IMG/VR virus record: IMGVR_UViG_3300020050_007563
Reading direction: 5' to 3' (one strand)
DNA length: 64,000 nucleotides
Source: an uncultured virus (IMG/VR IMGVR_UViG_3300020050_007563)
Taxonomy: Duplodnaviria > Heunggongvirae > Uroviricota > Caudoviricetes
This document shows positions 1 through 64,000 of this stretch, piece by piece (positions within the stretch are counted from its first letter, which is position 1; every line of letters starts with the position of its first letter). Made by a program: the position numbers and the translations under genes. The notes under the pieces were generated by a model, which was not told the origin of the DNA, ran no database searches, and was given only the letters and a program-made list of their open reading frames with translations.

Positions 1-8
1 AAAACACC

Positions 9-254
9 ATGAAGAACGCTCGCATCTCCAATACGCTCAACGGCGTCATCAACTCCCTCTGTGCCTCGGGGTATCTGACCGAGGACCAAGCCTCCGAGAT
101 CCGCAAACGACTGGCGCTCCCTTGGGCGCGTCCTGCCATGTGGAATGCCCTGGTGGCCCATGTTGGACTCGAAGAAACCCGCATGTCCCGCTATCGGTTC
201 GTCATCCCAGCAGATCGCCTCCGGTCGGACTTCGCCAGCACCCTCCTGGATTAG
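9..254 (+). CDS. hypothetical protein
   Basis: ATG after an A/C-rich leader; 81-aa ORF collinear with the early module. Confidence 0.6.
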   Translation: MKNARISNTLNGVINSLCASGYLTEDQASEIRKRLALPWARPAMWNALVAHVGLEETRMSRYRFVIPADRLRSDFASTLLD

Positions 255-310
255 AATGGGTCTAAATTAGGAGAAATAGTAGGAGGAAGAAGACAAAGGA
301 TTACATTTGC
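251..310 (+). promoter_or_regulatory. early promoter module copy 1 (palindrome + purine box + -7 box)
   Basis: TTAGAATGGGTCTAAAT 251-267, ATAGTAGGAGGAAGAAGA 276-293, TACATTTGC 302-310; the same module recurs at 3829 and 9086. Confidence 0.8.
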
Positions 311-408
311 TTCGCAGCCTAGCATCGAGCAGCTATGATCCGCCGAACGATGGAGGCAGGCCGGAAGCAACACCGAGGTTTATCCGACGCACTTCATCGA
401 TGTCACCC

Positions 409-700
409 CACCCACCACTAAGAGCTAGAGCAATGGCAAACATGATCACACTAGATCCGGGAATGACTGTACTATACAAGCGCGGCTGGGAGATTGACGG
501 CAATGTCGAGTGGGTTCCATGCAGTGTCGAGCGAGTGACCAGCACAATGGCCATCGTCGGTGGTCATAGGTTCCGCCGCACAGTGGTTATCGATCAGACC
601 GGATACGGACACCTGAGCCTCGTAAAGCCAAGGATGTGGGGTCCAGTGTACCGCATCCACGCTCCTGAACTTGCACCCACCACAAAGAGCTAGAGCAATG
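409..700 (+). repeat. 27-bp direct repeats at gene junctions
   Basis: CACCCACCAC(T/A)AAGAGCTAGAGCAATG at 409-435 and 674-700 (26/27 identical), each ending in a start codon; partial third copy at 854-868. Confidence 0.85.
433..693 (+). CDS. hypothetical protein
   Basis: ATG at the end of the first repeat; in frame with ORF 307..693. Confidence 0.6.
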   Translation: MANMITLDPGMTVLYKRGWEIDGNVEWVPCSVERVTSTMAIVGGHRFRRTVVIDQTGYGHLSLVKPRMWGPVYRIHAPELAPTTKS

Positions 701-853
701 AACACGCCAGAACACATCTTTGTTTGGACACTCCGTGACGTGCTTATAGCAATAGCGCTAGGGGTAGTAATACTCTTAATCCTCTACGGCGTCATCGACA
801 ACTGGATCGATAAACGGTTTCGGAAGAAGAAGAAGTACTATCACAAGGATTGA
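698..853 (+). CDS. small membrane protein
   Basis: One hydrophobic segment (VLIAIALGVVILLILYGVI) and a basic tail. Confidence 0.6.
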   Translation: MNTPEHIFVWTLRDVLIAIALGVVILLILYGVIDNWIDKRFRKKKKYYHKD

Positions 854-882
854 CACCCCACCCACCACCAACAACTGATCCA

Positions 883-1317
883 ATGGAAACGAAGACAACA
901 CCTGTTCACCCGCTGCTGGTCGGTACCACTCCGGGCGAATACATCATCGATGGGTCATCCATCTTCGTGCTGAATGAGGACGGCACCAACCGCATATCCG
1001 CACAGGTTCAGCGCGGATGGGAGAACCAATGGAAGGACGGAGGTAGCCGAACTACCAACGAGGAAGTGGAAGCCGTTGCCCGCTTGTTCCGGGCCGCACC
1101 CTCCCTAGCCGCAGAGAACGCCTTACTGGTAGAGCAGAATGCTAGGCTGAGGGAGGCGCTGGATAAAGACGTAGCCCGCTTCGATGGCATCCTTGGTGAC
1201 ATGCCCAGACTGGCAAGGATGACACCTACCGAGCGGATGTCCTACGATGCGAAGATTGCCGCATATCGAAATGAAGCCCGCGAACTCCTCACCTCTCTAA
1301 CCCATGCATCCAAGTGA
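883..1317 (+). CDS. phage hypothetical protein
   Basis: TPGEY...ARLFRAAPSL motif typical of small phage early proteins; coiled-coil C-terminus. Confidence 0.65.
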   Translation: METKTTPVHPLLVGTTPGEYIIDGSSIFVLNEDGTNRISAQVQRGWENQWKDGGSRTTNEEVEAVARLFRAAPSLAAENALLVEQNARLREALDKDVARFDGILGDMPRLARMTPTERMSYDAKIAAYRNEARELLTSLTHASK

Positions 1318-1583
1318 GCACAACATTGATACACTTGATGAAGCTGGCAACTGCGAACGATGTGATGATTCAGTTCCAGCCAACACAGGACAAGACGCGC
1401 GGACACATCCGCATGTGGGATGCCGTGGAGAAAGATCCGGATAAGGTGCACAAGGTCGAACGGTCTTTCGACTATCGCGCCTTCAGCAACCTCGTTGCCG
1501 CAGACGAGATAAGCATGGATCAGATGATCCGCGCACTTCAGAACCTTGTCGAATCATGCAATCGAAAACTGATTGTTCCATGA
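1314..1583 (+). CDS. hypothetical protein
   Basis: Stop/start overlaps with both neighbours. Confidence 0.6.
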   Translation: MSTTLIHLMKLATANDVMIQFQPTQDKTRGHIRMWDAVEKDPDKVHKVERSFDYRAFSNLVAADEISMDQMIRALQNLVESCNRKLIVP

Positions 1584-1771
1584 TCACACCGAAGGACAAG
1601 GCACTGACCCCAGTAGAACAAGCGATCGAGAGGGCGATGGCTCGGATCGGATGCCCTCCGGGTGACAACTCCGATGCGGATCTATACCACGAACTTGCAG
1701 CCGCCCTAGCCTCCCTGAAGTCCATGGAGCCACGCAAGCCTGTAAACGAGGAGTGCGCTACCAAGCCATGA
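1580..1771 (+). CDS. hypothetical protein
   Basis: ATGA coupling with neighbours. Confidence 0.5.
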   Translation: MITPKDKALTPVEQAIERAMARIGCPPGDNSDADLYHELAAALASLKSMEPRKPVNEECATKP

Positions 1772-2001
1772 AGACAGAATCTCCAGCTCCAGCTCCTTTA
1801 GTGAGTGATGAGCAAATGAAGACCTATCGAATTTCGTGTACCCTATCTATCGAGGTCACGGTAGAAGCGGAATCTGAAGAAGCTGCGCTTGGGTGGCGTG
1901 TTACATCGGTAAGCACCAAGGACGACGACAATTTCAAGGCAGGCGTGTGCGACATAGAGATAGGCCGTCTTGATGTCGATGAAATAACCGAAGAAGCATG
2001 A
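1768..2001 (+). CDS. hypothetical protein
   Basis: MKTYRISCTLSIEVTVEAESEEAA is a common small phage protein pattern. Confidence 0.55.
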   Translation: MKTESPAPAPLVSDEQMKTYRISCTLSIEVTVEAESEEAALGWRVTSVSTKDDDNFKAGVCDIEIGRLDVDEITEEA

Positions 2002-2288
2002 AGCACATAAGCGATGCCGAGATAGTGGAATTGCGCAAGTCGCGCACCACGATAAGCATCACGCCAGAGTTCGCTTGGCAGGATGGCGCAATGGACCTAC
2101 GCGACCTTTACGAAGCCCACCTTTCCAAGATGAGAGCCGAGCGGGACGAGTTGGTGGAGAAGGCTAAGGAGGCCGAAGAATATCTGGTCATGGCTTTAGG
2201 GTCGGACGCCTTTGTGCGCACACCGGACCCCATTCAGCGATGGCTCCTGAAAGCCCGCGCCCTCCTCTCCAAGTACAAGACCGAGTGA
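1998..2288 (+). CDS. hypothetical protein
   Basis: ATGA coupling; 96 aa. Confidence 0.6.
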   Translation: MKHISDAEIVELRKSRTTISITPEFAWQDGAMDLRDLYEAHLSKMRAERDELVEKAKEAEEYLVMALGSDAFVRTPDPIQRWLLKARALLSKYKTE

Positions 2289-2297
2289 CTAAATTAG

Positions 2298-2420
2298 CGG
2301 AGGCGTTCTTTGTGATGGTGGGCACACTGTGGCGCGTGGCCCCAAGCCAGCCCGCCGGAAGTCCGCACTTCTTGGGTAGCAGCGGTAAACCGGCCCCACC
2401 AACACAAAGAACAGGCTCCG
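2298..2420 (+). ncRNA. putative structured RNA (long closing stem, multibranch interior) upstream of the HisRS-like gene
   Basis: GTTCTTTGTG-A-TGGTGGG (2305-2322) pairs with CCCACCA-A-CACAAAGAAC (2395-2412); inner stems CCCAAG/CTTGGG and GAAGT/ACTTC. Strand uncertain. Confidence 0.55.
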
Positions 2421-2477
2421 TGATCCGCAGGCCGTCGCAATCGGGCGGCGGCTTGCTCACCTCAAATCAACAGGAAC

Positions 2478-3110
2478 ATGGAATTGCGTATTGAACAACA
2501 GTCAAGGGGCGTTCGGATCATCACAGGACAAGAAGCCTATCGGCGTCGCTTGCATTTGTCTCGGATTGCCGAGGTGGCTCAAGCATATGGCTTCGAGGAG
2601 ATCATTCTTCCAACAATCGAACCGGCATCGCTTTACGTGGACAAGGCAGGTCCGGAAATTCTTGGCCAGATGTACACATTCCCCGACCGAAAGGGCCGCG
2701 AACTATGTCTGCGACCGGAGGGGACAGCAACCGTTCAGGCGGTAGCTCGTGAACACTGGAAAGGACAGGAGAAGCGCGTTTGGTATTTCGAGCGCTGCTA
2801 TCGATATGAGCGACCACAGGCAGGTCGATACCGCGAGTTCTTCCAGTTCGGAGTGGAGTGGCTGAACCCGTGTACCGATGCGCCGCGTGAAGTGCTGATT
2901 GAAATGGCTGGTCATATGCTCAAAGGAACCGATGCCGTGCTTTCCGAAGGCGTCAAGAGGGGCCTGAGCTACTATACCGGCGACGGCTTCGAGTTCGTTT
3001 GTGATAAGCTCGGTGCGCAGAAACAGGTGTGCGGGGGCGGTCCATATAATGGAGGCATTGGGTTCGCAATCGGGTTCGATAGGATGATGCTCGCATTGAA
3101 TGCCAGCTAA
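2478..3110 (+). CDS. minimal histidyl-tRNA synthetase-like protein (class II catalytic core only)
   Basis: Motif 1 region GFEEIILPTIE, LCLRPEGTA, motif 2 YRYERPQAGRYREFFQFGVE, HisA-like RGLSYYTG, motif 3 GFAIGFDR. 210 aa with no anticodon-binding domain. Confidence 0.88.
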   Translation: MELRIEQQSRGVRIITGQEAYRRRLHLSRIAEVAQAYGFEEIILPTIEPASLYVDKAGPEILGQMYTFPDRKGRELCLRPEGTATVQAVAREHWKGQEKRVWYFERCYRYERPQAGRYREFFQFGVEWLNPCTDAPREVLIEMAGHMLKGTDAVLSEGVKRGLSYYTGDGFEFVCDKLGAQKQVCGGGPYNGGIGFAIGFDRMMLALNAS

Positions 3111-3211
3111 CGTAGCATAAACGAAGATCTTCGCATATCGATCACCGATCCTTTCCAAATCAGACCCCGCCTAATGTGAAGCTAACCGCATGCGAAGCGT
3201 AGCCTTTGCAT

Positions 3212-3247
3212 TAAATGACGAAGCCCCGCACTATTGGCCGGGGCTTC
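3212..3247 (-). terminator. intrinsic terminator-like hairpin
   Basis: 9-bp stem GAAGCCCCG/CGGGGCTTC (3220-3247) followed by GTCATTT on the minus strand. Confidence 0.6.
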
Positions 3248-3466
3248 ACCGCTTTCGCGGGCTCGTTGGCCAGCCATTGCACTAAGCCTTTCGGCGACCG
3301 CTTGTAGCGGACCTTTATGCAAGGCAGACCTACGCTCGTTCGGTATGTTCGCGGGGCCCGTGCTGGTCTTTTCACGCTGCCCACCGATCAAGTCGATGGG
3401 TACCTAAGCCAACGGACCCGCTAAGGCCTTTGGCGCGAGGTGCGGCCCACGAACACAAAGAACTGG
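3212..3466 (-). ncRNA. putative ~255-nt stand-alone structured RNA
   Basis: On the minus strand: -7 box TATACTTGC at 3475-3467, closing stem with G-U pairs (3463-3446/3355-3338), two GAAA-tetraloop hairpins and a 3' terminator hairpin; no credible ORF. Confidence 0.7.
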
Positions 3467-3828
3467 GCAAGTATAGCAATCCTCCGCTACCTTCGCACCA
3501 TCCAAAACGGACGAGCTCCGAATCCTAATGACGCGCCGGGCAGCTAACTGTTCGGCGTTGTCATTTCAACGGATCAGGTTCCGAAGACCTTCCGGATTCC
3601 TTCCCGATCCACCCTCATCATATACCGCTGAGTAATCGACAGGGAGGAATGCCCAAGGATCTGCCTGAGTAGGTCAAGTGGTACTTTCTCACGCGCCGCC
3701 CAATGAGCGAACGTGTGCCGCGACCATTTCACCTAACCAGTACCTGAATGTAGGTATAGGTGGCTTTCTCTTCTTTTCTCTCCCGCGTCTCACCCCCCTT
3801 CGTCGGGATCGCCCTGGCCTTCGTGCGC

Positions 3829-3889
3829 TTAGAATGAATCTAAATAAGACCTCGATAGTAGGAAGAGGAAGAAATAATATTACATTTGC
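3829..3889 (+). promoter_or_regulatory. early promoter module copy 2
   Basis: TTAGAATGAATCTAAAT 3829-3845, ATAGTAGGAAGAGGAAGA from 3855, TACATTTGC 3881-3889. Confidence 0.8.
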
Positions 3890-3903
3890 CTCGAACAACA
3901 ACA

Positions 3904-4227
3904 ATGGCCATGTGGAAAGCCGGAATGAAGGTGGTATGCGTGGATGTCTCCTTTCCGACGCCAGTTATAGGCGTGGCGCCTCCATTGGTTAAAGGGAAGA
4001 CGTACACCATTGTTGGGAGCAGAGAGTGTCCACTATGCGCTAAGACGTGTGTGGACGTGGGCATCCCAGGTGGGGGAGGAATCGGAAGATGCCATTGTGG
4101 GCATCGAAGGATGCAGGAGGTGTGGTGGGTTAGTGCGTGGCGCTTCCGCCCCCTCCTCGGCCACGAACAGGAGCAGCTCGACAAGATCGAGGAAGAGGCT
4201 ATGTCTGAAGAACTCCTGTCTGCATGA
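3904..4227 (+). CDS. hypothetical Cys-containing protein
   Basis: GMKVVCVD...LVKGKTYTI...RFRPL phage pattern with CxxC/CxC; directly after the promoter. Confidence 0.65.
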   Translation: MAMWKAGMKVVCVDVSFPTPVIGVAPPLVKGKTYTIVGSRECPLCAKTCVDVGIPGGGGIGRCHCGHRRMQEVWWVSAWRFRPLLGHEQEQLDKIEEEAMSEELLSA

Positions 4228-4475
4228 AACTCACCGTCTCCGAAGGCATCATCATGAGGGGTCAAGAGGCTCTCGGGTATGCTATTGATACGAAGGCGGT
4301 CTGGCGAGAAGCTCTTCGGCGTGTCCGTGGCTTCGTGGACCGCCTGGGGGATCCGGATGTCCCTGATGACATGGGAGAGGCGGTACGGGACTACATGGAG
4401 GGGCTGACAGATGCGGAACTACAAGAGATAGTGGAGGATCACAAGTGGGAGATACTGGATGAGCTAATAGACTGA
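4224..4475 (+). CDS. hypothetical protein
   Basis: ATGA coupling. Confidence 0.6.
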   Translation: MKLTVSEGIIMRGQEALGYAIDTKAVWREALRRVRGFVDRLGDPDVPDDMGEAVRDYMEGLTDAELQEIVEDHKWEILDELID

Positions 4476-4478
4476 GCC

Positions 4479-4688
4479 ATGACCAACGACAAGAAGCTCT
4501 CCCTGCTGCACGCTCAACTCTCAGCAGCCATTGATGCCGGAGATGAGGTCTCCGTCCTCCAGATCAATCGTCAGATAGAAGAAGTGTTTGCTCTGGATAG
4601 AGAGGAAGTAGTAAGGTACATGCTCAGAAATAGAGTGGTTCTTTCTGAGCACCTATTTCAGACGTTGGGACGAGAGGGGGATTCTTGA
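4479..4688 (+). CDS. hypothetical protein
   Basis: Collinear 69-aa ORF. Confidence 0.55.
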   Translation: MTNDKKLSLLHAQLSAAIDAGDEVSVLQINRQIEEVFALDREEVVRYMLRNRVVLSEHLFQTLGREGDS

Positions 4689-4757
4689 CTTTTTGCTATG
4701 AGTCGGGCGCCTCCGTTGCCCTCCTCTGGCCCGCGATGAACTAAAAACCAAAACACC

Positions 4758-5678
4758 ATGAAAACGATAGTCATAAACACTCAGGCAGAGATGGATGCGC
4801 TTCCGCGTTCATTCGACGAACACACAGAGCTGCAAATACGTGGTAAAATCACGGAGGTTCGTCTCGCATATACAAACGCGGTCATAAGCGTCTGCGGCAG
4901 CGCCACCATCCAGTACGTCTACGGCAGCGCCACCATCCAGCGCGTCTGCGGCAGCGCCACCATCCAGTACGTCTGCGGCAATGCCACCATCCAGCGCGTC
5001 TACGGCAGCGCCACCATCCAGCACGTCTACGACAGCGCCACCATCCAGTACGTCTGCGGCAATGCCACCATCCAGCGCGTCTACGGCAGCGCCACCATCC
5101 AGCACGTCTACGCCAGCGCCACCATCCAGTACGTCTACGGCAGCGCCACCATCCAGCACGTCTGCGGCAATGCCACCATCCGAATAGAGTCTGGCACCAT
5201 TGACATAATGCTAGGCGCGGCAGTGGCGTTCGTTCTCGGAAAATGCACCATCAAGTCAAAGTCCAAAACAAACACGATCATCCAGAGGCCGGAGTCTGGT
5301 ACTGTTGATCTATGGATGATGAGCGAGGGTGTCGTTGCCGAACTCGGTTACGTAGTCCTATTCAAGAGGGTGTCGTCACAATATCAGACGCAAGAGAATA
5401 GTCTACGCGAAACAACGTGGACGCCCGGCACCACCCTTGAACACAGCTCATGGGATCCTCACAAAGAGGAGTGCGGAGCCGGAAAGTATCACGCCTGCTC
5501 GCTGCCTGTGTTCTGTGATGAGTTCCGGAGCACTTATGGGGACAAGTATGTGGCGATCAGGGTCAAAACGTCCGACATGCACGCATGGAAGGACCCGGCT
5601 TACCCGCATAAGATCGCCTTCAGAAAAGGGACTGTAATGTACGAGTGTGACCTCTCCGGAAAAGAGATCAAGCCATGA
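4758..5678 (+). CDS. tandem-repeat (beta-solenoid-like) phage protein with conserved C-terminal domain
   Basis: 11 x 9-aa repeats [YRHS]V[YC][GDA][SN]ATIQ; C-terminal VLFKRV...ECGAGKYHAC domain. Confidence 0.85.
   Translation: MKTIVINTQAEMDALPRSFDEHTELQIRGKITEVRLAYTNAVISVCGSATIQYVYGSATIQRVCGSATIQYVCGNATIQRVYGSATIQHVYDSATIQYVCGNATIQRVYGSATIQHVYASATIQYVYGSATIQHVCGNATIRIESGTIDIMLGAAVAFVLGKCTIKSKSKTNTIIQRPESGTVDLWMMSEGVVAELGYVVLFKRVSSQYQTQENSLRETTWTPGTTLEHSSWDPHKEECGAGKYHACSLPVFCDEFRSTYGDKYVAIRVKTSDMHAWKDPAYPHKIAFRKGTVMYECDLSGKEIKP
4887..5183 (+). repeat. 11 x 27-bp coding tandem repeat
   Basis: Unit NNC-GTC-TRC-GNC-ARY-GCC-ACC-ATC-CAG; 297 bp; includes a duplicated 81-bp higher-order block. 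Confidence 0.95.
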
Positions 5679-6082
5679 ACAAGCGCATCACTCCAAGCAA
5701 CATCACAAGCCTATCTCCCAACGAAGTGTTCGTATTCGGATCGAATACTCGCGGGGTCCATGGGGCTGGCGCGGCTCGGACTGCTCTCCAGTGGGGAGCC
5801 CGGTACGGCGATGGTCATGGATTACAGGGACAGACCTATGCCTTGGCTACGGTCAGAGTTCCTGGAGAGAAGCTGCCGATATTGAGCCTTCGGCGCAACA
5901 TCAACGACTTCATCGCATTCGCCTCTCTAAATCCAGGTCGCACGTTCCTCGTCACAGAGGTTGGCTGCGGGCTGGCTGGGTTCAGCGTAGAGGAGGTGGC
6001 TCCTTTGTTCGCGGATGCTGTCAGCATTCCCAATATCAATCTACCGGCCAGCTTCTGGGACATCCTAACCGAACAACCATGA
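5675..6082 (+). CDS. macro-domain-like phage protein (A1S_2505-like family)
   Basis: EVFVFGSNTRGVHGAGAA...GLQGQTYAL...FLVTEVGCGLAG signature. Confidence 0.8.
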   Translation: MNKRITPSNITSLSPNEVFVFGSNTRGVHGAGAARTALQWGARYGDGHGLQGQTYALATVRVPGEKLPILSLRRNINDFIAFASLNPGRTFLVTEVGCGLAGFSVEEVAPLFADAVSIPNINLPASFWDILTEQP

Positions 6083-6360
6083 TCCAGCAACTCGATGATC
6101 TCATCCCTCGACTGAAGGAGCTACCCTGCACGGGTGTGTTGACCCCGGACTTCTTGAAGGGCCTTTCGCCCCAGCAGTTCAAGGAGATACGAGAGCACTA
6201 CAATGTTCCCCATCTGCACAAGTTGTGGAATGGGAACGGAGTGTACTTCATGATCCCTGTGAACGATGGGCTGTTCATCTCCGTGGACCTGAAGGATGAA
6301 GTAGGGGTCCCTCCTCCTGAGTCGGCAGAAGACATCCTGAAGAGGGTGGCGGGGGAGTGA
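6079..6360 (+). CDS. hypothetical protein
   Basis: ATGA-coupled internal start of ORF 5647..6360. Confidence 0.6.
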   Translation: MIQQLDDLIPRLKELPCTGVLTPDFLKGLSPQQFKEIREHYNVPHLHKLWNGNGVYFMIPVNDGLFISVDLKDEVGVPPPESAEDILKRVAGE

Positions 6361-6496
6361 TCTTTTCTTTCTGACGCTGGCGTCAGAGCTTTAGGTATCG
6401 CAGTTCGCCGAGCCGACCGATTGGTTCTTTGGTAAGAAGATCCTCAACATAGGGGAATCTCGGTGACCATTCCTTTGCACGATAAACAACACGCAC

Positions 6497-7099
6497 ATGA
6501 AGATTCTTGTTGCCTGCGAACACTCTGGTTCCGTCCGGGATGAACTACTGGCTCTCGGCCACGATGCCATCTCGTGCGACATACTACCAACTAATACGCC
6601 GGGCCCGCACTACCAGGGTGACGTGCGGGACATCTTGGATCAGTCGTGGGATATGGTAATCGCGTTCCCGCCCTGTACACACCTTGCCGTCAGCGGAGCC
6701 AAGCACTTCGCTCAGAAGCGAGCCGATGGCAGGCAGCAGGAAGGCATCGACTTCTTTCTGCTGTTCACTCGGTTGGACTGCCCACGGGTGGTGATCGAGA
6801 ATCCCGTCGGGATCATGTCTACCGTATATCGGAAGCCGGATCAGATCATCCAGCCGTATCAACACGGAGACCCTTTCACGAAAACAACTTGCCTTTGGTT
6901 GAAGGGGCTTCCATTGCTGACCCCGACGAGCGTGGTTGATAAGGGTGAGCGCCATGTCACGAAAAGCGGCAAAAGCCTCCCGAAGTGGTATAATGATGCC
7001 CTGGGTCTGCCGCCAGCGCAGCGCGCTATCGTGCGCAATAAAACCTTCCCTGGGATCGCGCGCGCCATGGCTACTCAGTGGGCTGGCGCAGCACTCTAA
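6497..7099 (+). CDS. DNA cytosine methyltransferase-like protein
   Basis: ILVACEHSG, catalytic FPPC, IENP and KTFPGIARAMA motifs. Confidence 0.85.
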   Translation: MKILVACEHSGSVRDELLALGHDAISCDILPTNTPGPHYQGDVRDILDQSWDMVIAFPPCTHLAVSGAKHFAQKRADGRQQEGIDFFLLFTRLDCPRVVIENPVGIMSTVYRKPDQIIQPYQHGDPFTKTTCLWLKGLPLLTPTSVVDKGERHVTKSGKSLPKWYNDALGLPPAQRAIVRNKTFPGIARAMATQWAGAAL

Positions 7100-7295
7100 A
7101 CACAACAACACATGAAACGTTCGCCTTTGTTCATCCGCATTGCGATGCACTACTGGTATTCTCCTTATCCGTGGCCGGATGATGAGATGCATGACGCCCA
7201 TCGCATGGTATATCGAGAGCTTGCTGCGGCGGGGCTTATCTGAGAAAAAGTGAGGCACCCCTTGCTCGTGTCAATCGTGGAAGTAAATTTGTGGC

Positions 7296-7418
7296 ATGCG
7301 TCCCACTACCGCATCCCCAAGAAGTACCCAGCGCCCACAAGCGCATCAACAGCAACGACCGGCAGGAGTAGTGGCCTGCTGGCGTTGCGCTGTTGTGGGT
7401 TGCTATGGGAAGAACTAG
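7296..7418 (+). CDS. putative leaderless 40-aa leader ORF overlapping the next start
   Basis: TAAATTTG -7 box (7284-7291), 4 nt, then ATG; overlaps ATG 7405 and spans a long hairpin. Confidence 0.4.
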   Translation: MRPTTASPRSTQRPQAHQQQRPAGVVACWRCAVVGCYGKN

Positions 7419-8223
7419 GTTTCCTTCCCTCAGCCTCACAGAGGCCGCTATCTACCAGTATGGCGAGGTGGCGCTTGCTCAATGGGTGTTGCTCAAGCAC
7501 AGGACGCGTTCCAGTGGAGGGGCCGTGTACCGATCCTTCACCGATCAGCGCCAAGGCAAGTTCGGCTGGGGGCGCTCCAAGTTCTTTGGAGTGATGAGTG
7601 GTCTTGTGGAAAAGGGGTTGGCGACACGCTACCCATGGGGGTGGGCGCTGGCGACGACATCCAAGGTGATCGGCACCCACAAGGGTAAGGAGGTCCGCCA
7701 CAAGTGTACCCTGTTGCTGCCCAAGCGTTGCGACGAACGATACATCCGGGACCTGCTCCGTCTGAAGCTCATGGAGATGGGGCACCGGCAGAATGAACGA
7801 TATGGAACCAAACTACACCCCGAGCAATTACTCGCCCTAGGCAGGATCAACGCCAAGACATGCGGTAAACTCATCCGACAACTACCCCACAAGACAGCGC
7901 AGAGCCCGAACACGGCCCTATTGGGATCCACTCCCGACCAACTGTTGAAATGCGCTCAGAGGGGTTATGTCGCCATGAATACCCGTAGGCTCATGAAGAC
8001 CACTGGACTCGGCAGAACAGCCTTGTTCAGTTGGAAGAAGAGAGCCAGAAGGCGTAAGTGGTTTTATCAGGAGAACCGGAGCTTTGAGGTGCCAGTGGGG
8101 CTGGAGCCAGGGTTGCCAGTGATGCACGAACACTGGCAGGCTACCTGTGGGGGAAAGTTCTCATGGGGAAGTCGCCCCAAATTCCACCAAGCCTCCATGT
8201 ATAAGATGAACCTTGACTACTGA
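7405..8223 (+). CDS. basic winged-HTH DNA-binding protein, possible replication initiator
   Basis: Two HTH-like segments (FGWGRSKFFGVMSGLVEKGLA; TRRLMKTTGLGRTALFSWKK); very basic. Confidence 0.55.
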   Translation: MGRTRFPSLSLTEAAIYQYGEVALAQWVLLKHRTRSSGGAVYRSFTDQRQGKFGWGRSKFFGVMSGLVEKGLATRYPWGWALATTSKVIGTHKGKEVRHKCTLLLPKRCDERYIRDLLRLKLMEMGHRQNERYGTKLHPEQLLALGRINAKTCGKLIRQLPHKTAQSPNTALLGSTPDQLLKCAQRGYVAMNTRRLMKTTGLGRTALFSWKKRARRRKWFYQENRSFEVPVGLEPGLPVMHEHWQATCGGKFSWGSRPKFHQASMYKMNLDY

Positions 8224-8227
8224 GTCC

Positions 8228-9091
8228 ATGAAAGCGAACTTGTATTTGGGCCCCTCAGGGGCACGGGGCGTTGGGCAGCCGAAGGGCAAGCAGAAGCCTG
8301 TGGCGTGGGTTTGTTTCGTGGGGCGCATCGTCGGTATCCATGAGTCATGGGAAGAGTGTGATCGAAGTGTCCATGGGTATCCGGGGGCACGTCACAAGTC
8401 CTACTTGGTGTATGAGGATGCAGTCGTGGCGTGGGAACGCTTCGAGGAAACCGGAGAGATGGATGTGAGGTCTATGAAACAAAGAACGACTCAAGAGCAG
8501 CACGATTTCTGCAACGACATCCCTAGTCCCTCGGAGCTTCAGCTCCTGGTACTCACGGGCAAGCGATGCCCATACTGTGCCGCGCCTACTGTTCTGGTGG
8601 ACTCCTCGGAGGTCTACAATGGGCGTTCTTACGGCCCTATTTGGATTTGTCGGCCCTGTCGTGCGTGGGTAAGTTGTCATAAAGGAACACACAGGGCTCT
8701 CGGTCGTCTCGCAAACGAGGAACTCCGCAGGCTTAAGATCGCCTTCCACAACAAGTTCGATCCCATCTGGAGGAGCGGGAGATCCGGCAGGAATGAACTC
8801 TATTTGTGGCTCGCCAAGCGGATGGGTATCGACAAGGAGGTCTGCCACGGAGGTATGTTCACTCCAGCGCAGTGTCACGAAGCGATCGACGCACTTAATG
8901 AATGGACTGAGGTGAGCGCAAGAACGAACGGATCACATCAAGCAGTGAGTGTGAGGAAAAAGAAAGAAGACCCCCTGCTCGCCCGCGCCAGAACCCTGAT
9001 GTCCCGCTCTGGCAACGGAACGGGAACCCTCTTGACCACCTGTATCACAGCACCCTGCACATTCCCCTTCTGTAAATGTCCTTCTATTTAG
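8228..9091 (+). CDS. RNase H1 N-terminal (viroplasmin-like) domain fused to DUF3268-like zinc finger
   Basis: GRIVGIHESWEECDRSVHGYPGARHKSY; CPYCAAP...WICRPCRAWVSCH...LGRLAN...FDPIW...YLWLA. Confidence 0.8.
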   Translation: MKANLYLGPSGARGVGQPKGKQKPVAWVCFVGRIVGIHESWEECDRSVHGYPGARHKSYLVYEDAVVAWERFEETGEMDVRSMKQRTTQEQHDFCNDIPSPSELQLLVLTGKRCPYCAAPTVLVDSSEVYNGRSYGPIWICRPCRAWVSCHKGTHRALGRLANEELRRLKIAFHNKFDPIWRSGRSGRNELYLWLAKRMGIDKEVCHGGMFTPAQCHEAIDALNEWTEVSARTNGSHQAVSVRKKKEDPLLARARTLMSRSGNGTGTLLTTCITAPCTFPFCKCPSI

Positions 9092-9147
9092 AATGAGTCT
9101 AAATCACTCCGAATAGTAGGAGGAAGAAGAAAACACCATATACTTGC
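9086..9147 (+). promoter_or_regulatory. early promoter module copy 3
   Basis: Perfect 7-5-7 palindrome ATTTAGA-ATGAG-TCTAAAT 9086-9104, purine box from 9113, TATACTTGC 9139-9147. Confidence 0.8.
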
Positions 9148-9242
9148 ACCGACCAAGCAGCGGATCGAGTAAGCGATGAGCCGAAGGCGACAAAAAAAGA
9201 AAAGACATTCTTCCTCCTACAATTCCTCTTACATTAGCACCC

Positions 9243-9449
9243 ATGAAGAAGAAGAATAAAAAAGAGGGCTCCGTGGAGTACCTATCGGCGGAGCAGATCC
9301 GCAAGTACGAAGGCGTCAACCGACACGACATCGCCCGCAGCCTCGGGTGCTCCTACAAGACCGTACTGGACACCCTGGCTGGGAGGTCCGGGATAGGGGG
9401 TCCGATGGCGAGCAGGGTCATCAAAGAAGCAGATCGTCTCACTAAATAA
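9243..9449 (+). CDS. small HTH regulator (Cro-like)
   Basis: NRHDIARSLGCSYKTVLDTLAGR HTH; own -7 box TACATTAGC at 9230. Confidence 0.7.
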   Translation: MKKKNKKEGSVEYLSAEQIRKYEGVNRHDIARSLGCSYKTVLDTLAGRSGIGGPMASRVIKEADRLTK

Positions 9450-9458
9450 CCATCAACG

Positions 9459-10250
9459 ATGAACGCAGAGAAACGTACCATCACGCCATCGGAGGCCAAA
9501 GAACTCCTCAAGGGCAACAATCGCAACCGTCCGATCAAGAAGCACCACGTCAAGCGACTAGCAGAGGATATGTCGGCAGGCAAATGGGCCTTCAACGGTA
9601 TCCCTATCGTCTTCAATGGCAGGCTCCTGATCGACGGCCAGCATCGCCTCATGGCGTGCGTGGCTTCCGGGAGGCCCTTCGACACCCTCGTAGTAAACGG
9701 AGTGGACGCGGACGCCTTCGTCACCATCGACACGGGGGTTAAGCGCAGCGGAGCTGACACGCTCGCCACGAAGGGGGAGAAGAACGCCACCATCCTATCG
9801 GCGGCATTGGTCCTCGTGGACCTCTACTACTCCAGCGAGATCGGCATCCGCATGACCACCCAGAAGGGGACCAATCGCACCGTGGCGGAGGCTCTCAAGA
9901 AGTACGTAGCCATCCGACCATGTGTGGATCACTGCGTCTCGATGTCCACCAAGATCCTCCCGGTGAGCATCATGAGTGCCTGCCACTACATCTTCAGTCG
10001 CATAGACTCCGTGAAGGCCGACGACTTCATCGACCGCCTCGCAACCGGCAACAACGTCAAGGCCGACAGCGCCATGAGCAGCCTTCGGGATCGGCTCATC
10101 GACAATTACACGAGCGTGCGCAAGCACAGCCGTGGATACATCATGAGCCTCGTCATCCAAGCATGGAACTACGAGCGTAGCGGTCGCAAGGTCACACGCC
10201 TACGCGGCTTCACCGGGGAGTCCAACGAGAAATTCCCAACCGCTATCTGA
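9459..10250 (+). CDS. ParB-like / DGQHR-domain protein
   Basis: NRNRPI...LAEDMSAGKW...LIDGQHRL. Confidence 0.75.
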   Translation: MNAEKRTITPSEAKELLKGNNRNRPIKKHHVKRLAEDMSAGKWAFNGIPIVFNGRLLIDGQHRLMACVASGRPFDTLVVNGVDADAFVTIDTGVKRSGADTLATKGEKNATILSAALVLVDLYYSSEIGIRMTTQKGTNRTVAEALKKYVAIRPCVDHCVSMSTKILPVSIMSACHYIFSRIDSVKADDFIDRLATGNNVKADSAMSSLRDRLIDNYTSVRKHSRGYIMSLVIQAWNYERSGRKVTRLRGFTGESNEKFPTAI

Positions 10251-10251
10251 C

Positions 10252-10476
10252 ATGATCACCAAGAAGACATGGAAGAACCTGATGCCACTGATGTCGTCGG
10301 TTCTTGACAGGCTACAAGGGGAGTACGGCCAGGACGACGACATGGTGACGGAGGTGAGGGAGATGTACGAGCACCTTCAGGCTGGCCCATCCAGTAACAA
10401 GAAAAAGAGCGCCATCTCAAAGGCTCTTGTTGCCAAGCGTTCCCGCGACAAAAACGGACACTTCGTAAAAACATGA
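10252..10476 (+). CDS. hypothetical protein
   Basis: Collinear; ends with an RDKNGHFVK motif. Confidence 0.55.
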   Translation: MITKKTWKNLMPLMSSVLDRLQGEYGQDDDMVTEVREMYEHLQAGPSSNKKKSAISKALVAKRSRDKNGHFVKT

Positions 10477-10758
10477 AACACATCAAGGACTTCCTCGACG
10501 GCTCTTGTGATGAGCGCCTATGGGCGGCTCTGGCGGCGCCTGCGGTGGTGGCCTTGATCATACTCCTGATACTCAAATGAGCAAGATGAAAGAACTCTAC
10601 ATCTCCCTCTGTAACGGAGATGTCCTAACGGATGTGGAGCGCGACTACCTCAGTACCCTCTCTCCGCAGGAGTACGCCGAGGCCGTGGGTCGTGACGTGA
10701 CCCATGAGGAGTATCTGGAGGAACTCTACCTGAAGAACAAACCAACAACCCAAGAAAA

Positions 10759-11502
10759 ATGTCAGGACTAGGATCATTCAACACAGGAGGAAACTCGACC
10801 TATCTGCGCATCGGGATGGGCCTCGATGAGAAGGAGCGTCCTCGCGCGATCATCGCCAAGCGGGCCAAGCAAGGAGACCCTGGGGCGGTCGCCGTCACCA
10901 AGAAGGGCGGAGAGCCAGCGCTGGACAAGGAACAGAATCAGGTCTACCGCACCGAACACGCCTTTGTGGAAGGAATGGTGATCCGCATGAAACGAGAGCA
11001 GCCGGAGTACAATGGGAAGAAGATGGATGTGCTGAACATCACTTTCGATGCCGGACACGGACAGCTCTTCACACTCCAGCTCGACAAGGGCGATGCCTAC
11101 TGGGGGGACTTCGCATTACGCCTACCGAGCATCGACTTCACCAAGCCCCTGAAACTCCAACCCTTCAGCATCCCGCGCGAGGACAACCCCGACAAGCGTA
11201 ACCGCTACCTCGTAGCCTACCAAGGAGGCTCCAAGGTCGAGAAGTTCTGGAACAAGGACAGCGACCCCGAGACAGCCCCTCCGCAGCCCTATCTCGATGA
11301 GGATGAAGGCAAGTGGATGTGGGGGAAGCGCAACAACTGGATCGACCAGAACCCCATCCAGAATGCTATCGACAAGGTGGAGTTTCTCAACAACAAGCCC
11401 TCTGAGTTCACGGCCCTGGACGCCGCAGCAGCTACCGCGCAAGGTCGCGCCTTCGAGGACAATGAGCTACCTCTGGACGAACTGGATGGTCTTCCCTTCT
11501 GA
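10759..11502 (+). CDS. probable single-stranded DNA-binding protein
   Basis: Acidic tail ending ELPLDELDGLPF; located in the replication module. Confidence 0.6.
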   Translation: MSGLGSFNTGGNSTYLRIGMGLDEKERPRAIIAKRAKQGDPGAVAVTKKGGEPALDKEQNQVYRTEHAFVEGMVIRMKREQPEYNGKKMDVLNITFDAGHGQLFTLQLDKGDAYWGDFALRLPSIDFTKPLKLQPFSIPREDNPDKRNRYLVAYQGGSKVEKFWNKDSDPETAPPQPYLDEDEGKWMWGKRNNWIDQNPIQNAIDKVEFLNNKPSEFTALDAAAATAQGRAFEDNELPLDELDGLPF

Positions 11503-11876
11503 TGGAAGCCTTCTACCGCTCCGTCTGCCTGACCGTCGAAGAGCGCGGCGTCGTCCGCCTCTCCGGCGGGAAGGAACTAGCCCACTGGCATGTCCGCTTT
11601 CAGGATGGGAATACCGGGATTGTCTGGGGTCCTGTTGTGGACGATCAGCAACGACCGATGCCGTGTCCGTTCACTGAGGGGAAGCCTGCTTACTACACGA
11701 TGGTTGTCCAGCAGGGGAAGGAGAATAAGATCCGGCCTTTCGATCGGACGGAGTACGACAGGCAGATGCTCATCACAAGGTCGGCTTGCGTGAACTCAGC
11801 AGCAGCCCTTGGGGCGGACCTGGAGAACTGGAAAGACTACGCAGAGAGCATTCTGGCGTGGGTGACGGAGAGGTGA
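11502..11876 (+). CDS. hypothetical protein (OB-fold-like)
   Basis: Coupled to the SSB gene; RQMLITRSACVNSA motif. Confidence 0.6.
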   Translation: MEAFYRSVCLTVEERGVVRLSGGKELAHWHVRFQDGNTGIVWGPVVDDQQRPMPCPFTEGKPAYYTMVVQQGKENKIRPFDRTEYDRQMLITRSACVNSAAALGADLENWKDYAESILAWVTER

Positions 11877-11988
11877 GTTTCTTTTTTCGCAGTCCCGCAT
11901 CACTCGCGTGATGCTCCTTTCGGGCTGGGCGTGCGCTAAGTGTCTACGGGAATCGGAAGAGATCGGAATGGCTTAACACGAGCAACAA

Positions 11989-12288
11989 ATGAAAAAGGCT
12001 CTCAAGTTGGAAGGATATACCGGGGATGTCACGAATCTTCCTTGGGGAAGGTTCCAGATATTCTATCAGTACATGTGTCCAGCTGCAAGTAAGGCGGCTA
12101 CACTAATCACTCACGACGGCCCCCACGAACCCATGTACACCGCATCTGAGGTGAGGGCGATCCTAGATGAACTCCGCGATGCTGCCGGGCACGATGCTAT
12201 TGATAGCGCGATGATAGAGGCGGGCATACCGTCCACGCCCGACGCTGACGTAATGGGCCTAGATGTCCCTAAAGCCGACCACGCATGA
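11989..12288 (+). CDS. hypothetical protein
   Basis: A-rich leader plus ATG. Confidence 0.55.
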   Translation: MKKALKLEGYTGDVTNLPWGRFQIFYQYMCPAASKAATLITHDGPHEPMYTASEVRAILDELRDAAGHDAIDSAMIEAGIPSTPDADVMGLDVPKADHA

Positions 12289-12500
12289 TCAAGGAAGTAA
12301 CCATGTACACGGTCATCTGTGACCGGTGCGGGAAGGATGTCTACTCGGATTGCGACACATTCTCATGCACGGGAAGCGCCAAGGATGCGGTCGATATCGC
12401 CCTTGATGAGTTCGACTGGTATGAGATCAAAGAAGACCACTACTGCCCCGACTGTGTGACTTGGAACGCCGACGCATCCGAACTGATACCGAAGTCATGA
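12285..12500 (+). CDS. small zinc-finger protein
   Basis: CDRC...HYCPDC. Confidence 0.7.
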   Translation: MIKEVTMYTVICDRCGKDVYSDCDTFSCTGSAKDAVDIALDEFDWYEIKEDHYCPDCVTWNADASELIPKS

Positions 12501-12910
12501 ACCTCACAAAGCACCTACAAGAAACCCTGGAGGGGATACGGGAAGGAATGGATGGCTTCTACGCCCCTTCCGACTACCTCCGCCTCCGCCAGATGCAGGA
12601 GGAGATCGAAGAGGCCCTCCTGACCCTCAAGCCCTACGTGATGACCGAAGTGGAGAAGTACGGCAAGAAGGGCTTCCGGAAGGATGGCCTCGTCATCACC
12701 ACCAAAGCAGCAGCCGGAAAGTGGACCTACCCATCGGAGGAGCACGCCAAAGCCAAAGCGGAGGTCTCCCGGATCGAGGAGCGGATGAAGATGTCCTACA
12801 AGGCCCAGCAAGATGGTGGGAACTTGATGGAGTTCGATGGGGTTGTCGTGCAGCCTGCCCAGTACGTCTCCGGAGCCACTACCTTGAACGTCTCAAAAGA
12901 GAAGCCATGA
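12497..12910 (+). CDS. phage hypothetical protein (coiled-coil, recombination module)
   Basis: ATGA coupled; helical. Confidence 0.6.
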   Translation: MNLTKHLQETLEGIREGMDGFYAPSDYLRLRQMQEEIEEALLTLKPYVMTEVEKYGKKGFRKDGLVITTKAAAGKWTYPSEEHAKAKAEVSRIEERMKMSYKAQQDGGNLMEFDGVVVQPAQYVSGATTLNVSKEKP

Positions 12911-13353
12911 CCACCCAAGAACGCGATCAACTCCTATCGGACATCGACGCCATTGTGGACACCTACGGGAGTGGGGAGCACCCTCTTCCGACCTTGATCG
13001 AACTGCGGAGGAATCTAGCAGTCCTTGGGTACCGCCTCAGTACCCACATCAAGCAAGTTTACGGGGATGCCGGGATGGCTTATGCTGTTCGCAAGTTCAC
13101 CATCGCCCGCGAGATCCTGAAGGCCAGGAAGATAGACGCCAGTAAGCCCCCTCCGATGAACGTTCTCGAAGTGACCGTCATGGAGGTGGACGAGGTGAAG
13201 GCTGCCCAGAAGAACGAGATCGACAAGGATGCCTCCAAAGAGGACTTGCGCGGGAGGCTCGACTTCATCAAACAAGTACTTGCGGCGATCCAGCAGGAGA
13301 TATCGGTGCTGTCCCACGAGCAGAAGCACGCACAATACCAGAACACACACTGA
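12907..13353 (+). CDS. helical phage protein
   Basis: ATGA coupled; coiled-coil C-terminus. Confidence 0.6.
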   Translation: MTTQERDQLLSDIDAIVDTYGSGEHPLPTLIELRRNLAVLGYRLSTHIKQVYGDAGMAYAVRKFTIAREILKARKIDASKPPPMNVLEVTVMEVDEVKAAQKNEIDKDASKEDLRGRLDFIKQVLAAIQQEISVLSHEQKHAQYQNTH

Positions 13354-13544
13354 TCGCTGGCCGGACGAGGCCGACGAAGGAGGCTGAGACATAGCAAAGA
13401 ACAAGAACCCATGCTTACACAACACACCGTCATCCCCAAGGGCTATGACCCTAACAAGTTCCTAGTATGGGTGCGCTATCTTCGCCTATACCGCAAGACC
13501 TACGTATCCTCCAAGGCCAAGACCACTAAACCCCTGATAGTGAC

Positions 13545-13913
13545 ATGAGCCTCCGCATCCTCCGATCGTACCGAGACTCCATCATTGACACACTCGCTCA
13601 CGGAGTGGTGGAGATAGCGGACTCCTCGGGAATCGTCCACACCTACCCCATGGAGGACCACAAGAGAGGAGCCCTCACTGGTGAACTCTACCGCATCTCC
13701 TCCTACATCGCCGAACACGCAGCGGACGAGGAGGTCCGCGAGAGGACCGTCACTCGGAAGCTCCAAGGGGGCAAGTACAGTGTGGATCACGCAGCCCGCC
13801 TGAAGAAGATCCCTGCCGCCATCATCCACTCGTGGATCAGGCAGGGGTTGGTGGCTGAGAAAGGCGGGTTGGTCAGCATGAGTAGTCTCGAATCCCACAT
13901 GGGCACACGATGA
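13545..13913 (+). CDS. protein with C-terminal excisionase-like HTH
   Basis: YSVDHAARLKKIPAAIIHSWIRQGLV. Confidence 0.6.
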   Translation: MSLRILRSYRDSIIDTLAHGVVEIADSSGIVHTYPMEDHKRGALTGELYRISSYIAEHAADEEVRERTVTRKLQGGKYSVDHAARLKKIPAAIIHSWIRQGLVAEKGGLVSMSSLESHMGTR

Positions 13914-14212
13914 GGAACTTAATAGCGCGATTGAAGTTGGGGGATTTGGCCTTCAACTACAAATACGACCCTGCGCTGGAGGGGCTACTGAGCGCTGGCG
14001 TCGATAGTGGTCTAGTTAAGCTGAAGGTCACAGAGTTCTACATCGAGGGAGTGTTCTCGAATGGGAACAAGTTCTGCATGACGAACTCCAATAAGCACTA
14101 TGCGTGGCTCAAAAATGGCGAAATAGGAGAGTATAGGTGGGCGGGTGCCCGCCCTTCCGCCCACACCATGCTCAGGTTCCGAGATGCGACTGTCAAGTTC
14201 CTATTGCGATGA
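13910..14212 (+). CDS. hypothetical protein
   Basis: ATGA coupling on both sides. Confidence 0.55.
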   Translation: MRNLIARLKLGDLAFNYKYDPALEGLLSAGVDSGLVKLKVTEFYIEGVFSNGNKFCMTNSNKHYAWLKNGEIGEYRWAGARPSAHTMLRFRDATVKFLLR

Positions 14213-14706
14213 AACGCGCTCAGAAGTTCCTCCGCGAGCACCCGGAGTTCGTCGTCTCTGAGGGGATGATGCGGGTGGAGGATGTGCTGCTTCTGATGGA
14301 AGCCTACCGCACCAAGCCCAAAGAGAAGAAGTACGACGACGAGACCGTTCACGCGCTACTGGCGTACCTGCGGGATGCGACGGGGCTTGACAAGCTGGAT
14401 GGCCACTTCGCCACCAACTACAAAGCCTGTCAGAACCTCATAGAGAGGTGTAGGGCGAAGAGTCTCGATCCCTACGACAACATCACCTCCCTCATCCAGA
14501 CAGCTCTAGCGGACAAATTCTATGGCCCACGAACGACCTCCTTCCGATTCATCGAGAACAACGCCGGAGCCATCTTCAAGACCCGGCAGCAGCGCTCTCT
14601 CGATCCCAGAACCCAAGCCCCAGAGGAGCGAGCAGCTCGCGCCGCAGCAGACCTCCAGCGCCGTTTCGCTGAACGTCGTTCCGAGCCTGCCGGTAGCGAG
14701 AGGTGA
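14209..14706 (+). CDS. putative replication protein (initiator C-terminal-like)
   Basis: LIQTALADKFYGPRTTSFRFIENN resembles lambdoid replication protein C-termini; next to a loader-like gene. Confidence 0.45.
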   Translation: MKRAQKFLREHPEFVVSEGMMRVEDVLLLMEAYRTKPKEKKYDDETVHALLAYLRDATGLDKLDGHFATNYKACQNLIERCRAKSLDPYDNITSLIQTALADKFYGPRTTSFRFIENNAGAIFKTRQQRSLDPRTQAPEERAARAAADLQRRFAERRSEPAGSER

Positions 14707-15352
14707 TGCGCTCGCCTGTCGGAAGCCTGAGCAAGCGCTGTCAGCACCGACACTCACCCAGCTTGTACGGGCGAACTCCGAGGATCAAGTGGCCCTGGAG
14801 ATGGTGTTGGTGCTCCAGCGAGGCATGGAGATGTTCAGCCAAAACCGGAGGATGGATGACGTGGCCTTGAACGCCTTCGCTCTTCAGCTCCTGGATGACT
14901 ATCCGCACGAGAGCCTCGCGGACCTCAACGTCTTCATTCGCCGGGCGGCAATAGGGACCTACGACCAAGGGGAGTTCTACGCCAATGTGGATGGGGCTCG
15001 CCTCGGGGGGTGGTGGAGGAGGTACCTGGAAGAGAAGGCAGAAGCCCGCGAGCGAGCAGCCCGCAGGGAGCGCGATGAGGCCAAGAGGAAGTCCGACGAA
15101 GCACTCGCGGAGATGCCGGGACTAGGGGAGGCCGTCCAGCGGAGCGCAGTGGCCTACCGCGAGGAAAAGAAGGAGCAGAACATGCTTTCTCGGGTCACAC
15201 GCATGATGAAGCACGCCCCCAGGATGACAGACGACCAGCTCCGAGAGGCGTGGAAGCTGAACCCGGAAGCCCCTGTCCGGAAAGTCCTGAAGGCGGAGGC
15301 GATGTTTCGAGGTCTGCCGCAGAAGAAACTCGACCAAACACAGAACCCATGA
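14522..15352 (+). CDS. putative helicase loader-like protein (start uncertain)
   Basis: LLDDYPHESLADLNVFIRRAAIGTY..GEFYANVDG...WWRRY pattern recalled from Bacteroidota phages. Confidence 0.55.
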   Translation: MAHERPPSDSSRTTPEPSSRPGSSALSIPEPKPQRSEQLAPQQTSSAVSLNVVPSLPVARGDALACRKPEQALSAPTLTQLVRANSEDQVALEMVLVLQRGMEMFSQNRRMDDVALNAFALQLLDDYPHESLADLNVFIRRAAIGTYDQGEFYANVDGARLGGWWRRYLEEKAEARERAARRERDEAKRKSDEALAEMPGLGEAVQRSAVAYREEKKEQNMLSRVTRMMKHAPRMTDDQLREAWKLNPEAPVRKVLKAEAMFRGLPQKKLDQTQNP

Positions 15353-15687
15353 GCTTCAACATACTCGACCATTGGGATGGATCTCGTGAGATACTCGGGA
15401 AGCGCAAGACCTACCACCAGACGATCCTCGTGAGTGATCTCTCGGAACGAGAAGCCAAGTGCTCCGAGCAGGACCGGAAAGTCCTGAAGTGTCTGCGAGA
15501 GGTCGGAACAGCGGGGCCGTCCGAACTCTCTAAGAGGCTATCGGGATCCATCCTGAAGTCCAGCATCCGTCGCAGCCTCAACACCCTCGCGAACAGAGGA
15601 CTTATCGTGAGGTCCGGCAGGACGACAGGCGAGCATGGACACCCCGAATACACCTACCATGGCGCTGCCACGACCCATGCCTATTAA
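15349..15687 (+). CDS. winged-HTH protein
   Basis: GPSELSKRL...SSIRRSLNTLANRGLI. Confidence 0.7.
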   Translation: MSFNILDHWDGSREILGKRKTYHQTILVSDLSEREAKCSEQDRKVLKCLREVGTAGPSELSKRLSGSILKSSIRRSLNTLANRGLIVRSGRTTGEHGHPEYTYHGAATTHAY

Positions 15688-15870
15688 GAGGCCAAAGCCC
15701 GTCGATACAGAGAAGCCCGACCCGAACTGCAAGTGGTGTGCTGGACGCGGTTCTTATCCTCCCTCAGAACAGAATGGTCTCGTGGTGACGATCCGGATGG
15801 GCAAGAGTGTCGGCCCCCCTCGTCCGTGTAAATTCTGTCACACTAATAAAGATAATGCTACATTAGCGCC

Positions 15871-16014
15871 ATGAAGAAGAAGTACCTGTTGGAGTTTCAT
15901 ACTGAATCCGAGCATACCACCATCAAGCGGAGAGCCGCGTCTGCCGGGGTCTCCATGAGGAAGTACATCCTCGACATGAGCCTGTACGGGAAGATCCAGA
16001 AGAAAACCAAGTAG
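15871..16014 (+). CDS. small ribbon-helix-helix protein (47 aa, not in the ORF track)
   Basis: Leaderless after TACATTAG; EHTTIKRRAASAGVSMRKYILD. Confidence 0.6.
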   Translation: MKKKYLLEFHTESEHTTIKRRAASAGVSMRKYILDMSLYGKIQKKTK

Positions 16015-16016
16015 CC

Positions 16017-16278
16017 ATGGAGCCTATTGAAAAACTCTCCGAGGGAACCTTTGTCGGCTACTACGGCAAGGAGAACAAGTGGAAGGTCTATCGTGTGAGC
16101 GATGGGGACTCTCGTGGCCTACACCAGCAAGCGAGATGCTGACGACAACGCTCTGGATAAGGATCACGAGAGAGTGGTGACGAACGCCAGAGACATGGTG
16201 GAGCTGTCGATGTATCTGGACAAGAGGCGCAAGAAGCGCAGTAAGCACAAGAAACCTGTTCAACTCCGGATCGAGTGA
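16017..16278 (+). pseudogene. small ORF frameshifted at a GGGG run (probable assembly indel)
   Basis: Removing one G near 16105 joins MEPIEKL...VSDG to TLVAYTSK...QLRIE*. Confidence 0.5.
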
Positions 16279-16304
16279 CCCCCACACCTTGAATCCAAAG
16301 CAGC

Positions 16305-16520
16305 ATGAAAACCAAACCACACGCCGTACTATCCGAATGGATGTTTGATGACAGCGTTCCGTTCCCGCGCCTCAAAGGGATCGTCCGTAACCACGCGGCC
16401 CGACCCGACCTGCCAGACGGCACGAGCATTTACACCAGCCGCCTGCTACGGATCGACTTTGAGGCCAACACCGCCGAAACGCTGAACACCATCTACCACC
16501 TCTTGAATCGAGCAGCATGA
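16305..16520 (+). CDS. phage hypothetical protein
   Basis: G.V.NH...DGTSIYTS....ETLNTIY family pattern. Confidence 0.65.
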   Translation: MKTKPHAVLSEWMFDDSVPFPRLKGIVRNHAARPDLPDGTSIYTSRLLRIDFEANTAETLNTIYHLLNRAA

Positions 16521-16987
16521 AACCCGAAACGATGAGCAGCACACCCACAGCAGAGAATAGGGCCGAGAAGCGGTATCCGCAGCCAAAGAATCGTGCGAGC
16601 GAGAACCTTGCAACGCTTGTTGATCGGATAGCAAGGCAGAAGGGCTACGCCACCTGCATCCGCGAGGAAGTAGAGCCACTGGAAGAGGAGATCAAACTCA
16701 TTGAAACCATTGGCAGACTTTCATTCAAGCCCGGACGTAGGCTGTACGAACTGGTTGCTGAACTTGCTGCATCGAGAGGCGATGCACTTGCAAGGATTGA
16801 CGAAGCGGAGGCTGAAAATGTAAAGCTCCGGGCATTGGCGCAGACCCTTGTCGATGCGCTTGGAACATGCGAAACGTTCGGGGGTAAGACATGGTCCGAG
16901 GCCACCTATGATGAGGTGGCCGTTTCCAATGGTCTATCCGCTGCCGCCTCCCAAGGCTTCACACCCACCAACACGACCGAAGGATGA
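16517..16987 (+). CDS. hypothetical coiled-coil protein
   Basis: ATGA coupling. Confidence 0.55.
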   Translation: MKPETMSSTPTAENRAEKRYPQPKNRASENLATLVDRIARQKGYATCIREEVEPLEEEIKLIETIGRLSFKPGRRLYELVAELAASRGDALARIDEAEAENVKLRALAQTLVDALGTCETFGGKTWSEATYDEVAVSNGLSAAASQGFTPTNTTEG

Positions 16988-17015
16988 GCACACTACCCCG
17001 GTTCTCCCCAAAGCG

Positions 17016-17546
17016 ATGATGCGCCGCACGCCTCTGAAGAGAACCCCCTTCAATAGGGGGGACAAGCCATCTATGAGTGACCTACTCTCCAGCGGGCTCG
17101 TTCAGAAGGCATCCTCGTTCACGGCCAAGAAGAAGCCTATGAGGAAGATCGGCGCCAGCCCGCTGAAGAAGCTGGATGCGGAACTCGTGAAGCTCTTCAG
17201 CCGCATGGTCAGGATGAAAGCCATGAACTACGAGGGGTACATCAACTGCTACATCTGTGACACGCCCGTCCACTGGATAGAGGCTGAGTGTATGCACTTT
17301 CAGGGTCGAGTGAATAAAGCGACCCGGTTTGTCGAGAGCGCCAACAAGGCTGGGTGTCACGAGTGTAACTCGAAGCCACTTGGGGATAGGTCAAACTTCG
17401 CCAAAAAGCTGGATAAGCAGTACGGGCCGGGTCACGCGGAGTTGCTCACGACACTCAGCAAGCAAGAGTATAGGATGGATCGAGAGGCGTACCAATACGC
17501 CATCGAATACTGCAAGTCCGAGATAGCCAAAATAGAAGCCAACTGA
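17016..17546 (+). CDS. ninG: NinG/Rap-like recombination endonuclease
   Basis: FSRMVR...CYIC...ECMHF.GR...ATRF.E.AN...CHECN. Confidence 0.75.
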   Translation: MMRRTPLKRTPFNRGDKPSMSDLLSSGLVQKASSFTAKKKPMRKIGASPLKKLDAELVKLFSRMVRMKAMNYEGYINCYICDTPVHWIEAECMHFQGRVNKATRFVESANKAGCHECNSKPLGDRSNFAKKLDKQYGPGHAELLTTLSKQEYRMDREAYQYAIEYCKSEIAKIEAN

Positions 17547-17552
17547 TCACAA

Positions 17553-17987
17553 ATGAGCAGCATCACCAAGGAGGACGCCGAGCGCCTTCAACAGCGCGTG
17601 AACGGCAAGAAGAGAGAGGTGGGTGGAGTGCCCGTGAAGGGCAGAGCCAATCTGAAACCTCGTGATCGTGGGATGAACAAGACCGAAGCGCTTTACTCCC
17701 AGCGCCTGGAGACCATGAAGCGCAACGGAGTGATCGTGGACTGGAGGTTTGAGCCTGTCAAGTTCAGGCTTGCAGACCACACGACATACACGCCCGATTT
17801 CATGGTCATAGATATTGACGGAGCGGTCGTGTTCACAGACACGAAAGCGTATTGGAAGAGTGCGGGCAAGGTCGGCATAGAAGAAGATGCTAATGTGAAA
17901 CTGAAGGTCGTTGCGGAGCAGTATCCTTGGTTCTCATTCTGTATAGCCTACGTCAAGGATGGCCGCTGGCAGTTCAAGCACTACTGA
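17553..17987 (+). CDS. PD-(D/E)XK endonuclease (DUF1064-like)
   Basis: MNKTEALY...FEPVKFRLA..TYTPDF...DTKAYW. Confidence 0.8.
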   Translation: MSSITKEDAERLQQRVNGKKREVGGVPVKGRANLKPRDRGMNKTEALYSQRLETMKRNGVIVDWRFEPVKFRLADHTTYTPDFMVIDIDGAVVFTDTKAYWKSAGKVGIEEDANVKLKVVAEQYPWFSFCIAYVKDGRWQFKHY

Positions 17988-17988
17988 C

Positions 17989-18561
17989 ATGAAGACCATT
18001 ATCCGCAACAAAGACCTCATGGAGCGATACGACATCACTCCGTTCCAGCTCTCGGAGTGGAGACGAGATGGCCTTGACCAGCCCCGCAAGGGGTACAGCT
18101 TCCTCGAAGATGCGCTGTCGAGGCTCGGAGATGTCCGGTACTCCTTCACTCGGACCAAGCCCCTCTTGACCCCAAAGGAGCACGTCACAAGGGCAGAGGC
18201 TGCTGATGAACTCGGGCTCCCCGTGAGTCGCATCTTGCGTATGATCCAAGAGGGCGCTCTGGATGGATTCGGAAAGTACGTGTTCGTGGAGTCTATCGAG
18301 ACGTACAAGCGAGATCAGAACAGCGTGATGACGTGCGCCGAAGCCGCTCGCCGATGGGGTGTCACCACCGAGACCATCGGGAGCTGGAAGAAGTCCGGCC
18401 TCATTCATGGTCCTTATGGCCATGTCTATCTGGACCAAGAGAAGCCCCAGATCGGAGTAGCCTTCTCCGTCAACCGCAAACGCAAGGCTGTTCTGAGCCA
18501 GTCACCCGCTCGCTTCACCAAACACATAGCCTCTCCGGGATTCGGGGAGTTCAACCGATGA
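17989..18561 (+). CDS. multi-HTH DNA-binding protein
   Basis: Three MerR/excisionase-like HTH segments. Confidence 0.65.
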   Translation: MKTIIRNKDLMERYDITPFQLSEWRRDGLDQPRKGYSFLEDALSRLGDVRYSFTRTKPLLTPKEHVTRAEAADELGLPVSRILRMIQEGALDGFGKYVFVESIETYKRDQNSVMTCAEAARRWGVTTETIGSWKKSGLIHGPYGHVYLDQEKPQIGVAFSVNRKRKAVLSQSPARFTKHIASPGFGEFNR

Positions 18562-18749
18562 CACACGAAGAACTCGCTACACGCCTCCTGAAGGCCGAAG
18601 ATGCCCTCTCTGAACTCATGGCCGAACACCGTGCCCTCCAGCGCTCACATGATGAGCTGGATGAACTGTGCGCCAAGATGGTGCGAGACGTACATAGGCT
18701 GAAGCAGCCCCGCGCACCGCTTGATGCTGCTACTGGGCCTAACCCTTAG
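18558..18749 (+). CDS. small coiled-coil protein
   Basis: ATGA coupling. Confidence 0.5.
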   Translation: MTHEELATRLLKAEDALSELMAEHRALQRSHDELDELCAKMVRDVHRLKQPRAPLDAATGPNP

Positions 18750-20388
18750 CGCTCACATCCGAGATCGCACACCACGGGCCTCCGACATTCGGGATGAGTT
18801 CCTTGGTAACGGCTTTGAAGTAGCGGCAGTTGACCTTCGCAGGGAGTGTCATCGTGCAGGTCGCAGAACCCTGAAAGACCCCTCGTGATGTCCATGAGTT
18901 CGCAGCGCCGGTCAGAGACGTGAAGAGTTCGACCTTGTTGGGCCACGCATTCCCATAGGGCTGGTATAAGATCGTCACGCCCCCTATGGACCGAGTGGTC
19001 TGCATGTCGATCTCGATGTAGTCCCCGACGACGTGTGGGCGACCGGTCTCGCAGAAGGTGCTGGTGCTGCCGTCAATGGCAAGAGAGGCTGGCTTGGCGG
19101 TTGTCTGGACGGTGCCACTGGCCTTCCAGCCAGTGCGGTCGATGTTGCCTCCGGTCGGAGGGGTGGTCGGATCCGTCGGGGTTGTGGGCCCGGAGGAGGG
19201 CACGAGATCCACACACCCGCTCACGAGCTTGTCCCCCTTGGCGTAGTGGGAGAGCTGGAAAGCCGCGTAGTCGCCGGGAGAAGTCCACGATTGGCCCGTC
19301 ACGAGGTTCTTCAGGGCTGTGGAGTATCCGAATCCGATAGCTGCGCCTACGGTCAGGAGCGAGGATTGGTTCTGTCCGCCACCCAAGGTCGGATTCATCA
19401 CCAGCATTGGCTGCTTGTTGCCCGGAGACCCGTTACTGAAGTTGATCGTGCCGATGTTGAGAGCGTACTGGCCCTCCGCGTAGACCGCGACCTGATCGGC
19501 GGAACGAGTGCCTGCCGAAATGAAATCTTCACTCTTCAGCAGCCCCACATTGATCCTTCCGCCCCCAGCGGCATCATAGCCCGGCTTCAGGACCAGAAGG
19601 CCACTCTTGCCGTCTTTGTTGCCGTTGCTGTCCCCGGATAGGGTTCCGATGTTGATCGTAGCGAGGGCCGTTCCGAGGCACCCCATTCCGCCGAACTCGT
19701 TCCAGAAAGCGGTGATCGTCCCGATGGTGAGCGGAACCCCATCGTTGGCGACGAATCCCCATTGGAAGGAATCGCTCCGGACTTGGTTCACATAGGAGCA
19801 TTCCCCCATGCGCTTCATGAAGAGGCCGATGCGCGTCTTGCCGTCGCCGTACTTGGCGGGGCCGGTCAGGTGCATCTGGGTGATCGAGCAGCCCTCGTTG
19901 TAAGCGCTGTTCGTGGTGAGACTGGCGTTGGGTGTCTCGAAGAGTCGGCGTTCGATGTCTGCACTCTTGAGCCATCCCGTATCATCCATCACGATCTCCG
20001 TGGCCACTTGTCCTTGATCCCCGCCTGTCCCGGCGTAGAAGAAGGAAGATCCACCTTGCATACCCGCGCGTGGGACCTGGAGCGTCAGGTTGCTCATGAA
20101 CCTCCCGAACGGAACCTGCACGAACACATAGGAGTTCAGATAGCCGGAGGTCAGGTTGTTCGGAGCCTCTTGGGTCCAACACGCATCCATAAAACACGCC
20201 GAGAACAAGTACCAGTTCTGGAACTGCTCCGAGGTCATGCCCATGGCCTTGCAGCGAGCCCACGCCCACGGAAGGGCGGCTTGTGCATTGGATGGTGTGG
20301 GCCAGCGGTCCTTCACCTTCTTGGCGCCATCCTCGTATGAGAGCGAGTAAGGTGCGTTGGCGAGATTGATCAGGAGGGACTTAGGCAT
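18739..20388 (-). CDS. beta-helix protein with C-terminal discoidin (F5/8 type C) domain
   Basis: P/T linker, then IDRTGWKAS...LAIDGSTSTF...YIEIDM...RYFK...W.AISDV; N-terminal part paralogous to 31036..32580. Confidence 0.75.
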   Translation of the reverse strand: MPKSLLINLANAPYSLSYEDGAKKVKDRWPTPSNAQAALPWAWARCKAMGMTSEQFQNWYLFSACFMDACWTQEAPNNLTSGYLNSYVFVQVPFGRFMSNLTLQVPRAGMQGGSSFFYAGTGGDQGQVATEIVMDDTGWLKSADIERRLFETPNASLTTNSAYNEGCSITQMHLTGPAKYGDGKTRIGLFMKRMGECSYVNQVRSDSFQWGFVANDGVPLTIGTITAFWNEFGGMGCLGTALATINIGTLSGDSNGNKDGKSGLLVLKPGYDAAGGGRINVGLLKSEDFISAGTRSADQVAVYAEGQYALNIGTINFSNGSPGNKQPMLVMNPTLGGGQNQSSLLTVGAAIGFGYSTALKNLVTGQSWTSPGDYAAFQLSHYAKGDKLVSGCVDLVPSSGPTTPTDPTTPPTGGNIDRTGWKASGTVQTTAKPASLAIDGSTSTFCETGRPHVVGDYIEIDMQTTRSIGGVTILYQPYGNAWPNKVELFTSLTGAANSWTSRGVFQGSATCTMTLPAKVNCRYFKAVTKELIPNVGGPWCAISDVSAKG

Positions 20389-20389
20389 A

Positions 20390-20689
20390 TTACTTCTTCT
20401 TTGGTTCGATGTACGTCACCTCGATCACGTGACCCTCTCGGGACTTCCACGGAAGTCGCCGAGCCTCCACGACGCCATTCACTCGCAAGTAGTGCCCGAA
20501 GGCCGCTCCGTGGATGGTGATCGCGTCCAGACTACGCAGGGCGCCCACCCACGCATTGCGCTTGCTCTTGTAGCGGTCCTTCAGGCGGTAGGGCCTGCTT
20601 GCGCCGGGCTTGTCGATCACGACAGAAAAGGGGTCGCTCTGCTTGGTGCGTTTGATCGTCACTCGGACGGGGCTTTTCTTCTTGCTCAT
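20390..20689 (-). CDS. basic hypothetical protein
   Basis: Directly upstream of, and coupled to, the discoidin gene. Confidence 0.6.
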   Translation of the reverse strand: MSKKKSPVRVTIKRTKQSDPFSVVIDKPGASRPYRLKDRYKSKRNAWVGALRSLDAITIHGAAFGHYLRVNGVVEARRLPWKSREGHVIEVTYIEPKKK

Positions 20690-20803
20690 CGGATTGAGGG
20701 AATCGTTCAGTGCTCATTTTGCGCAATGTAGTAAAAGAAAGCCCCGCCGAAGTATGGACTATTCGACGGGTAGTGTCTCAGTTTCCCATCCCCTGACCCT
20801 CAG

Positions 20804-20830
20804 TGCTTAGCGCTAAGGTGCCTACCTTTG
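20804..20830 (+). promoter_or_regulatory. operator palindrome + -7 box for the small basic gene
   Basis: TGCTTAGCGCTAAG 20804-20817; TACCTTTG 20823-20830. Confidence 0.7.
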
Positions 20831-20834
20831 GCAC

Positions 20835-21056
20835 ATGGCGAAGATTACAGGCAAGCAACCGACCGACGCTAACAAGCGTGCGAAGAACATTCTGGACATC
20901 GCGACCACCGAGCAACCGGAGCGCGAGAAGAACGCGGCAGCAGTGGCATTGGGTAGCATGGGTGGCAAGGCACGGGCGAAAAGCCTGAGCCCGGAGAAGC
21001 GCAAGGCCATCGCAAAGAAGGCCGCCAAGAAGCGGTGGGCTAAAAAGAAAGACTAG
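20835..21056 (+). CDS. small basic histone-H1-like/KGG-like protein of IS1-type elements
   Basis: KNAAAVALGSMGGKARAKSLSPEKRKAIAKKAAKKRW. Confidence 0.85.
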   Translation: MAKITGKQPTDANKRAKNILDIATTEQPEREKNAAAVALGSMGGKARAKSLSPEKRKAIAKKAAKKRWAKKKD

Positions 21057-21213
21057 GACGGCCCTCCAAGCCCGAGACAAGATCGATCGAAGATTATTTG
21101 CGTGTGTGGCGAAAAAATCTTTCCTTTGCTTCGCCTAGCTGCTGCGCAAAGGAAGCCAGACCAATGCTGAAATAGTTCTTGGATGTCGGGCGCGACGCCA
21201 TTATGTTCGCGCC

Positions 21214-21672
21214 ATGAATTTCGGCGATCAGGATCTGGACTCTTACCTCTCCGGGCTTCTGGAGACGCTGAGCGATGAAATTGTGCGCAAGACACGTGAG
21301 CGCGATGCTGTGAGTGAGGCGTTGCGCGCATATCGCATTGAGCGGTCGCGCGTTCAGCAGACCGAGCAGGTTCAGTACCCCCGCATCGACTTCAGCAAGT
21401 ACGGCGCATGGCGCGATGCGGCAAAACGATCATTTGAACTTGAGGGCAAGTGCCTATCGCTTGCCCAGATCGTCACCATCGCGAAGAAGATGGGGGCCGA
21501 GGATAAGGACAATGACGTGGTGTCGTCCATCCGCAGTGCGGTCTACGGCATGGCTGATGAGGGGTCGCTGATCTCGTACAAGCCTCCTGGGTATAGCTGG
21601 AAGGTTTACGGCCCTGCGGATTTTTTCGATGCCGATCGCGCGGTGAAGCCCGGAAGAGAGTACCGGTCGTAG
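21214..21672 (+). CDS. coiled-coil + winged-HTH passenger protein
   Basis: N-terminal coiled coil; LSLAQIVTIAKKMG...SIRSAVYGMADEGSL wHTH-like region. Confidence 0.7.
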   Translation: MNFGDQDLDSYLSGLLETLSDEIVRKTRERDAVSEALRAYRIERSRVQQTEQVQYPRIDFSKYGAWRDAAKRSFELEGKCLSLAQIVTIAKKMGAEDKDNDVVSSIRSAVYGMADEGSLISYKPPGYSWKVYGPADFFDADRAVKPGREYRS

Positions 21673-21724
21673 TTCATTGACATCTTGAAAGCATGAAGCC
21701 GCCATTGCGGGCGGCTTCTAATGT

Positions 21725-21800
21725 GGGCCGGGAGGTAAGGCCTCGTGAGCACGGCTTCCTATCCAGCACTCGTGGGTTCAAGTCCCCACCCGGTCCACTA
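21725..21800 (+). ncRNA. tRNA-like RNA 1 (76 nt, non-canonical D and anticodon arms)
   Basis: Acceptor GGGCCGG/CCGGTCC, T-arm GTGGG-TTCAAGTC-CCCAC, 3' ACTA. Confidence 0.6.
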
Positions 21801-21810
21801 GCTTTCAATC

Positions 21811-21954
21811 GTTCGTTGACATAGTGATCTCGTAGCTCAGGGTAGAGCACCGATCGGTATACGTAATGCGCCCCGACTATCGAATGGAGGGAAGCGGTGG
21901 ATACGTTCGGAGGTCGCGGCTTCAATGCCGCCGAGGTCACTATGTCAATCGAAC
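21811..21954 (+). ncRNA. tRNA-like RNA 2 with a 53-nt anticodon-arm insert and extended acceptor helix
   Basis: GATCTCG-TA-GCTC-AGGGTA-GAGC-A-CCGA-[53 nt]-TCGG-AGGTC-GCGGC-TTCAAT-GCCGC-CGAGGTC-ACTA; the flanks extend the helix to 17 bp plus GTTCG/CGAAC. Confidence 0.75.
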
Positions 21955-22049
21955 AACGGCCCAAGTTATAGACAGGGCCTACCTAAAACATCAAAGACGG
22001 CATTAGGGATCCAATCTTGGATCGCCCTTGGTCACACATTTTTACAGCA

Positions 22050-22083
22050 TATGCTTAGCGCTAAGCATAAACCTCTATCTTTG
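22050..22083 (+). promoter_or_regulatory. 20-bp perfect palindrome + -7 box upstream of the transposase
   Basis: TATGCTTAGCGCTAAGCATA 22050-22069; TATCTTTG 22076-22083. Confidence 0.75.
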
Positions 22084-22104
22084 ACCCATCAAGACGCAGA
22101 AGCC

Positions 22105-22941
22105 ATGAACCGCCTCCCCCTCGAAAAGCAAGTCCAGATCATCAACATGCTCGTTGAGGGTAGCAGCCTGCGTAGCACATCCCGCGTGTGCGATGTGTCC
22201 ATCAACACGGTGACAAAGCTTCTGGTGGACGTGGGCCGCGCATGTGAGAAGTTCCACGATGAAACGGTGAAAGGGCTTGAGGTGAAGCGCTTACAGGCCG
22301 ATGAAATCTGGAGCTTCATCTATGCCAAGCAGAAGAACGTTCCCGAAGGCATGGAAGACGCAGCCGGTGACGTGTGGACATGGACGGCTTTGGACAGCGA
22401 TACCAAGCTCATGGTTTCGTGGTACGTAGGTAGCCGCGATGCGCAGGCCGCTTATGAGTTCCTGTCCGATGTGCGCAGCCGCGTTGTTACCCGCATGCAG
22501 CTTACCAGCGACGGACATAGTGCATACGTGCCTGCCGTGGATGCCGTGTTTGGTCAGCACATCGACTACGCTCAGCTTATTAAAATCTACGGCGCTCCAG
22601 TTGGTGCTGGTAACGAACGTCGTTACAGTCCCGCAGAATGCACAGGAACCCGCACCGTAGCTGTTACGGGCCGTCCGAACCATGAGCACGTATCGACATC
22701 GCACGTTGAGCGCCAGAACCTGACCATGCGGATGAGCATGCGCCGGTTCACGCGCCTTACCAATGCCTTCAGCAAGAAGATCGAGAACCACTGCTACGCC
22801 ATCGCCCTCCACTTCGTCCACTACAACTTCTGCCGTATCCACAAGAGCCTGCGCGTTACCCCTGCCATGGAAGCCGGGCTGACCGACAATCTGATGAGCA
22901 TCGCCGACATCGTGAAACTAGCCTACCCCAATTCAAAGTGA
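22105..22941 (+). CDS. IS1-family DDE transposase (single ORF)
   Basis: N-terminal HTH ([19 protein letters not shown]); [26 protein letters not shown]...RFTR. Confidence 0.92.
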
Positions 22942-23075
22942 TGAACTGGTTGCGTTCTGTCTATCGTTTCGTTTGGCCCAACCCTTGGGATCGATACCCT
23001 TCAGGAAAGTCAATGATCCTTGGCGCAGCCATCGTGGCCGCGATCGTAACCCTGCTGGCGTGGTTGGACCGATAA
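22941..23075 (+). CDS. 44-aa membrane peptide inside the IS right end (not in the ORF track)
   Basis: [44 protein letters not shown]; coupled to the transposase stop. Confidence 0.5.
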   Translation: MNWLRSVYRFVWPNPWDRYPSGKSMILGAAIVAAIVTLLAWLDR

Positions 23076-23174
23076 CTCCCAATTCAAACTGAGACACTAC
23101 CATTCGACGAGTCGCCAATATCTGACTATCAGAACTTTGTATATTCGCCGCCGTCTTGGTTCGCCAAGACAGTC

Positions 23175-23220
23175 GAAACCCCTGCGCGGGAGGGATCCAG
23201 TCGCAGGGGTTTCTTCATTT
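23175..23220. terminator. strong hairpin terminator
   Basis: GAAACCCCTGCG/CGCAGGGGTTTC just beyond the end of the minus-strand operon; T-rich tail on +. Confidence 0.65.
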
Positions 23221-23228
23221 GAGAGGTA

Positions 23229-23558
23229 TCACTCCTGCGAAATGGCCTCTAGGATCTGCTCCGCATTGACCGTGACGGTCACGTTGGTCATGTTTTTCAC
23301 GAGACCATGCTGGAGGACCAGCAGATGCTCAATCAGGTCTTGAGCCTCGTCGATGAGAACACCGCCCTTGGCAATAGCCTTGGAGATATGATTGAATGTG
23401 ATGGGCTCCGGGATCTTCAGATTCATCTCATGAGCCATCTCGATGAGGCGGCGGGTCTGGCTCCAGTCCTTGACCGCGATGGGATATCCGGTCTCGGCGC
23501 TCTTCTTGATGAGCAGGGTTGTCTTGCCTGAGCGGCGTGGTCCAGCGATGAGTTCCAT
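23229..23558 (-). CDS. small P-loop NTPase-like protein
   Basis: Walker A GPRRSGKT and Walker B VLIDE in 109 aa. Confidence 0.7.
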   Translation of the reverse strand: MELIAGPRRSGKTTLLIKKSAETGYPIAVKDWSQTRRLIEMAHEMNLKIPEPITFNHISKAIAKGGVLIDEAQDLIEHLLVLQHGLVKNMTNVTVTVNAEQILEAISQE

Positions 23559-23765
23559 TGTTCAGTGTTGGGGCTGTGAAGCTAGTTGTTTCTGCCACTC
23601 ATCATACAGAGGGCTGATCGAGTATCGGTGCCTTGCTACGTAGGCATCTCTTGGAGCAGAAGAATCTCCCCTTGGAGGTCTTGGCTCTTCTGCGGTAGGC
23701 TGCGGCTCCGATGGAGAAGAGGAACTGGCACTCAGGATTGCAGCAACGAAGGGTCCGGGCATCGC

Positions 23766-24254
23766 TCACAGGAAGAAAAGTGTGGAGCCAAGGAGGAAGG
23801 TGAGAGCCTCGAAGGCGTAGGCGATGGTTCCGGCGCGGTGATGACCTTTACGGAACGCAGGCGTGTTCTCGTAGTGATGTGCGAAGTGGGTCTTGACCTT
23901 TTCGCGAAGTCCATTCACGAAGCGGTTGGGGCTTGTTGCCCGCATCCAGAACCAGTCGTACCCATTCGACGGGCTGATATACCTCCAGTCCAAGCCCCTC
24001 TTCTTGTTCAGCCTGTACCGGAACCACATCGTGAACCACCCCCATCCCGCAGGAGCCAGCCACAACACCTTCCAGTCCCGGATCAACAGGATCGTCCCGA
24101 GTAAGCAGACGGCACCAAGAACCGTCCTCTCAATGAGTTCGTCCCGGTGGTTGATGGGTTTGTTCTCTGTGATCCTGTTGGCGTCCGAGGTACTCTCCAT
24201 CTCTTGTATCCAGAAGAGAGAGGCTAAGAAGAGGATGTAGACAACGGCGGTCAT
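23766..24254 (-). CDS. membrane protein
   Basis: Several TM segments; coupled start. Confidence 0.6.
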   Translation of the reverse strand: MTAVVYILFLASLFWIQEMESTSDANRITENKPINHRDELIERTVLGAVCLLGTILLIRDWKVLWLAPAGWGWFTMWFRYRLNKKRGLDWRYISPSNGYDWFWMRATSPNRFVNGLREKVKTHFAHHYENTPAFRKGHHRAGTIAYAFEALTFLLGSTLFFL

Positions 24255-24688
24255 ACGAGCCTCTTCGTGAAGTTCATGCGCGTCGATACCCAGAAGATCG
24301 CCAAGACACCGCTTCCGATCAGGAGCGGCGCCAGGAGCCACGGACCTTGTATCGTGAAGGACGCCCCGATGAGGATCAGGGTGAACACATGGATCAACAG
24401 AGCCATCCAGCCTCTCGTCTTGCCAACCATGAAGCCGTGACCCCCTGTGTCTTTGTGGCAAGCGAACTCCAGGAAGGTCAGCTCGCGGAGGCTGCTCTCG
24501 CGATGCGTGAACTCGATCCCGTTCACCAGCAGGCTGTACATCATCCCGCCAGCGAGTTCGCTGTATTGGGAGGACGGAAGGACCTCTCCGACCCACCCCC
24601 CTGCTTTCGGGGCTACAAGTTCCCCGGTTTTGAACTTCGGAACGTAGCTATCATCCCACCCTTCTGGTAGTGGTCTTCCTATGGTCAT
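24251..24688 (-). CDS. membrane protein with N-terminal SH3-like region
   Basis: PKFKTGELV... followed by two TM segments. Confidence 0.6.
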   Translation of the reverse strand: MTIGRPLPEGWDDSYVPKFKTGELVAPKAGGWVGEVLPSSQYSELAGGMMYSLLVNGIEFTHRESSLRELTFLEFACHKDTGGHGFMVGKTRGWMALLIHVFTLILIGASFTIQGPWLLAPLLIGSGVLAIFWVSTRMNFTKRLV

Positions 24689-25146
24689 CGGGCTTGGTTG
24701 TTAATGATGAATCCTCCGATCACGCCAGCGGCTATGTATACCCACGGCTTTCGGCGCTTCAGTTTGGCCTCAGCCTTGTTTGCGCGGGTGTTCAGAGACT
24801 CAATGAGGTCTGTGTCTTGTGCACGCCCCTGTGTGAGTTCCAAGATGCGAGCGTCCTTGCGAGCGCTCTCGGTGGTCAGCATGGCGATCTCCATCGCCCG
24901 CCGCCCGACCTCCCACGCACACTCCCGGTAGTCCTGATTCTTCAGGGCTCGCCTGACGCCGAACTCACGGAACTCACTGAGGGGTCCCACCACGAGCGAG
25001 TCCTCAACCCCCGGCAGTAGGCTCAGGTTCTCCGGGATCTTCCTCCACGTATCCTGAGCAGAGACAGACACGGCGAACGCCAGCAACAGGACGGCTATCA
25101 CTGCTGCGATGAGCCAGTCGAACCTCGTTGCCTTACCCTCGCTCAT
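24685..25146 (-). CDS. putative spanin-like lysis protein
   Basis: N-terminal signal/TM, coiled coil and C-terminal TM; in the lysis cluster. Confidence 0.5.
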   Translation of the reverse strand: MSEGKATRFDWLIAAVIAVLLLAFAVSVSAQDTWRKIPENLSLLPGVEDSLVVGPLSEFREFGVRRALKNQDYRECAWEVGRRAMEIAMLTTESARKDARILELTQGRAQDTDLIESLNTRANKAEAKLKRRKPWVYIAAGVIGGFIINNQAR

Positions 25147-25448
25147 TGGGTCAAAAGCGTATCGCGTACACTCATCACCGTTGCGTCACGGAGCGCCTCA
25201 CGGATCTTCCTCTCCACGACCGTGCGAGGAGGGCGGGCTGCGATCACGGAGTCGGTGTATCGACTGTACTGCGCCCGCTGCCATCGAAGGTCCTCGATCT
25301 CCATGAGATAGCGGTCGGCCTGAGCCTGTGCACTATCGGCGCGGGCTTCGATGGAATCCCGATCCGCTTCGGTATCGGTCAGCATCCCCGACAGGATGTT
25401 TATGGCGACCAGCGCCACCGCCAATGCTGCCCATGGAACGTACTTCAT
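25143..25448 (-). CDS. putative i-spanin-like protein
   Basis: N-terminal TM plus coiled coil, downstream of the endolysin. Confidence 0.5.
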   Translation of the reverse strand: MKYVPWAALAVALVAINILSGMLTDTEADRDSIEARADSAQAQADRYLMEIEDLRWQRAQYSRYTDSVIAARPPRTVVERKIREALRDATVMSVRDTLLTQ

Positions 25449-25467
25449 TGCGCTAATGTAGCGTTCG

Positions 25468-26088
25468 TTACCACCTGTTGATCCTGTGCACTGAAGCCTT
25501 CAGCCGCTTCCGTCGGCAGAACTGATTGCCATCACGCGATCCGTCCGTATTGGAGTTGCCCTCTGCCGTCAGGAGGTAGTCCTCCGTCTCCCCAACGATC
25601 AGAAAGCAATGGCCGATGCGCCCCAGGGATGAGTAGTATAGGGTGCCTATGTCACCATCCTCGGATATGCGCTGGTAGTCATGCCCTGGCCCCATGGGTT
25701 CGTACATCTCCAGTTGCCCCCTCCTGAATACCTCTCCGGACGTAGCCCACTGCGCTGCGGCTGCGAATTGGCGCTCAGGCACCAGCACATTCCCGCACTG
25801 ACGATGACACCAGTGCAGGGCGGCACTGCACCAGGGATACCCTTTGCCCAGCTTGACGCTCCGTAGGTACTCCTCAACTCGTAGGCCGCAGTTCGGGCAA
25901 CCCTCTTCCCTTACACCTATCTCACGCAATGCCACACGAACCACGCATGGCGTATCCGGAAGTACTGGGGCTAAGGACGCCTCAGCCGTTATCGGGGCGA
26001 TGTGACTTACAGGATCCCGCTTGCGATGATCACCGCACCCAGAAAGAAGGAAAGGAAGAGCACTCCAACACGCGAGAATGACCCCCAT
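25468..26088 (-). CDS. CHAP-domain endolysin with possible lipobox
   Basis: EIGVRE...YPWCSA...IGHCFLI...TAEGNSN; N-terminal FLLSGC. Confidence 0.8.
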   Translation of the reverse strand: MGVILACWSALPFLLSGCGDHRKRDPVSHIAPITAEASLAPVLPDTPCVVRVALREIGVREEGCPNCGLRVEEYLRSVKLGKGYPWCSAALHWCHRQCGNVLVPERQFAAAAQWATSGEVFRRGQLEMYEPMGPGHDYQRISEDGDIGTLYYSSLGRIGHCFLIVGETEDYLLTAEGNSNTDGSRDGNQFCRRKRLKASVHRINRW

Positions 26089-26354
26089 GCGGATTCCTTG
26101 AACTGCCGCTCGAAGAACAGAGCCAGCAGTAGGCTGAACGAGGCCATTACCGTCAGGTACATCAGCACCACGAAAAGCGGCTGGAGGATCTCCGGTCCGA
26201 GATCCGCTATCTGTGTGGGGTCTGCTGAGGTGATCCATGCGGCAAATTCGTTGAAGTTCCTGAAGGCCAGCCACAGGAGTGGCACCAACACCAGCAACAA
26301 AATGAGGTTGTTCGCGGTACGGGCCTTGGTCTGATTAGGCTTGCTGGCTTGCAT
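26007..26354 (-). CDS. holin-like membrane protein
   Basis: Three TM segments, upstream of the endolysin. Confidence 0.55.
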   Translation of the reverse strand: MQASKPNQTKARTANNLILLLVLVPLLWLAFRNFNEFAAWITSADPTQIADLGPEILQPLFVVLMYLTVMASFSLLLALFFERQFKESAWGSFSRVGVLFLSFFLGAVIIASGIL

Positions 26355-26486
26355 CTGGCTTGCGTATGGCGATGTTCAGCCCCATGAAACTCAGTTGGGC
26401 TATGGGCGTAGTGGCGCCGGTGTAGGTGATCTTGATCCAGCCTTTGTAGTACAGGAAGGCAAGAGCAAGCAGAGGAATGATCGCTA

Positions 26487-26756
26487 TCATCTGTGTAGAA
26501 TGGTTTCGTAAACGGACTTCGTGACCTGGGTGTTCATTTCGACGGCGGCCTTGAGGGAGGCGCTGCTTTCGGTGTTCGCAACGATCACGTCCTTGAAGTC
26601 CTTGGCGAACTCCTTCACGTCAGCCCTGTACTTCGCCTCCTGCCTCCTGATGTGTACCCACATGGCCACGACAGCCCCCGTCACGGGCGTCAGGACTCCG
26701 ATCACCCATGGAAGTGGAACTACTTGTGCTTGCTCAATGATCTGTGCTGTGACCAT
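26487..26756 (-). CDS. holin-like single-TM coiled-coil protein
   Basis: TM followed by RRQEAKYRADVKEF...VIVANTES. Confidence 0.5.
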   Translation of the reverse strand: MVTAQIIEQAQVVPLPWVIGVLTPVTGAVVAMWVHIRRQEAKYRADVKEFAKDFKDVIVANTESSASLKAAVEMNTQVTKSVYETILHR

Positions 26757-27205
26757 TCGATTCTGAGGTTGGGGTATTTGACTTCCAGGCCAAGCCTGTT
26801 CACGGCCCACGCGGCCATCACGAAGATCAGCATTATGGACAGGTCGTAGGGGAGGTCGAACTCACAGTCCCTTCCGGAGAAGACGTGGCAGAGGGATTCC
26901 GCCACATTCAGACCGCACATCTTCTGGACCCCCTGAGAGACGAAGAACAGAGCCCACGCCCGCAGGTAGTTGCGGGCGTGCTGATCCGGCTTCACCTTGG
27001 TGAACAGCAGCAGCATGATGGCCGACGCCATCGAGAGCGTCGTCATCCTGATCATCCATGGATCCAGAACAGTCTCGTCATACTGCTCCAGGGCCATTCC
27101 GTCCACCACGATGCGCTCCGTCATATTGGACGGAATGAACACATGGAGGTTCGTGAAAACCTCCATGCAGAACATGGACAGGACGATGATCAGGGATGGC
27201 CTCAT
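26720..27205 (-). CDS. multi-pass membrane protein
   Basis: Four hydrophobic segments. Confidence 0.6.
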   Translation of the reverse strand: MRPSLIIVLSMFCMEVFTNLHVFIPSNMTERIVVDGMALEQYDETVLDPWMIRMTTLSMASAIMLLLFTKVKPDQHARNYLRAWALFFVSQGVQKMCGLNVAESLCHVFSGRDCEFDLPYDLSIMLIFVMAAWAVNRLGLEVKYPNLRIEWSQHRSLSKHK

Positions 27206-27405
27206 GTCTTTCGTGGGTGACCCGGAGGATCGCTAGGGGCTGGGTTTGGCGGAACTGCTGGGTGCAAATTACGCCATTCGTCCAGAATAAGAGCGTTGTA
27301 CGAGAGTACCCACTTGTCGTGAGCCTCGTCATACCTGTCTCCCTTCTTCATGTTGTCCACCATCTCCTCTGTGAGGATGATGAGTTTGTCGAGCAAGTCA
27401 GGCAT
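27202..27405 (-). CDS. hypothetical protein
   Basis: Coupled ORF in the operon. Confidence 0.5.
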   Translation of the reverse strand: MPDLLDKLIILTEEMVDNMKKGDRYDEAHDKWVLSYNALILDEWRNLHPAVPPNPAPSDPPGHPRKT

Positions 27406-27613
27406 CGGTTCCTGTTTTTGGGTAGTTGTGCTGTCCGTTCTTGGAAGGATGATCGTTCACCTTCTTCAACATCTCTGGGATGCTGAGTTCCTTGGGCAGT
27501 CGGTTGGCCTTGGTCTTTTTTCTCCTTCGATCAGTGCGCATCCTCCACCACCCCCATCCGACCCAGCATGACGCCGCAATGAGTGCTACTGAAACTATCG
27601 CTATCTGCTCCAT
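27398..27613 (-). CDS. small membrane protein
   Basis: N-terminal TM plus basic region. Confidence 0.5.
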   Translation of the reverse strand: MEQIAIVSVALIAASCWVGWGWWRMRTDRRRKKTKANRLPKELSIPEMLKKVNDHPSKNGQHNYPKTGTDA

Positions 27614-27657
27614 AGCTTGTTTTCTTCAGACCTTGGTACGTGGCTTTCGCGTAGATG

Positions 27658-27870
27658 TCACAGAGCGTTTGTAAGGTAGATGACCTCCGACCGCATCCAC
27701 GTGGTCATTGCGGAAGCATTCTCCTCATGCCCGACCGCCGGATCGCCAGCCTCGCTATACGCTCTTTCCAAGAAAGAATCCATGGATTCTCCGGAAAGTA
27801 TGAGTGCTGCACGAAGTATCTTTTCTCGTGACAGGTCCTTGATGATCTGCTTAATGACTTCTGAGTTCAT
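27658..27870 (-). CDS. hypothetical protein
   Basis: A/C-rich leader plus ATG. Confidence 0.5.
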   Translation of the reverse strand: MNSEVIKQIIKDLSREKILRAALILSGESMDSFLERAYSEAGDPAVGHEENASAMTTWMRSEVIYLTNAL

Positions 27871-27936
27871 GTCGTTGTGTGTTTATTGTGTGTGTCTTGC
27901 TGGAGATCTTGCTTGCCGATGAAGCGCCTATGCGCC

Positions 27937-29082
27937 CTACGACAACCATGGTAGGTTGTCGTCGTATGGACCGTCAATGGTCAGATTTACGATTGTCTGG
28001 GTTTCTTTCATGAACACACCAAGGCAATGTGCGGTGGCTACGGAATCAACCACTGGCGGAACTCCGGTGGTTATGATCTCTGTTCCACTACCGAGGATCA
28101 CGGTAGCGCCAGTAGCATCCACTTGCCCTACGATCCTTCCGGAAATGCGACCGTTGGATGCGGCTGGCATCACAATGGCGATCTTTGTTTCCCCAGAGAT
28201 GAATACGCCGATGATGTTACAGTCGGAGATCTCTACCGCCGGACCCTCTGCTATGTTTGTGGCGTACACACACCCTCCGTCACACCTTGTAGCGCTCCTC
28301 AGCCGAACGTCTGCGTCAGATGCGTTATCAGTGTTCAAATAGAGTGTTCCTTGTATTATACAAGCGTCGAGTGTGCTAATGGCTGCATTTGGGATGCCTA
28401 CGGTCAGGACGCCGCTGATCTCACAAGTGTCCAATGTCACGTCTCCGAGTATTTCTGCGTGGTCAGATACGATCTTGATAGATGCAAGACTTACACTCTC
28501 CGTGTACTGGCCCGGAAAAAGATGGAGGACACTGGGCGCTGAAACGGCTGCGGCCCCGATAGTAAGGAATGGGAGGTCCATCCTGCCGAGTTGCCCGGTG
28601 CCGTCATCCCCATCAACACTCACATAGGCGGTTTGCCCAGTGGATGCCGCGTAGGCTGTCTCGTCAAACCTTGCTGCGAGCGCGGCGTTATCACTTGGCT
28701 GCCCCGTTAACGAAGCGAAGGAGGTACCTCCGCCTCCCCCGGAAGGGAATGCGGCATAAATGGCCGTCTCGGCGTTCTCATATCCTGCCGCGTCATTCGT
28801 CCATGTAGGCTGGTTCTGAACATCCGACAGTCGGAACATCTCCTTGCGTCCGTCCGCCAGATGGAGTTCCACTACCCAGTTAGTGGAGTAAGTGGTCGTA
28901 GTGGCGGCTGTCACCGGGATCGGCATACCCGGGACCGAACCATCCAGTCGCTCATTTGTCTGAACGAGCGGGTTGATACTGACCACATTTACATAGGTGA
29001 CGCTATCCAAGAGGATGTCATCACCGTCTCGGGCGATCTGGATGCGATTGGTCGCTAGGATGACGTTGATAGGTGCGTCCAT
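27937..29082 (-). CDS. tail-associated protein with beta-helix-like C-terminus
   Basis: AYVSVDGDDGTG..GR.DLPFLTIGAA...LFPGQYTE motif; the N-domain is paralogous to 29082..29393. Confidence 0.7.
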   Translation of the reverse strand: MDAPINVILATNRIQIARDGDDILLDSVTYVNVVSINPLVQTNERLDGSVPGMPIPVTAATTTTYSTNWVVELHLADGRKEMFRLSDVQNQPTWTNDAAGYENAETAIYAAFPSGGGGGTSFASLTGQPSDNAALAARFDETAYAASTGQTAYVSVDGDDGTGQLGRMDLPFLTIGAAAVSAPSVLHLFPGQYTESVSLASIKIVSDHAEILGDVTLDTCEISGVLTVGIPNAAISTLDACIIQGTLYLNTDNASDADVRLRSATRCDGGCVYATNIAEGPAVEISDCNIIGVFISGETKIAIVMPAASNGRISGRIVGQVDATGATVILGSGTEIITTGVPPVVDSVATAHCLGVFMKETQTIVNLTIDGPYDDNLPWLS

Positions 29083-29393
29083 CAGAAGTTGGCGTATATA
29101 TCGGTTTCGGCGTTCACGTATCCTGCGTAGTCATTCGTCCACGTGGGCTGTCCTGTGACATTTCCAAGTGGGATGGATTCGGTGCCAGTCCTCGTCTTGA
29201 TCACGACAAGCCACTGCTCGGAGATGGCCGAGTACGTCGGCGGTCCCATCAGGGGGTTGCTTGTCATCTGCCTGCCGATCTCTTCGGTCAGGTAGTTCAT
29301 TGAGACGATGTTGGAGTAGGTGACACTGTTCTTGAGTTCACCATCCACACTATACTGGAGCCGATTAGAGGCGAGTGTTACTTCTGTTGCCAT
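29082..29393 (-). CDS. small virion-associated protein
   Basis: Shares SVTY.N.VS and QPTWTND.AGY.NAET.IYA.F with the next gene. Confidence 0.75.
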   Translation of the reverse strand: MATEVTLASNRLQYSVDGELKNSVTYSNIVSMNYLTEEIGRQMTSNPLMGPPTYSAISEQWLVVIKTRTGTESIPLGNVTGQPTWTNDYAGYVNAETDIYANF

Positions 29394-31036
29394 TATTGCA
29401 CCCAGTCTGGTTTGTCTTGGACGAGCGTAATACCAATGTTCTGTGCGTCTTTCCAATCCACATCAGGAGTCACATTCCCGTTCACCCACGGAGATGCCGA
29501 GATACTGTCCGGAGGCTCGGCACGGATCCAGAGGACACGGTTCCATGTGGAGTCATTTCCAGAGTAGAGAGCCGGGTAGCTGACGGCGGCGATCTCTGCT
29601 GGGCTCGGTGCATACTTGGCGATGTAGATGTTATTGAGCGTGTAGTCTTCGGAGGTCAGAGCAATGAAGTCTCCAATGGTCTGATTACTTGCAGCGGTCG
29701 TGTCGTAAGACAATCCAACAGGCGTTGTATAGGATGGGGCGATCGAGGACGCCACAACTCCAGAGATCTCCAAGATGGCCGTGGTGCCATCGCTGAGGGT
29801 CATCGTGAAGTCCGGACCCGCCATGACCCCTGCGTCTGCTGAGTCCCGCTTTACACTCACGTATCTCCAAGTTCCGGTCGTCATAGCTGCCTTCGCCCCA
29901 GGAAACACGATGGTGGTATTGAAGACAGGACCTCCGGATCCGGAAATGGTGACGTTCAGAGCGAGTTCAAAATTTCCCAAGTAAATGATGCCATCCATAT
30001 TGAAGTTCGCGCCCGTATATGGCGTTGAGCCGTTGGCGACATTAGCACCGAGCGTGATGGGGCAGTAAAGTCCGGCCTCCTGCACTCCGGCTATCTTGAT
30101 GTTGTTGGAGATGAACCACTTGGGTTCATCCCACGGTAGAATATCCAGCTTGCCCGGCAGTACCGTGTTCAGGAACGGAACCGAGACCGCGTTGAACAAG
30201 ATGGACTTTGTGGCAAAAGGCGCCTGTGCCGCCTCAACAGTTCCATAGAACGGACCGTAGCGGCAGTAGTCGTCTTGCGTCAGGTAGGTAACGTCCACGT
30301 AGAGGGCGTCGTCGATCGTCACGGTGACGCTCGCCGGGATATCCTGCTCACTCCCAACATACACCCCGATCCAGTTGGTGGCGTCTGCGCTCACGCGGAT
30401 GACGATGGTGCGGTCGAAGAACGCATTGACCTGCGGGGCCCGGGAAGTGAGGTCTATGTCAAATCCATCCCGGACGGCATCCACTCGCGGGAAGTACGGA
30501 TAGGCAGAGCCCCCGACAACCACCCAATAGTCCAAATTCAGGACATTGTAGATGGGCTCTCCCTCGGCGGGCACTGTGTATGCACTATTGTAGACGATCT
30601 CCCCAAGATGAGAGGCCCACTCATTGCCAGACGAGTCAAGGTCGGATACGATGAGATAGGACTGCCCGAGTTGAGCCAAGTCTTGGAAGGACGCATCCAC
30701 TGCCGCCGCTACCGCGTATGGGGCTTGGACGTCGCAGTTGATGGGCCTGTCGCTCGGATCCCCGCACCCGCACACCACGCATCCTGGATCCATTAGTTGG
30801 ATCACTTCGCAAGCGAGTTCATCGCTCACACACATGCAATCGGTACACCCATCTCCTTCGATGGGGGTGCGAGCCATCACATCCTGCGCCCACCAGTAGA
30901 AGAGGGCGAGTGACTGGTTCTTCGCCGCACACTTCAGGTCGCCGTACTTCAGATCCTCACGGGACGCACTGAGGGCCTCCGCGCTGCAAAGAGCGTAGGC
31001 TTGGCGGCGTCCCACTATGAGGTTCGTATTCATCAT
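29393..31036 (-). CDS. putative tail protein (Cys-rich N-terminus, lectin-like C-terminus)
   Basis: 547 aa, beta-rich, in the tail operon. Confidence 0.6.
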   Translation of the reverse strand: MMNTNLIVGRRQAYALCSAEALSASREDLKYGDLKCAAKNQSLALFYWWAQDVMARTPIEGDGCTDCMCVSDELACEVIQLMDPGCVVCGCGDPSDRPINCDVQAPYAVAAAVDASFQDLAQLGQSYLIVSDLDSSGNEWASHLGEIVYNSAYTVPAEGEPIYNVLNLDYWVVVGGSAYPYFPRVDAVRDGFDIDLTSRAPQVNAFFDRTIVIRVSADATNWIGVYVGSEQDIPASVTVTIDDALYVDVTYLTQDDYCRYGPFYGTVEAAQAPFATKSILFNAVSVPFLNTVLPGKLDILPWDEPKWFISNNIKIAGVQEAGLYCPITLGANVANGSTPYTGANFNMDGIIYLGNFELALNVTISGSGGPVFNTTIVFPGAKAAMTTGTWRYVSVKRDSADAGVMAGPDFTMTLSDGTTAILEISGVVASSIAPSYTTPVGLSYDTTAASNQTIGDFIALTSEDYTLNNIYIAKYAPSPAEIAAVSYPALYSGNDSTWNRVLWIRAEPPDSISASPWVNGNVTPDVDWKDAQNIGITLVQDKPDWVQ

Positions 31037-32580
31037 CAGTATTCGTACTCAGGCAAGCCGATCGAACCGCTGTCATCCCACGCATCCACGAGCGGAGAAG
31101 CGAGTGCTGCTTGGCGGTTCCCGTAGGCGATGTCCATGGGGACTGCGGCCTCTCCGGAATCGGTAGTAAGCGTACCGCCGTTCGCGCTATTGTATGTGAA
31201 CTGGTGGAGTGTTGATGCGTATCGCGGAGTGTACTCGGCGCCCATGAACCACTTCTTACTATTGGCATTGGCTACGCCTGCCACATGGTGCATGAGGGTC
31301 CGCATATTGCCGAAGACCTTCAAGCCGGTAACATTCACATAGGAGTTCGTTCCTGTGAACCCAGTAGGGTACGGCTGCACCCTACACAGTAGCTCCGGGT
31401 ATGCTTGCGTAGCGGAGTAGTCCACCCCGCTGAAGTCGCAGATACACCACCCGATGCCGTCGAAAAGCATGGTGCTCTTGGCGTCGGCTAACGGTACTGA
31501 TCCAATGAAGGTTTCGACCTTCGTGCCCGTGGCTGTAAGGGTTGTCTCTGGTGTCAGGAGATTGACGCTCGGGTTGGACGGATCCGGGTAAGCCTCCGAC
31601 AAGAACGCTGTCGGGCACTCGTCGCACTCGAAATTCACGCTTGTGACTGTGGAATCACCGCGCAGCCAAACACCGGTCAGGTTACAGTAGAAGGAGCGAC
31701 AATCGTAGAGGGCCGTAGGGGTAGCCCCTGGAAGCTGGAAGCCGCCGTTGTTGAAGTTGTCGGCCTTGACGTTGTGGAACGAGGAGTTGGAGCCTGCTTT
31801 CCAGACAGCGATGCCAGCATCTTCGTAGGTCGTAACGTACTGATTGCCGCCATCCACGGCTTCTGGAGCGGACGCCTTCCTCCCATCTAAACGCACATCC
31901 ATCACACGAATACCCTCCATGTAGTTCTCGCGAGCCGTCGCTCCAGCGCCGCCCGTCAAGCCAAGGATGCCGGTGTAGAGAGTTCCGCCAACACTCTTAC
32001 TCCAGTTGAGACTCTGGAAGATGTGCTTCTGGGGGCCGTCATCGTTCGGAGAGATGTCCAGCCACTCCTCGTGCCAAATGGAGAGGCGCGTGCCGAAACT
32101 GATCTCGTTGGCCGGAGTGTTCAAGTCAGGAGCGGACTGCCCTGGACCATAGCCCTTATAGGTGCCATAGTTCCCGATGAGTGGATAGTTGATGTAGAAG
32201 CTACCGAGGGGCCACTGGATGTTGCACCGAGAGAGAGGGGTGGCTCCGAAGTACCATCCCTGCCCGATCCCGGCGCCGGTTGCCCAAACAGCATCGTTGT
32301 GGGCTGCTACGAATGATGAGCAGGCAAGGATCTGCGCGTCCGTCCATATATCCGCTCCGTTGTTCGGGACCCGATCAGGAACCCCGAGCCCAGACCTCGA
32401 ACTATCGCAGGTGCAGTAGGCGATCCACCATGGGTACTTGGCCGTAGCCGCGTCTACCCGCTGGGCATTTGTCCCCACCGTGAACTCATCCCCGATGGTG
32501 CAGATGCCATTGCTCGTGGGACCCATATCCCACGTAATGTTATAGTCTAGCTCAAGGTCAACGTTCTTGTCCCACTCCAT
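31036..32580 (-). CDS. putative tailspike / right-handed beta-helix protein
   Basis: Repeating beta-helix pattern (DVRLDG, HNVKADNF, DCRSFYC). Confidence 0.65.
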   Translation of the reverse strand: MEWDKNVDLELDYNITWDMGPTSNGICTIGDEFTVGTNAQRVDAATAKYPWWIAYCTCDSSRSGLGVPDRVPNNGADIWTDAQILACSSFVAAHNDAVWATGAGIGQGWYFGATPLSRCNIQWPLGSFYINYPLIGNYGTYKGYGPGQSAPDLNTPANEISFGTRLSIWHEEWLDISPNDDGPQKHIFQSLNWSKSVGGTLYTGILGLTGGAGATARENYMEGIRVMDVRLDGRKASAPEAVDGGNQYVTTYEDAGIAVWKAGSNSSFHNVKADNFNNGGFQLPGATPTALYDCRSFYCNLTGVWLRGDSTVTSVNFECDECPTAFLSEAYPDPSNPSVNLLTPETTLTATGTKVETFIGSVPLADAKSTMLFDGIGWCICDFSGVDYSATQAYPELLCRVQPYPTGFTGTNSYVNVTGLKVFGNMRTLMHHVAGVANANSKKWFMGAEYTPRYASTLHQFTYNSANGGTLTTDSGEAAVPMDIAYGNRQAALASPLVDAWDDSGSIGLPEYEY

Positions 32581-33971
32581 TAGATGATCGTGGTGTTCTG
32601 TTCAACAAAGGCGACATTCATCACCCCGTCAGTGGCGTTGTAGTAGCAATGGAGCTTGGCGACCTCTCCCGCCGTAAGGGTTGTCGGGTGAGTTACTCCG
32701 GGATTCTTGCTCCAGCGAGCAGCCGTGTAGCTGATCGTTACAGGACTGGCCGTTCCGTTCACTAACGAGAACACCCACTCGCAATCCCGCTGGGCAGTAG
32801 GAGTGGTGTAGTTAATGGTCTGGGCTGCGTGCAGGAATGTCAGTTCGTGATAGGCATAGTCGGTATTGAACTGCGTTGTGGCGCCGGAGGATGCGGTATT
32901 GATCAGATTCACCACATACTGGATGCTGCGCTGCATGTTCCATACGCGCGTGCCGGTAAGCTGTCCGACAGAGTTGTCGCTGACCGTCTGGAAGGTATCC
33001 GACCCTCCGCCTCCGGAGGTCGAGAATGTTACCGCAGTAGCCCACGAAGTCCCATTGTAAACCCAAAGTGTGACCACTGCGCCGATCTGCGTCCACCAAG
33101 AGTCTCCGGCATTCGCTGGCAGGCTGCTGGGGTTCGGAGTTGGATTGGTGGTTGAATACCCAAGAAGTCGGCTTGACGTGATCAAGCCGGTGGCTGGAGC
33201 GACCCACACTCCGGCATCCTTGTACCAAAACTGGATCTGACCTCCGTTGACCTGCTGGATGTGAACGTCTCCATTGGCCCCTCCTGTCGGAGCGGAAGCG
33301 GAGGAGGTCCAGACAGGCGTGTGGCCGTTCGTACCCGCTATACCGGCGGGGATCGTGAAGTCGAATATCGCCGCCGTTGGGGTGCCGGAGTTCGACACCA
33401 CCGCCGGAGAGCCTGGAACGCCCGTGCTTGTGCTGCCAACTGCGATCGTAGCTGCCTGACCATCAGGTCCAAATGGCCCTTGAAGCCCTCCGGGTGAGAC
33501 ATCCGACCCCGAAGCAACCACCGTACCGGGCGCAACGTTCTCCGCATATACGCCAGTGGCAGTGTTCTCCAGGTTCCGCAGAATGACCTGCGTGGCATTG
33601 GAGATGGTCGCCACGCGCATCCAGCCTGCGTTCTCCACGTATACGACCTGCCCCACCACCATGAAGGCGGTCGAGAGGACGTCTACGGTGACGAATGATG
33701 ACCCGTCCGCCGCAGGCATCACGAAGGATGCCGTGATCTGCGTGAAGGCATTGGCGCCATCCACGCCATCGTTCCCCGTCACCAACTCGAAATCGAAAAT
33801 GGCAGCGGTCGCGGTGCCTACGTTCGTGACCGTAGGGTCTGAACCAGCGGGGAGGCTCGTTACATCCCCGATCGCGATGGTCGCGGCTGTGCCGGGAGTG
33901 CCGGGGTCGCCCTTCTTGCCTCGCTGGAGCCTGATCGAGTCACAGCCGCATGAGGATTTGCAGTTACACAT
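32580..33971 (-). CDS. tail fibre protein with collagen-like and AATIAxG...AIFDF repeats
   Basis: GKKGDPGTPG; two copies of AATIA.G....PGS...V.N.GT.TAAIFDF. Confidence 0.75.
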   Translation of the reverse strand: MCNCKSSCGCDSIRLQRGKKGDPGTPGTAATIAIGDVTSLPAGSDPTVTNVGTATAAIFDFELVTGNDGVDGANAFTQITASFVMPAADGSSFVTVDVLSTAFMVVGQVVYVENAGWMRVATISNATQVILRNLENTATGVYAENVAPGTVVASGSDVSPGGLQGPFGPDGQAATIAVGSTSTGVPGSPAVVSNSGTPTAAIFDFTIPAGIAGTNGHTPVWTSSASAPTGGANGDVHIQQVNGGQIQFWYKDAGVWVAPATGLITSSRLLGYSTTNPTPNPSSLPANAGDSWWTQIGAVVTLWVYNGTSWATAVTFSTSGGGGSDTFQTVSDNSVGQLTGTRVWNMQRSIQYVVNLINTASSGATTQFNTDYAYHELTFLHAAQTINYTTPTAQRDCEWVFSLVNGTASPVTISYTAARWSKNPGVTHPTTLTAGEVAKLHCYYNATDGVMNVAFVEQNTTII

Positions 33972-33977
33972 GGCTGG

Positions 33978-34598
33978 TCAACATTGGCAAAGGACGTAAT
34001 GATTGTATAGCCAGTCGGCTTCTTCTTGGAACTGCACCTCTAGGTTCACGCACCCGATGAAGTCGCGCCAGATGCGGTAACGCATGTAAAGATCTTGGAT
34101 CGAAGAGCCTCCGCAATCACAAGGACACCCACCGCCATTCTGCGCGTAGTAGCGCTTCATGGTTTGGTCGATCTTGCTGGTGAGATCCCCGGTGAATCCA
34201 AACTTGTTGTCGGTGGAGTAGTCGTAGGTCTCTACGTTCTCCCATATAGCGGTGGTGTTCATGGCCCACCATCCACTGCGGAGCGACTCAACGCCGAGGT
34301 CTTCCAGCGTGAACTCCCATGTCACATAACCCGTAACGGGGTCGATCGTGTGGCTGGTTGTCAGAAGATCGGCTGTGAAGTCCGGAGTACCTGTTGGATC
34401 GTATCCACCTTCCTTGGCGAAGAAGATGGCGATACTGAACTCAGAGTATCCGTATACACCTGAAAGACTGAGCGTTGGTACGGATTGAGCAGGCGCCCCG
34501 TAGCCCCACGCATTCTCTGGTCCGAAGAATCCGGTAAGGTCCGTGACCTTTATCCCCGTGCACGTTTCGCTGAGGCAGATGTTCAACTCAAAGGCCAT
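33978..34598 (-). CDS. putative tail hub/structural protein
   Basis: First gene of the tail operon; Cys-rich C-terminus. Confidence 0.55.
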   Translation of the reverse strand: MAFELNICLSETCTGIKVTDLTGFFGPENAWGYGAPAQSVPTLSLSGVYGYSEFSIAIFFAKEGGYDPTGTPDFTADLLTTSHTIDPVTGYVTWEFTLEDLGVESLRSGWWAMNTTAIWENVETYDYSTDNKFGFTGDLTSKIDQTMKRYYAQNGGGCPCDCGGSSIQDLYMRYRIWRDFIGCVNLEVQFQEEADWLYNHYVLCQC

Positions 34599-34626
34599 CC
34601 CGAGAACGTGTTAGGGGGTGTCATCG

Positions 34627-34694
34627 GGGGCGAATGTATGGCTGAAATCGTTCCGTCCAATTCCCATTTGCTGGACACATCATACATTCGCCCC
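34627..34694. promoter_or_regulatory. divergent promoter pair for the two virion operons
   Basis: 14-bp inverted repeat GGGGCGAATGTATG (34627-34640) / CATACATTCGCCCC (34681-34694), each containing TACATTCG. Confidence 0.7.
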
Positions 34695-37115
34695 ATCACC
34701 CGCTCCTCACATATCAGAAACTCTGAGGCCGAGTTGCTTGCACAGCTCGTGGGAGTAGGTATTCCCATCAGCGAATCCGACAAGCAGAAGGCAAGGATCT
34801 CGGGAATAGAGGTGGATGGGCCTCCTTCGGAGAAGGAAAGCCCCCTTTTGGATGGTCGCCAGCATCTGTGGCTGACTCCAGAGCAAGCCAAGGCTGCTCG
34901 TAATCGCTCAGAGAATCCACAGCCCAAGGCAGAATGCTATCTGGACCGCATACCAACGGATTGGAAGAAGGAGTGGGGCCAGAAGATCATCGCGAAGTCC
35001 GACTGGAGGCCTATGCGTCCAGACAAGCTCACAAAGGATCCAGAGTTCCGCAGGTTCATCAGCTCTCATATCCCGCGCTTCGATCGGATCATCGCCTACA
35101 AGCCTTTCTGGCTATACATCAAGCAGGCTCTCGACTGGCTGGATGAAGGGGTGCAGATCGGGGACTTTGAGGGGGAGGATGCCCGCCTATACGGGCTGGA
35201 GGAGATGGCTCGTATCAACGAGAACAAGTTGTACGGGGCCATTAAGTACGGATTCATCAAGGATGATACGCAGCCAGGAGGGTGGCGGAAGTACCACGCA
35301 TCTACCCCGCAAGCCCTTCTGTACTGGGCGATGGACTGTAATCTGAGTGGCGAACTCGGGAAGGGTCGTCAAGCCGCCATCACCAGCAGCATCATGCTGT
35401 ATGATGCCTTGACGATGCTTGTACGTTCAAGCTATAAGGGTGTGCTGGTGACGGACGACGTGGAGTTCACGGGCAAGTCCATCTTCGAGGAGAAGCTCAA
35501 GCAGACCATCGAGATGCTCATCCTGAAGAACCCATGGATGAAGCCCGGCGATCAGCCCAACTGGGGCGCCAAGAAGATCACTCACTCATGGGGAGGCGGG
35601 AAGAGTAAGTCCGAAAAGCGAACCTTCAGTAGTGACTTCACTCTCGCAGCCTCTAACGAGACCCAGACCATCAACGGAACAACCCCCTCGGTGGTTCGTT
35701 TTGATGAGTGTCAGAACATCCCGACCTATCAGGATATCAAACTGGAAGCTCGCCCCACCATGCTCTCCAACATCAATGGGGTGCTGGAGATCGTCCGGTC
35801 TCTCTGGGCATGGGGGACAGGTAGCCGCAAGCAGAGCGGAGGAGGCTCTTTCGAGAACGAGTACAAAGGGACGCTTCAGAAATGGCGGCTCGGGGATGAT
35901 ACATCCTCCTTCATCCCATTGTTCTTCGACAGGACGTGCCGCCCCGGCATCACTGACGAGGACTATCTGCGGGAGTACGAGTTCTACATGAGTCGTCAGG
36001 ACGACGGCATGGCTGGGATGACCAAGGAGGGCCGTATGGCTGTCTTCTTCTCGGCTTATCCGAACAAGCCCGAGGATATGTTCCTCACGAGCCATAAGCA
36101 CATTGTGCCAGCCCTGCTGATCTCAGAGGCGTGGGAACTCATCGAGAAATACTGTGGCTCCAAGGGGCTGCCGATCCCTGGAAGGTTCGAGCCCGTCTTC
36201 GCTCCGAACGAGCCGATGCCGGAGGGTTCGTGGTATCCACACAAGGTAGTGGGATCCAAATGGGTCACAATGGCTCCGGACGATCCGGATGCTCCTTGTA
36301 AGATGTTCCTCAACCGGCCCGAGGGCGAGAAGTGGGTTTATCGGTGGTCTCAAGGAACGGACCCCTGTGTTGTAGGATCCGGCTCATCTCTCTTCGCCTC
36401 AGCCATCTACGATGCCGCTGGGTTCTGGACCGAGGAGAATGGCATCAAGGTCTATCATCCGACAGTCGCGTGCATCCTCAACGACAGCAAGCCCAACATG
36501 GAGGAGTGCTTCGCCCAGTGTACACTCATGGGGATGTACTACCGGAACGACAACATGAAGGCGTGCCCTGAGTTGGTGGAGAATAACAGGGGTGGCGAGT
36601 ATCAGCGGTGGAAGATGTCCCCGCAGTTCAACCTCTCCGAGAGCCTCATCTACCGGGCACAACTCCCCCAGAAGTACCAAGGAGGTGGGCACCAGTACGG
36701 TATCGAGATCCGCAACAACTCCAAGGGGTCCAGCAAGACCGAACTCTTCTTTGACATCGTGGCGTTCGTCCGCTCCATGGGTCCGCGCAAGGACCCCACC
36801 GGTCGCAGCCAACTGGATGGTCAGCGGATCATGAACATCTGGTTCTACGACTACTGGACTCAGCTCTACAATATCGAGGTGGAGGAGAAGGCCAACCAGT
36901 CCGTCCAGTTCGGAACCCGCAACAAGAACGCCTTCAACGACGACCTTGTGTACGCGGTTCAGTACTCTTTCATCGCTTCTCAAGTGGTGAACCAACTCCC
37001 GCTCAAGCTCGATGCGGTGAACCCAGAATACCGGTGGGTGGAGGTGCAGAAGCTCAACACGCGCACCCTGGAGCCATATCATGTCATGGAGCGCCAACCC
37101 GTAATGTACGTCTGA
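34638..37115 (+). CDS. terL: terminase large subunit (start uncertain)
   Basis: Walker A-like KGRQAAITS, Walker B VVRFDE, WGTG coupling motif, nuclease GTDP...ENN...NDDLV; upstream of the portal. Confidence 0.85.
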   Translation: MAEIVPSNSHLLDTSYIRPITRSSHIRNSEAELLAQLVGVGIPISESDKQKARISGIEVDGPPSEKESPLLDGRQHLWLTPEQAKAARNRSENPQPKAECYLDRIPTDWKKEWGQKIIAKSDWRPMRPDKLTKDPEFRRFISSHIPRFDRIIAYKPFWLYIKQALDWLDEGVQIGDFEGEDARLYGLEEMARINENKLYGAIKYGFIKDDTQPGGWRKYHASTPQALLYWAMDCNLSGELGKGRQAAITSSIMLYDALTMLVRSSYKGVLVTDDVEFTGKSIFEEKLKQTIEMLILKNPWMKPGDQPNWGAKKITHSWGGGKSKSEKRTFSSDFTLAASNETQTINGTTPSVVRFDECQNIPTYQDIKLEARPTMLSNINGVLEIVRSLWAWGTGSRKQSGGGSFENEYKGTLQKWRLGDDTSSFIPLFFDRTCRPGITDEDYLREYEFYMSRQDDGMAGMTKEGRMAVFFSAYPNKPEDMFLTSHKHIVPALLISEAWELIEKYCGSKGLPIPGRFEPVFAPNEPMPEGSWYPHKVVGSKWVTMAPDDPDAPCKMFLNRPEGEKWVYRWSQGTDPCVVGSGSSLFASAIYDAAGFWTEENGIKVYHPTVACILNDSKPNMEECFAQCTLMGMYYRNDNMKACPELVENNRGGEYQRWKMSPQFNLSESLIYRAQLPQKYQGGGHQYGIEIRNNSKGSSKTELFFDIVAFVRSMGPRKDPTGRSQLDGQRIMNIWFYDYWTQLYNIEVEEKANQSVQFGTRNKNAFNDDLVYAVQYSFIASQVVNQLPLKLDAVNPEYRWVEVQKLNTRTLEPYHVMERQPVMYV

Positions 37116-37717
37116 TGCCTATCGAGGATGTTTCCGAACAGATCCTACTGGACCTCATCCAGAAGGATTATGTCATCTATGCCCTGAAGAGCGCCAAGCA
37201 ACTCAAGCGGGAGTATAAGGAGTTGGACGACCATCAGGAGTTCAAGTCCCTGACCTCTCAGGATCTCGTGTTCGTGTGGTGGTTCGCGTGTCGTTGCTCG
37301 CCCGCCGCCGAACTCCCCGAGGAGAAGCGCGTTCTCGTTGCTTGCGACAAGGCATTCACCAAGAGTAAGCAGCAGGCCGAGGCTCGAAAGGCCGAGTACG
37401 GAACCCTGAGCTTCCCCGACCCCATCAAGGCCGCCATCAAGGTCATGGAGAGATTCGACCCTGGCGGTCGCATCTCAGCCATGGCGGACGAACTACATCT
37501 CTTGAGCCAGATGCAGCACATCATGCGCAAGGACATCAGCGGCGCCGATATGGCCGAAGTGACCGAGTGGATGAAGGCAGTAGCCTCGGCCCGCAAGATC
37601 CGTGACGAGATCCTGACCCGCATCGAGAGGGGCGGAATGGGGGTTGAAGAGTCGGGCAATACCCTACCGGTGAATCTGGAGGGCCTATCGAGTGACTTCA
37701 TGAAAAGCCAGATCTGA
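37115..37717 (+). CDS. conserved phage protein between terminase and portal
   Basis: Coupled start; helical. Confidence 0.65.
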   Translation: MPIEDVSEQILLDLIQKDYVIYALKSAKQLKREYKELDDHQEFKSLTSQDLVFVWWFACRCSPAAELPEEKRVLVACDKAFTKSKQQAEARKAEYGTLSFPDPIKAAIKVMERFDPGGRISAMADELHLLSQMQHIMRKDISGADMAEVTEWMKAVASARKIRDEILTRIERGGMGVEESGNTLPVNLEGLSSDFMKSQI

Positions 37718-37719
37718 CC

Positions 37720-40098
37720 ATGTGGCCGAATACGAACCTGAACTGGCCTTGGCTGTTCAATACAAGTGCTACGCGACCATTCCGCACCATTCCGTGGGAG
37801 CAGAAGGGGGAGCTGTACGACAACCAATGCCTACGCTTCTACTTGTCGAGCGTCCGCCAGCCCCAGCGGGAGTTCTACCTCAGTGAGTACGCGCAGAACC
37901 TCTCTTACGTCTCCAACGACGTATCCTCGTGGGGTAGTGCTGCTCAGATCCGCGAGTTTATCGGAGACGAGAACATGCCCACGGGTCGCCTTCCGTGGCG
38001 TAGGGCTGTCATGCAGCCGATGCACACCCGTCTCGTGGGGGCTGCCGACAACATCAGCGTATCAGCCAAGGCTGTCTCATGGACCTCTAATGTGGCTGTC
38101 CGGAAAGAGACCGCCCTTTACGATAGGCTCCTGAAGACCCAGGCCGCAGCCATGGGCGGACCTCTCGCGGAGGCGATGGCGGCTCAAGGCGTTGGGATGG
38201 ATGAGGACGCGGAGCGGGATCGCTTCGAGAACCTCTGGACAGATCCCTACGAGCGGGCGATGACCAACTTGGTCCTCGCTATGGGAGAGCACCAGAAGCT
38301 CGCTCGGATGCAACGCAAGGCCGCAAGCAATCTAGCCCTCTCGGGCGTGTGTGCGGTCCACCAATTCGCCAACGGCAACAACATCGAGGCTGAACTCTGC
38401 GAGCCCCACGAGGTGGGCTGGGATACGGACGCCATCCGACCAGACTTCTCCGATGGCGAATACTGCTACCACATGCGTCCGATGGATGTAGCGGCTCTCG
38501 CCGAGCAGTACCAGCCATCGAAGGACACCCTGATCCTGCTGGAGCAGTGGGCGAACATGCCCAACACGTCCGCTCCGGCAAATGCCTCATGGGGATGGCC
38601 GATGCAGAAACCTCTGGTGGTGACGTGCTACTTCAAGGATATACGCACCATCGAGCGTGGGTTTGTCCTCAAGGACGGCGAGCCCCACTACTGCACGATC
38701 AACATCGCTGGTCCGGACGGGAAGGTCGAGTACACCGATGCGGACCTCATCGACCCTCCTATGAACCAGTGGACCTCCACTTGGACTAACATGGAGATCA
38801 AGATGCGCAAGCAGGTCAAAGAGGTTCAGCGCCTCCGGTACTGCTCCGTCATTCCATGGGAGTACATGCCCGCTTCACTGACGAAATACTCCGGCGTTAA
38901 GGGCCAGAAGATCGAGCCATTCAAGAGCCGTTCCGAGACCCTGAAACTGGACGTGAATGGCCAAAAGATCCTCCAGACGCTCTCTCCGACCGGGGACCTC
39001 ATCCTCGATAATGGGGAGTATGAACTCCAGGAGTACGATCCGGACGACAAGTACCATGTGGCTCTCCCTATCAAGTTCGGATCGTGGATGTACCTGAACG
39101 GCCTCCCCATCGCCCCCCTGTCCTGTATCCGGGACATCCAAGGGATGATGAACGCCGTGCTCAGTGACATGATGATGCGAATGAGTCGCGCCGAGATGCC
39201 AACGACCGTGTTCGATAACGACTCCCTCGTGGCGGCTGGTATCAGTTCGGATCAGGCGGTCAGAAACCTGAAGGTCGGACGCGCATTCGGGATCAAGTCG
39301 ATGCTCGTGGGTGGTGTCAACCAAGCTATCAAGACTACCGAGACGGGGTTAGGGGCGGACTTCTACCAGCGATTCACGATCATTGACCGCCTCTACCAGA
39401 TGGCGCAGGACGCCACGGGAATATACGACCAGAACTTCGGTGCTCCGGGCTCCGAGGATATGCTCGTGCGGGTCAAGGAGATGCAGAGCCGCCAGAGCGG
39501 TATCATGCTGACCCCGTTCTACGCGGCCCTTGGAGACCTCTTTGAGCAGGTCAACCAAGGGAATGCACAAGCCGGGAAGATCTTCTTCTCCTCGCGCCCA
39601 TGGGCTCTCAATCAGATGGTGGGAGACGAGGGTGAACGCATCATTCTTCTGAGCAAGGGAATGACGGACGAGCAGTTCCGTGTGAAGATCAAGCTCACTA
39701 CGGATACTGAGCAGCAACAGCGCGACGTGGAGACGGCCATCTTCCAGCAAGGCGGCTACTTGGATCGCGGGCTGTTGGATGCGCGTGAAGCAGCCAAGCT
39801 ACTCGCCTCCGGAGCCCTTATGGATGAGATGAAAGAAGGGGCCGCCCGCTTCACAAAGCGTATGCAAGAGGCTCAGAAGATGCAAGCCGAGCAGCAGCAG
39901 CAGGCCATGCAGGCACAGACCATGGCTGCCGCAGATGCCGAACTCTCAGAGCGCGAGATGGAGCTATCCAAGATGGGCGTGGATGCTGGATTGAAACAGC
40001 AGCAGATACAGGCAAAGGCAATGACCCCTGTGGTCTCGGCTCTCTCGAAGAATCTGGAACCAATGGAGAAGTCCGCAACGCTGGATGTAAACGTCTGA
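37720..40098 (+). CDS. portal protein
   Basis: 792 aa; position after terminase; Q-rich coiled C-terminus as in P22/crAss-type portals. Confidence 0.8.
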   Translation: MWPNTNLNWPWLFNTSATRPFRTIPWEQKGELYDNQCLRFYLSSVRQPQREFYLSEYAQNLSYVSNDVSSWGSAAQIREFIGDENMPTGRLPWRRAVMQPMHTRLVGAADNISVSAKAVSWTSNVAVRKETALYDRLLKTQAAAMGGPLAEAMAAQGVGMDEDAERDRFENLWTDPYERAMTNLVLAMGEHQKLARMQRKAASNLALSGVCAVHQFANGNNIEAELCEPHEVGWDTDAIRPDFSDGEYCYHMRPMDVAALAEQYQPSKDTLILLEQWANMPNTSAPANASWGWPMQKPLVVTCYFKDIRTIERGFVLKDGEPHYCTINIAGPDGKVEYTDADLIDPPMNQWTSTWTNMEIKMRKQVKEVQRLRYCSVIPWEYMPASLTKYSGVKGQKIEPFKSRSETLKLDVNGQKILQTLSPTGDLILDNGEYELQEYDPDDKYHVALPIKFGSWMYLNGLPIAPLSCIRDIQGMMNAVLSDMMMRMSRAEMPTTVFDNDSLVAAGISSDQAVRNLKVGRAFGIKSMLVGGVNQAIKTTETGLGADFYQRFTIIDRLYQMAQDATGIYDQNFGAPGSEDMLVRVKEMQSRQSGIMLTPFYAALGDLFEQVNQGNAQAGKIFFSSRPWALNQMVGDEGERIILLSKGMTDEQFRVKIKLTTDTEQQQRDVETAIFQQGGYLDRGLLDAREAAKLLASGALMDEMKEGAARFTKRMQEAQKMQAEQQQQAMQAQTMAAADAELSEREMELSKMGVDAGLKQQQIQAKAMTPVVSALSKNLEPMEKSATLDVNV

Positions 40099-40159
40099 TA
40101 AGCAGAAATAAAGACATACAGCAAACGCTTATCAACGGATAACGCATATACTTGCGACC

Positions 40160-41260
40160 ATGAGCACAGAAACAGCAACTCCTCCCGCACAGGCGGACCC
40201 CTATCTGGCCGTGATGGCGCAGGTCGTGGGCAATAAGTTCGACCCACAAGCGCATCAATCGCAGAGCGAGCAACCGCCTGCGCAAGAGCAGCCTCCAGCA
40301 CAAGAGACGACACCACCTCCAGTGGAGACGGCGCCACCAGTGGTGGAGGCCGTGGATCCCCTACTGGCTGCGCTGACACAAGGGGATCAGATCCCCACTT
40401 GGGGTGATGAGGCCAAGAATCTCTTCAAGACCACCTTCGGCGTGGATGACCCACTGGCCTACAAGACCCAAGTGGAGGAGATCCGCTCGAAGCATACACT
40501 GCTGGAGCAGGAACTGACCCAGAGCCGTGGTATCGCCGAGGCCCTCAAGCGTATCGAGGAGCAGAGCCCGGCTATGCACGCTGCCATCTTGGAGGAACTC
40601 GAAGGTCGTAGTGGTCTGGAGTACATCTCCAAGCAGGGTGATGTACGCATTGTGGGCAAGCAAGCCTCCGAACTCTCCGATGAGGTTCTCATGAAGACCT
40701 ACCTCGGGGACAAGTTCACTGAGGAGGAGTGGAATGCGTACCGCACGGGCGACTACACATCAGTGGGGGTGGACGAAGACACGATGAAGGCCAAGATGAA
40801 AGTCCTTCGTCCGGCTGCCGAACACCTGCACTCCCAGCGTAACGAGCAGTACACCAATACGATCCGCTCACGCGAGCAAGCCCGCCTGAAGATCGTTGAG
40901 CAGGATCGGAATGTGAGGGCTCAGGCCATTGTTGCGGCCAACGAGGATCCCTTTACTAAGCCACACATCACCAAAGAAGTCATTGAGTCGTTCCAGAACG
41001 GGACGCTCTTTCACGGAACGTTCCTTTCACAAGAAGGCACCTTACATCCCAATGCGATCAAAGCGGCGGTCAAAGCACAGCGTTACGATGGTGACGTGAA
41101 GCGGGCACTGGAGCTGGGAGAGCAGCGCGGGTATCAGCGTGGCTTACAAGAGGGGACCGCTCAAATGCCCAATGCCCGACCGCTATCACGTGCCGGTAAT
41201 CCACCCGCTCAGTCGGAGGGAGATCCGTGGCTCGCGACAATCGGAAGAGCCCTGAAGTAA
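40160..41260 (+). CDS. capsid scaffolding protein
   Basis: Acidic, Pro-rich N-terminus; lies between portal and capsid; leaderless after TATACTTG. Confidence 0.7.
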   Translation: MSTETATPPAQADPYLAVMAQVVGNKFDPQAHQSQSEQPPAQEQPPAQETTPPPVETAPPVVEAVDPLLAALTQGDQIPTWGDEAKNLFKTTFGVDDPLAYKTQVEEIRSKHTLLEQELTQSRGIAEALKRIEEQSPAMHAAILEELEGRSGLEYISKQGDVRIVGKQASELSDEVLMKTYLGDKFTEEEWNAYRTGDYTSVGVDEDTMKAKMKVLRPAAEHLHSQRNEQYTNTIRSREQARLKIVEQDRNVRAQAIVAANEDPFTKPHITKEVIESFQNGTLFHGTFLSQEGTLHPNAIKAAVKAQRYDGDVKRALELGEQRGYQRGLQEGTAQMPNARPLSRAGNPPAQSEGDPWLATIGRALK

Positions 41261-41281
41261 CCAACCAAGTAACATCCCCAA

Positions 41282-42550
41282 ATGGCAACGCAAGCCACAA
41301 CCCTCAATACGGCGTTACAGAACTCGCCGGTAAACTTCTACAATACGACTGCCCCCGGCAGCCCGTATGGCACCACGTTCAGCGCAACCTCAACCCTGCT
41401 GCTGGCGAACGACATCGCTCCGGAGATCATCGAGAGCTTCCCGAAGACCTTCACGGACATCGCCTTCATGCTCTCCTTGCCACAGGAGTCCACCAAGAAC
41501 CTGGAGTTCCAGTGGCCCGAAATGCCCTACTTGGTTGCTCCGCTGGTAGCGGGCGCTGGTGGTGCTGGTGGTGCATCTCCGCAGGTGTACGGCCTGACCG
41601 CAGCCACGGTCGGCTTCGTCGGCCTGAATGACAAGGTGCTGTTCCCTTCTGGCGTCCAGGGCGTGGTGACGGCCATCTCCGGCAACAACATCACCGTGAC
41701 CTCCTACAACAGCGCCGCACTGCCTGCGCTGGCTGCTGGCGCGATCCTCGGTAACCGTGGTCCTGCTACGGCGGACGGCGTGAGCGACATCCCCTACGTG
41801 ATGCGTGCGCAGATCGCTGGCTTCAACAACATCCTGGAAGATGTTGGCCCTGTTGCGCTACGCTTCGACCCCAAGGAGATGCGTCAGTGGGAGCTTTCCG
41901 GCACCACGGATTACGTGACCAAGCAAATGAAGGCTGTGAACCAGCGCTTCTTGATCGGCCTGAACCAGACCATCTGGATGAGCCGCTACGGTCGCACCAC
42001 CCTCACGGGCTCCCAGACCGCCACTGCAACCTCTGGCATTCTGGAGCAGCAGGCCAACAACGGCGTTCCGAACCTGACCTGCACACCCGCGACCTTCATG
42101 GATGTGATGCGCAACGTGATCTTCGATACGGCCCTCACGGGTAGCTCGGAGCGTGTAGTGTTCGCGCCCCGCCGCATCCTGAACCTGATCGGAACCGCTC
42201 AAAAGGCCGACAAGGTGCGCTATACGCCCGCCGACAGCCGCTGGGATCTGGATATTTACGAGTATGAGTTCTTCGGCCACAAGCTGATCCTCGTGCCTAC
42301 GGACCAGTGGGAAGATGTCGGCTCCTACGGGAACATCATGCGCAACCAAGTGGTGATGCTCAACAAGAGCGATCTGAAGCTGCGTCACTTGGACGGATTC
42401 CCCATCATCCACCAGAAGTACGAGCTGCTGAACCGCGACAACGCGAACCCCGGCAACCTCTTCAACTTCAAGTTGATGTACTGGACCGGCAACGTCGGCG
42501 TCCAGCTGGAGCGTGCCTGGGCGACCGGTCGCTTCACGGTGAACTTCTAA
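41282..42550 (+). CDS. major capsid protein
   Basis: 422 aa after the scaffold; EFQWPE and TSGILEQ HK97-like motifs; strong codon bias. Confidence 0.8.
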   Translation: MATQATTLNTALQNSPVNFYNTTAPGSPYGTTFSATSTLLLANDIAPEIIESFPKTFTDIAFMLSLPQESTKNLEFQWPEMPYLVAPLVAGAGGAGGASPQVYGLTAATVGFVGLNDKVLFPSGVQGVVTAISGNNITVTSYNSAALPALAAGAILGNRGPATADGVSDIPYVMRAQIAGFNNILEDVGPVALRFDPKEMRQWELSGTTDYVTKQMKAVNQRFLIGLNQTIWMSRYGRTTLTGSQTATATSGILEQQANNGVPNLTCTPATFMDVMRNVIFDTALTGSSERVVFAPRRILNLIGTAQKADKVRYTPADSRWDLDIYEYEFFGHKLILVPTDQWEDVGSYGNIMRNQVVMLNKSDLKLRHLDGFPIIHQKYELLNRDNANPGNLFNFKLMYWTGNVGVQLERAWATGRFTVNF

Positions 42551-42614
42551 GAACAACCTGTGGTAAAGGCCCCCGGAGTAGTGTCCGGGGGCTACGCCCG
42601 CAAACAACCAACAC

Positions 42615-43553
42615 ATGAGCCTCGATCAAGGATATTGGAAGAACAAGTTCATCACGGACTTGAAGAAGTGGGGAGTCGAGATCCCCGAGAGCGCGACATA
42701 CGACCAGATCAAGTCGCTGCACAAGAATAGCCGCGCTGCCAACAAGGCCCCCAAAGAGCCAAGGGCCCCGAAGCCTGCAAAGGCCCCGGCGACGCACGGC
42801 TCACAGGCGCTGGAAGCCGACACTATCCAAGAACTGAAGGAGATGGTGGCAATCCTGATGGCCGAGCGCAACACGAAGCCCGCCCAGAATTTCGGCGACA
42901 CCGCCGCCATGAAGGAGCTTCTGCTTGCGGTGAAGGAAGGTAATACGGATGCTCGTGGGATGCTCAGGGCTGGCTACATCCCTCCGGACGACATCATCCC
43001 GACGGTGAAGTTCTTCGCCCCGTTCCACCACTACTACATCCCCTCGAAACCTAACGGCGCTGTGCATGAGCCTGTCCCGCTGAATATCCCGATGCTGTCC
43101 TTCAAGCCGCAGTTTGAAGCCATCGTGAGGACCGGTGACATGAAAGGTCGTAAGTTCGTCTCGACGCTCGAAGTGAACAGCCGCACAGTCTATAAGTGGC
43201 TCACAGGCAAGGACCTGGACGGAACTCCGGCAGGAGCACCACACTCGGATTTCAACAGGTCTTTCTACCTGGACATCAACGGAGCCATCGAGAGCAGTGA
43301 TGTTTCCCTGTGGGCACAGTCCTATCAGCGTCATCAGCACGAACTAGGATCACTGACATTCGGAGACCTGACAGCACTGGTCAAGCAGCAATATCCGAAT
43401 ATCCCCGTGGGCGCACACACGGCCCCTGACGCCCTGCGCAGTGCAGTCGCCAAGGAGATGACCGATGAAGAGTTCTCCTCCATGAACCAGCGCCTGATGG
43501 AGAACCTTCAGGCTCGCAATGCCGGACAACTCATCGTAGGCCAAAACGCATGA
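42615..43553 (+). CDS. phage structural/auxiliary protein
   Basis: Follows the capsid gene; HeH/LEM-like N-terminus (LKKWGVEIPESAT). Confidence 0.55.
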   Translation: MSLDQGYWKNKFITDLKKWGVEIPESATYDQIKSLHKNSRAANKAPKEPRAPKPAKAPATHGSQALEADTIQELKEMVAILMAERNTKPAQNFGDTAAMKELLLAVKEGNTDARGMLRAGYIPPDDIIPTVKFFAPFHHYYIPSKPNGAVHEPVPLNIPMLSFKPQFEAIVRTGDMKGRKFVSTLEVNSRTVYKWLTGKDLDGTPAGAPHSDFNRSFYLDINGAIESSDVSLWAQSYQRHQHELGSLTFGDLTALVKQQYPNIPVGAHTAPDALRSAVAKEMTDEEFSSMNQRLMENLQARNAGQLIVGQNA

Positions 43554-43561
43554 ACTGAGCC

Positions 43562-44335
43562 GTGATCACCATACCTGAGCTGGATCAATTTGTTGATACT
43601 CAACTGGATTCAGTTGGGTCACAGCGCTACCTCTTTGAACAGAACAAGGTGCCGTGTTACAACGCGGCGCTCTCTCGGGCGATCACGGCGTGCAACTGGG
43701 CCCTGGCTAATCGGAAAGGTTCCGAAGAGGCTCTCTGGGAGCTGAAGGAGGACCGCGTGTTCCAGTCCAACATCCAAGGAGGGCTGGCGATCAATGATGC
43801 AGTACCGTCCCTTGGGCATACCCTGTGGACGGTACTTGCCATCTACGCAGAGCCCGAGACGAGCCCCCCTGTCACGGTAGTGTCGGGGCAGTCTCAGCAG
43901 ACAGTCTTGCTGAATGTGGTCCCGAAGGGGTCATCCTTCCCTGTCCAGCGCATGACCGCAGAGCAAGTCGCGGTAGCCCGCACGAACTCCTTCATGTCCG
44001 GCAATGAGGTGCTGGCTGGCGGACCCATGCGTACTTACGGGTACTACTACATGGGGTCGAGGACGAACTCCCAACTCGTCATTCAGGCCACGCAAGGAGA
44101 GTTGTTCATTACTCCGGTCTCGCTGGCGAGCCGAAAGCCGTTCTGGGTCAGCTACCTTCGGACCCCGGATCAGATCGTCACGGTTGACGACACGATCGAC
44201 CTCCCCAAAAGCATGACCATCACGCTTGCGAACTGGGCTCTCCAGTACCTCTCCACGAAGATGGGTGACGGCACGACACTCCATTCCACTTCGGAGAAGG
44301 ATGCCGCCGAACTCTTCAACATGGCTACGCGATGA
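43562..44335 (+). CDS. putative head-tail adaptor / ring protein
   Basis: YLRTP...IDLP...LAN.A pattern; first of three similar-sized genes. Confidence 0.6.
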   Translation: MITIPELDQFVDTQLDSVGSQRYLFEQNKVPCYNAALSRAITACNWALANRKGSEEALWELKEDRVFQSNIQGGLAINDAVPSLGHTLWTVLAIYAEPETSPPVTVVSGQSQQTVLLNVVPKGSSFPVQRMTAEQVAVARTNSFMSGNEVLAGGPMRTYGYYYMGSRTNSQLVIQATQGELFITPVSLASRKPFWVSYLRTPDQIVTVDDTIDLPKSMTITLANWALQYLSTKMGDGTTLHSTSEKDAAELFNMATR

Positions 44336-45063
44336 CCATACTGCAACTCGCGGATAGTGTCGCCGTGGAGCTGGGTTTTGCTCACGACGATGCTCGCCTG
44401 AACAGAACCTCGATGCTGTTCAACGCCAAGTTGGCCGTTGATAAGATCAAGGGCCGAATGCTCTCCAAGGACTACATGGGCGACATCCGCCAGTCCTCGG
44501 ATATGCTTCAGACGGCGATGGTGGATGTGGTGATCCATGAGGCCGACAACGTGATCCCGTGGGATTGCATGTACTTCGACCTACCGGCGGAACTCTACTC
44601 CCTTCCTTACGACGGGGGGCTTGCGTGGGTCCGCTATCTGCGGAACAATCTCCCTCCGAACTGCACGCCCCAGATCGCTCGGGTTCCATTCAGCCACACG
44701 ACACTAGGCTCCCTGAGCGCCCTCTATGGGATGGCCTATCAGGCCCCTTCCGCGGCCTCTCCCTATGTTGCCAGGGACAAGTATCGGGTCTATGTGTTCG
44801 GGGTGGATAGGCAGATCAAGACACTCCACGTGGGATTCTTCGCTGCCCTCCCCAATCTGGAGAACATGGACCCGAACGAGCAGATAGACCTACCGCCGGA
44901 GTATCTGATGGCGGCAAAAAAGCTCATTCTGGATGCGAGTCGGTTCTCGCTTCAGCTTCCGGAGCGACTCCGTAACGACGGTCGCGACCTCGACCCCGAC
45001 CAGCCTCTGCGCACCGAGCGTCCTGTATCCGTCAACGACCCTCTCAACATTGAGCAACTATGA
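44332..45063 (+). CDS. putative tail ring protein
   Basis: Ends IDLPPEY; coupled. Confidence 0.55.
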   Translation: MTILQLADSVAVELGFAHDDARLNRTSMLFNAKLAVDKIKGRMLSKDYMGDIRQSSDMLQTAMVDVVIHEADNVIPWDCMYFDLPAELYSLPYDGGLAWVRYLRNNLPPNCTPQIARVPFSHTTLGSLSALYGMAYQAPSAASPYVARDKYRVYVFGVDRQIKTLHVGFFAALPNLENMDPNEQIDLPPEYLMAAKKLILDASRFSLQLPERLRNDGRDLDPDQPLRTERPVSVNDPLNIEQL

Positions 45064-45830
45064 TCACCGGAGGAACATACGTACCGGTATCGCAGGTCAT
45101 TGGGGATGCAGCGATTGAACTAGGGGATCCGGAGTTCAGGAAGTACACCTATCCGGCCTATGTCAGCGCCGCTCAACGAGCGCTCTCTCGACTCTTTCAT
45201 GATGTGCCAGCGGATATTCGTCACTTCGAGGCCGATATCACCCCGACTCTGATCATTGATCTCCCGTGGGGGATGACCGAGAAGAGCCTCGCTTGTGTCT
45301 ACAATGGGGATCAATGCGACTTCGTGAACGTCCAGAACCTATTCATAAAGCCCCATATGTGGCATTCTGGAGGTCAGGGCTATGTAGCGAACAATGTCGG
45401 CTACGGGGCTGATCTCGTTGGTCCTCTAGCGTGGAACTGCCCATACCCGCAACAGTGGATATACTTCGCCGGAGAGAGTAATGGAAAGCTATACTTGAGC
45501 CAGTCCTGCTCAGGATTCCAGAAGGTCCACATCACCTACTCCGGCCTTGGGATCGACTGTCTCGGCGATGAGTTCCAAATACCAGAGTGGGCTCGGGAGG
45601 CTATCGCTGACATGGTGATGCTCAGGGCTGCAAAGGCTCTGAAGAAGATCGCCGTGGACAAGGATCGCCAGGACTACATGGACATCATCCGCGACAAGGA
45701 GCAGGCCACTGCGATCACGAACCCGAACGGAACATGGTTGCAGGCGCTCGGATACTGGGGGAGGATGGGGGAGAAGGAGCGGATGGATGTGTGGTCGTCT
45801 ACAACTTGGTTGGGGTACCCTCCATACTGA
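45060..45830 (+). CDS. putative tail ring protein
   Basis: VHITYSG...IPEWAREAI; coupled. Confidence 0.55.
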   Translation: MITGGTYVPVSQVIGDAAIELGDPEFRKYTYPAYVSAAQRALSRLFHDVPADIRHFEADITPTLIIDLPWGMTEKSLACVYNGDQCDFVNVQNLFIKPHMWHSGGQGYVANNVGYGADLVGPLAWNCPYPQQWIYFAGESNGKLYLSQSCSGFQKVHITYSGLGIDCLGDEFQIPEWAREAIADMVMLRAAKALKKIAVDKDRQDYMDIIRDKEQATAITNPNGTWLQALGYWGRMGEKERMDVWSSTTWLGYPPY

Positions 45831-45833
45831 TCA

Positions 45834-48800
45834 ATGCCAAACTTCCTCCATACCGGCAGGGCCAATCCTTGGGCCGCGTGGTTCCGACGCATCTTTCGCG
45901 GAGGGGCTAATACGGATATTAGACCAGAACTGCTCCCTGACGGTCTCTACACGGAAGCACTGAACATGCGCCCCTTGTCGGTGGATGGGAATACGGGCGC
46001 TCTGGAGGCTGTGCAGGGGGAACAAGAACTCTATCCCGCTACGGTATCGAATCCAGGCACCTACGTGCTGATCGGATCGTGTTACACCAATGGCCATGAG
46101 GCCGAGTGGTGGGCCAGTACGGACTTCAATGTCCCGAATGTAGGAGATAATCCTCCGTTCGTTCGTATCGACGGAGATGTGGCGGCAATGAGCCCCAGCA
46201 TCCCTTACGTGTTCGACCGACCTCTCCAGATTGCTGTTGTGGATCGGTGCAGAAGTGGGGTCGTGTACCCGGCGGACCACCTGAGCGACCCTCTCTTCTG
46301 GGACATCGGAGCCATGCTCGACGCTCTCGCCTCGGGCTCTCAGGCTTACTTCTCCGAGTACAGTACGACCATCAATAGTGTCGGCCTGAACGCCCCTCCA
46401 TCGTGGTTGAGGCTCGACCCTATTGAGCCACTTGTGGACTTGATCGGAGCAGTGGGGCTTCCTGTGGGCCAATACACATACGCGCTCCGCTACGTGGATG
46501 TGAACGGGAACAGGACCAACTGGAGCCCTCCCACCCCTCTTATTCCGGTTCCGGCCAAATACACGGCTGATGACACGGCGCCTGGCTCCAACTACCCCGG
46601 GGGCAGAACTTTTGGCGGATCCCCCAACCTGCTGGCCCCAACCCCATACGGGATCAATCTGCGCTTCCGAGTCGATAACGAGCTTGGTTATGCAAGCATC
46701 GAGATCAAGCGCACCTCCTATCGGGATGGACAGGGGCTCTTGGGTCCCGGCACTCAGGAGATCATCTACCGCATTCCGATCCAGCCGAATCTGGTGGATA
46801 CGCTGACGTTCGTGGACCCGGCGAACTCCAATCTGGAGCCGCCCGAGGTGGTGCCAGATGATGAGTCTGTTCTCCAATTCGTGCAAGTGAAGGCCCCCAA
46901 GAGTGTGGACTACTCGGATGGGCGCCTCAAATACTTCAACTTCCGGCTGGAGCCCCGCAAGCTGGAGATGGGATTCATTGAACTCTCCACAGGAAAGAAC
47001 GCCACAAGCATCACGCGCAAGATGACACGCCGAGTGGGCGGCACGGAGATCCCGGATGGCTTCTCTAACCCCTACAACGCTACCTATTACAAGAGCGCCC
47101 AGAGGGGCGAGCAATATGGGTATGGGGTCCAGGCATGGGATGGGGGCTTCGGGAAGTACCCCGTGCAGCCCATCGCGGGGTTACAGAGTTATCAGCATCC
47201 GAGCCAGCGCGACATCAAGGGCGAGAACGGAGCGTGGGCTGGGGCTACGGATCCTGACGGATGGGGCGAAGAGAGCGACACATACTCAGATGACCGCTGC
47301 TGGAACACGACCACTGACGTATCGAACCTGACCCCGGAGGGTCCGGTCGGTCGCACCTTCTCCTCCTTCACACAAGGTCAGGGTACTAAGACCGACACGG
47401 AGAGTGTCGTGAACGTGGCGCTCGCCAACGGAAGCTCCCTCCCAGGAACCGGCGTTGGCCGCATTGGCGAGCAGTTCAACTTGTACGGAGTCACGACGCC
47501 TTCCGGAGTCACGAACGTTCCGGGCGTCCTTGGGGCATTCTACCGACCCAACCAGAATGGATATCTCCCATGGACCCCGCAGGACAATCAAGGGGGCAGT
47601 GGCGGCTACAACATTCCTCCGGTCTCCTCCCGGATGACCACCTCCGCAGGTAGTGGAGGGGATGATCCGTACAACAACGGCAATTTCTACACCAATGGAT
47701 TCGCCGATCAGGTCAATCCCTTCAATCCACAGGACAATCGCGGAAAGGTCTTCGCGCCTACCTATCACTCCCTCGGGCTCCTCTTGGGTGGCATCACGAA
47801 CATCCCGTCTTCAGCAACAGCCATCACCATCACCCGTACTGCGCCAGCAGGCCGCGTTATCGCCCAGGGGTTCGGCAGCTATGTCCTAAGCGCCTCCATA
47901 GACCCTAGCCTTGGCGGAACGACCATCCCGCTAGTACCGGCCAATAAGAGTACGACCGCCTTGGATGTGTACTTCCCGGAGTTCGCAGCCGGGATCACTG
48001 ATCAAGCTACGCTGATCGACATCCAGACCAATCCGCAGAACTACCGCCTTCAAATGCAATGCGGAGTCGGGTTCTACGACGAAACCTATGCCTACTCCGG
48101 AGAGGAGTTCTCCAATAACCTTCTTCCGCGCCCTTGGGTCGGAGACTGCGTAGCCGCTCATCTGATCGACACCATTAAGTATGGTCGTATCACGGAGGAT
48201 CATGGCCAAGTGAATCAGGGCGAGTTCGGCATCGGAGGGATGGGGTATCAACCAACATCAGGAGCCCCTCCGGGCAATTACGTGGGTTTCGACAAGTGGA
48301 GAAGCAACCTCACTATGCAAGGAGGTAGTGCCGCTGGGTATGATTACTCATTCTGGCAGCAGCAGCAGACTGGCAATGCGATGTTCGACATCACCTCCTT
48401 CGTGCCTGTCACGAGCGGTCGATCGAACTTCTACCGCCTCACGAGCAATCAATTCATCTACTCCCCCGAGACCAATGATGTCTTCGAGGGAGGTACTCGA
48501 TACACCTCCTTCTACGATACGGTGGTCCGAAACTTCCACCAGCCGTGGTTCATCGTGAATCTTATCCGGGTGAATGCCGAGGTGCCAGACGCCAACATCG
48601 CTCCGTATGTCAATACTGGAGCGACCTTCGCCACACGAACCACCATTGGGATCTACAATGCCCCACTGACCTCCCCGGAGCAGAACTTCCGACTGGAGGA
48701 TGAGTACGAATACTACAACAGCGTCGGGTATCTCGGCACGGATTACAGATATGCCTACGTGAGGCTCTCAGGCATTGAGCGCCGATACCTCTGCGTGACC

Positions 48801-50642
48801 AATAACACTCTCATCAACGTTGCAGCCATCCTGGCCGACATCACCTCTCAGGGCTATTGGGTGGCTCCGGATGGCGATCGCGTGTACGGCCTTTATGATG
48901 CCATCACTGATGCCGACAATATCGACTACCTCCGCTTCGGCGTGTATGGGACTATTCCTGAGTCCGGAAGTCGCGTTATAATCAAGTACCCAGAGGGGAC
49001 GCCGATCCGAGTATGGGGCCATGATCGGACCATTGCTCCGGTAGTTCATTGCGTGCAGGACGCATCCATTGTTCGCGACGATGTTGTGAATGGGGTTGCT
49101 CCCGATGGTATTCAGTTGGGCGGCCTGCCGCTCCCTTATGCGGGCTTCGGAATGAACCCCCGATACTTCATGCCGGAGAAGGAGTCGCAGACCGAGGAGC
49201 AGATCTTCATCAACTATTGCAGCTCGATCCGGCAGATGTGCATCATGTGGGATGCTGAGACGCTCGTATATCCGGATCTGTACGTGAACCTCAACAGCAC
49301 GGATACGCAACTCAATAGCGCCTCGCAGACCTTCCCGCACGTCCACTACGTGTGTCGTCCAATGAACTTCGACGGCGGCCCACAAGATCAGCCTCCTACC
49401 GGGTTCTTCCCGCAGTATCAGACGGACTATCCACTGGAGTGGAACATCTTCACATACGGCGGTACTCGATTCCAACCGGGCCTGAATCTGGACTACTGCA
49501 AGCAACAGCCCGTGGAGTTTTTCGGGTACCCGCAGGCGGGATTCGTGGACAATACGGACTACTGCACCGGCTACATTGCCAGCGAGGAGTTTGACCCACT
49601 TCTGCAAGACAGTCCGGGACTCAGAACCTTCCTTTCCCAGAACCTCCGAGTGCTATCCGAGGAGACCGGAGAGATCAAAGTCGGAGCCACCTATCTAGGG
49701 CCTGCTGGCCAGAACACCGTGGTGTGGACCCAGAAGGGTGTTTGTCGGATCTTGACGAACAAGAACGTCTTGACCGGGGCTTCGGGGGAGCAGGTATCCA
49801 CCCAAAGCATCTCGAACTACTGGGGTGAGGTCATGTTCCTGTCACGGGACATCGGATGTCCGGACCAGTTCTGGCGCCTCTGGGTCAAGGCGTATGCAAC
49901 CGCTGGCGACTCTTACGTGGACACCTTCTACTGGCCCAACCGGAAGGGCTGGTATCGTATGCGCGGCGATCAGATCGACGACATCAGCCGCAACAAGGTG
50001 CTGAAGAGGGTCCGCCCGATCCTGGAGGACCTCCCTGCTGGATATGCGCCACAGATGAGCGCCTTCTTCAACGTGAAGTATCAGGAGATGTGGGCCAGCA
50101 TCAGCCCCTATACATCTGGAGGCGTCAGTCACGATCCTGTCCTGCTCGTCTACTCACCTCAAAGCAATGAGTGGCTTGGAGAGTACAGTTATCGGTTCGA
50201 TGGGTACGTCAATACCCCCGATGCTGTCCTGGGGATGCGAGATGCGTCTTCATGGGAACTTGATACAGGTTACACGATCAGCGGCAGTATGCGAGAGGCG
50301 TGGGTCTACCTCCCGATCATCGGGGACCTCGGAAAGTGGAAGGAAATGGTGCGCTTCCGTATCGTGGGGGATAAGCCCGACGGGATGCAGCTCTTCAACA
50401 AGGATGGTGTGATGATCTCCGATCAGTCCGAGGCCATTCAAGAGGCGTTCGACCCTGGAACCGGATTCCTTTGGGTGAAGCTCTACGATAGCTACGAAGG
50501 GTGGTGGTGGGCTGTGATGGAATCGTATGATCCACTGCGTCCATTACCGCAGGATGTGCGTTTCTTTGTGAAGGTGCTCTACAATACCACTGGCGACAAG
50601 ATGCTTGTGGCGCTCGAAAACGAATTGAAAAACATACGCTGA
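45834..50642 (+). CDS. large tail nozzle/stabilization protein (crAss muzzle / P22 gp10-like)
   Basis: F.GG.NTD...L...Y..ALNMR N-terminus; YTYALRY...GN.T.WS; RGEQYGYGV; 1602 aa. Confidence 0.75.
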   Translation: MPNFLHTGRANPWAAWFRRIFRGGANTDIRPELLPDGLYTEALNMRPLSVDGNTGALEAVQGEQELYPATVSNPGTYVLIGSCYTNGHEAEWWASTDFNVPNVGDNPPFVRIDGDVAAMSPSIPYVFDRPLQIAVVDRCRSGVVYPADHLSDPLFWDIGAMLDALASGSQAYFSEYSTTINSVGLNAPPSWLRLDPIEPLVDLIGAVGLPVGQYTYALRYVDVNGNRTNWSPPTPLIPVPAKYTADDTAPGSNYPGGRTFGGSPNLLAPTPYGINLRFRVDNELGYASIEIKRTSYRDGQGLLGPGTQEIIYRIPIQPNLVDTLTFVDPANSNLEPPEVVPDDESVLQFVQVKAPKSVDYSDGRLKYFNFRLEPRKLEMGFIELSTGKNATSITRKMTRRVGGTEIPDGFSNPYNATYYKSAQRGEQYGYGVQAWDGGFGKYPVQPIAGLQSYQHPSQRDIKGENGAWAGATDPDGWGEESDTYSDDRCWNTTTDVSNLTPEGPVGRTFSSFTQGQGTKTDTESVVNVALANGSSLPGTGVGRIGEQFNLYGVTTPSGVTNVPGVLGAFYRPNQNGYLPWTPQDNQGGSGGYNIPPVSSRMTTSAGSGGDDPYNNGNFYTNGFADQVNPFNPQDNRGKVFAPTYHSLGLLLGGITNIPSSATAITITRTAPAGRVIAQGFGSYVLSASIDPSLGGTTIPLVPANKSTTALDVYFPEFAAGITDQATLIDIQTNPQNYRLQMQCGVGFYDETYAYSGEEFSNNLLPRPWVGDCVAAHLIDTIKYGRITEDHGQVNQGEFGIGGMGYQPTSGAPPGNYVGFDKWRSNLTMQGGSAAGYDYSFWQQQQTGNAMFDITSFVPVTSGRSNFYRLTSNQFIYSPETNDVFEGGTRYTSFYDTVVRNFHQPWFIVNLIRVNAEVPDANIAPYVNTGATFATRTTIGIYNAPLTSPEQNFRLEDEYEYYNSVGYLGTDYRYAYVRLSGIERRYLCVTNNTLINVAAILADITSQGYWVAPDGDRVYGLYDAITDADNIDYLRFGVYGTIPESGSRVIIKYPEGTPIRVWGHDRTIAPVVHCVQDASIVRDDVVNGVAPDGIQLGGLPLPYAGFGMNPRYFMPEKESQTEEQIFINYCSSIRQMCIMWDAETLVYPDLYVNLNSTDTQLNSASQTFPHVHYVCRPMNFDGGPQDQPPTGFFPQYQTDYPLEWNIFTYGGTRFQPGLNLDYCKQQPVEFFGYPQAGFVDNTDYCTGYIASEEFDPLLQDSPGLRTFLSQNLRVLSEETGEIKVGATYLGPAGQNTVVWTQKGVCRILTNKNVLTGASGEQVSTQSISNYWGEVMFLSRDIGCPDQFWRLWVKAYATAGDSYVDTFYWPNRKGWYRMRGDQIDDISRNKVLKRVRPILEDLPAGYAPQMSAFFNVKYQEMWASISPYTSGGVSHDPVLLVYSPQSNEWLGEYSYRFDGYVNTPDAVLGMRDASSWELDTGYTISGSMREAWVYLPIIGDLGKWKEMVRFRIVGDKPDGMQLFNKDGVMISDQSEAIQEAFDPGTGFLWVKLYDSYEGWWWAVMESYDPLRPLPQDVRFFVKVLYNTTGDKMLVALENELKNIR

Positions 50643-51403
50643 TGGCTCTTGCAGATGTACTTGGTGCGGCCCTCCCGGCCCTAGGAGGTGTGGTTGGCGG
50701 AGCCCCAGGAGCCGCTGTTGGGGCATTCGCGGGCGGTCTCTTCCAACAAGGAGAGGCCAATCGTAAGATGAAGGAATGGAACCGGCTCGACCGGAGCATT
50801 CCCGAGAACGACCCGATGCAGCAAGCCCTCCTTGGGAAGATCCAGCGACAAGAGAATCAGTATCGAGCCGCCACGGACCCGGCGAGCAGTCTTGCGAATC
50901 GACTCGCTCAACAAGCAGGAGCGCAGACGCAGGCCAATCTCTCGCGGGCGGGTGGTCCTGGGATCGTCCAGAACCTCCTCTCTAGTCAGAACGCCACCCA
51001 ACGCAATCTCGCTCAGGTCGGAGCCAATGCAGCGCTTCGGGCGGACCAGATGCTCGGGATGGAGGGGCAACTCACGGGCCTCATGGCGGAGCGTCGCTAT
51101 GATCGCCAGCGCTATCGTCGTGACCTTGCTTTGATGCAGGGACAGCAACGCCAGCAGGATGCGAACAACCAGATGATGAGCGCCATCCCGCTGTTGCCGC
51201 AGGTACAGATCGGACAACGATACCAGCGACCGGCGGGGATCCCGTCAGCACAGCCCGGAGGAGCTTATGGACCCGCTTGGCGCAATCAAGGAACTGGGCT
51301 TCCGGTCCCGCCATCTCCGAACTACGCTCCTCAATACGCCATGATCCCAGAGCCCATGAGCGCCACCAGTACCTATGAGCCCGGCACACCAGTGAACCTA
51401 TGA
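50642..51403 (+). CDS. putative ejection (internal virion) protein
   Basis: Gly/Ala-rich hydrophobic N-terminus; Q-rich helical body. Confidence 0.65.
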   Translation: MALADVLGAALPALGGVVGGAPGAAVGAFAGGLFQQGEANRKMKEWNRLDRSIPENDPMQQALLGKIQRQENQYRAATDPASSLANRLAQQAGAQTQANLSRAGGPGIVQNLLSSQNATQRNLAQVGANAALRADQMLGMEGQLTGLMAERRYDRQRYRRDLALMQGQQRQQDANNQMMSAIPLLPQVQIGQRYQRPAGIPSAQPGGAYGPAWRNQGTGLPVPPSPNYAPQYAMIPEPMSATSTYEPGTPVNL

Positions 51404-53061
51404 TCGGAGGACCATTCACACAACAAGCCGCAGGGGGTGACCTTGGTGAGTTGAGCGCCGAGGGGGTCGTTGCTGGGCAACAAGCAGCCTCTACGCCTAT
51501 TCCGCTAGACCCTTCCTATCAGGCGCCGCCGGACACCTCGCGACCGCAGTATGCAGGAGGTGGTATTCGTGTGGTTCCGAGGGAGCTCAATCCGAACCGC
51601 GCCTATTCGGCACAGGAGTTCTATCCAGGACAGGAGCGCCCGAACGAATCGAGGGCTTCTGGAGGGGACCCGATCTTCGCCGCAAGTTCCGGACGCATTC
51701 CATGGGGCATCCTTGCCGACAGTGCCAATCAGGTCAAGCGGCAGCGTGCCGACTTGATGAAGATGGTGCAGGGGAATGCCAATCAGTTCAAAGGAGTGGC
51801 GGCCCCTCCTTACGACATCGCCTACCAGAACTACGTCACTGACGAGTACAACAAATTCAAGCAGGCTCGCGCTGACGCGCTGCACGGCGGAGATCTGGAT
51901 GCCGCCACTCGTGAACTCTACACGAACCCGCAGGCAAACGAGGAGTTCCAAGCATTCAATAGGAATCTGCTCGCCTACGGCAATGCGAACAAGTATCAGT
52001 TCGACCAAGTAGCCGACCTTCTGGAAAAGCAGCGCACCGGGGAGGAGTTTGTTTCTCCGGACACACTGGAGTATGCCCAGCGATTCATGGGAGGGAAGAT
52101 GCCTTTCGATGACAAGGCCACACTTGGTGAGCGGGCCTACGATACCCAAGTCCTCGACCGCAAGATCAGCCGGGACAAGCTCTGGAATACGGTCTACCTG
52201 CCGCGCCTGAAGCAAGAGATGGACACCCTTCAAGCCGAAGGCAAGGTCATCACCAAGGGCGGACGGCGTTTCCTTAGCGAGACGGAGACCCGCTCCCTTG
52301 ATCGCATGAAGGAGCAGGTCGTCAAGGACATGGTTCACAAATACGGCCTCGATAGCGAGGATGAGGTCCGCCGTTTCGTTGATGCCAATACCCCTCGCTA
52401 CGAAGTCACAGATCTGTCTCAACTTTCTCTGGGAAGTTCCGGTGGTTCCACTCCAACAGAGAAGACATGGGCGGGCGGCGTGCAGTCCATTCCTAATAAG
52501 ATCGCTCAGAACGACCCAACCACTGGTGTGAGGCGGGTCATTTCCGGACTGGAGCGTATGCCGGTAGGGGCTGTGGTGGCGGGACGCCAAGTACCATTCA
52601 AGGACCCTGTGCAAGTATCGGATGGACGAGATACTCAGACCATGGTGGTCAGCTACATAGACCGGAACAAAGATGGCGAGTTCGTCATCACTGGTTACGA
52701 CCCGAACAATGTGTCAACGAGCGACAACTCGGATGAGATCAATGCAAGGATCGGAGACCTTAATGCTGTGATACGGTCTAATAATACGCCTGCCGCCGAT
52801 ATCTCGAAGTACATAGCCAAGCGGGACTCCCTGACAGAACAACTGCGGACTTCGCAAAAGAGCAAACGCATGTTCTCAGTTCCGCTGCGAGACAACGAGC
52901 AGTTGATGAACGGCCTGCTCGGCGGAAATCTCCAGCGAGAACTGAATAAGTTCGGAGACACGGCGAAGACCACACCGGAAGACTTCAGTGCCAAGTGGGC
53001 CAAACTACCCAAGGGTGGTAAACTTGTAGGCCCTGATGGTATTGAATACGAGAAGAAATGA
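51400..53061 (+). CDS. putative ejection protein
   Basis: Position in the module; C-terminal LPKGGKLVGPDG motif. Confidence 0.6.
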   Translation: MIGGPFTQQAAGGDLGELSAEGVVAGQQAASTPIPLDPSYQAPPDTSRPQYAGGGIRVVPRELNPNRAYSAQEFYPGQERPNESRASGGDPIFAASSGRIPWGILADSANQVKRQRADLMKMVQGNANQFKGVAAPPYDIAYQNYVTDEYNKFKQARADALHGGDLDAATRELYTNPQANEEFQAFNRNLLAYGNANKYQFDQVADLLEKQRTGEEFVSPDTLEYAQRFMGGKMPFDDKATLGERAYDTQVLDRKISRDKLWNTVYLPRLKQEMDTLQAEGKVITKGGRRFLSETETRSLDRMKEQVVKDMVHKYGLDSEDEVRRFVDANTPRYEVTDLSQLSLGSSGGSTPTEKTWAGGVQSIPNKIAQNDPTTGVRRVISGLERMPVGAVVAGRQVPFKDPVQVSDGRDTQTMVVSYIDRNKDGEFVITGYDPNNVSTSDNSDEINARIGDLNAVIRSNNTPAADISKYIAKRDSLTEQLRTSQKSKRMFSVPLRDNEQLMNGLLGGNLQRELNKFGDTAKTTPEDFSAKWAKLPKGGKLVGPDGIEYEKK

Positions 53062-56000
53062 GCGACTGGACACCACCAAAGGACGCCCAGCCTATTGGAT
53101 GGACGCCACCAAAGGACGCCGCTGCCGTCCCAAAGCCACAAGCCCAGACACCCCCGAACACTCCGCAAGGAGCGGTGGCTGGGCCTACCACATTGGCTAC
53201 GCCTGTGGTCGCATCACAAGGATTGTCCGAGGCGCCGCCTCCTCCATCCGCCGGGGCTTTCACGCCGGGTGCGCTCCAGACGAGCCTTGAGACCCAGATA
53301 GGGTCGAGTGCCCGCCCAAGGGGGCTCCTAACCTCCGAGCAGCGCCGACAGTACGCGGCGGAGATGAAGAAACTCCAGGCGTCCTTGCAGCAGCGATACA
53401 CGACCGGATATGGGGAGTATGCAGAAACACGCTTCCGTCAAGACCCAGCCGTTGCGCAGAAAATGAGGACGCTCGAAGGGGCTCTCGTGCAAGATGCTGC
53501 GTTGGATCCCGAGGGAAGCCGTCGCGATGTGGAGATGCTCGAAGCGGAAGAGCGCGGCAAGAAAGAGATGAAGAACGCCTCTCTGATGGAAATGAGTCCA
53601 GAGGGGCGCGGTCGTCTGCGCGAGATCGCCGACAAGATGGATGCGCTCGATCCTCGTCGCGAGGAGACCTTCCTAATGAACCGAGACTACAAGCCACAAG
53701 GTCTCACAGAGCAAGACCCACGGATGGCGAAGCTCTATCAGGACTTTGAGCTTGCAGCGCATCCAGATCTGAACGACAAGAAGACCCGTTTCGACTCCAG
53801 AGAGATCACCGAGCGCCGTCTTGCTGGAGCCCTCGACCCGAAGGACGACATCGAACACCAGATGGATGTGCTCCAGTTCGCGGGAAGGCGCCTGATGGGC
53901 CGCTACCTGCGGGCAAAGGATCTCATCGAACAGGGATCCGATGACCCCCAACTCCAAGTAGAGGTACAAGACATCGAGGAGGGCATGAAGTTCGTCCGCG
54001 ACCGGGTTCGTCAGGAAGCTGAACGAGACCCTCGATCCTTCCAAGGCAAACTGAACGAACTCTCTCAGCGCATCTCTGAACAGGAGAACGAGATGAGTCG
54101 TGGCGATGTGAATGCGTGGCAAGAGAAGGCGCTACGCTCGGGTACGTTCGGCTTCACCGACATGACCCGCAGCACCATCGCCGGGCTTGGGCGGCTCGTG
54201 GATCCCTCCGAGGGCTACTCCTTCAGCGACAAGCTCTCGGACTGGGCCGAGGAGATGTCGGGCGTCCAGGATGCTGCTCGCTCCAAAGAGGAGAAAGAGA
54301 GCCTCATGGGTAAGCTCGCTTATGGAGCCGGAGGAATGGCGGCCCTCATTGCCCCGACCATCGCCACCGGAGGTAGTGCTGGCGCCACTCGCGCTGCCAC
54401 AGTGGCGACATCCCTTGGCGCCGAGTACGAAGGCTATACTCGTCAGGCCATGGAAGGCGGAGCCACTGAGCAACAAGCCGAGCGCGGGGCGCTTGTGTAT
54501 GCTCCGATCGCTGCTGCTATCGAACTCCTGAACCCCCAAGCGTATCTCGCGAACGGAGAAATGCGAGCACTCCGTCAGTCTGTCATTGAGGGCATTAAGG
54601 GAGGGGCTACCCCGAAGGGCGCCCTGAAGATGGCCCTCGAATCGGCTGAAGCGGGCACGAAGGAAGCTATCGAAGAACTCTCCCAGACGCTCACAGAGCG
54701 GGCCACGAACGCCGGGGTGAACAAGCTCTCGGGGACTGACCTGAATGATGATGCTCCGACTGCCGCAGAGGCCGCAGAGACAGTTCTGGTAAGTGGCATT
54801 CTCGGGTCAGTATTCCACACTACATCCTTTATTGAGCCAACGCGGGCCGACCGAACGAAGTTCCAGGCGGAGTCCATGCAGTGGGCTGCTAAGAATCCAG
54901 AGAAGGCATTCGGCCTCATCAAAGGACAGATCCCGGAGGCCCAGCACAAGGTCGCTCAAGAGAGACTCGCGAACCTTGCGCGCACCTACAAGGGCAACGA
55001 GCTACTGGATATGGATCCAGTCAAGGCGGCGGAAGTTGCGGACATCGTGGAGCGAAAGAACGCCGTAGAGGAGGAGATCAAGTCGGCCCCCATGGATCCC
55101 GTGCTGGAGGCCGCGAATGGCGACCCCCGCAAGCGTGAAGCCGCCACCCTCACCACCGACATGATCGAGGCGCTTGGTATCCCGGCCAACAAGGCCAAAG
55201 CAGCCCTTGCATCCTCCGGCCTAGAACAGATGCCCGAAGGCACCAAGGCCATCACGAATCCCGATGGCTCAGTGACCTTGGAGAAGAAGCCAGAAGCCGG
55301 AGAGAAAAAGAAAACCAAGGCCGTCGAGTCAGTCATGACCGAAACGGCCACCGAAGAAACACCAGCGCCAAATGAAGAACCAAGTTCAAAAGGGACGATT
55401 CGAGCCGATATTCGACAAATGCAACCCGCACAGGATATCGGGGGCGCTATTCGTTCCGGGGAAGGGGGAGGTGCTGGTGCGCCTAGTGAGGCGCAACCCG
55501 CCATTCAAGGACAAGTACAGCAACAACAAGCCATAGATGAAGGAGCAACAGCAATTACAGAAACCCCAGCAGAAGCGACCACGGATCCAGGTGCAGCGCC
55601 CAGTCTTCCGCTGGACACTCCTGCCCCCGCAGGGCCAGCAATCGAGGCGGAGCCTGTTGTAAAAAGTGATGCGGATTTACAACCAAAACAGGCAGCCGAT
55701 GGTGAGGTTATTCCGCAAGGCCATCCTGATGTACCGCAGGACGTACAACAGGATGCGCCAGTAGATCCGCAGCAGGTCAAGAAGACCGTCGCGACCAAGC
55801 GAGCCTACGAGGGAGAGTTCCGCGAAGGGGTCAAGCGTGAACTAGAGGCTCGCGGGCTGTATAGAAGTGTGGAGAGTTTCGAGGAGGCAGCCCAGAACGC
55901 CGCATCCCTGATCGAGTCAATAGGACTTGAGGCTGCTCTTGAGGCCGTTCGCAATAACGACGTGAAGGGAGGCGCTGCCGCATACATCTACCGCAGTGCT

Positions 56001-58958
56001 CTAGAGGATCTGGATCGCCGGATATTAGCCTCCACAAACCCACAGGAGATACAGATCCTAGAGGCTCGTCAGGCCGAGATGGTGAGTGAGCTTTCTGACG
56101 AGGCCCTATCTCGTGGTCGATTCGGATCCGCCCTTGGTGACATATACCAGAACTCCGACCTGAGATTCAATTCCGAGGTGAAAGCCGAGGAGTGGCGGAG
56201 GAGGTTCGGAGAGGAGCCCTCCGAGGAGGTGATGGCTGCATTTAATAAGCTGAGCGAAGAGTTCTCAGAGCTAAAGAAGAAGTTCCAAGAGGCGGAGATC
56301 CGAGCGGCACAATCCGAGGAGAAGGCACTTATTGAGGCCCTCAAGCGTATCGCTGCCAAAGAAAAGGCAAGGGGGCCGCGTGGTGAGAGAAAGCGAGTGG
56401 CTGACCGCATCCGTTCACTGAAGATCAAGAGTGATGTGGCCGGAGCCTTCATCATTCCGCCAAGTCTCTACAACGGCATCATCGAGACTGTTGCTCTTTC
56501 GGTGGAAGCTGGGGAGGCTATTGGTGCAGCAATCCAGAAGGGATTGAAGAAGCTCCGGGATAATGACGCCTATAAGAAACTGTCCGACGATGACAAGCAA
56601 CTTGTCGAGCAACAGATAGGAGAGGCTGTCACCGGGGTGACACGTGACGATATTGATGGGCGTCTCCGTATTCCGAAACAGATGGTCATCGAGGCTGTCC
56701 GCGATGGCGCCAACGACATCAACTCTCTCGTGGCGGCTGTCCGGGAACTCGCTCAGATACCTGCCGAGGTCAGCGACCGGGAGATCCGCGACGCCATCAC
56801 GGAGTACGGGAAGACCGCCGCCATGAGCAAGGATGAGCTTCTGGCGGAAGTTCGACGCATCAAGCGTATCGGCAGAGATGTATCAGCCCTTGAGGACATC
56901 CAAGCCAAGAAAAGACCCCTGCGCAGTGGCCTCCAGCGCGACAAGCTCACGGCAGATGAGCGTGCGCTGAAGCGCAAGATCCGCGACGGCCTGAAAGATC
57001 TGCCGGTGGATCATGCTGCCCAGGAGCGTGAGCTGAAGACTGCTCTGGATGCGGCTAAGACCCGCACGCGCAACCGCATCGAGGATCTCCAACGCGAGAT
57101 CGACGCCAAAGAGCGTACCCCTCGCAACACAAAAGAAGTAGAGCCGGATGCCGAACTGATCGCGCTCCGAGAGGAAAAGGACGCCCTTCAAGCTGTACAC
57201 GATGAGGTGTTCAATGATCCGGCCATCACGGAAGAGGAGCGCCTGAATCGTCTACTGGCATCCACACAGCGCAGCATCGAGGAGTACGAGAAGCGCATCT
57301 CCGAGAAGAATCTCGACCCCAAGAAGAAGGCTCCGGTCAAAGAGACCCCTGAGCTGAAGGCGCTGCGCGAAAAGCGAGACGCTCTGAAGTCCGAATACCA
57401 GCAACTCCAAGAGGAGGCCGGAGTTATCGAGAAACGCCGACTCGAAGCCGCCAAGAAGGCGTCTGAGGCCCGTATTGCTGAACTCAAGCGACGGATCCAA
57501 GAGGGTGACTTCTCCAAGAAGGAGGCGCGTCCGGCTGTGGTGGATGATGAACTCACTAGGCTCAATGCGCAGAAGCTCCGTCTCCAAGAGGAGTACGACA
57601 AGGAGTTCTACAAGCATGAGCTGAAGAACCGCACCAAGACGGAAAAGGCCAAGGACTTTCTCTGGGAGGCATACGGACTGACACGAGCCCTGCAAGCCAC
57701 GGGTGAACTCTCGTTCGTCTTGATGCAAGGGGGTGTTCAGACCATCAGTAACATCTGGCGCAAGCCCGGCGTTGTTGCTCGTGCGTTCCGCAATATGTGG
57801 GATGCCATGCGCAGCGAGAAGAAGTCCGACGAGTGGTTGCGTCGTGTGAAGTCGCAGCCGTGGTACCCGCAGGCTAAAGAGGCGAAGCTCGCGATCACCG
57901 AACCCCACGCGGAGGTGACGGCACGAGAGGAACTCTTCCTGTCGGACTGGACACGCTTGATATGGAATGAGATAGGCATCCCGTTGCAACTGCAAAAGAG
58001 CGGCGACGCTTTCAAGAGATGGGAGGCCGCCAACCCATTCCGCGCTCTGGAGCGTGGCGCAGCAGCGTATCTGGATACACTACGGGTGGAGCGCTATCTG
58101 GATGGACTCTCTGTGATGGAGAGGAATGGCGAGCAGCCCACCAAGCAGGACCGAGAGGATATTGCGGACGCCGTGAACACCTTGACGGGTCGGGGGTCGC
58201 TCGGGAAGTGGGGAGAGAGCAACTCTCGCGGCCTCGCGAAGATCTTTTTCTCACCACGCCTGTGGTCGTCCACATTCAAGACCGCCACCCCATACGCCAT
58301 CTACCACTTCGGCAAGATGACACCGACGGCACGCAAACTCGCCGTGCAGGATATGGGTCGATTCATCGGTACCACGATGGCCTTCGTGGCAATGGCTGGT
58401 GCGTATCTGAACAACGACGACGATGACGAGACAGGTGTGGAGATGGATCCGCGTAGCTCGGACTTCGGGAAGATCAAGATCGGGGACCGTCGTATAGACC
58501 CGTGGGGTGGCCGCATCCAACAGGTGGTGTTCTCGACCCGATTGGTGATGGGGGTTCTCGGTAAGGATGCCTACAAGAACGCCAGGGGAGAGGTCATGCC
58601 GCTGGGGGTGGATCACAGGTCTCCCACGATGCTGGATGTGGGCCTCCGGATGGCGACGAACAAGTTGGCGCCGTCGGCATCTCTTCTTGCGGACTTCGCC
58701 TCCACCAAAACCAAAGTTGGTCGGGACGGACAAGCGACCCGCTACACTCCATTTGGTGAGGAGTATGACTTCATGGATTCCGTTACGGAAAAGCTCGTGC
58801 CGATCTTCGCGGGCACTGTGAATGACCTCGCTAAAGAAGATCCCGGAGCACTGGAAGGATTCCTTCTGTTCTACGCCTTCTTCGGAGGCGGTGTACAGGA
58901 GTACAAGGACCGCAAGAAGGAGACTTCCGATGAGCGCCGCGAACAACGCCTGAAATGA
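53058..58958 (+). CDS. very large ejection / polyvalent-like protein (1966 aa)
   Basis: N-terminal WTPPKDA repeat, Gly/Ala-rich segment, long coiled coils, C-terminal DPRSSDFGKIK.GD.RIDPWGG domain. Confidence 0.75.
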   Translation: MSDWTPPKDAQPIGWTPPKDAAAVPKPQAQTPPNTPQGAVAGPTTLATPVVASQGLSEAPPPPSAGAFTPGALQTSLETQIGSSARPRGLLTSEQRRQYAAEMKKLQASLQQRYTTGYGEYAETRFRQDPAVAQKMRTLEGALVQDAALDPEGSRRDVEMLEAEERGKKEMKNASLMEMSPEGRGRLREIADKMDALDPRREETFLMNRDYKPQGLTEQDPRMAKLYQDFELAAHPDLNDKKTRFDSREITERRLAGALDPKDDIEHQMDVLQFAGRRLMGRYLRAKDLIEQGSDDPQLQVEVQDIEEGMKFVRDRVRQEAERDPRSFQGKLNELSQRISEQENEMSRGDVNAWQEKALRSGTFGFTDMTRSTIAGLGRLVDPSEGYSFSDKLSDWAEEMSGVQDAARSKEEKESLMGKLAYGAGGMAALIAPTIATGGSAGATRAATVATSLGAEYEGYTRQAMEGGATEQQAERGALVYAPIAAAIELLNPQAYLANGEMRALRQSVIEGIKGGATPKGALKMALESAEAGTKEAIEELSQTLTERATNAGVNKLSGTDLNDDAPTAAEAAETVLVSGILGSVFHTTSFIEPTRADRTKFQAESMQWAAKNPEKAFGLIKGQIPEAQHKVAQERLANLARTYKGNELLDMDPVKAAEVADIVERKNAVEEEIKSAPMDPVLEAANGDPRKREAATLTTDMIEALGIPANKAKAALASSGLEQMPEGTKAITNPDGSVTLEKKPEAGEKKKTKAVESVMTETATEETPAPNEEPSSKGTIRADIRQMQPAQDIGGAIRSGEGGGAGAPSEAQPAIQGQVQQQQAIDEGATAITETPAEATTDPGAAPSLPLDTPAPAGPAIEAEPVVKSDADLQPKQAADGEVIPQGHPDVPQDVQQDAPVDPQQVKKTVATKRAYEGEFREGVKRELEARGLYRSVESFEEAAQNAASLIESIGLEAALEAVRNNDVKGGAAAYIYRSALEDLDRRILASTNPQEIQILEARQAEMVSELSDEALSRGRFGSALGDIYQNSDLRFNSEVKAEEWRRRFGEEPSEEVMAAFNKLSEEFSELKKKFQEAEIRAAQSEEKALIEALKRIAAKEKARGPRGERKRVADRIRSLKIKSDVAGAFIIPPSLYNGIIETVALSVEAGEAIGAAIQKGLKKLRDNDAYKKLSDDDKQLVEQQIGEAVTGVTRDDIDGRLRIPKQMVIEAVRDGANDINSLVAAVRELAQIPAEVSDREIRDAITEYGKTAAMSKDELLAEVRRIKRIGRDVSALEDIQAKKRPLRSGLQRDKLTADERALKRKIRDGLKDLPVDHAAQERELKTALDAAKTRTRNRIEDLQREIDAKERTPRNTKEVEPDAELIALREEKDALQAVHDEVFNDPAITEEERLNRLLASTQRSIEEYEKRISEKNLDPKKKAPVKETPELKALREKRDALKSEYQQLQEEAGVIEKRRLEAAKKASEARIAELKRRIQEGDFSKKEARPAVVDDELTRLNAQKLRLQEEYDKEFYKHELKNRTKTEKAKDFLWEAYGLTRALQATGELSFVLMQGGVQTISNIWRKPGVVARAFRNMWDAMRSEKKSDEWLRRVKSQPWYPQAKEAKLAITEPHAEVTAREELFLSDWTRLIWNEIGIPLQLQKSGDAFKRWEAANPFRALERGAAAYLDTLRVERYLDGLSVMERNGEQPTKQDREDIADAVNTLTGRGSLGKWGESNSRGLAKIFFSPRLWSSTFKTATPYAIYHFGKMTPTARKLAVQDMGRFIGTTMAFVAMAGAYLNNDDDDETGVEMDPRSSDFGKIKIGDRRIDPWGGRIQQVVFSTRLVMGVLGKDAYKNARGEVMPLGVDHRSPTMLDVGLRMATNKLAPSASLLADFASTKTKVGRDGQATRYTPFGEEYDFMDSVTEKLVPIFAGTVNDLAKEDPGALEGFLLFYAFFGGGVQEYKDRKKETSDERREQRLK

Positions 58959-59080
58959 CACACTCCACCATCACACTCGATCTGGACATCCAGATAGATA
59001 TGGCCTTCTCGGGGTTCTCCGAGGGCTACCCGTATTTGGTCCTCACCTACGAGGGTGAGTGTGACTGTGAGTTCTGTCGG

Positions 59081-59377
59081 TCAGAATGAGGCTCGCTTCC
59101 CGGCCTCGATCTCTCGCATCCTGCCCTCTACCCCTTTGGCCCATCGCTGATTGATGCGGTGCTGCTCGGCTCGTACTCCCTTCTTCATCAGCCCGATCAC
59201 CCACTCCAGCTTGTCGATCTCCTGACAGGCAATGGTGGCGTGCCTGGATTCTTGTGTCTCCTCAAAGCGAGCAAGGGCGGCATTGAACACCTTCAGGGCA
59301 TCAATGACGTCGGGCGTTCCTACGGTCAAATGGTCGATCTCCGCTCTGGATGGGTCGATGGTTCGGAAGGATCTCAC
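59081..59377 (-). CDS. hypothetical protein
   Basis: 98-aa helical ORF. Confidence 0.5.
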   Translation of the reverse strand: MRSFRTIDPSRAEIDHLTVGTPDVIDALKVFNAALARFEETQESRHATIACQEIDKLEWVIGLMKKGVRAEQHRINQRWAKGVEGRMREIEAGKRASF

Positions 59378-59437
59378 TCCACAAAGAAAAGCAAAAGCCC
59401 CGCTCTCGCAGGGCCTTCACATGAGCGCGTTTTGCTC

Positions 59438-59761
59438 TTACAGGGCGGTCACTACCCCTGCGGTGGACAGGGTTGCACCGTTGGTTCCAGCCTCGACGGC
59501 AGTACCCACGTTGGTGATGGCGGTGGAGACGGCGGCGAGGGTCGTCATGCGCTCCCAGCCCACGGTCGTTCCGTTGTCGTTCTTGATCAGCAGGACACCG
59601 TAGGTGCTGCTCAGGTAGGGGTTCATGCTACCGGCAGTGACGGCTCCCATCAAGCCGTTGTTGGCGATGGTCGGAGGGTAACTGGCGGTGGCGCCGGGGC
59701 CAACACTGAGGCTGTAACCGGGGATGTTGATCTGGTTTCCGCTGGGGAGGATCAGGTACAT
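59438..59761 (-). CDS. small Ala/Gly/Thr-rich protein, possibly virion decoration
   Basis: Own TACGTTTG -7 box upstream; codon usage appears capsid-like. Confidence 0.6.
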   Translation of the reverse strand: MYLILPSGNQINIPGYSLSVGPGATASYPPTIANNGLMGAVTAGSMNPYLSSTYGVLLIKNDNGTTVGWERMTTLAAVSTAITNVGTAVEAGTNGATLSTAGVVTAL

Positions 59762-59969
59762 GGTGATAAGGTTTCGACAAACGTATGGGGCTGGATAGAT
59801 CGAAGTGTATTATACTTGTAGCGCATTGATGATTCTCTCTCCGCACCACTTCGCATTTAACTCCTCGATGGTGTGGGTGGGCTTGGTCTTGCGCATAACC
59901 CAACGTGGAATAGGGCGTCTGAAAATTCAGGGCGCCCAGAGGTGAGGCAAATGAACTAACGCAGAAGCC

Positions 59970-60179
59970 ATGACGAAAGAAGAAGCGCAAAGAATCCTGG
60001 ATGCCCTTGATCAAATAGCCATCAAGTGCGGAGTCATCCGTTCGCAAGAAGAGGTTGATCTCATTGAGCGCAACGCAAAGCTGATAGCGTCCAGAAAAGC
60101 CGCCAAGGAACGCCGCTTCGCCGACATGGTGGCCGATGCCGTTGTGCGCAAGTTGACGGCCAATCCAATGGAGCCATGA
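59970..60179 (+). CDS. hypothetical protein
   Basis: 69-aa helical ORF. Confidence 0.55.
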   Translation: MTKEEAQRILDALDQIAIKCGVIRSQEEVDLIERNAKLIASRKAAKERRFADMVADAVVRKLTANPMEP

Positions 60180-60361
60180 GTAACCGACCGGACCGCTGGG
60201 AAGGGTTCTTGACCAACGTAGGCCAAGGCATTGCCTTGGTGCTCATAGTCATCAGCATCCTTGTGCTCTACAAGGGGTGTCACAACAAGCCCGTGTGGCC
60301 GCTATGATGAGAAAAAAGACGACCCCGTTCAGCGTACCAGCCATGTCGCTATCTTTGCGGC

Positions 60362-60520
60362 GTGGCACAAGAACTGAACGGAATGAAATCCTATGGGGTA
60401 GCCCCCTGTTCAGCGCTTGTGCCAACAACGTTCTTCAGGGCTTCCCCAATGATCCGCAAGGATCCTTACGCCTCACCAGCAATGGTGGGGCGTTCGCATT
60501 CGGTGCCTCTCAGAACGTTG
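60362..60520 (+). ncRNA. C4-antisense-like structured RNA
   Basis: After TATCTTTG (60350): hairpin TGGCACAAG/CTTGTGCCA, then a multibranch fold closed by CAACGTTCT/AGAACGTTG with two GCAA tetraloops. Confidence 0.55.
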
Positions 60521-60874
60521 AGCGTTCTTTCCGAGGGTACCATATCGTAGGCGTCACCGGTTTTCACCTCGCCACCTCACCAAAAGGCGGGAAATACGAC
60601 GCTTACACGTCCCTGTCAAAGCAAGGGTCAAAACGGGCACTGAGCCACTACCGCCATCTCTCAACCCGGAACTGAAGTTCGCAGCAATGCAACCCTTGCG
60701 ACGAAGGTCCACACAAGAAGCCGGACGGCACCAAGCCAATGCTACATGCAGAGGGGTGAGGAAGCCGGTGGAGGAAGGTGCGACAGGGTCTGAAGAGCGC
60801 ACGCTTGGAACGCCGGAGGGGAACTTCAGGAAGTAAAGATGGCGGTGTGTCAAAGAAGCAAAAACTACTCCAAC

Positions 60875-61150
60875 ATGGACATCAAGAGCATCTACAAGAG
60901 CACCTACGCATCAGAGTTGGCCAAGGCAAATCTTGATGCGAAACTCATCAATGAAGCGTCCGACCGCGCCCGTGAATCCCGCGAGCGGATGGAGGCACAG
61001 TATCTGTCCGACGGACAGGACCACTATCTGCGCTGCTTGGACAATGGCATGTCTGAGACAGACGCCATGATCAGCCGCTTGGCTCTGTACGGACCAAGGG
61101 TGCAGATCAAGAGCATCGCCGAAATGACCCGCGTTCGCGTAATACGATAG
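60875..61150 (+). CDS. hypothetical protein
   Basis: A/C-rich leader plus ATG. Confidence 0.6.
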   Translation: MDIKSIYKSTYASELAKANLDAKLINEASDRARESRERMEAQYLSDGQDHYLRCLDNGMSETDAMISRLALYGPRVQIKSIAEMTRVRVIR

Positions 61151-61177
61151 GCACCCGGTAGCCAACACGAACGTCTG

Positions 61178-61405
61178 ATGAATCCGATGCTACAAAAAAC
61201 CAAAAACGACCTTGAGCGCGCACATACATGAAGGCAGGGCGCGAGGTTCGCAGGAAGGGATCTAACTACGAGCCGGGTTCAACCCAGTGGACCTGGAGGA
61301 GTTGGTGGGGTATACGTGATCGCGGGGGCCTCGGTGTACGTCAGTGACTTCCAACCTGCGCTTTCCGACATGCTTGCGACCGACTGGGAGGTAGTGCCTA
61401 GCTAA
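61178..61405 (+). pseudogene. frameshifted DUF2829/Tad2-like gene
   Basis: MKAGREVRRKG (from 61228) and FQPALSDMLATDWEVV lie in different frames across a GGGG run. Confidence 0.6.
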
Positions 61406-61516
61406 CGGTGAACTTGACGCCGTGCAGCGCAGGGACTGTGCATCGGGCATGGCGGCAAGTGGTTATTGGTGGCCGTTCTTTTTCATTCATTCGGCAGGAG
61501 GTAAAAAGGCAACACG

Positions 61517-61738
61517 ATGAAGGTTTACACGATAGCAGAGCACGGGCTTCCTGACATGGACAAGCTCGTTGGTAGAGTTGCATTCATCTTCGATGGGTGC
61601 ATCGTCAGCGGCTGGCCTCTTCGTCCAGACGAGAGCGGGAACGTACTGTGGGAAGCGGACGAGGACGTGGGGCGGCACGGTGTCTTCAACAGCGTGGAGA
61701 AGTACGTGGTGTTCGATGTCCCGGTCTGGGATCTTTGA
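61517..61738 (+). CDS. hypothetical protein
   Basis: A-rich leader; 73 aa. Confidence 0.6.
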   Translation: MKVYTIAEHGLPDMDKLVGRVAFIFDGCIVSGWPLRPDESGNVLWEADEDVGRHGVFNSVEKYVVFDVPVWDL

Positions 61739-61797
61739 ATGGCCACCAACGGTGGATATACGAAGATCGTCGCATAGCTAGCCACTCGACCCCCTCT

Positions 61798-62226
61798 ATG
61801 ACTCCTTCCTTGAAGAATCGTAAGCGCATCATCCGAGCCCACGCCGATGTTCCCCGTCGGGTGTATAGCTTTACCCTCCACCCTGATAACGTCGAGCGTG
61901 TGCGCAGCAAGAAAGACAACCTCTCGGAGTGGGTTGATAGACAATTTCAGAACGAAGCCAACATCATGGACTGGAAGAACGAAGTGAGTCGGGCATGGAA
62001 CCGCCTGTTGGAGAAGAGGTCAGATGCCGTCAAAGCCATCGCGACCGCATACCCTCCTACCCAAGAATACCGAATGCGCGGAGACACGAGCGATGCTCGG
62101 TATTTGATCCGCCAGTACGAAGAAGCCGATGGGGTCGTCTCCCTTCTGTGCGAGAAGATCGAAGCGGGCTCCACCGATGGGTACGGCGTGTTCGGGGTGA
62201 AGCCACAAGACCTCGTGGCACTATGA
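61798..62226 (+). CDS. hypothetical protein, RHH-like N-terminus
   Basis: VYSFTLHPDNVERV...NLSEWVDR. Confidence 0.5.
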   Translation: MTPSLKNRKRIIRAHADVPRRVYSFTLHPDNVERVRSKKDNLSEWVDRQFQNEANIMDWKNEVSRAWNRLLEKRSDAVKAIATAYPPTQEYRMRGDTSDARYLIRQYEEADGVVSLLCEKIEAGSTDGYGVFGVKPQDLVAL

Positions 62227-62480
62227 GTGAGGCCATCTGGCGCCCTATGAGCGCCCACGCTCAAGAGAAGCTCTACCGCAAGAGACGCCGCGAGATCCTC
62301 CTGATCCAAGCGGAGATCAAGACCGGAGCCAACGTCACCATCGAGCATCTTTGCGAGAAGTTTGACTGGTGTAGAACCAAAGCTCACTCAGCCCTTCAGG
62401 ATATGTGGCTGCTGGGGGTGCTTAAACCCAAGAAGGATGAACCATCTGAAGACACTTCTGGATCAGGCAGTAGAGGCTGA
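62223..62480 (+). CDS. small winged-HTH protein
   Basis: TIEHLCEKFDWCRTKAHSALQDMWLLGVL. Confidence 0.55.
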   Translation: MSEAIWRPMSAHAQEKLYRKRRREILLIQAEIKTGANVTIEHLCEKFDWCRTKAHSALQDMWLLGVLKPKKDEPSEDTSGSGSRG

Positions 62481-62922
62481 GGACTACGAGGCTGCTGCGG
62501 CGCTACGAGATAGGATCGCTGCGGGAGAAGTCGTGTCGGCTGGCCTCGCTGGTGCAGGTGCGACCTACTGGAATACTCCGATGGGAAGCATAAGTGCCAC
62601 GCAGCAACTCCTGAACTACTTCCAGTCCATGGCGACGTGGGCTCAAGAGGCCGAAAAGCAGGCTAACCTCTCTCGATACCACTCCGAAGGGCTCCAGAAC
62701 GAGCAAGACCGCATCCTAGAGATACGCACGCGCTCTCGGAAGTTCGTGCAGGATCAACTCATCTCCCGCATCCGGAGGAAGTACGCCGACATGGATGCCT
62801 CGTGGGTCGCCCACAACGTCCTGCTCGTAACCGATCACCGCGACAACACTGAAAGGTATGTGGTGGCGGGAGAGTGTCTGATGACAGTGAGGTACTCCAC
62901 CAGTGGCTTCACCCTGGAGTGA
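62437..62922 (+). CDS. UvrB/UvrC (UVR) motif protein
   Basis: LKTLLDQAVEAEDYEAAAALRDRI. Confidence 0.7.
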   Translation: MNHLKTLLDQAVEAEDYEAAAALRDRIAAGEVVSAGLAGAGATYWNTPMGSISATQQLLNYFQSMATWAQEAEKQANLSRYHSEGLQNEQDRILEIRTRSRKFVQDQLISRIRRKYADMDASWVAHNVLLVTDHRDNTERYVVAGECLMTVRYSTSGFTLE

Positions 62923-63056
62923 GGAATGGTGTAACTCTTCCTGGCATAAGGACAGTTGGCAAAGCACCGCGCCAACACTGGGAATGTTGAAAAACCGCGT
63001 TTCGGGGGTCAGAGGACCGATTTTGGAAATGCGGGGTTCGATCGTATCTTTGCCCT

Positions 63057-63206
63057 ATGGGATGGGATGCCGATTACCAGCGGGCTTACAGGCGTCAACG
63101 GCGTTGGGGCAACGTCATGGCGTGGGTTGGTGACCTAGTGCTCCCCGTGTTTGCTCTCGTGGTGGCGGTCGCCTTTCTAACTGTTGTGCTTGTCACTTCA
63201 TCCTAA
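63057..63206 (+). CDS. 49-aa membrane peptide (not in the ORF track)
   Basis: Leaderless after TATCTTTG (63045); C-terminal TM. Confidence 0.5.
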   Translation: MGWDADYQRAYRRQRRWGNVMAWVGDLVLPVFALVVAVAFLTVVLVTSS

Positions 63207-63687
63207 GGAACACCAGGAGCACCCCCAGCATTCCGACGAACAGGGAACCGATAGAGACGTAGAAGGCTATCCGGGAACGCCATATGGCGCCTTCCATCTC
63301 TCGAAACTGTCTGGTCTGGGTCCGTACCGCGATCTCGTCGCGCCAAGCATCGCACCCGGCCTTGGTTGCGCGCACCCAGAGCTTTTTAGGGAGGGGTAAC
63401 CCGTCGTTGACTGCCGTTCGTTCCGCTTGCGAAAGTCCCTCCTCTGGGGAGAACTCAACCCACTTCATGGTAACCAATGCGCAAGCGGCTTGGTGAACTT
63501 CCTTCATCGGTCGTTTGAGGTGGTCAACAGTCTGAAGCATGTTCATGAACGGCCCGGATGCGGTGTGCCCGTATTCGATCAATATGGCCAGCAATTCGTG
63601 CGTTGCACGGGCTAGGTCCCGTTGGTCCATTCGTTCCTCGTTGCCCATCGTCGCCAAACTATTCGCCCAACCGATCGGGTACCGCAA
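63193..63687 (-). CDS. winged-helix protein with C-terminal TM anchor (start uncertain)
   Basis: wHTH-like ...LVTMKWV...VRATKAG; C-terminal hydrophobic helix. Confidence 0.6.
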   Translation of the reverse strand: MRYPIGWANSLATMGNEERMDQRDLARATHELLAILIEYGHTASGPFMNMLQTVDHLKRPMKEVHQAACALVTMKWVEFSPEEGLSQAERTAVNDGLPLPKKLWVRATKAGCDAWRDEIAVRTQTRQFREMEGAIWRSRIAFYVSIGSLFVGMLGVLLVFLRMK

Positions 63688-63868
63688 TCAACACACTTTC
63701 CCTGACCGCGAAGCAGACGATCGCGCTGTCTGTCTGCTCCAGATCATAGACCGGGCATTTCCAGCTGTGTGACCAGTACCGCGCAACGACTTCCCAGACG
63801 GTTCCGCCTTGGGTCAGGACACGCGCACCGATGTTGAACTTCGCGGGACGCTTCCGCAGGTGGTCCAC
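63659..63868 (-). CDS. small SH3-like hypothetical protein
   Basis: AKFNIGARV...VRESVL. Confidence 0.5.
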   Translation of the reverse strand: MDHLRKRPAKFNIGARVLTQGGTVWEVVARYWSHSWKCPVYDLEQTDSAIVCFAVRESVLIAVPDRLGE

Positions 63869-64000
63869 GGCGACCGGGCCTACTTTCCTTTCGGCGATGG
63901 CTTTCGCTTCGGCTTCTTCTTCGGCGATGGCTTCTGCGCTAGGAAGGATGCCAAAGCTTCTTTCAGCGTATGCCCGGACTTCAGCTTTATCTCCCCGGCT

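Follow-up and report, generated by a model that had tools for sequence, protein, structure and literature searches.

The window, i.e. the whole stretch of DNA that was analysed, comprises 64,000 nucleotides of an uncultured phage genome of approximately 65 kb. Close to its left end the window encodes a short histidyl-tRNA synthetase (HisRS) like protein, here called mini-HisRS, in a variable cassette surrounded by repeats and mobile-element remnants. The features of the region are:

2297..2421, no strand assigned: phage-backbone element, a long imperfect palindrome whose interior is branched and whose arms (2297-2323 and 2394-2421) contain two inverted copies of a repeated motif
2427..2456, + strand: GC-rich hairpin of 12 bp, located after the palindrome and before the cassette; it belongs to the backbone stretch 2261-2470
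2471..3477, + strand: variable cassette consisting of an AGGA ribosome binding site (2473-2476), the mini-HisRS gene and a 367-nt non-coding tail; absent from two contigs of related phages
2478..3110, + strand: mini-HisRS gene (210 aa), a class II catalytic core that has neither insertion domain nor anticodon-binding domain
3220..3247, no strand assigned: terminator-like GC hairpin 110 nt past the stop codon, the source of a weak BSnc120 match
3398..3457, no strand assigned: 60-nt block also present in other metagenome contigs (X3 record 10, 20,954 nt; X5 record 15, 6,287 nt; X2 record 6)
3442..3466, + strand: CGGCCCACGAACACAAAGAACTGG, the third motif copy, which stands alone close to where the cassette ends on the right and has no significant local fold
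3574..3732, - strand: C-terminal fragment of a tyrosine integrase, approximately 52 aa (phrog_216, 3.4e-10; PF00589, 9.7e-08)
3762..3826, no strand assigned: 65-nt intergenic element, 91% identical in the sister phage record G001

The 210-aa ORF matches the Pfam family PF13393 (tRNA-synt_His) at 1.5e-21. It scores 160.1 bits (8e-47) with the TIGR00442 hisS model and 94.5 bits (6.3e-27) with the TIGR00443 HisZ model, under the cut-offs of 286.75 and 271.65, respectively; the hisS score is the higher one. In an alignment to Escherichia coli HisRS (1KMM), motif 2 is CYRYERPQAGRYREFFQFGVE, and LRPEGTA, the HisA loop RGLSYY and motif 3, GFAIGFDRM, are present. The first-pass annotation, made by a model from the letters and their translations, had stated that motifs 1-3 and the HisA loop are kept, and Pfam, TIGR00442 and the 1KMM alignment bear this out. 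HisB reads GGPYNG, and GGRYDG in E. coli; the Arg position is Pro and the Asp is Asn, and both positions vary across the family. The insertion domain is missing. Residues 130-153 of mini-HisRS stand opposite residues 134-251 of the E. coli enzyme, and the AlphaFold2 model has a single helix in this place. The chain ends 8 residues past the motif-3 Arg. A nearly absent insertion domain, the GGPYNG sequence and the end just past motif 3 had likewise been noted before, and all are seen in the alignment. The anticodon-binding domain is thus absent from mini-HisRS, and a Pfam scan did not find it in the 70 other ORFs of the window either. Judged by its sequence, the ORF is a genuine catalytic-core-only HisRS with an intact-looking active site.

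An alignment of 36 family members contains 59 invariant columns. In brief, R79, E81 and T83 (LRPEGT), R109, E111, R117, R119, Q123 and E127 (motif 2), R161, Y165 and Y166 (HisA), G186-G188 and Y190 (HisB) and R202 (motif 3) are all invariant. With the exception of R79, these residues also hold in seven members that are only 42% identical, chromosomal Paraburkholderia copies included. The catalytic decay typical of HisZ, from which the first-pass annotation had set the protein apart, is thus seen neither in the 36 members nor in the seven more distant ones.

In Thermus thermophilus HisRS, residues E114, R115, Q117, R120 and R122 touch G-1, G1 and C70-A76 (Tian et al. 2015, PMC4357726). The equivalents in mini-HisRS, found via the E. 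coli alignment, are E111, R112, Q114, R117 and R119, which are invariant or at least 90% conserved. The same paper describes the anticodon of tRNA-His as a weak contributor to recognition by HisRS, and minihelices as substrates of the enzyme; mutation of the contact residues in the insertion domain costs little (PMC4357726).

The AlphaFold2 model of mini-HisRS has a mean pLDDT of 91.9. Foldseek ranks E. coli HisRS 1KMM first, with a TM-score of 0.87-0.88 on the query and an E value of 9e-17. The comparison of predicted structure with HisRS that had been proposed for this protein thus gives the class II HisRS fold. A homodimer was predicted with an ipSAE of 0.86 (0.01 in the best-scoring of three controls), a pass that may come from the memory of the model because HisRS dimers have already been solved. 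Of proteins with known structures, 20 of 30 one-chain pairs and 1 of 23 single chains passed the mark used. At least 97% of the contacts agree between prediction runs, the pLDDT of the partner is at least 87, and the predicted interface uses motif 1, like that of HisRS. Based on the model, mini-HisRS is probably homodimeric.

The family search drew on candidates of 115-368 aa and, at a threshold of E<=0.001, gave more than 2000 relatives (2052 proteins). The length is 205-222 aa in 115 of the best 120 of these 2052 relatives. In 114 of the 116 proteins among the best 120 that have a recognisable motif 3, the chain ends 4-14 residues past this motif. In a tree, 51 of 53 short representatives grouped as a single clan with an SH-aLRT of 97, separate from 58 of the 60 full-length HisRS. 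The full-length HisRS nearest to mini-HisRS is approximately 50% identical, in the N-terminal half only. The closest protein relatives are P0001 (98%) and P0003 (92%), together with P0271. Eight longer members (258-353 aa) were tested for an extra Pfam family, and none was found above the cut-off. A more general pattern scan of genome contigs returned mainly full-length archaeal and bacterial HisRS, with short forms only at L061, L062, L063, L074 and L080. The possibility that the gene is a recent truncation of hisS, which the first-pass annotation had named as one that would refute its reading, is ruled out, since the family is large, of constant length and forms one clan. Comparison of the gene with L010 gives a dN/dS of 0.029 and comparison with L008 one of 0.043, dS being saturated; by this measure the gene is under strong purifying selection. 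The family is old and mostly phage-borne.

Current resources name the family differently or not at all. NCBI (PGAP) names bacterial members HisZ, 'ATP phosphoribosyltransferase regulatory subunit', and the ESM Atlas likewise labels members HisZ. Mini-HisRS matched no PHROG family, and no PADLOC family was found for it or for the LeuRS-like core encoded by G001 (see below). We did not find a paper describing the family. Under HisRS, the entries of a 2022 review of aminoacyl-tRNA synthetase (aaRS) paralogues consist of HisZ only (PMC9437257).

Distant relatives are mostly located on huge-phage contigs, where the gene lies inside tRNA arrays. De-duplication at 95% (nucleotide level) of the family loci that the search patterns found gave 37 locus clusters. 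Any tRNA is present in 31 of these clusters, and in 28 it lies within 300 nt of the gene; a tRNA-His lies within 350 nt in 16 clusters and directly flanks the gene in 11, counts that are not independent because related phages share synteny. The share of tRNA-His among the tRNAs of these loci is 23 of 244. G is found at -1 in 22 of 24 distinct flanking tRNA-His, several of which have abnormal bodies of 87-91 nt with long variable regions. The cultured Sinorhizobium phage Phosso has a family member beside its own tRNA-His, and the uncultured phages LR756502.1 and LR745206.1, both larger than 630 kb, each have a family member. ARAGORN found no tRNA gene in the 64-kb window, and the closest available relatives, loci L008-L011 (80% identical), have none. 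The link to tRNA therefore comes from the more distant members. Chromosomal Paraburkholderia members are found among ordinary metabolic genes in tRNA-free surroundings, with an NADP oxidoreductase-like gene and LysR regulators as neighbours. This setting leaves room for a non-translational role. No conserved protein neighbour of the family gene was seen in the loci compared.

Comparison with metagenome contigs recovered relatives of the phage that do not have the cassette. In two contigs from two studies, 243 other bases replace 2471-3477, whereas the backbone stretch 2261-2470 is retained. The cassette-less joint, 2470->3478, is found in X2 record 5 (2119 nt) and X5 record 12 (1549 nt), with 210 nt on the shorter side. 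The integrase fragment is inside the stretch common to the cassette-less contigs, and other contigs diverge from the window past 3726 by running on. In other contigs the 60-nt block at 3398-3457 lies next to an integrase gene that is longer, their relative orientation being the reverse of that in the window, and the likeness stops at 3457, inside the motif. Record G001 is 99% identical in the structural genes, and its variable region encodes a core-only LeuRS-like protein; the 65-nt element at 3762-3826 is the sole part of window positions 1-35037 that G001 has in common. A scan found no promoter-like sites in 1900-4300 and terminator-like sites at chance level. A blastn search with 2200-3900 against phage records gave no match. 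Among viral contigs, the neighbouring ORF at 1998-2285 had no relatives and the ORF at 3886-4224 had one weak partial relative. The variable region also harbors further families of intergenic repeats, D2-D4.

Based on these observations, we suggest, with a probability of roughly 60%, that mini-HisRS is a minimal, probably dimeric HisRS that reads the acceptor end of its tRNA and is carried in a phage accessory cassette. The enzyme would use ATP to activate histidine, which would then be loaded onto tRNA-His. The acceptor end alone (G-1:C73 and CCA) would be read through the motif-2 loop, with no contact to the anticodon. In this phage of approximately 65 kb, which has no tRNA gene in the window, the enzyme would act on the tRNA-His of the host. 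Here the gene is carried as an accessory cassette (2471-3477), and the early region around it is highly variable. The gene is flanked by two motif copies in the arms of the backbone palindrome and by a third in a mobile-element mosaic beside the integrase fragment. Some observations count against this reading. The insertion domain, with which the T. thermophilus enzyme clamps the acceptor stem (PMC4357726), is absent from mini-HisRS. The dipeptide of the G-1 pocket, G72-G73 in T. thermophilus, is K72-G73 in mini-HisRS and is not conserved in the family. HisB is altered as well, and its Arg position is variable in the family.

If the anticodon loop and the tRNA body are ignored, odd phage variants of tRNA-His could be loaded. 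It is conceivable, though rather doubtful, that mini-HisRS supplies the protein component of a charging system private to the phage, in which the acceptor end alone is read. Such a system might load tRNA-His variants that are poorly handled by the host HisRS or left uncut by anticodon nucleases of the host, or it might sustain His-tRNA when the host synthetase is shut down or poisoned. In this reading, the LeuRS-like core that G001 has in place of mini-HisRS would suggest that phages of this lineage exchange reduced synthetase cores for one another as counter-measures.

The main idea of the first-pass annotation was a histidyl-adenylate-forming ligase with an acceptor other than tRNA (a different RNA, a small molecule, or a protein such as a carrier protein), and such an enzyme can be likened to the truncated SerRS-like amino acid:carrier-protein ligases. 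We consider it unlikely. It would fit the missing anticodon-binding and insertion domains, the lack of tRNA genes in the window and at near relatives, and the Paraburkholderia members, whose neighbours are not translation genes; aaRS cores that have turned to other acceptors are listed in PMC9437257. However, the motif-2 contacts to the tRNA acceptor end are conserved, and distant members are located in tRNA arrays, often by tRNA-His, which makes a non-tRNA acceptor less likely. Nor did Pfam recognise a carrier-protein or biosynthetic gene among the 70 other ORFs of the window, and no conserved partner was seen beside the gene. The tRNA arrays are also a different and more ordinary RNA association than the module of enzyme and dedicated RNAs that had been proposed.

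HisZ has a HisRS-like core and no anticodon-binding domain, as mini-HisRS. A HisZ-like protein or sensor would bind histidine, ATP or tRNA with no catalysis, and would regulate the ATP phosphoribosyltransferase or the stress response of the host, or poison the host HisRS via heterodimers. This is in line with the name given to bacterial members by NCBI, with the TIGR00443 match and with the predicted dimer interface via motif 1, which resembles that of HisRS. It is nevertheless improbable for mini-HisRS. Every catalytic Arg, Glu and Gln in HisA and in motifs 2 and 3 is invariant, which would be unexpected in a non-catalytic paralogue, and HisZ is described as having no adenylation activity (review PMC9437257). 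The hisS model scores above the HisZ model, solved HisZ chains are larger (344-400 aa), and Pfam recognised no HisG among the window ORFs scanned.

The shared motif beside the gene that the first-pass annotation had pointed out is real. With up to three mismatches allowed, the 18-nt motif CCCACSAACACAAAGAAC occurs three times in the 64 kb, at 2305-2322 (- strand), 2395-2412 (+ strand) and 3446-3463 (+ strand); 0.07 copies are expected by chance, and 0 of 100 shuffles had three. The motif had been taken as part of two related folded RNAs that bracket the gene, but a significant fold is seen for the 5' element only. Whichever strand is taken, the stretch 2297-2421 has a much stronger fold than shuffled sequence (z -4.96 and -4.30), and it may act as DNA or as an RNA of either strand. 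The 3' stretch 3420-3510 folds like chance (z -0.91, with 38 of 200 shuffles as good), with the motif in a loop. This copy lies 333 nt past the stop codon, amid mobile-element remnants beside the integrase fragment, and the two elements have only approximately 25 nt in common.

We did not find dedicated RNAs that travel with the gene, as had been supposed. The 12-nt core of the motif is present in 0 of the 56 family loci compared. Loci L008-L011 have coding DNA alone in common with the window, and L010, the one of these whose flanks were inspected, has a terminator hairpin where the window has the palindrome. The palindrome in turn is present in related phages that do not have the gene. The idea that the two elements are dedicated substrates, regulators or acceptor-stem mimics of the enzyme draws on the repetition of the motif, on a strongly folding 5' element in a place suited to an autoregulatory mimic, and on arms (ATG-GTGGGC / GCCCCAC-C) that faintly resemble the ends of phage tRNA-His (ATG-G-GTG... 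/ ...CAC-C), and is largely refuted by the comparative sequence data. The motif copies most likely mark DNA that is prone to recombination and are not cofactor RNAs.

Other identities for these elements were considered and rejected. Four exact matches of the motif in public viral contigs all lie in unrelated sequence. Rfam gave nothing at gathering score in the whole window, and the only match at E<=10 in 2000-4000, BSnc120, reached 25.7 bits where the gathering score is 114 and is a generic terminator-like hairpin. As a degenerate tRNA-His, the 5' palindrome has nothing beyond the faint acceptor-like likeness, and ARAGORN found no tRNA in it. Five small ORFs over the two non-coding elements matched no Pfam or PHROG family. 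Integron attC sites have a consensus orientation; the palindrome has GTT on the left and AAC on the right, the reverse of attC, as read from the bases alone.

Compared with the bacterial enzymes (E. coli 1KMM, 1KMN and 1HTT; T. thermophilus with tRNA, 4RDX), mini-HisRS has the fold, motifs 1-3, HisA, the motif-2 tRNA contacts and, as predicted here, the motif-1 dimer in common. It is approximately half the size and differs in having neither the insertion domain, approximately 118 residues in E. coli, nor the C-terminal anticodon-binding domain, nor the 11-residue loop between HisB and motif 3, and its HisB has the form GGxYxxG. Engineered HisRS fragments come closer in some respects. Li et al. 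(2011, PMC3060492) describe HisRS urzymes of 119-145 aa that activate histidine and cite the Ncat catalytic domain of HisRS (Augustine and Francklyn 1997), and engineered fragments are said to aminoacylate tRNA-His (PMC11602164). Like mini-HisRS, these fragments have no anticodon-binding domain, and the urzymes also have no insertion domain. However, they were made in the laboratory and have lost much of their activity, and HisA is absent from the urzymes, whereas mini-HisRS is natural and keeps HisA, HisB and motif 3.

Phage-borne aaRS genes among tRNA genes, as seen for the distant relatives, have been described for huge phages (Al-Shayeb et al. 2020, PMC7162821). The main text of that paper does not mention histidyl or truncated forms, which its Supplementary Table 6 may list. 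Unlike the huge phages, the window phage is small and has no tRNA gene in the window.

In T4-type phages, mobile regulatory cassettes consisting of promoter-stem-loop repeats flank shuffled genes in hyperplastic regions. The window is similar in that intergenic repeats or hairpins lie on both sides of an accessory gene, in an early region of high variability. It differs in that no promoter was recognised and in that there are three copies only, one of them by an integrase remnant.

Minimal urzymes have so far been built by hand by workers on the origin of aminoacyl-tRNA synthetases. If active, the natural HisRS cores of approximately 210 aa would provide a natural test, with more than 2000 members, of tRNA recognition by the acceptor stem only (the 'operational code'). 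They would also represent a compact translation accessory gene of phages that is missed or mislabelled by current resources. The member beside tRNA-His in phage Phosso makes genetics feasible.

The mini-HisRS gene encodes a histidyl-tRNA synthetase (HisRS) reduced to its catalytic core and sits among small plus-strand ORFs at the left end of the window. The annotated features of this region are:

2478-3110, plus strand: mini-HisRS gene, with an AGGA ribosome-binding site in front; product of 210 aa
3442-3466: third copy of an 18-nt motif, 333 nt past the stop codon, with the motif positioned in a loop
3574-3732, minus strand: integrase, present here only as a C-terminal fragment of about 52 aa

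The protein matches Pfam tRNA-synt_His at 1.5e-21 and scores 160.1 bits with the hisS model and 94.5 bits with the HisZ model, each under its own cut-off; it has no match among PHROG and PADLOC families. Aligned with E. coli HisRS it retains LRPEGTA, the entire motif-2 loop, HisA (RGLSYY) and motif 3 (GFAIGFDRM), whereas about 118 insertion-domain residues and the 11-residue loop preceding motif 3 are missing. HisB reads GGPYNG, and the chain ends 8 residues past the motif-3 arginine. AlphaFold2 models the chain with confidence (pLDDT 91.9), and superposition of the model on the E. coli HisRS catalytic domain gives a query-based TM-score of 0.87-0.88. Alignment and model bear out the first-pass description of the motifs, HisA, the altered HisB, the nearly absent insertion domain and the end after motif 3. 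A homodimer through motif 1 is predicted, with an ipSAE of 0.86 versus 0.01 for the best of three controls. Among solved structures, 20 of 30 one-chain pairs attain the mark, against 1 of 23 single chains. Contacts agree by at least 97% between runs and partner pLDDT is at least 87; HisRS dimers are already solved, so this is likeness rather than independent proof.

Among candidates of 115-368 aa, 2052 relatives came up in a word-indexed search. The length is 205-222 aa in 115 of the 120 best relatives, and the chain ends 4-14 residues past motif 3 in 114 of the 116 of these with a recognisable motif 3. An exhaustive profile-free search gave 84 representatives at E<=1e-30; its best 150 include 46 of 185-260 aa and 76 of 380-480 aa. 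The best full-length match is approximately 50% identical, over the N-terminal half only. A tree was built from 53 short forms (the window's, the 46 short representatives and 6 added near matches) and 60 full-length ones, the first of the 76. In this quick search, rooted at the midpoint only and with one long branch flagged, a branch with SH-aLRT 97 has 51 of the 53 short forms, the window's included, on the same side. Against relatives at 80% identity dN/dS is 0.03-0.04, with dS saturated. Across 36 members, chosen among the 120 best because their contigs are long, 59 columns do not vary, and every named catalytic residue is among them; these residues, R79 excepted, are also invariant in members only 42% identical, a subgroup (Phosso, Paraburkholderia) with LIPE(A/V)T in place of LRPEGT. 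The nearest ESM Atlas clusters are approximately 210 aa long, 89-98% viral, and automatically named HisZ or HisRS family. Given the number of relatives, their constant length, the single tree group and the low dN/dS, the gene is not a recent truncation of a full-length hisS. On sequence evidence mini-HisRS represents a family of minimal HisRS that is large and conserved, occurs mostly in phages and is misnamed by automatic annotation.

We consider the family of moderate interest. Our literature search, which covered few subscription-journal papers, found neither a paper describing it nor any description of a natural prokaryotic or phage HisRS without both the insertion and anticodon-binding domains. 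All matches for 'HisRS-like' concerned GCN2. The HisRS entry of a 2022 review of aaRS paralogues lists HisZ only (PMC9437257). By term search, a comparative analysis of jumbo phages mentions neither histidyl nor HisRS (PMC7824862), and a huge-phage paper treats aaRS genes in general, with 'histidyl' absent from its main text (PMC7162821). Engineered precedents are the HisRS urzymes and the Ncat domain (PMC3060492; PMC11602164).

In the HisRS-tRNA structure of T. thermophilus, the motif-2 residues E114, R115, Q117, R120 and R122 grip G-1, G1 and the 3' acceptor strand; the same source describes a weak anticodon contribution, minihelices as substrates, and little cost of mutating insertion-domain contact residues (PMC4357726). 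The window counterparts, placed via the E. coli alignment, are E111, R112, Q114, R117 and R119, each of them either invariant or conserved to at least 90%. The dipeptide of the cross-subunit G-1 pocket is Gly72-Gly73 in T. thermophilus and K72-G73 in mini-HisRS, and is variable across the family. The 55 loci taken from viral and metagenome contigs collapse to 37 clusters after de-duplication. A tRNA is present in 31 of these and within 300 nt of the gene in 28, and tRNA-His(GTG) lies within 350 nt in 16 and directly flanks the gene in 11; these counts are not independent, as related phages share gene order, and cover only loci caught by the search patterns. Of the 244 tRNAs at these loci, 23 are tRNA-His. 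G is found at -1 in 22 of 24 distinct flanking tRNA-His, and C73 in 5 of the 7 drawn. In the 469 kb phage Phosso, a tRNA-His lies 275 nt upstream of the family gene. No tRNA genes were found in the window or in its relatives at 80% identity (L008-L011), and chromosomal Paraburkholderia copies are surrounded by metabolic genes. As judged from these loci the family is tied to tRNA arrays, and mini-HisRS probably acts on tRNA-His, the genomic context agreeing with the motif-2 contact residues.

Some further features were observed. In 19 of 24 distinct phage tRNA-His genes of loci L001-L056, ATG stands exactly before base +1, giving G at -1, with the A at -3 and the T at -2 conserved as well. In the huge-phage tRNA arrays around mini-HisRS (e.g. 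L003:2898-2984, L017:525-615 and L024:3913-4001), some tRNAs whose type normally has a short arm are abnormally long. Among them are tRNA-His of 87-91 nt, which have a long variable region, and, at 84-96 nt, tRNA-Asn, Lys, Ile, Thr, Gln, Arg and Trp, often adjoining a normal-length copy of the same type. Approximately 500 nt 3' of mini-HisRS, the 80%-identity relatives carry an SpoU/TrmH-type RNA methyltransferase gene (L010:2385-2885, plus strand; PF00588, 6.1e-20), a possible further tRNA-directed accessory gene. In a Pseudomonas genome (L062:7125-8714, minus strand), a short HisRS-like gene and the gene for RtcR, which regulates the RtcBA RNA-repair operon, are about 1.6 kb apart.

The first-pass annotation had proposed the gene as part of a candidate enzyme-RNA module with two related structured RNAs at its flanks. 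The repeated motif is real (three copies versus 0.07 expected), as is the strong 5' fold. Two copies are the arms of a single long palindrome at 2297-2421, which folds equally well on both strands (z -4.96 and -4.30), like any DNA inverted repeat. Folding around the third copy does not exceed that of shuffled controls (z -0.91), and the 5' and 3' regions share approximately 25 nt and nothing more.

The comparative data decide, and the module does not stand. The motif's 12-nt core is absent from all 56 family loci examined, and DNA shared with the 80%-identity relatives is coding only; L010 is flanked by a terminator hairpin and by upstream sequence unlike the window's. Contigs of four metagenome runs were aligned, at 85% likeness, to window 1500-4700. 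Two of them (2119 and 1549 nt, each from a different study) match 2261-2470, a stretch comprising the palindrome and a GC hairpin, at 28 differences and 13 gaps; they carry 243 other bases after 2470 and match again from 3478 at approximately 97% identity. Since these contigs lack the gene, the gene and its 367-nt tail (2471-3477) form a cassette, and the palindrome belongs to the backbone and occurs without it. Further joints in contig sets X3 and X5 (2298 to 2402, 2323 to 2390, 2323 to 2415, 2279 to 2415 and 2279 to 2446), weak with short sides of 26-38 nt, suggest that the palindrome interior or the entire element varies between strains. The cassette tail is a mosaic: block 3238-3351 is found elsewhere with other flanks, and block 3398-3457 adjoins integrase stretch 3487-3726 in opposite relative orientation in contigs of 20,954 and 6,287 nt, whose likeness stops at 3457, within the motif, and which are unlike the window past 3726. 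We infer that, instead of being RNAs that serve mini-HisRS, the motif copies flag DNA prone to recombination within a hyperplastic region, perhaps a former integrase target.

The window is phage DNA of 54-60% GC, encoding a P22-like portal (37720-40095), an endolysin-like protein, a protein with crAss muzzle likeness, NinG/Rap, resolvase-like genes and a DNA methyltransferase. The nearest virus record found, G001 (38,340 nt), is 99% identical to 35038-64000 and shares with 1-35037 only a 65-nt element at 3762-3826. By this comparison, the left end varies strongly between phages that are otherwise nearly identical. A protein 98% identical to mini-HisRS is encoded on a 67,057-nt contig, which fits a phage genome of approximately 65-67 kb.

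The variable region of G001 encodes, at L141:5643-6968 (plus strand), a class I synthetase core of 441 aa that has the HIGH and KMSKS motifs. Its best match is bacterial LeuRS TIGR00396 (4.7e-114; 382 bits, under the cut-off of 548), in three stretches of the 843-position model, and it looks like a core-only LeuRS. No credible tRNA gene was found in G001. In the window, a 338-aa ORF at 21925-22941 (plus strand) has weak IS1/IS240-type DDE transposase likeness (PF03400, 5e-06, under the gathering score) and may be an insertion sequence inside the phage. Just 5' of small early ORFs lie an intergenic pair at 276-314 and 3855-3893 (39 nt, 82% identity) and further repeats at 401-451, 674-700 and 851-901 (27-51 nt, 73-96%), all resembling regulatory sequences that are repeated within the variable early region. 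ORF 4758-5678 contains eleven 27-nt tandem units (4835-5239) encoding the 9-residue repeat GSATIQ(Y/H/R)V(Y/C), with faint beta-solenoid likeness.

What the first reader, a model, noticed from the sequence alone, without database searches (positions are those of the whole stretch)
3212..3475. ~255-nt stand-alone, highly structured RNA gene antisense to the early operon
Seen on the minus strand: a -7 box (TATACTTGC) directly before the 5' end. Domain 1 is closed by GTTC..TGTGTTCGTGGG/CCCGCGAACATA..GAAC, whose mismatches become G-U pairs only on this strand, and contains arms CCGC/GCGG, CCCATCGA/TCGGTGGG and CGTG/CACG. Domain 2 is closed by GCC-TTGCA/TGCAA-T-GGC with CCGC-TACAA-GCGG and GCC-GAAA-GGC hairpins. 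A CCGC-GAAA-GCGG hairpin and a terminator follow. A junction strand CGTTGGC (3414-3408) is complementary to GCCAACG (3270-3264), and loop AGACC to GGTCT, suggesting pseudoknots. I do not recognise the family. Inference: a new phage ncRNA class with tertiary structure.
Basis: partly seen in the sequence, partly recalled or inferred. Interest (0 to 1): 0.8.

Follow-up and report, generated by a model that had tools for sequence, protein, structure and literature searches.

The report
Candidate phage RNA beside mini-HisRS gene
A non-coding, strongly self-pairing stretch of about 250 bases in an uncultured phage probably makes a small structured RNA, but it is one of two related hairpin elements that bracket a shortened histidyl-tRNA synthetase gene, and nothing found here shows what it does.

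Summary
On the minus strand the 264 nt fold to -116.9 kcal/mol (z -3.81; 0 of 200 shuffles as good); the plus strand gives z -1.86. The stretch carries no convincing ORF. It starts behind a TATACTTGC box that recurs at two other sites in the window, and it ends in a 9-bp G+C hairpin. No Rfam family, tRNA or tmRNA matches.

Three things change the picture.
1. It is not antisense to any gene. It lies in a 463-nt gap between a 210-aa mini-HisRS gene (+) and a 52-aa integrase remnant (-).
2. Domain 1 is not unique. Its 18-nt arm GTTCTTTGTGNTNGTGGG occurs three times in the window (0.05 expected). A second hairpin element (2295-2458, +) lies 20 nt upstream of the mini-HisRS start, so the two elements bracket that gene in inverted orientation.
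3. In 8 of 8 other phage loci the mini-HisRS homologue sits among tRNA genes. This window has no tRNA.

Close relatives seen in public runs diverge exactly at 3478, so the unit is an accessory cassette.

I found no full homologue, so covariation could not be tested, and there is no usable expression evidence. A discrete structured RNA is plausible, at roughly even odds. A new RNA class with tertiary structure is not shown. A DNA-level inverted-repeat cassette end is a serious rival.

The parts
3467..3475 (-). Promoter-like box TATACTTGC (a -7/-10-type element). A transcript would start at about 3462-3464.
   Evidence: Sequence. The same 9-mer occurs at 9139-9147(+) and at 40147-40155(+), the latter 4 nt before the ATG of the 40160 ORF. 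The simple sigma-70 scan found no -35/-10 pair here.
3338..3463 (-). Domain 1, called element A here: a long closing helix (4 bp + 2x2 loop + 12 bp + 2 bp) enclosing three arms.
   Evidence: MFE helices. The 5' arm 3446-3463 carries the repeated 18-mer GTTCTTTGTGTTCGTGGG.
3261..3337 (-). Domain 2: a closing helix with two hairpins (CCGCU-ACA-AGCGG and GCC-GAAA-GGC).
   Evidence: A 256-nt contig of run X4 matches 3238-3351 with 10 differences. The 5 that are listed are compatible with this fold.
3249..3260 (-). CCGC-GAAA-GCGG tetraloop hairpin.
3213..3247 (-). 3' hairpin GAAGCCCCG/CGGGGCUUC followed by the weak U tail GUCAUUUA. It faces the convergent mini-HisRS gene.
   Evidence: It did not pass the terminator consensus scan. 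Weak Rfam BSnc120 similarity over 3200-3286: 25.7 bits against a gathering score of 114.
3481..3489 (-). TAGCGGAGG, one of two copies in the window. It lies just outside element A, and relatives share it.
   Evidence: 2 matches against 0.45 expected. The breakpoint with relatives at 3478 lies between this motif and the box.
2295..2458 (+). Element B: TAGCGGAGG, then a long hairpin with the 18-mer in both arms (2305-2322 +, 2395-2412 -) and an unrelated branched interior, then a 12-bp hairpin. It ends 20 nt before the mini-HisRS ATG.
   Evidence: z -4.75 on +, -4.13 on -; z -3.99. Model R1 built from the RNA scores 23.3 bits, E 1.9e-7, on 2304-2458(+). No Rfam hit.
2478..3110 (+). Mini-HisRS: a 210-aa histidyl-tRNA-synthetase-like catalytic core without the insertion and anticodon-binding domains.
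   Evidence: Pfam tRNA-synt_His 1.5e-21. NCBIfam hisS 8e-47, 160 bits, below the cut-off of 287. PDB HisRS chains align in two stretches. On record on 3 contigs, with a variant differing at 5 of 210 residues on a 20.8-kb contig.
3574..3732 (-). A 52-aa C-terminal remnant of a tyrosine integrase, directly upstream of the RNA on the same strand.
   Evidence: Pfam Phage_integrase 1e-7, profile positions 133-166 of 172. PHROG integrase families. No longer frame is open.
3477..3478 (.). Mosaic breakpoint. Contigs of runs X7 and X4 match 3478-3999 with 2 to 7 differences per laid piece and are unlike the window below 3478.
   Evidence: tables 7 and 8.

Best explanation
The segment is most likely a separately transcribed, structured non-coding RNA of about 245 nt (about 3463 to about 3216, minus strand). 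It would be one of two RNA-level hairpin elements belonging to an accessory mini-HisRS cassette.

Element B (2295-2458, +) would be the 5' leader of the mini-HisRS mRNA. It is transcribed convergently and stops at the hairpin shared with the gene's 3' end.

The two elements have in common only the long closing helix (the 18-nt arms) and the TAGCGGAGG motif outside it. I therefore infer that this helix is the functional core: a common site on double-stranded RNA for one protein. That protein could be RNase III-type processing and stabilisation, or the mini-HisRS itself binding in an autoregulatory or titrating way. Domain 2 and the tetraloop hairpins would give the free RNA stability.

Shown here:
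- The stretch is non-coding.
- The fold and its strand bias are real.
- The box and the 3' hairpin are present.
- The paralogy of the arms is real.
- The cassette is accessory.
- The gene sits among tRNA genes elsewhere.

Inferred, not shown:
- That it is transcribed.
- Where the transcript ends lie.
- Any protein partner.
- Any function.
For: Fold and strand bias:
- z -3.81 on the minus strand against -1.86 on the plus strand; 84 pairs, 6 of them G-U.

Non-coding:
- All frames close within 80 aa.
- 0 of 6 frames hit Pfam.
- 0 of 3 candidate ORFs in the stretch are on record, and neither is the 84-aa ORF over element B, while the mini-HisRS and the ORF at 1998-2285 are.
- No protein homologue was found for the 73-aa frame.

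Promoter box:
- TATACTTGC lies 4 nt before the first helix and recurs at 9139 and 40147, the latter 4 nt before an ATG.
- Relative to B, element A carries a 17-nt insert (ATTGCTATACTTGCCCA) between TAGCGGAGG and the arm, and this insert supplies the box.

Paralogy of the arms:
- The 18-mer matches 3 times with 0 mismatches, against 0.05 expected. Allowing 3 mismatches adds none.
- The arms of each element agree with each other at variable position 13 (C/C in A, G/G in B). That gives C-G in one helix and G-C in the other.
- Two further differences are G-C or A-U against G-U.
- The interiors are unrelated. So the helix, not the whole element, is what is kept.

Partial homologue:
- The partial homologue in run X4 shows 5 listed substitutions. 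3 fall at unpaired positions and 2 turn G-C into G-U on the minus strand.

Context:
- Mini-HisRS homologues in 8 of 8 other phage loci have tRNA genes on the same strand within 3 kb.
- 4 of those 8 have tRNA-His upstream, and in one locus it lies 16 nt upstream.
- So the positions beside this gene are normally held by RNA genes.
Against: - No full homologue was found anywhere. There is therefore no covariation test and no evidence that the RNA is conserved.
- The fold energy is not an outlier within this window. Its z is -2.77, and five fixed-grid windows elsewhere in the window do as well or better.
- The 3' hairpin has a weak U tail and failed the terminator scan, and no -35/-10 promoter was called.
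- A and B lie in inverted orientation around a gene, with a shared outer motif. That is also what the ends of a mobile or recombined DNA cassette look like.
- In one 6.3-kb contig of run X4, a 60-nt piece of domain 1 (3398-3457) lies inverted relative to the integrase end. This fits a DNA module that can sit either way round.
- The two read-length contigs of run X1 cover 3260-3560, which runs past the proposed start. That run may be DNA.
- Close relatives lack the segment altogether.
Confidence: 0.4

Rival explanations
1. DNA-level element. The 18-nt arms plus TAGCGGAGG are the terminal and subterminal inverted repeats of a non-autonomous mobile cassette, or of a cassette acquired by recombination (2295-3489), that carries the mini-HisRS gene. 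The RNA-like fold would be a by-product of palindromic ends, and any transcript would be incidental.
For: - The outer copies (2295-2322 + and 3446-3489 -) are inverted and bracket a single cargo gene.
- The arms are conserved while the interiors are unrelated, as in MITE-type families.
- Relatives break at 3478, 15 nt outside the arm.
- A 60-nt piece of domain 1 is found inverted in another contig.
- A tyrosine-recombinase remnant lies next to it.
- The cassette's gene was clearly exchanged between unrelated phages: 51-63% identity to genes of 350-520-kb phages.
Against: - There are only three copies in 64 kb, none elsewhere in the window.
- None was found in 401 Bacteroidota genomes beyond the control level, though the host is unknown.
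- No direct target duplication flanks A, and the 4-nt AGGC on both sides of B is part of its extended palindrome (inspection).
- There is no transposase in the cassette.
- TAGCGGAGG on the right side belongs to the backbone shared with relatives.
- This reading does not explain domain 2, the two GAAA tetraloops, the strand bias of the fold, or the promoter box inserted in A.
Confidence: 0.25
2. This is an autonomous, trans-acting RNA of a new class with tertiary structure (pseudoknots, possibly a ribozyme), unrelated in function to the neighbouring gene.
For: - No Rfam family matches.
- The fold is multi-branched with two GAAA tetraloops.
- The long-range complementarity of 16 in 20 is reached by 1.3% of shuffles.
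- It has its own promoter box and a 3' hairpin.
Against: - No conservation is shown.
- Enforcing the long-range helix in a nested fold costs 11 kcal/mol (-105.9 against -116.9). As a pseudoknot it would have to displace two local hairpins.
- Domain 1's defining helix is shared with a leader-like element in front of the mini-HisRS gene, which ties it to the cassette.
- No ribozyme family matched even at E up to 10.
Confidence: 0.15
3. No function. The gap is debris of a decayed integration module (integrase remnant, former attP region), and its fold reflects G+C richness and a chance or neutral inverted duplication.
For: - The integrase is reduced to 52 aa.
- The region is a mosaic joint that varies between close relatives.
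- Window-wide, several coding stretches fold as well.
- No homologue was found.
Against: - Three exact copies of an 18-mer against 0.05 expected, with paired arms kept in both elements, are not debris.
- z is -3.8 to -4.75 for both elements.
- The promoter box is identical to two others in the window.
- The identical segment is present in an independent run, X1.
Confidence: 0.15

Closest known systems
Small stable RNAs encoded in phage tRNA regions (T4 'species 1 and 2' / RNA C and D). Recalled from the older T4 literature; not found in the papers I searched.
   Same: They are phage-encoded, structured, stable RNAs of 120-140 nt with unknown function that sit in the gene neighbourhood of tRNA genes. 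Here the RNA flanks a gene that lies inside tRNA arrays in 8 of 8 other phage loci.
   Different: There is no tRNA in this window, no sequence or model similarity was tested or shown, and the RNA here has its own promoter box and lies convergent to the gene.
Intercistronic RNase III hairpins of phage early transcripts (T7 R sites, lambda sib). Recalled.
   Same: They have long, nearly perfect helices of about 18-25 bp interrupted by small internal loops, placed between genes. Lambda sib lies downstream of int, as element A lies downstream of the integrase remnant.
   Different: Those sites are simple hairpins read on the mRNA strand. Element A carries a three-arm interior, a second domain and its own promoter box on the opposite strand. 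Cleavage is untested.
Translational operators of aminoacyl-tRNA synthetase genes that mimic the cognate tRNA (E. coli thrS), and T-box leaders. Recalled.
   Same: They are structured leaders directly upstream of a synthetase-type gene, as element B is. The inner helix of B reads GGUGG/CCACC, like the G-1 to G4 acceptor end of the tRNA-His next to the homologue in Sinorhizobium phage Phosso.
   Different: No T-box or other leader family matched at E up to 10. The acceptor-like helix is internal, without a free CCA end. Element A has C-G where G-1:C73 would be, and the tRNA-His genes of two other phages have other acceptor sequences.
Miniature inverted-repeat elements, mobile insertion cassettes and integron attC hairpins. 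Recalled; a MITE/REP review was seen as a search listing and abstract only (PMC3184786).
   Same: They are 100-130-nt imperfect palindromes with conserved arms and variable interiors that flank cargo genes. A tyrosine recombinase fragment lies nearby.
   Different: There are only three arm copies and no target duplication at A. The ends read GTTC...GAAC rather than the attC order RYYYAAC...GTTRRRY (recalled consensus). The integrase is a remnant that faces the wrong way for a classical integron.
Rfam RF02621 BSnc120 (Brucella sRNA 120).
   Same: It is the only Rfam model with E below 1. The alignment covers a small hairpin plus a GAAnCCCCG/CGGGGnUUC hairpin and a CAUUU tail at 3200-3286.
   Different: It scores 25.7 bits against a gathering score of 114. 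It covers only the 3' third, and the similarity is essentially that of a terminator hairpin.

Membership tests
Any Rfam 15 family | Covariance-model score at or above the family's gathering score | tested here: not met
   0 matches in the whole window at gathering scores. At E up to 10, 3 matches in 2900-3800, all far below gathering, and 0 in 2150-2950.
BSnc120 (RF02621) | Score of at least 114 bits over the 88-position model | tested here: not met
   25.7 bits, E 0.002 for the 901-nt search.
tRNA / tmRNA | Cloverleaf with T-loop and anticodon loop, or a tmRNA tag and pseudoknots, as detected by ARAGORN | tested here: not met
   0 genes in 64 kb. No tRNA or tmRNA model at E up to 10.
T-box leader | Match to the T-box model (stem I specifier, T-box sequence, antiterminator) | tested here: not met
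   No hit at E up to 10 over either element.
Structured ncRNA gene (generic) | Compensatory base changes across homologues | not testable with these tools
   No full homologue could be fetched. The only data are 5 substitutions in one partial contig (3 unpaired, 2 G-C to G-U) and one C-G/G-C swap between the two paralogous helices.
Structured ncRNA gene (generic) | A discrete transcript with defined ends | not testable with these tools
   No listed run is on record as RNA, and contigs cannot show ends or strand.
MITE / mobile insertion cassette | Terminal inverted repeats | tested here: met
   18-mer arms plus TAGCGGAGG in inverted orientation at 2295-2322 and 3446-3489.
MITE / mobile insertion cassette | Direct target-site duplication at the ends | tested here: not met
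   By inspection of the flanks: none at A or at the outer ends. AGGC on both sides of B is part of its palindrome.
MITE / mobile insertion cassette | Many copies in the host or in other genomes | tested here: inconclusive
   No further copy in the window within 3 mismatches. In 401 sampled Bacteroidota genomes, 54 had hits with up to 1 mismatch, scattered control (backwards-pattern) hits of the same order (not tallied), and the one genome with two exact hits has them in a repeated, unrelated sequence. The host is unknown.
Integron attC site | R'' RYYYAAC at the 5' end and R' GTTRRRY at the 3' end of a 57-141-nt imperfect palindrome (consensus recalled), next to an IntI-type integrase | tested here: not met
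   The sizes fit (108 and 126 nt), but both elements begin GTTC and end GAAC, which is the opposite order. The integrase is a 52-aa remnant, so the IntI-specific insert cannot be assessed.
RNase III processing site | About two turns of near-continuous double-stranded RNA, and cleavage by RNase III | not testable with these tools
   The helix length fits: 10+7(+6) bp in B and 4+12+2 bp in A. Cleavage needs an assay.

The most novel reading that the evidence does not exclude
The two hairpin RNAs are the RNA partners of the phage mini-HisRS. They would stand in for the tRNA-His that accompanies this gene in other phages. The enzyme lacks an anticodon-binding domain, so it would recognise the acceptor-like GGUGG/CCACC part of the shared helix. 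It would bind its own leader (B) to control its synthesis, and it would bind or even modify the free 245-nt RNA (A). That would make a phage-borne synthetase-like protein with a dedicated non-tRNA RNA.
Probability: 0.08. Interest if true: 0.8.

Novelty: new variant of a known kind. Interest (0 to 1): 0.45.

Why it matters
If the RNA is real, it adds an unclassified structured RNA to the short list known from phages. It also ties that RNA to a recurrent, uncharacterised phage gene: a HisRS catalytic core of about 200 aa that otherwise lives inside tRNA arrays. This gives a concrete pair, protein plus two RNAs sharing one helix, that can be tested at the bench. If it is instead a DNA cassette end, it documents how such a gene moves between unrelated phages. 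Either way the finding is one locus in one uncultured phage lineage, so its present weight is modest.

Tried and rejected
Homologue searches that found nothing useful:
- blastn of the segment against 50,697 phage records and 72,556 plasmids: no match.
- megablast of window 1-20000 against the phage records: no match.
- Exact-pattern scans of IMG/VR with four window stretches: 0 hits each.
- A palindrome pattern scan of IMG/VR: 3 hits, all unrelated A+T-rich or other sequence.
- Two scans of JGI metagenome contigs (0; 10 hits, all chance 19-20-mers).
- nhmmer and blastn against all 112 loci held at that point, 586,932 nt: nothing.
- Model R1 on G001, on 5 whole jumbo-phage records, on 97 loci and on 8 mini-HisRS loci: nothing at E up to 1. 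The one hit was 9 bits, E 0.32, in L029.
- blastn on 5 genomes: nothing.
- The tools say that records very near the window may be left out, so these blanks do not show that the RNA is rare.

Searches through neighbouring genes:
- Mini-HisRS in IMG/VR: 5 loci, no RNA similarity.
- The 113-aa ORF: 1 weak locus.
- The integrase remnant: 15 viral and 80 genome loci, all at 61% identity or less, from many phyla and uninformative about the host.
- The portal protein against cultured phages: no match.

Host:
- The protein-atlas look-up of the IS1-like transposase gave mixed phyla.
- The 18-mer search in 401 Bacteroidota genomes gave scattered single hits, with control hits of the same order.
- The host remains unknown. 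The TAnnTTTG-like boxes hint at Bacteroidota, a motif recalled rather than tested.

Expression:
- No RNA holder is listed among 24 runs.
- The raw-read run X21 laid 0 reads.

Coding:
- Pfam on 6 frames: 0 hits.
- Protein search with the 73-aa frame: no candidate.

Cassette insertion test:
- The 30-nt sequence that replaces the segment in relatives is not elsewhere in the window. So the relatives are not simply 'empty sites'.

Other:
- The nested fold enforcing the long-range helix is 11 kcal/mol worse.
- The interiors and tails of A and B show no significant similarity.
- The own-genome search and earlier findings were not available.
- Literature: four full-text searches and one paper turned up nothing on a phage mini-HisRS with flanking RNAs. 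I saw listings and abstracts, plus passages of PMC2330249. This is not proof that nothing is in print.
Full report
**What is at 3212-3475.** Read on the minus strand, the stretch runs as follows. It begins with TATACTTGC (3475-3467). A long closing helix follows: GUUC/GAAC, then a 2x2 loop, then a 12-bp helix with two G-U pairs, then CC/GG. This helix encloses three arms and makes up domain 1 (3463-3338). Domain 2 (3337-3261) has two hairpins. After it come a CCGC-GAAA-GCGG hairpin (3260-3249) and a 9-bp G+C hairpin (3247-3220) followed by GUCAUUUA.

ViennaRNA gives -116.9 kcal/mol, z -3.81 against 200 dinucleotide shuffles, with none as good. The opposite strand gives -105.6 kcal/mol, z -1.86, with 9 of 200 shuffles as good.

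Against the window's own background the signal is weaker. I regressed MFE on G+C over 1022 windows of 250 nt. The best frame here reaches z -2.77, and five fixed-grid windows elsewhere, all in other parts of the window, reach -2.74 to -3.17. Thermodynamics alone therefore does not single the stretch out.

**It is non-coding and matches nothing known.**
- Every frame is closed within 80 aa.
- Six frame translations hit no Pfam family at E up to 1.
- The 73-aa frame has no relative in the large protein collection.
- In an exact look-up of 8 ORFs of the neighbourhood, only the mini-HisRS and the ORF at 1998-2285 are on record. The three ORFs inside the stretch and the 84-aa ORF over element B are not.
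- Rfam gives 0 matches at gathering scores in the whole window.
- At E up to 10 there is only a weak BSnc120 match over the 3' hairpins, 25.7 bits against a gathering score of 114.
- ARAGORN finds no tRNA or tmRNA in 64 kb.

**Surroundings.** The window is a tailed-phage genome, with portal, tail and endolysin PHROG hits. It has no relative among cultured phages.

The stretch lies in a 463-nt gap. To its left, convergent with it, is a 210-aa ORF (2478-3110, +). This ORF is a histidyl-tRNA synthetase catalytic core without the insertion and anticodon-binding domains:
- Pfam tRNA-synt_His 1.5e-21.
- NCBIfam hisS 160 bits, below the cut-off of 287.
- Two aligned stretches against solved HisRS chains.

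To its right, on the same strand and upstream, is a 52-aa C-terminal remnant of a tyrosine integrase (3574-3732). The next plus-strand operon starts near 3886, behind one of three copies of a conserved promoter-like cassette of about 60 nt (families D4 and D13). So the RNA is opposite in direction to its neighbours but antisense to no gene.

**The promoter box.** TATACTTGC occurs three times in the window. Besides the copy here, one lies inside the third promoter-like cassette (9139), and one lies 4 nt before the ATG of the 40160 ORF. TACATTTGC sits at the same place in the other two cassettes. This makes a start at about 3463 plausible. The loose pattern TANNNTTGC is not enriched, with 12 matches against 13.7 expected. 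The sigma-70 scan called no promoter, and it did not accept the 3' hairpin as a terminator.

**The main new observation: a second, related element.** A self-comparison showed that the 5' arm of domain 1 recurs at 2305-2322(+) and 2395-2412(-). The pattern GTTCTTTGTGNTNGTGGG has three exact matches against 0.05 expected, and allowing 3 mismatches adds none. TAGCGGAGG occurs twice, each time just outside an outer arm, at 2295-2303(+) and 3481-3489(-).

The stretch 2290-2425 folds into a helix of about 25 bp with a branched interior (z -4.75 on +, -4.13 on -). With the 12-bp hairpin that follows it, the fold reaches z -3.99 and ends 20 nt before the mini-HisRS ATG. A covariance model built from the RNA alone (R1) scores 2304-2458(+) at 23.3 bits, E 1.9e-7. 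The alignment covers the closing helix and the 3' hairpins, with domain 2 deleted.

The interiors and tails of the two elements are not similar. Relative to B, element A carries a 17-nt insert between TAGCGGAGG and the arm, and that insert supplies the promoter box. The two arms of each element agree at variable position 13 (C in A, G in B). The helices therefore differ by a C-G/G-C swap. Two further differences are Watson-Crick against G-U.

Thus two inward-facing hairpin elements, sharing only their closing helix and an outer 9-mer, bracket the mini-HisRS gene.

**The cassette is accessory.** Of the 24 runs listed, 20 hold part of 3100-3800, from 12 studies, and none holds half of its words. 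I laid four runs on 2900-4000.
- Contigs of X7 and X4 match 3478-3999 with 2 to 7 differences per laid piece and become unlike the window exactly at 3478.
- The replacing sequence is not elsewhere in the window.
- X1 has two read-length contigs identical to 3260-3560.
- A 256-nt X4 contig matches 3238-3351 with 10 differences and has unlike flanks. The 5 differences that are listed fall at 3 unpaired positions and at 2 G-C pairs that become G-U on the minus strand.
- A 6.3-kb X4 contig carries 3398-3457 inverted relative to a 90%-similar integrase end.
- X21 laid no reads.

The exact mini-HisRS is on 3 contigs, and a variant with 5 of 210 residues changed is on a 20.8-kb contig. I could not fetch their DNA.

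**Context of the gene elsewhere.** Homologues at 43-63% identity occur in 5 IMG/VR contigs (30 to 519 kb in size, three of them 353 to 519 kb), in Sinorhizobium phage Phosso (469 kb), and in two uncultured phages of about 640 kb.
- In 8 of 8 of these loci ARAGORN finds tRNA genes on the same strand within 3 kb.
- In 4 of the 8 a tRNA-His(gtg) lies upstream. In L001 it ends 16 nt before the gene.
- R1 finds nothing in these loci, or in five whole records.

In this window the places that tRNA genes hold elsewhere are taken by the two hairpin elements.

**Interpretation.** The points in favour of a real minus-strand RNA of about 245 nt are these:
- The gap is non-coding.
- The fold is biased to the minus strand.
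- The promoter box was inserted in A relative to B.
- There are two GAAA tetraloops.
- The few observed substitutions are compatible with the fold.
- The pairing is kept in two otherwise unrelated elements.
- The gene has RNA-gene neighbours in other phages.

I put the odds that such an RNA exists at a little over even. I put 0.4 on the fuller reading that A and B are RNA-level parts of the mini-HisRS cassette whose shared helix is a common protein or processing site.

The inverted arrangement, the conserved arms with unrelated interiors, the breakpoint at the arm, the inverted piece in another contig and the adjacent recombinase remnant fit a DNA-level cassette end about as naturally (0.25). 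Enforcing that helix in a nested fold costs 11 kcal/mol. Debris of a decayed integration module (0.15) fits poorly with three exact 18-mers and two folds at z of -4 or better.

**Limits.** All collection scans that could have returned homologues came back empty or with chance hits. The host is unknown. No run on record as RNA held the stretch. Covariation, transcript ends and any protein partner are therefore untested.

The comparisons with T4 stable RNAs, RNase III sites, thrS-type operators, MITEs and attC sites rest on recalled knowledge. My literature searches (listings, abstracts and passages of one paper) found nothing specific to this arrangement.

Noticed in passing
window 2295-2458 (+): Element B is a long hairpin of about 125 nt (z -4.75) plus a 12-bp hairpin, directly upstream of the mini-HisRS start. 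It shares its 18-nt arms and TAGCGGAGG with the RNA. The 84-aa ORF that overlaps it is not on record as a called gene.
   Followed up: yes
window 2478-3110 (+); loci L001-L005, L123-L125: The 210-aa HisRS catalytic core lacks the insertion and anticodon-binding domains. Homologues in 8 of 8 other phage loci lie among tRNA genes, and 4 of the 8 have tRNA-His upstream. Its function is unknown.
   Followed up: partly
window 251-314, 3830-3893, 9088-9151 (+); inverted copy 9208-9237: A repeated cassette of about 60 nt (TAGAATGNGTCTAAAT ... ATAGTAGGAGGAAGAAGA ... TAYAYTTGC) stands in front of plus-strand gene blocks. These are probably phage promoters with a TAnnTTTG-like box.
   Followed up: partly
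window 3762-3826: This 65-nt stretch is the only part of window 1-20000 shared with the nearest held virus record G001 (91% identity). It lies between the integrase remnant and the promoter-like cassette and may be a conserved regulatory element.
   Followed up: no
window 40147-40155 (+): TATACTTGC lies 4 nt before the ATG of the 366-aa ORF at 40160, which suggests a leaderless or nearly leaderless late transcript.
   Followed up: no
window 20757-23113: 28-nt inverted repeats (86% complementary) flank an IS1-family transposase ORF (21925-22941). This looks like an insertion sequence inside the phage genome.
   Followed up: partly
window 4835-5239 (ORF 4758-5678, +): Eleven tandem 27-nt repeats encode a 9-residue repeat (GSATIQxVx), with a weak YdcK beta-solenoid hit.
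   Followed up: no
window 3533-3558 and 3213-3225 / 3554-3566: A hairpin lies just after the integrase remnant's stop. A 13-nt inverted repeat (AAATGACGAAGCC / GGCGTTGTCATTT) links the tails of this hairpin and of the RNA's 3' hairpin.
   Followed up: no
window 401-451, 674-700, 851-901: Three copies of CACCCACCAC-AAGAGCTAGAGCAATG-like sequence lie at the starts of consecutive small plus-strand ORFs.
   Followed up: no
L001 2898-2984: The tRNA-His next to the mini-HisRS homologue in a 519-kb phage is 87 nt long, unusually long for tRNA-His.
   Followed up: no

Follow-up and report, generated by a model that had tools for sequence, protein, structure and literature searches.

The window analysed in this study is a stretch of 64,000 nucleotides from an uncultured tailed virus (IMG/VR record IMGVR_UViG_3300020050_007563), in which portal, endolysin, NinG/Rap and junction resolvase genes provide a tailed-phage context around an element of 2333 bp (20769-23101). 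The element is bounded by perfect 16-bp terminal inverted repeats, GGTAGTGTCTCAGTTT at the left end (20769-20784, plus strand) and its exact reverse complement at the right end (23086-23101, minus strand; 16/16 positions), and these are flanked by the two copies of an exact 8-bp target duplication, ATTCGACG, at 20761-20768 and 23102-23109. In shuffles of the window, the expected number of matches to the 16-mer with 3 or fewer mismatches is 0.29, versus the 2 exact copies present; at the right end, the match to a related element in a public sequencing run (X1) ceases exactly at 23101. A third end-like 16-mer, at 60637-60652, was set aside after no partner for it was found. The insertion site is intergenic, because it falls between a 99-aa ORF on its left (20390-20689) and a 109-aa ORF on its right (23229-23558), both on the minus strand. 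Perfect ends, 8-bp duplication and intergenic location had all been described in the original prediction and are borne out here. The same prediction pointed to GACT and AGTC on the two sides of the target 8-mer: these letters do border it, but complementary flanks at 4/4 positions occur in 0 of 58 complete relatives, with a distribution that corresponds to chance, and we no longer regard them as a feature of the target. A sigma-70 promoter scan of 20400-23500 yielded 0 sites.

The proposal that the insertion is recent agrees with the existence of a public metagenome contig with an empty site, of the kind that we had been advised to look for. This contig (X3, 372 nt) spans 20504-20760 and 23102-23216 unbroken, omitting 2341 nt (8 letters can be assigned to either side); since it joins 20760 directly to 23102 and carries ATTCGACG only once, an empty site exists. 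Near-identical phage DNA without the element still circulates. Two other routes were unproductive: the nearest virus record (G001) had no match to 19800-24100, and a search of viral contigs for relatives of both flanking phage genes returned none, hence no empty site by that route. The window offers a single assembled copy of the filled form, which might suggest an assembly chimera, or an old and fixed part of the phage rather than a recent insertion. We consider this extremely improbable: ends and duplication are perfect, the empty-site contig with its one copy of the 8-mer contradicts it, run X1 contains 150-nt stretches identical to parts of the element, besides a 222-nt stretch of the flank, and the same ends with 8-bp duplications are found in 59 relatives in unrelated contexts. 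Of the runs containing the element, X1 alone bears the RNA-Seq label, and it is probably DNA; no RNA run is listed for the window stretch.

The DDE transposase is encoded by a single plus-strand ORF of 278 aa (22105-22941, from the ATG at 22105), and the ORF list agrees with the earlier observation that it takes up 837 of the 2333 bp. The protein matches the Pfam family DDE_Tnp_IS1 (PF03400) with 28.3 bits (cutoff 24.1, E 2.5e-6) and the NCBIfam IS1 model NF033558 with 72.2 bits, the latter score being under the cutoff of 100 and limited to residues 7-145; among 103 relatives, the catalytic residues D66, D136 and E202 are conserved in 97% or more. Target duplications in the IS1 family are 8-9 bp, and here we have the IS1 catalytic domain together with inverted ends and an 8-bp duplication: by its sequence, the predicted transposase is a distant branch of this family. 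Public records label its relatives 'IS1 family transposase'.

The element agrees with E. coli IS1 and the IS1 family in its DDE transposase, which combines the IS1 catalytic domain with an HTH at the N-terminus, in ends that start GG...TG, and in an 8-bp target duplication. Classical IS1 (IS1A type), however, is an element of less than about 1.2 kb with two ORFs, a -1 frameshift and no passengers (size, frameshift and end consensus being those known from ISfinder). While IS1 itself is under 1 kb and uses the frameshift to make InsA/InsB', the element described here is 2.3 kb long, has one fused ORF, houses three other ORFs as well as two RNA-like genes, and is set apart by a cargo slot, by paired palindromes and by an extra 73-aa gene that is conserved. 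For transporter IS (tIS), the work cited is reportedly a 2009 study by Siguier et al. on IS1595 and IS1. As defined in two papers (PMC7986276, PMC9330008), tIS are IS derivatives with passenger genes. Our element resembles them in carrying passengers inside one pair of inverted ends, mobilised by a single transposase; the empty-site contig lacks the entire 2333 bp at once, and cargo differs among close relatives, the slot of the closest one (L001, its transposase 85% identical) being occupied by other ORFs. With its IS1 domain and its passenger genes within one pair of ends, the element retains its initial designation as a transporter-type member of the IS1 family.

Relatives were collected by tblastn: genome contigs yielded 509 confirmed ones, and 80 of these were retained; together with 29 viral loci they make up a set of 109 loci. 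Both ends (at up to 3 mismatches) lie at the transposase, one on each side, in 80 of the 109, which answers positively the question of whether the same inverted repeat exists elsewhere; an exact 8-bp duplication is present in 59 of 109, referred to below as complete elements, with sizes of 1856-6552 bp. At least 8000 database clusters, those ranked highest by word similarity, are related to the transposase at E <= 1e-30. The element DNA had no match in 50,697 phage records, which gave one 31% match by protein. Among the matches listed, the closest named transposases come from Flavobacteriales assemblies (81-86% identity, with other contigs reaching up to 97%); these, and two TAnnTTTG motifs that presumably fit the Bacteroidota type of promoter, point to a Bacteroidota host. 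These comparisons establish, at the level of sequence, membership in a very large cross-phylum IS1-family lineage with near-invariant ends and a single predicted DDE ORF. The parts of this lineage follow one another in the order left end, small basic gene, a cargo that varies, a promoter-like palindromic site, transposase and right end.

The small basic protein of 73 aa (20835-21056, plus strand) had been counted as cargo, but it is instead a core gene of the lineage: tblastn detects relatives of it in 81 of the 109 loci, upstream of the transposase and on the same strand in 76 of these 81, and the gene is found inside the ends of 53 of the 59 complete elements. It has no Pfam or NCBIfam family, and its 462 database relatives are labelled hypothetical, 'histone H1' or 'RNA-binding protein'. 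Two palindromic sites accompany it. The first, upstream of the 73-aa gene, consists of TGCTTAGCGCTAAG (20804-20817) followed by TACCTTTG (20823-20830; repeats D4/I4 of the repeat analysis), and is a putative promoter or operator; the second, 38 nt upstream of the transposase start, consists of TGCTTAGCGCTAAGCA (22052-22067) followed by TATCTTTG (22076-22083). A related motif, TGCTTGA, lies no more than 110 nt from the left end in 26 of 58 complete relatives. With at most 1 mismatch, it also precedes the transposase ATG by 90 nt or less in 49 of the 58, while 137 of 1160 random windows of 90 nt contain it. We count the 73-aa gene and both palindromic sites among the core parts of the lineage.

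Near the right end, a 15-nt direct repeat on the plus strand (22927-22941 and 23078-23092; repeat D3) surrounds a 136-nt insert that holds a hydrophobic ORF of 45 aa (22938-23075); in L001 the stop codon lies within the end repeat, and there is no insert. The membrane peptide first listed among the passengers is present as this ORF, which has no relatives among the 109 related loci, and the claim finds no support.

In general, it can be seen that the cargo slot of the relatives holds mostly toxin-antitoxin or defence genes. A Pfam family could be assigned to 49 of 133 slot ORFs, mainly HTH_3/Peptidase_M78, P63C, SocA_Panacea, GmrSD, HEPN and RhuM, and further Abi_2, MazF, HigB, Schlafen-type proteins and methylases; given this content, the lineage is likely a shuttle for such genes across phyla.

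The cargo protein of the window is of a different and rare kind. It is 152 aa long (21214-21672, plus strand), and only 3 small relatives (E 9e-13 to 3e-4) were found among 1.84 billion representatives; a word-indexed search returned only the protein itself, tblastn and phmmer on the 109 loci gave no relative, and scans of viral and metagenome data gave nothing or two partial weak matches (L110 and L111). Modelled by AF2 with a 7-sequence alignment of its family (pLDDT 76.9, versus 51 for the sequence alone), it is predicted to have a long N-terminal helix and a C-terminal winged helix, whose topology is recognizable in residues 60-140 at pLDDT 83-91 (helices 65-77, 83-92 and 99-115, strands 119-122 and 131-134). 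The PDB matches to the model listed by Foldseek are mostly winged helices, among them the histone H1 globular domain, the Fur family, ScpA and KAT6A; all are weak (E 1.8e-3 to 0.1, none at or below 1e-3), with target-normalised TM-scores of about 0.6-0.8 for small single-domain targets. The protein that the original prediction read as coiled-coil/wHTH is supported as a helix plus winged helix by the model and, weakly, by the fold search. In the ESM Atlas, clusters are found for the protein at a score of 0.94, and there is one with HARE-HTH in 14% of its members; both may serve as leads.

A 9-bp GC-rich hairpin, read from the sequence, stands 3' of the 152-aa gene (21695-21718, plus strand), and two tRNA-shaped RNAs follow on the same strand. 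Comparable hairpins between ORF and RNA can be seen by eye in L019, L025 and L038. The first RNA (RNA1, 21725-21798), recognized by hand folding and by a covariance model, has the acceptor GGGCCGG...CCGGTCC A, with G1-C72, G2-C71, G3:U70 and A73 on a 7-bp stem; it has no D stem, and its T loop is 8 nt long. G3:U70 with A73 is the identity of tRNA-Ala and tmRNA, and RNA1 conforms to this alanine-type rule. The second (RNA2, 21811-21954) is a 22-bp hairpin around a tRNA core (21826-21940) with an acceptor, a D arm, a T arm with a 6-nt loop, and an anticodon arm enlarged to about 60 nt; its fold has a z-score of -6.2, with 0 of 200 shuffles as good. Our covariance model (R1), built in-house from five tRNA-shaped genes with compensatory changes at 14 of 21 pairs, scores RNA2 at 39.7 bits (E 4e-9) and RNA1 at 17.5 bits; with filters off it does not return the full-length alignment of RNA2, giving 9.2 bits for 21827-21916. 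ARAGORN reports 0 tRNA genes in the window, and again 0 when the element by itself is scanned with introns allowed. Rfam returns nothing at E <= 1 in 20400-23500 and only noise (E 0.11-4.5) in 21680-21970, a region in which the RF00005 model has no match at E <= 10; the RF00023 tmRNA model has no match in the window, RNA1 included. Since ARAGORN and Rfam call neither RNA, the label 'tRNA-like' rests on the hand folding, the fold of RNA2 and model R1, and on this footing the two tRNA-like RNAs proposed earlier are kept in part.

Genes of this shape are present in 16 of the 109 loci, across phyla, 96-290 nt upstream of the transposase ATG and on its strand; as they occur in only 16 of 109, they are dispensable for transposition. 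Nine RNAs of 67-71 nt were selected by a scan that required full acceptor and T-stem pairing and were then grouped by G3:U70, so that their pairing and their G3:U70 are in part a product of this selection. G1-C72, G2-C71 and A73 are common to all nine, whereas the sequence differs from one to another at acceptor pairs 4-7 and at T pairs 1-3; the RNAs of three relatives encode CCA, and the 8-nt T loop of RNA1 is unlike those of all nine. A scan with the tmRNA model covered seven loci, holding eight of the nine RNAs: in 6 of the 7, one RNA per locus matches both ends of RF00023 (18-37 bits, E 4e-11 to 2e-3), with scores under the gathering score of 47 and with the middle of the model missing. 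MAFFT alignments of the 68-nt RNAs placed the 5' end out of register.

RNA1 and its relatives have in common with the tRNA-like domain of tmRNA and with the tRNA-Ala acceptor G1-C72, G2-C71, G3:U70, A73, a T arm, and the lack of a true D stem; they differ from tmRNA in that they are only 67-74 nt long, with one short hairpin in place of the mRNA-like and pseudoknot part. It is possible, if rather doubtful, that RNA1 and its 68-nt relatives mimic the tRNA-like end of tmRNA and tRNA-Ala; as such mimics, they would be processed like tRNAs and might be charged by AlaRS. To our knowledge, no described IS has tRNA-shaped genes at a fixed place by the transposase promoter. In the literature we found no account of this transposon lineage, its core small basic gene or its tRNA-shaped genes, and no paper on IS-borne tRNA-like or tmRNA-like genes.

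Two rival explanations of the RNAs were weighed. One is that they are decaying tRNA genes or fragments, hitch-hikers in the cargo slot that have no function today: the failure of ARAGORN and Rfam on both window RNAs, the aberrant T loops and the large expansion of RNA2 are all compatible with decay. We nevertheless regard it as unlikely, because the acceptor and T stems of the window RNAs are fully paired, because nine divergent relatives have retained G1-C72, G2-C71 and A73 while their other pairs covary, and because, across phyla, such genes keep to one place and one strand in 16 of 109 loci. That a tRNA-shaped gene serves as private decoder of rare AUA codons in the transposase gene is highly improbable: there are 0 ATA codons in the transposase, 73-aa and 152-aa genes, the window RNAs have no UAU anticodon loop, and the loops here and in the relatives are of the UUCC type or GCU. 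Such decoding could still apply in other branches of the lineage. 

A reading of the RNAs that forms part of our main account draws on orientation. Where the nearest cargo ORF runs on the opposite strand, 0 of 28 elements have an RNA; where it runs on the same strand, 8 of 24 do (raw counts, kinship ignored). The RNAs may cut or terminate read-through transcripts, a suggestion that we make tentatively and hold to be somewhat less probable than its opposite; the transposase would consequently stay under the control of the element's own promoter. The setting to which this applies is that of RNAs placed between same-strand cargo and transposase.

Protein and RNA had been proposed to form a cassette, and here the outcome is mixed. 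In three loci (L015, L019 and L038) a tmRNA-end-like RNA follows a winged-helix protein whose resemblance to the 152-aa family is weak (E 7e-4 to 5e-3 in a profile search of 199 ORFs; hhalign probability 66%), so that the two do co-occur; L081, L082 and L069 have RNAs of this kind but no such protein, and in the first two of these tandem tRNA-shaped genes occupy the same fixed place. In a quick tree of the transposase the three loci with both partners form one clade, and therefore the pairing has the support of two lineages, not four. Shared inheritance alone could explain it. That a Bacteroidota branch of the lineage has inherited the winged-helix protein together with RNA1 as an accessory unit has, in our estimate, about even chances.

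Alternatively, as in the addiction reading of the original prediction, the winged-helix protein and the RNAs might together make up a module for toxin-antitoxin action, abortive infection or counter-defence. The carrier, not the transposon, would profit from such a module, whose protein and RNA would act as a pair on tRNA, tmRNA or the ribosome. The preponderance of toxin-antitoxin and defence genes in the same slot of the relatives is in keeping with such a module, as are the alanine identity marks of the acceptor stem and the CCA encoded in three relatives. A precedent is AcrIIIA1, a protein-RNA anti-CRISPR complex of a staphylococcal phage, in which a phage protein complexed with tRNA and tmRNA fragments counters CRISPR (PMC11662646). 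The likeness lies in a small phage-borne protein with RNA of tRNA or tmRNA type; AcrIIIA1 takes host RNA fragments (PMC11662646), whereas here the RNA is encoded beside the gene, and the two proteins are unrelated in sequence. In family searches, however, the 152-aa protein shows no nuclease, toxin or known antitoxin domain, winged helices mostly bind DNA, and the RNAs are present elsewhere without the protein. Type III toxin-antitoxin systems such as ToxIN combine an endoribonuclease toxin with a tandem-repeat RNA antitoxin. They also place a protein gene beside a structured RNA gene on mobile DNA, but with the RNA upstream of the gene, while here it is downstream; contrary to these systems the RNA is not in tandem repeats (none exists in 20400-23500), and the 152-aa protein has no endoribonuclease family match. 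On balance we find such a module improbable.

Returning to the element as a whole, we think it probable that the full account is that of an intact IS1-family transporter IS inserted into a phage, with a layout of core and cargo, the roles inferred above for its RNAs having the lower odds given there. DDE transposition put the element into an intergenic spot of the phage, duplicating 8 bp of the target, and the cargo here consists of the winged-helix gene, the hairpin and the two same-strand tRNA-shaped genes just upstream of the transposase promoter region. A bolder version, which we judge unlikely, is that a branch of the lineage carries a two-part unit, in which a dimeric winged-helix protein acts with a minimal, alanine-chargeable mimic of the tmRNA end that enters the tRNA or ribosome-rescue machinery (AlaRS, EF-Tu, SmpB, RNase P).

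These results bear on several aspects of the biology of the phage and of the transposon. The filled and empty alleles, both in public data, cleanly document a natural transposition event with a phage as target, and the closeness of the transposase to those of Flavobacteriales assemblies is a lead to the host of this uncultured virus. Thousands of clusters annotated only as 'IS1 family transposase' represent a large lineage without a name, with a fixed core gene. The tRNA-shaped genes, some with the alanine marks of tmRNA, provide a testable link of transposons to the tRNA and ribosome-rescue machinery: if the two-part unit were real, it would be a mobile means, borne by phage and IS, of interfering with trans-translation or tRNA-directed defences or, alternatively, it would couple the output of transposase to the state of that machinery.

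The 2333-bp element (20769-23101) is bounded by the repeat GGTAGTGTCTCAGTTT at 20769-20784, recognized in the sequence and by a repeat scan, and by its exact reverse complement at 23086-23101; the target duplication ATTCGACG brackets both ends (20761-20768 and 23102-23109). These are the only two exact copies of the 16-mer in the whole window, and shuffled sequences are expected to contain 0.29 copies at up to 3 mismatches. The transposase ORF (ATG at 22105) occupies 837 bp including the stop codon, and ORFs of 73 aa (20835-21056), 152 aa (21214-21672) and 45 aa (22938-23075) are also present; the perfect terminal repeats, the 8-bp duplication, the small share of the transposase and the three other ORFs of the original prediction are therefore all borne out. 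A further 16-mer resembling the end repeat (3 mismatches) lies at 60637-60652 on the minus strand with no partner nearby; equally many matches were found in 1 of 100 shuffles, and it is either a chance occurrence or a solo remnant.

With the transposase as query, 509 relatives on genome contigs were confirmed, 80 of which were retained and combined with 29 viral-contig loci to give a set of 109. The same end repeat, searched for elsewhere with at most 3 of 16 mismatches, flanks the transposase on both sides in 80/109 loci, and an exact 8-bp duplication is found in 59/109; complete elements range from 1856 to 6552 bp, with a median of 3298. Host phyla include Bacteroidota, Pseudomonadota, Acidobacteriota, Nitrospirota and Verrucomicrobiota, among others. 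A protein-database search yielded at least 8000 clusters, the best by word similarity, all with E ≤ 1e-30; among the matches listed, the named entries read "IS1 family transposase" or "DDE-type integrase/transposase/recombinase", and the nearest named ones come from Flavobacteriales assemblies (81-86% identity), with other contigs reaching 97%. The transposase scores above the cutoff of the Pfam IS1 catalytic domain and below that of the NCBIfam IS1 model, and an alignment of 103 relatives shows D66, D136 and E202 conserved in 97% or more. By its transposase domain, ends and duplication the element belongs to the IS1 family; it moved by DDE transposition as a unit with its own cargo, producing the 8-bp duplication, and is by build a transporter IS, as had been proposed. 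Transporter (passenger-bearing) ISs are a published concept (PMC7986276, PMC9330008). The element differs from classical IS1 in its single transposase ORF, its 2.3-kb length and an extra core gene; the literature searched yielded no description of this lineage, nor of an IS carrying tRNA-like or tmRNA-like genes. The target duplications of 58 complete elements show a weak, symmetric base bias (C/G at position 1 in 42/58, A/G at position 2 in 47/58, T at position 7 in 33/58), to which the ATTCGACG of the window conforms poorly.

The insertion into the phage was studied by aligning contigs from four public sequencing runs (X1-X4) to positions 20300-23600. A 372-nt contig of X3 joins 20504-20760 directly to 23102-23216, with 2341 nt absent and 8 letters that fit either side; its flanks differ from the window at 2/257 and 0/115 positions. 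Since this contig runs unbroken from 20760 to 23102, it represents an empty site with a single copy of the 8-mer in a phage relative, and the insertion is real and recent, as originally suggested. In run X1, two stretches of the element (21162-21311, 21637-21786) and part of its left flank are matched exactly, and a related element there ceases to match right at 23101. Related phage contigs from X2 and X4 have about 1200 different letters between 20752 and 23102, and neither the element nor the empty site; this intergenic spot is therefore variable within the phage group. The window is phage DNA: it encodes a portal protein (a P22-like portal domain was also detected), an endolysin, NinG/Rap and a junction resolvase, and no integrase was recognized among the 39 ORFs scanned. 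A 1602-aa protein (45834-50642, plus strand) weakly resembles the Crassvirus muzzle protein (E 1e-7); together with the Flavobacteriales-like transposase this hints at a crAss-like phage of Bacteroidota. The product of a 210-aa phage ORF (2478-3110, plus strand) aligns with the N-terminal portion of histidyl-tRNA synthetase (Pfam tRNA-synt_His, E 1.5e-21), and the ORF is a truncated synthetase-like gene in a phage that also bears tRNA-shaped cargo.

The 73-aa basic protein, originally counted among the passengers, is instead part of the core of the lineage: tblastn finds relatives in 81/109 loci, in 76 of which the gene precedes the transposase on the same strand, and 53/59 complete elements contain it, its start usually being 55-106 nt in from the left end. 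It matches no Pfam or NCBIfam family, and a few records label its relatives "histone H1" or "RNA-binding protein". Two copies of a palindrome, TGCTTAGCGCTAAG(CA), are present at 20804-20817 and 22052-22067, and are the window's version of a family motif, TGCTTGA, which (≤1 mismatch) is found no more than 90 nt before the transposase start in 49/58 complete relatives, as compared with 137/1160 random windows, and near the left end in 26/58. Each copy is followed by TAnnTTTG (20823-20830, 22076-22083), the Bacteroidota -7 promoter motif, and these sites may act as promoters. The small basic protein and the palindromes are probably control parts of the lineage itself. By eye, many relatives (for example L004, L008, L009 and L045) have AAACTGAAC or AAACTGACC 10-20 nt upstream of the pre-transposase palindrome, a feature missing from the window element; its likeness to the inner part of the right end repeat suggests a possible internal site for transposase binding.

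The predicted membrane peptide gained no support: the 45-aa ORF has no relatives in the 109 loci, and for this reason is not counted as a gene. The ORF sits within 136 inserted nucleotides near the inner edge of the right end, with a 15-nt direct repeat from the transposase 3' end on either side (22927-23092); in L001, the closest relative, the insert is absent and the stop codon falls within the end repeat. Repeat and insert may represent a route of cargo gain downstream of the transposase.

In related elements the slot between the 73-aa gene and the transposase is variable. Even L001, with 85% transposase identity, has slot ORFs different from those of the window, so that close relatives must exchange cargo. 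The 59 complete elements contain 198 cargo ORFs of at least 50 aa; 133 of at least 95 aa were scanned (omitting L108, a duplicate of L107), and 49/133 match a Pfam family at E ≤ 1e-4. They include HTH_3 and/or Peptidase_M78 proteins of ~380-430 aa (BLAST clusters of 12 and 6 members), P63C partners, SocA_Panacea (three elements), GmrSD (two elements), HEPN RiboL-PSP, RhuM, Abi_2, MazF, HigB, one Schlafen/AlbA_2 protein, DNA methylases, ClpP-type proteases, a colicin-type "Cytotoxic" domain and three nested transposases. The commonest cargo is an opposite-strand gene pair, a ~400-aa HTH/Peptidase_M78-type protein with a ~200-aa P63C-domain partner (L004, L005, L008, L024, L029, L089 and others), which looks like a recurrent defence or toxin-antitoxin pair. 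The 1.86-kb element of viral contigs L107/L108 has a truncated transposase match, the colicin-type ORF and, on the opposite strand, a 110-nt Leu-like tRNA-shaped gene with an insertion.

In the window the slot holds the 152-aa protein, which belongs to no Pfam, NCBIfam or PHROGs family and retrieves only itself in a word-indexed search. HMMER against 1.84 billion representatives finds three small relatives, P0002 (E 9e-13), P0004 and P0005; a fourth match, a repeat protein, was judged to be no relative. The four-sequence profile weakly matches ORFs at the same place in L015, L019 and L038 (E 7e-4 to 5e-3 among 199; hhalign probability 66%). The AF2 model from seven aligned sequences (pLDDT 76.9) shows a long helix (residues 5-50) followed by an H-H-H-strand-strand domain that is predicted well; winged helices make up most of the Foldseek PDB matches listed for the model, and every match is weak (E 2e-3 to 0.1, none ≤1e-3), with target-normalised TM-scores of ~0.6-0.8 for small single-domain targets. 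Model and matches agree with the earlier description, and "coiled coil plus wHTH" is therefore a fair label.

Two tRNA-like RNAs had also been predicted; the label has the support of hand folds and a covariance model, and ARAGORN and Rfam make no call in the window. RNA1 (21725-21798) folds with a 7-bp acceptor stem (G1-C72, G2-C71, G3:U70, then A73), no D stem, a weak middle hairpin and a 5-bp T stem with an 8-nt loop. The core of RNA2 (21826-21940) combines an acceptor stem with a canonical D arm (GTAGCTCAGGGTAGAGC), an anticodon arm enlarged to ~60 nt and a T arm with a 6-nt loop, all inside a 22-bp hairpin (21811-21954) that folds much better than shuffles (z -6.2). ARAGORN does call tRNA-shaped genes in several relatives, and the model R1, built from five of these genes with compensatory change in 14/21 cloverleaf pairs, gives 39.7 bits for RNA2 and 17.5 bits for RNA1; when a short stretch was rescanned unfiltered, RNA2 no longer matched over its full length. 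From the hits of this model together with a scan for stems and loops, 16/109 loci have tRNA-shaped genes that lie on the same strand as the transposase and end 96-290 nt before its ATG (L002, L006, L015, L019, L023, L025, L031, L037, L038, L040, L048, L050 and its identical copy L051, L075, L081, L082).

These genes are of two kinds. The first folds as a cloverleaf whose anticodon loops are unusual (GCU together with a short variable arm is one case). The second, of 67-71 nt, has G1-C72, G2-C71, G3:U70 and A73; its D arm is replaced by a single strand containing GGTA, and it has one short hairpin and a canonical TTCGANT T loop. It occurs in L015 (two), L019, L023, L025, L038, L081 and L082, and in L069 on the opposite strand. 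In these nine RNAs acceptor pairs 1-3 are constant, and both partners vary in pairs 4-7 and in T pairs 1-3; as the nine were selected by a perfect-stem scan and then grouped by G3:U70, only the covariation and the constancy of G1-C72, G2-C71 and A73 are informative. When the Rfam tmRNA model was applied to seven of the loci (eight second-kind RNAs), one RNA in each of six loci aligned at both ends with the middle deleted, at 18-37 bits (E 4e-11 to 2e-3) and so short of the gathering score (47). CCA is encoded in three of the nine. The second kind might be an alanine-type tRNA mimic, an assignment that we hold at distinctly less than even confidence. RNA1 looks like a divergent member of this kind, and in L082 a second-kind RNA precedes a cloverleaf, in the same order as in the window. 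In viral contigs L082 (3627-3878) and L081 (3726-3890), two or three tRNA-shaped genes stand in a row shortly before the transposase: first a Tyr-like gene with a long arm (anticodon AUA or GUA), next a tmRNA-end-like RNA and, in L082, finally the cloverleaf. That the RNAs are decaying tRNA genes seems unlikely. Decoding of a rare codon by a tRNA-shaped gene was considered and rejected here (0 ATA codons in the transposase, 73-aa and 152-aa genes).

The succession of a winged-helix-type ORF, a hairpin and a tmRNA-end-like RNA is shared by the window, L015, L019 and L038. In a quick transposase tree, from which 7/109 loci were omitted as short or interrupted, L015, L019 and L038 form one clade with L023 and L070, and the window lies elsewhere in the same Bacteroidota group (30-34 rows); the pairing is therefore supported by two lineages, not four. 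In L081, L082 and L069 the RNA stands without a winged-helix-type ORF. The winged-helix protein would bind nucleic acid as a dimer, and there is about an even chance that it forms an inherited unit with the RNA. A toxin-antitoxin or counter-defence pair would be in keeping with the usual slot content of the relatives, and AcrIIIA1, described as a phage anti-CRISPR protein acting in complex with tRNA and tmRNA fragments (PMC11662646), may offer a precedent; a toxin domain is absent, however, and we consider such a pair quite improbable.

A second pattern concerns the strand of the neighbouring cargo. According to raw counts that ignore kinship, among 58 complete elements the cargo ORF nearest upstream of the transposase is on the opposite strand in 28, none with an RNA, and on the same strand in 24, eight with an RNA; the remaining six have no such ORF, and two of them have an RNA. 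We tentatively suggest, at somewhat less than even confidence, that tRNA-shaped genes between same-strand cargo and the transposase promoter would be processed like tRNAs, and would in this way uncouple the transposase from read-through.
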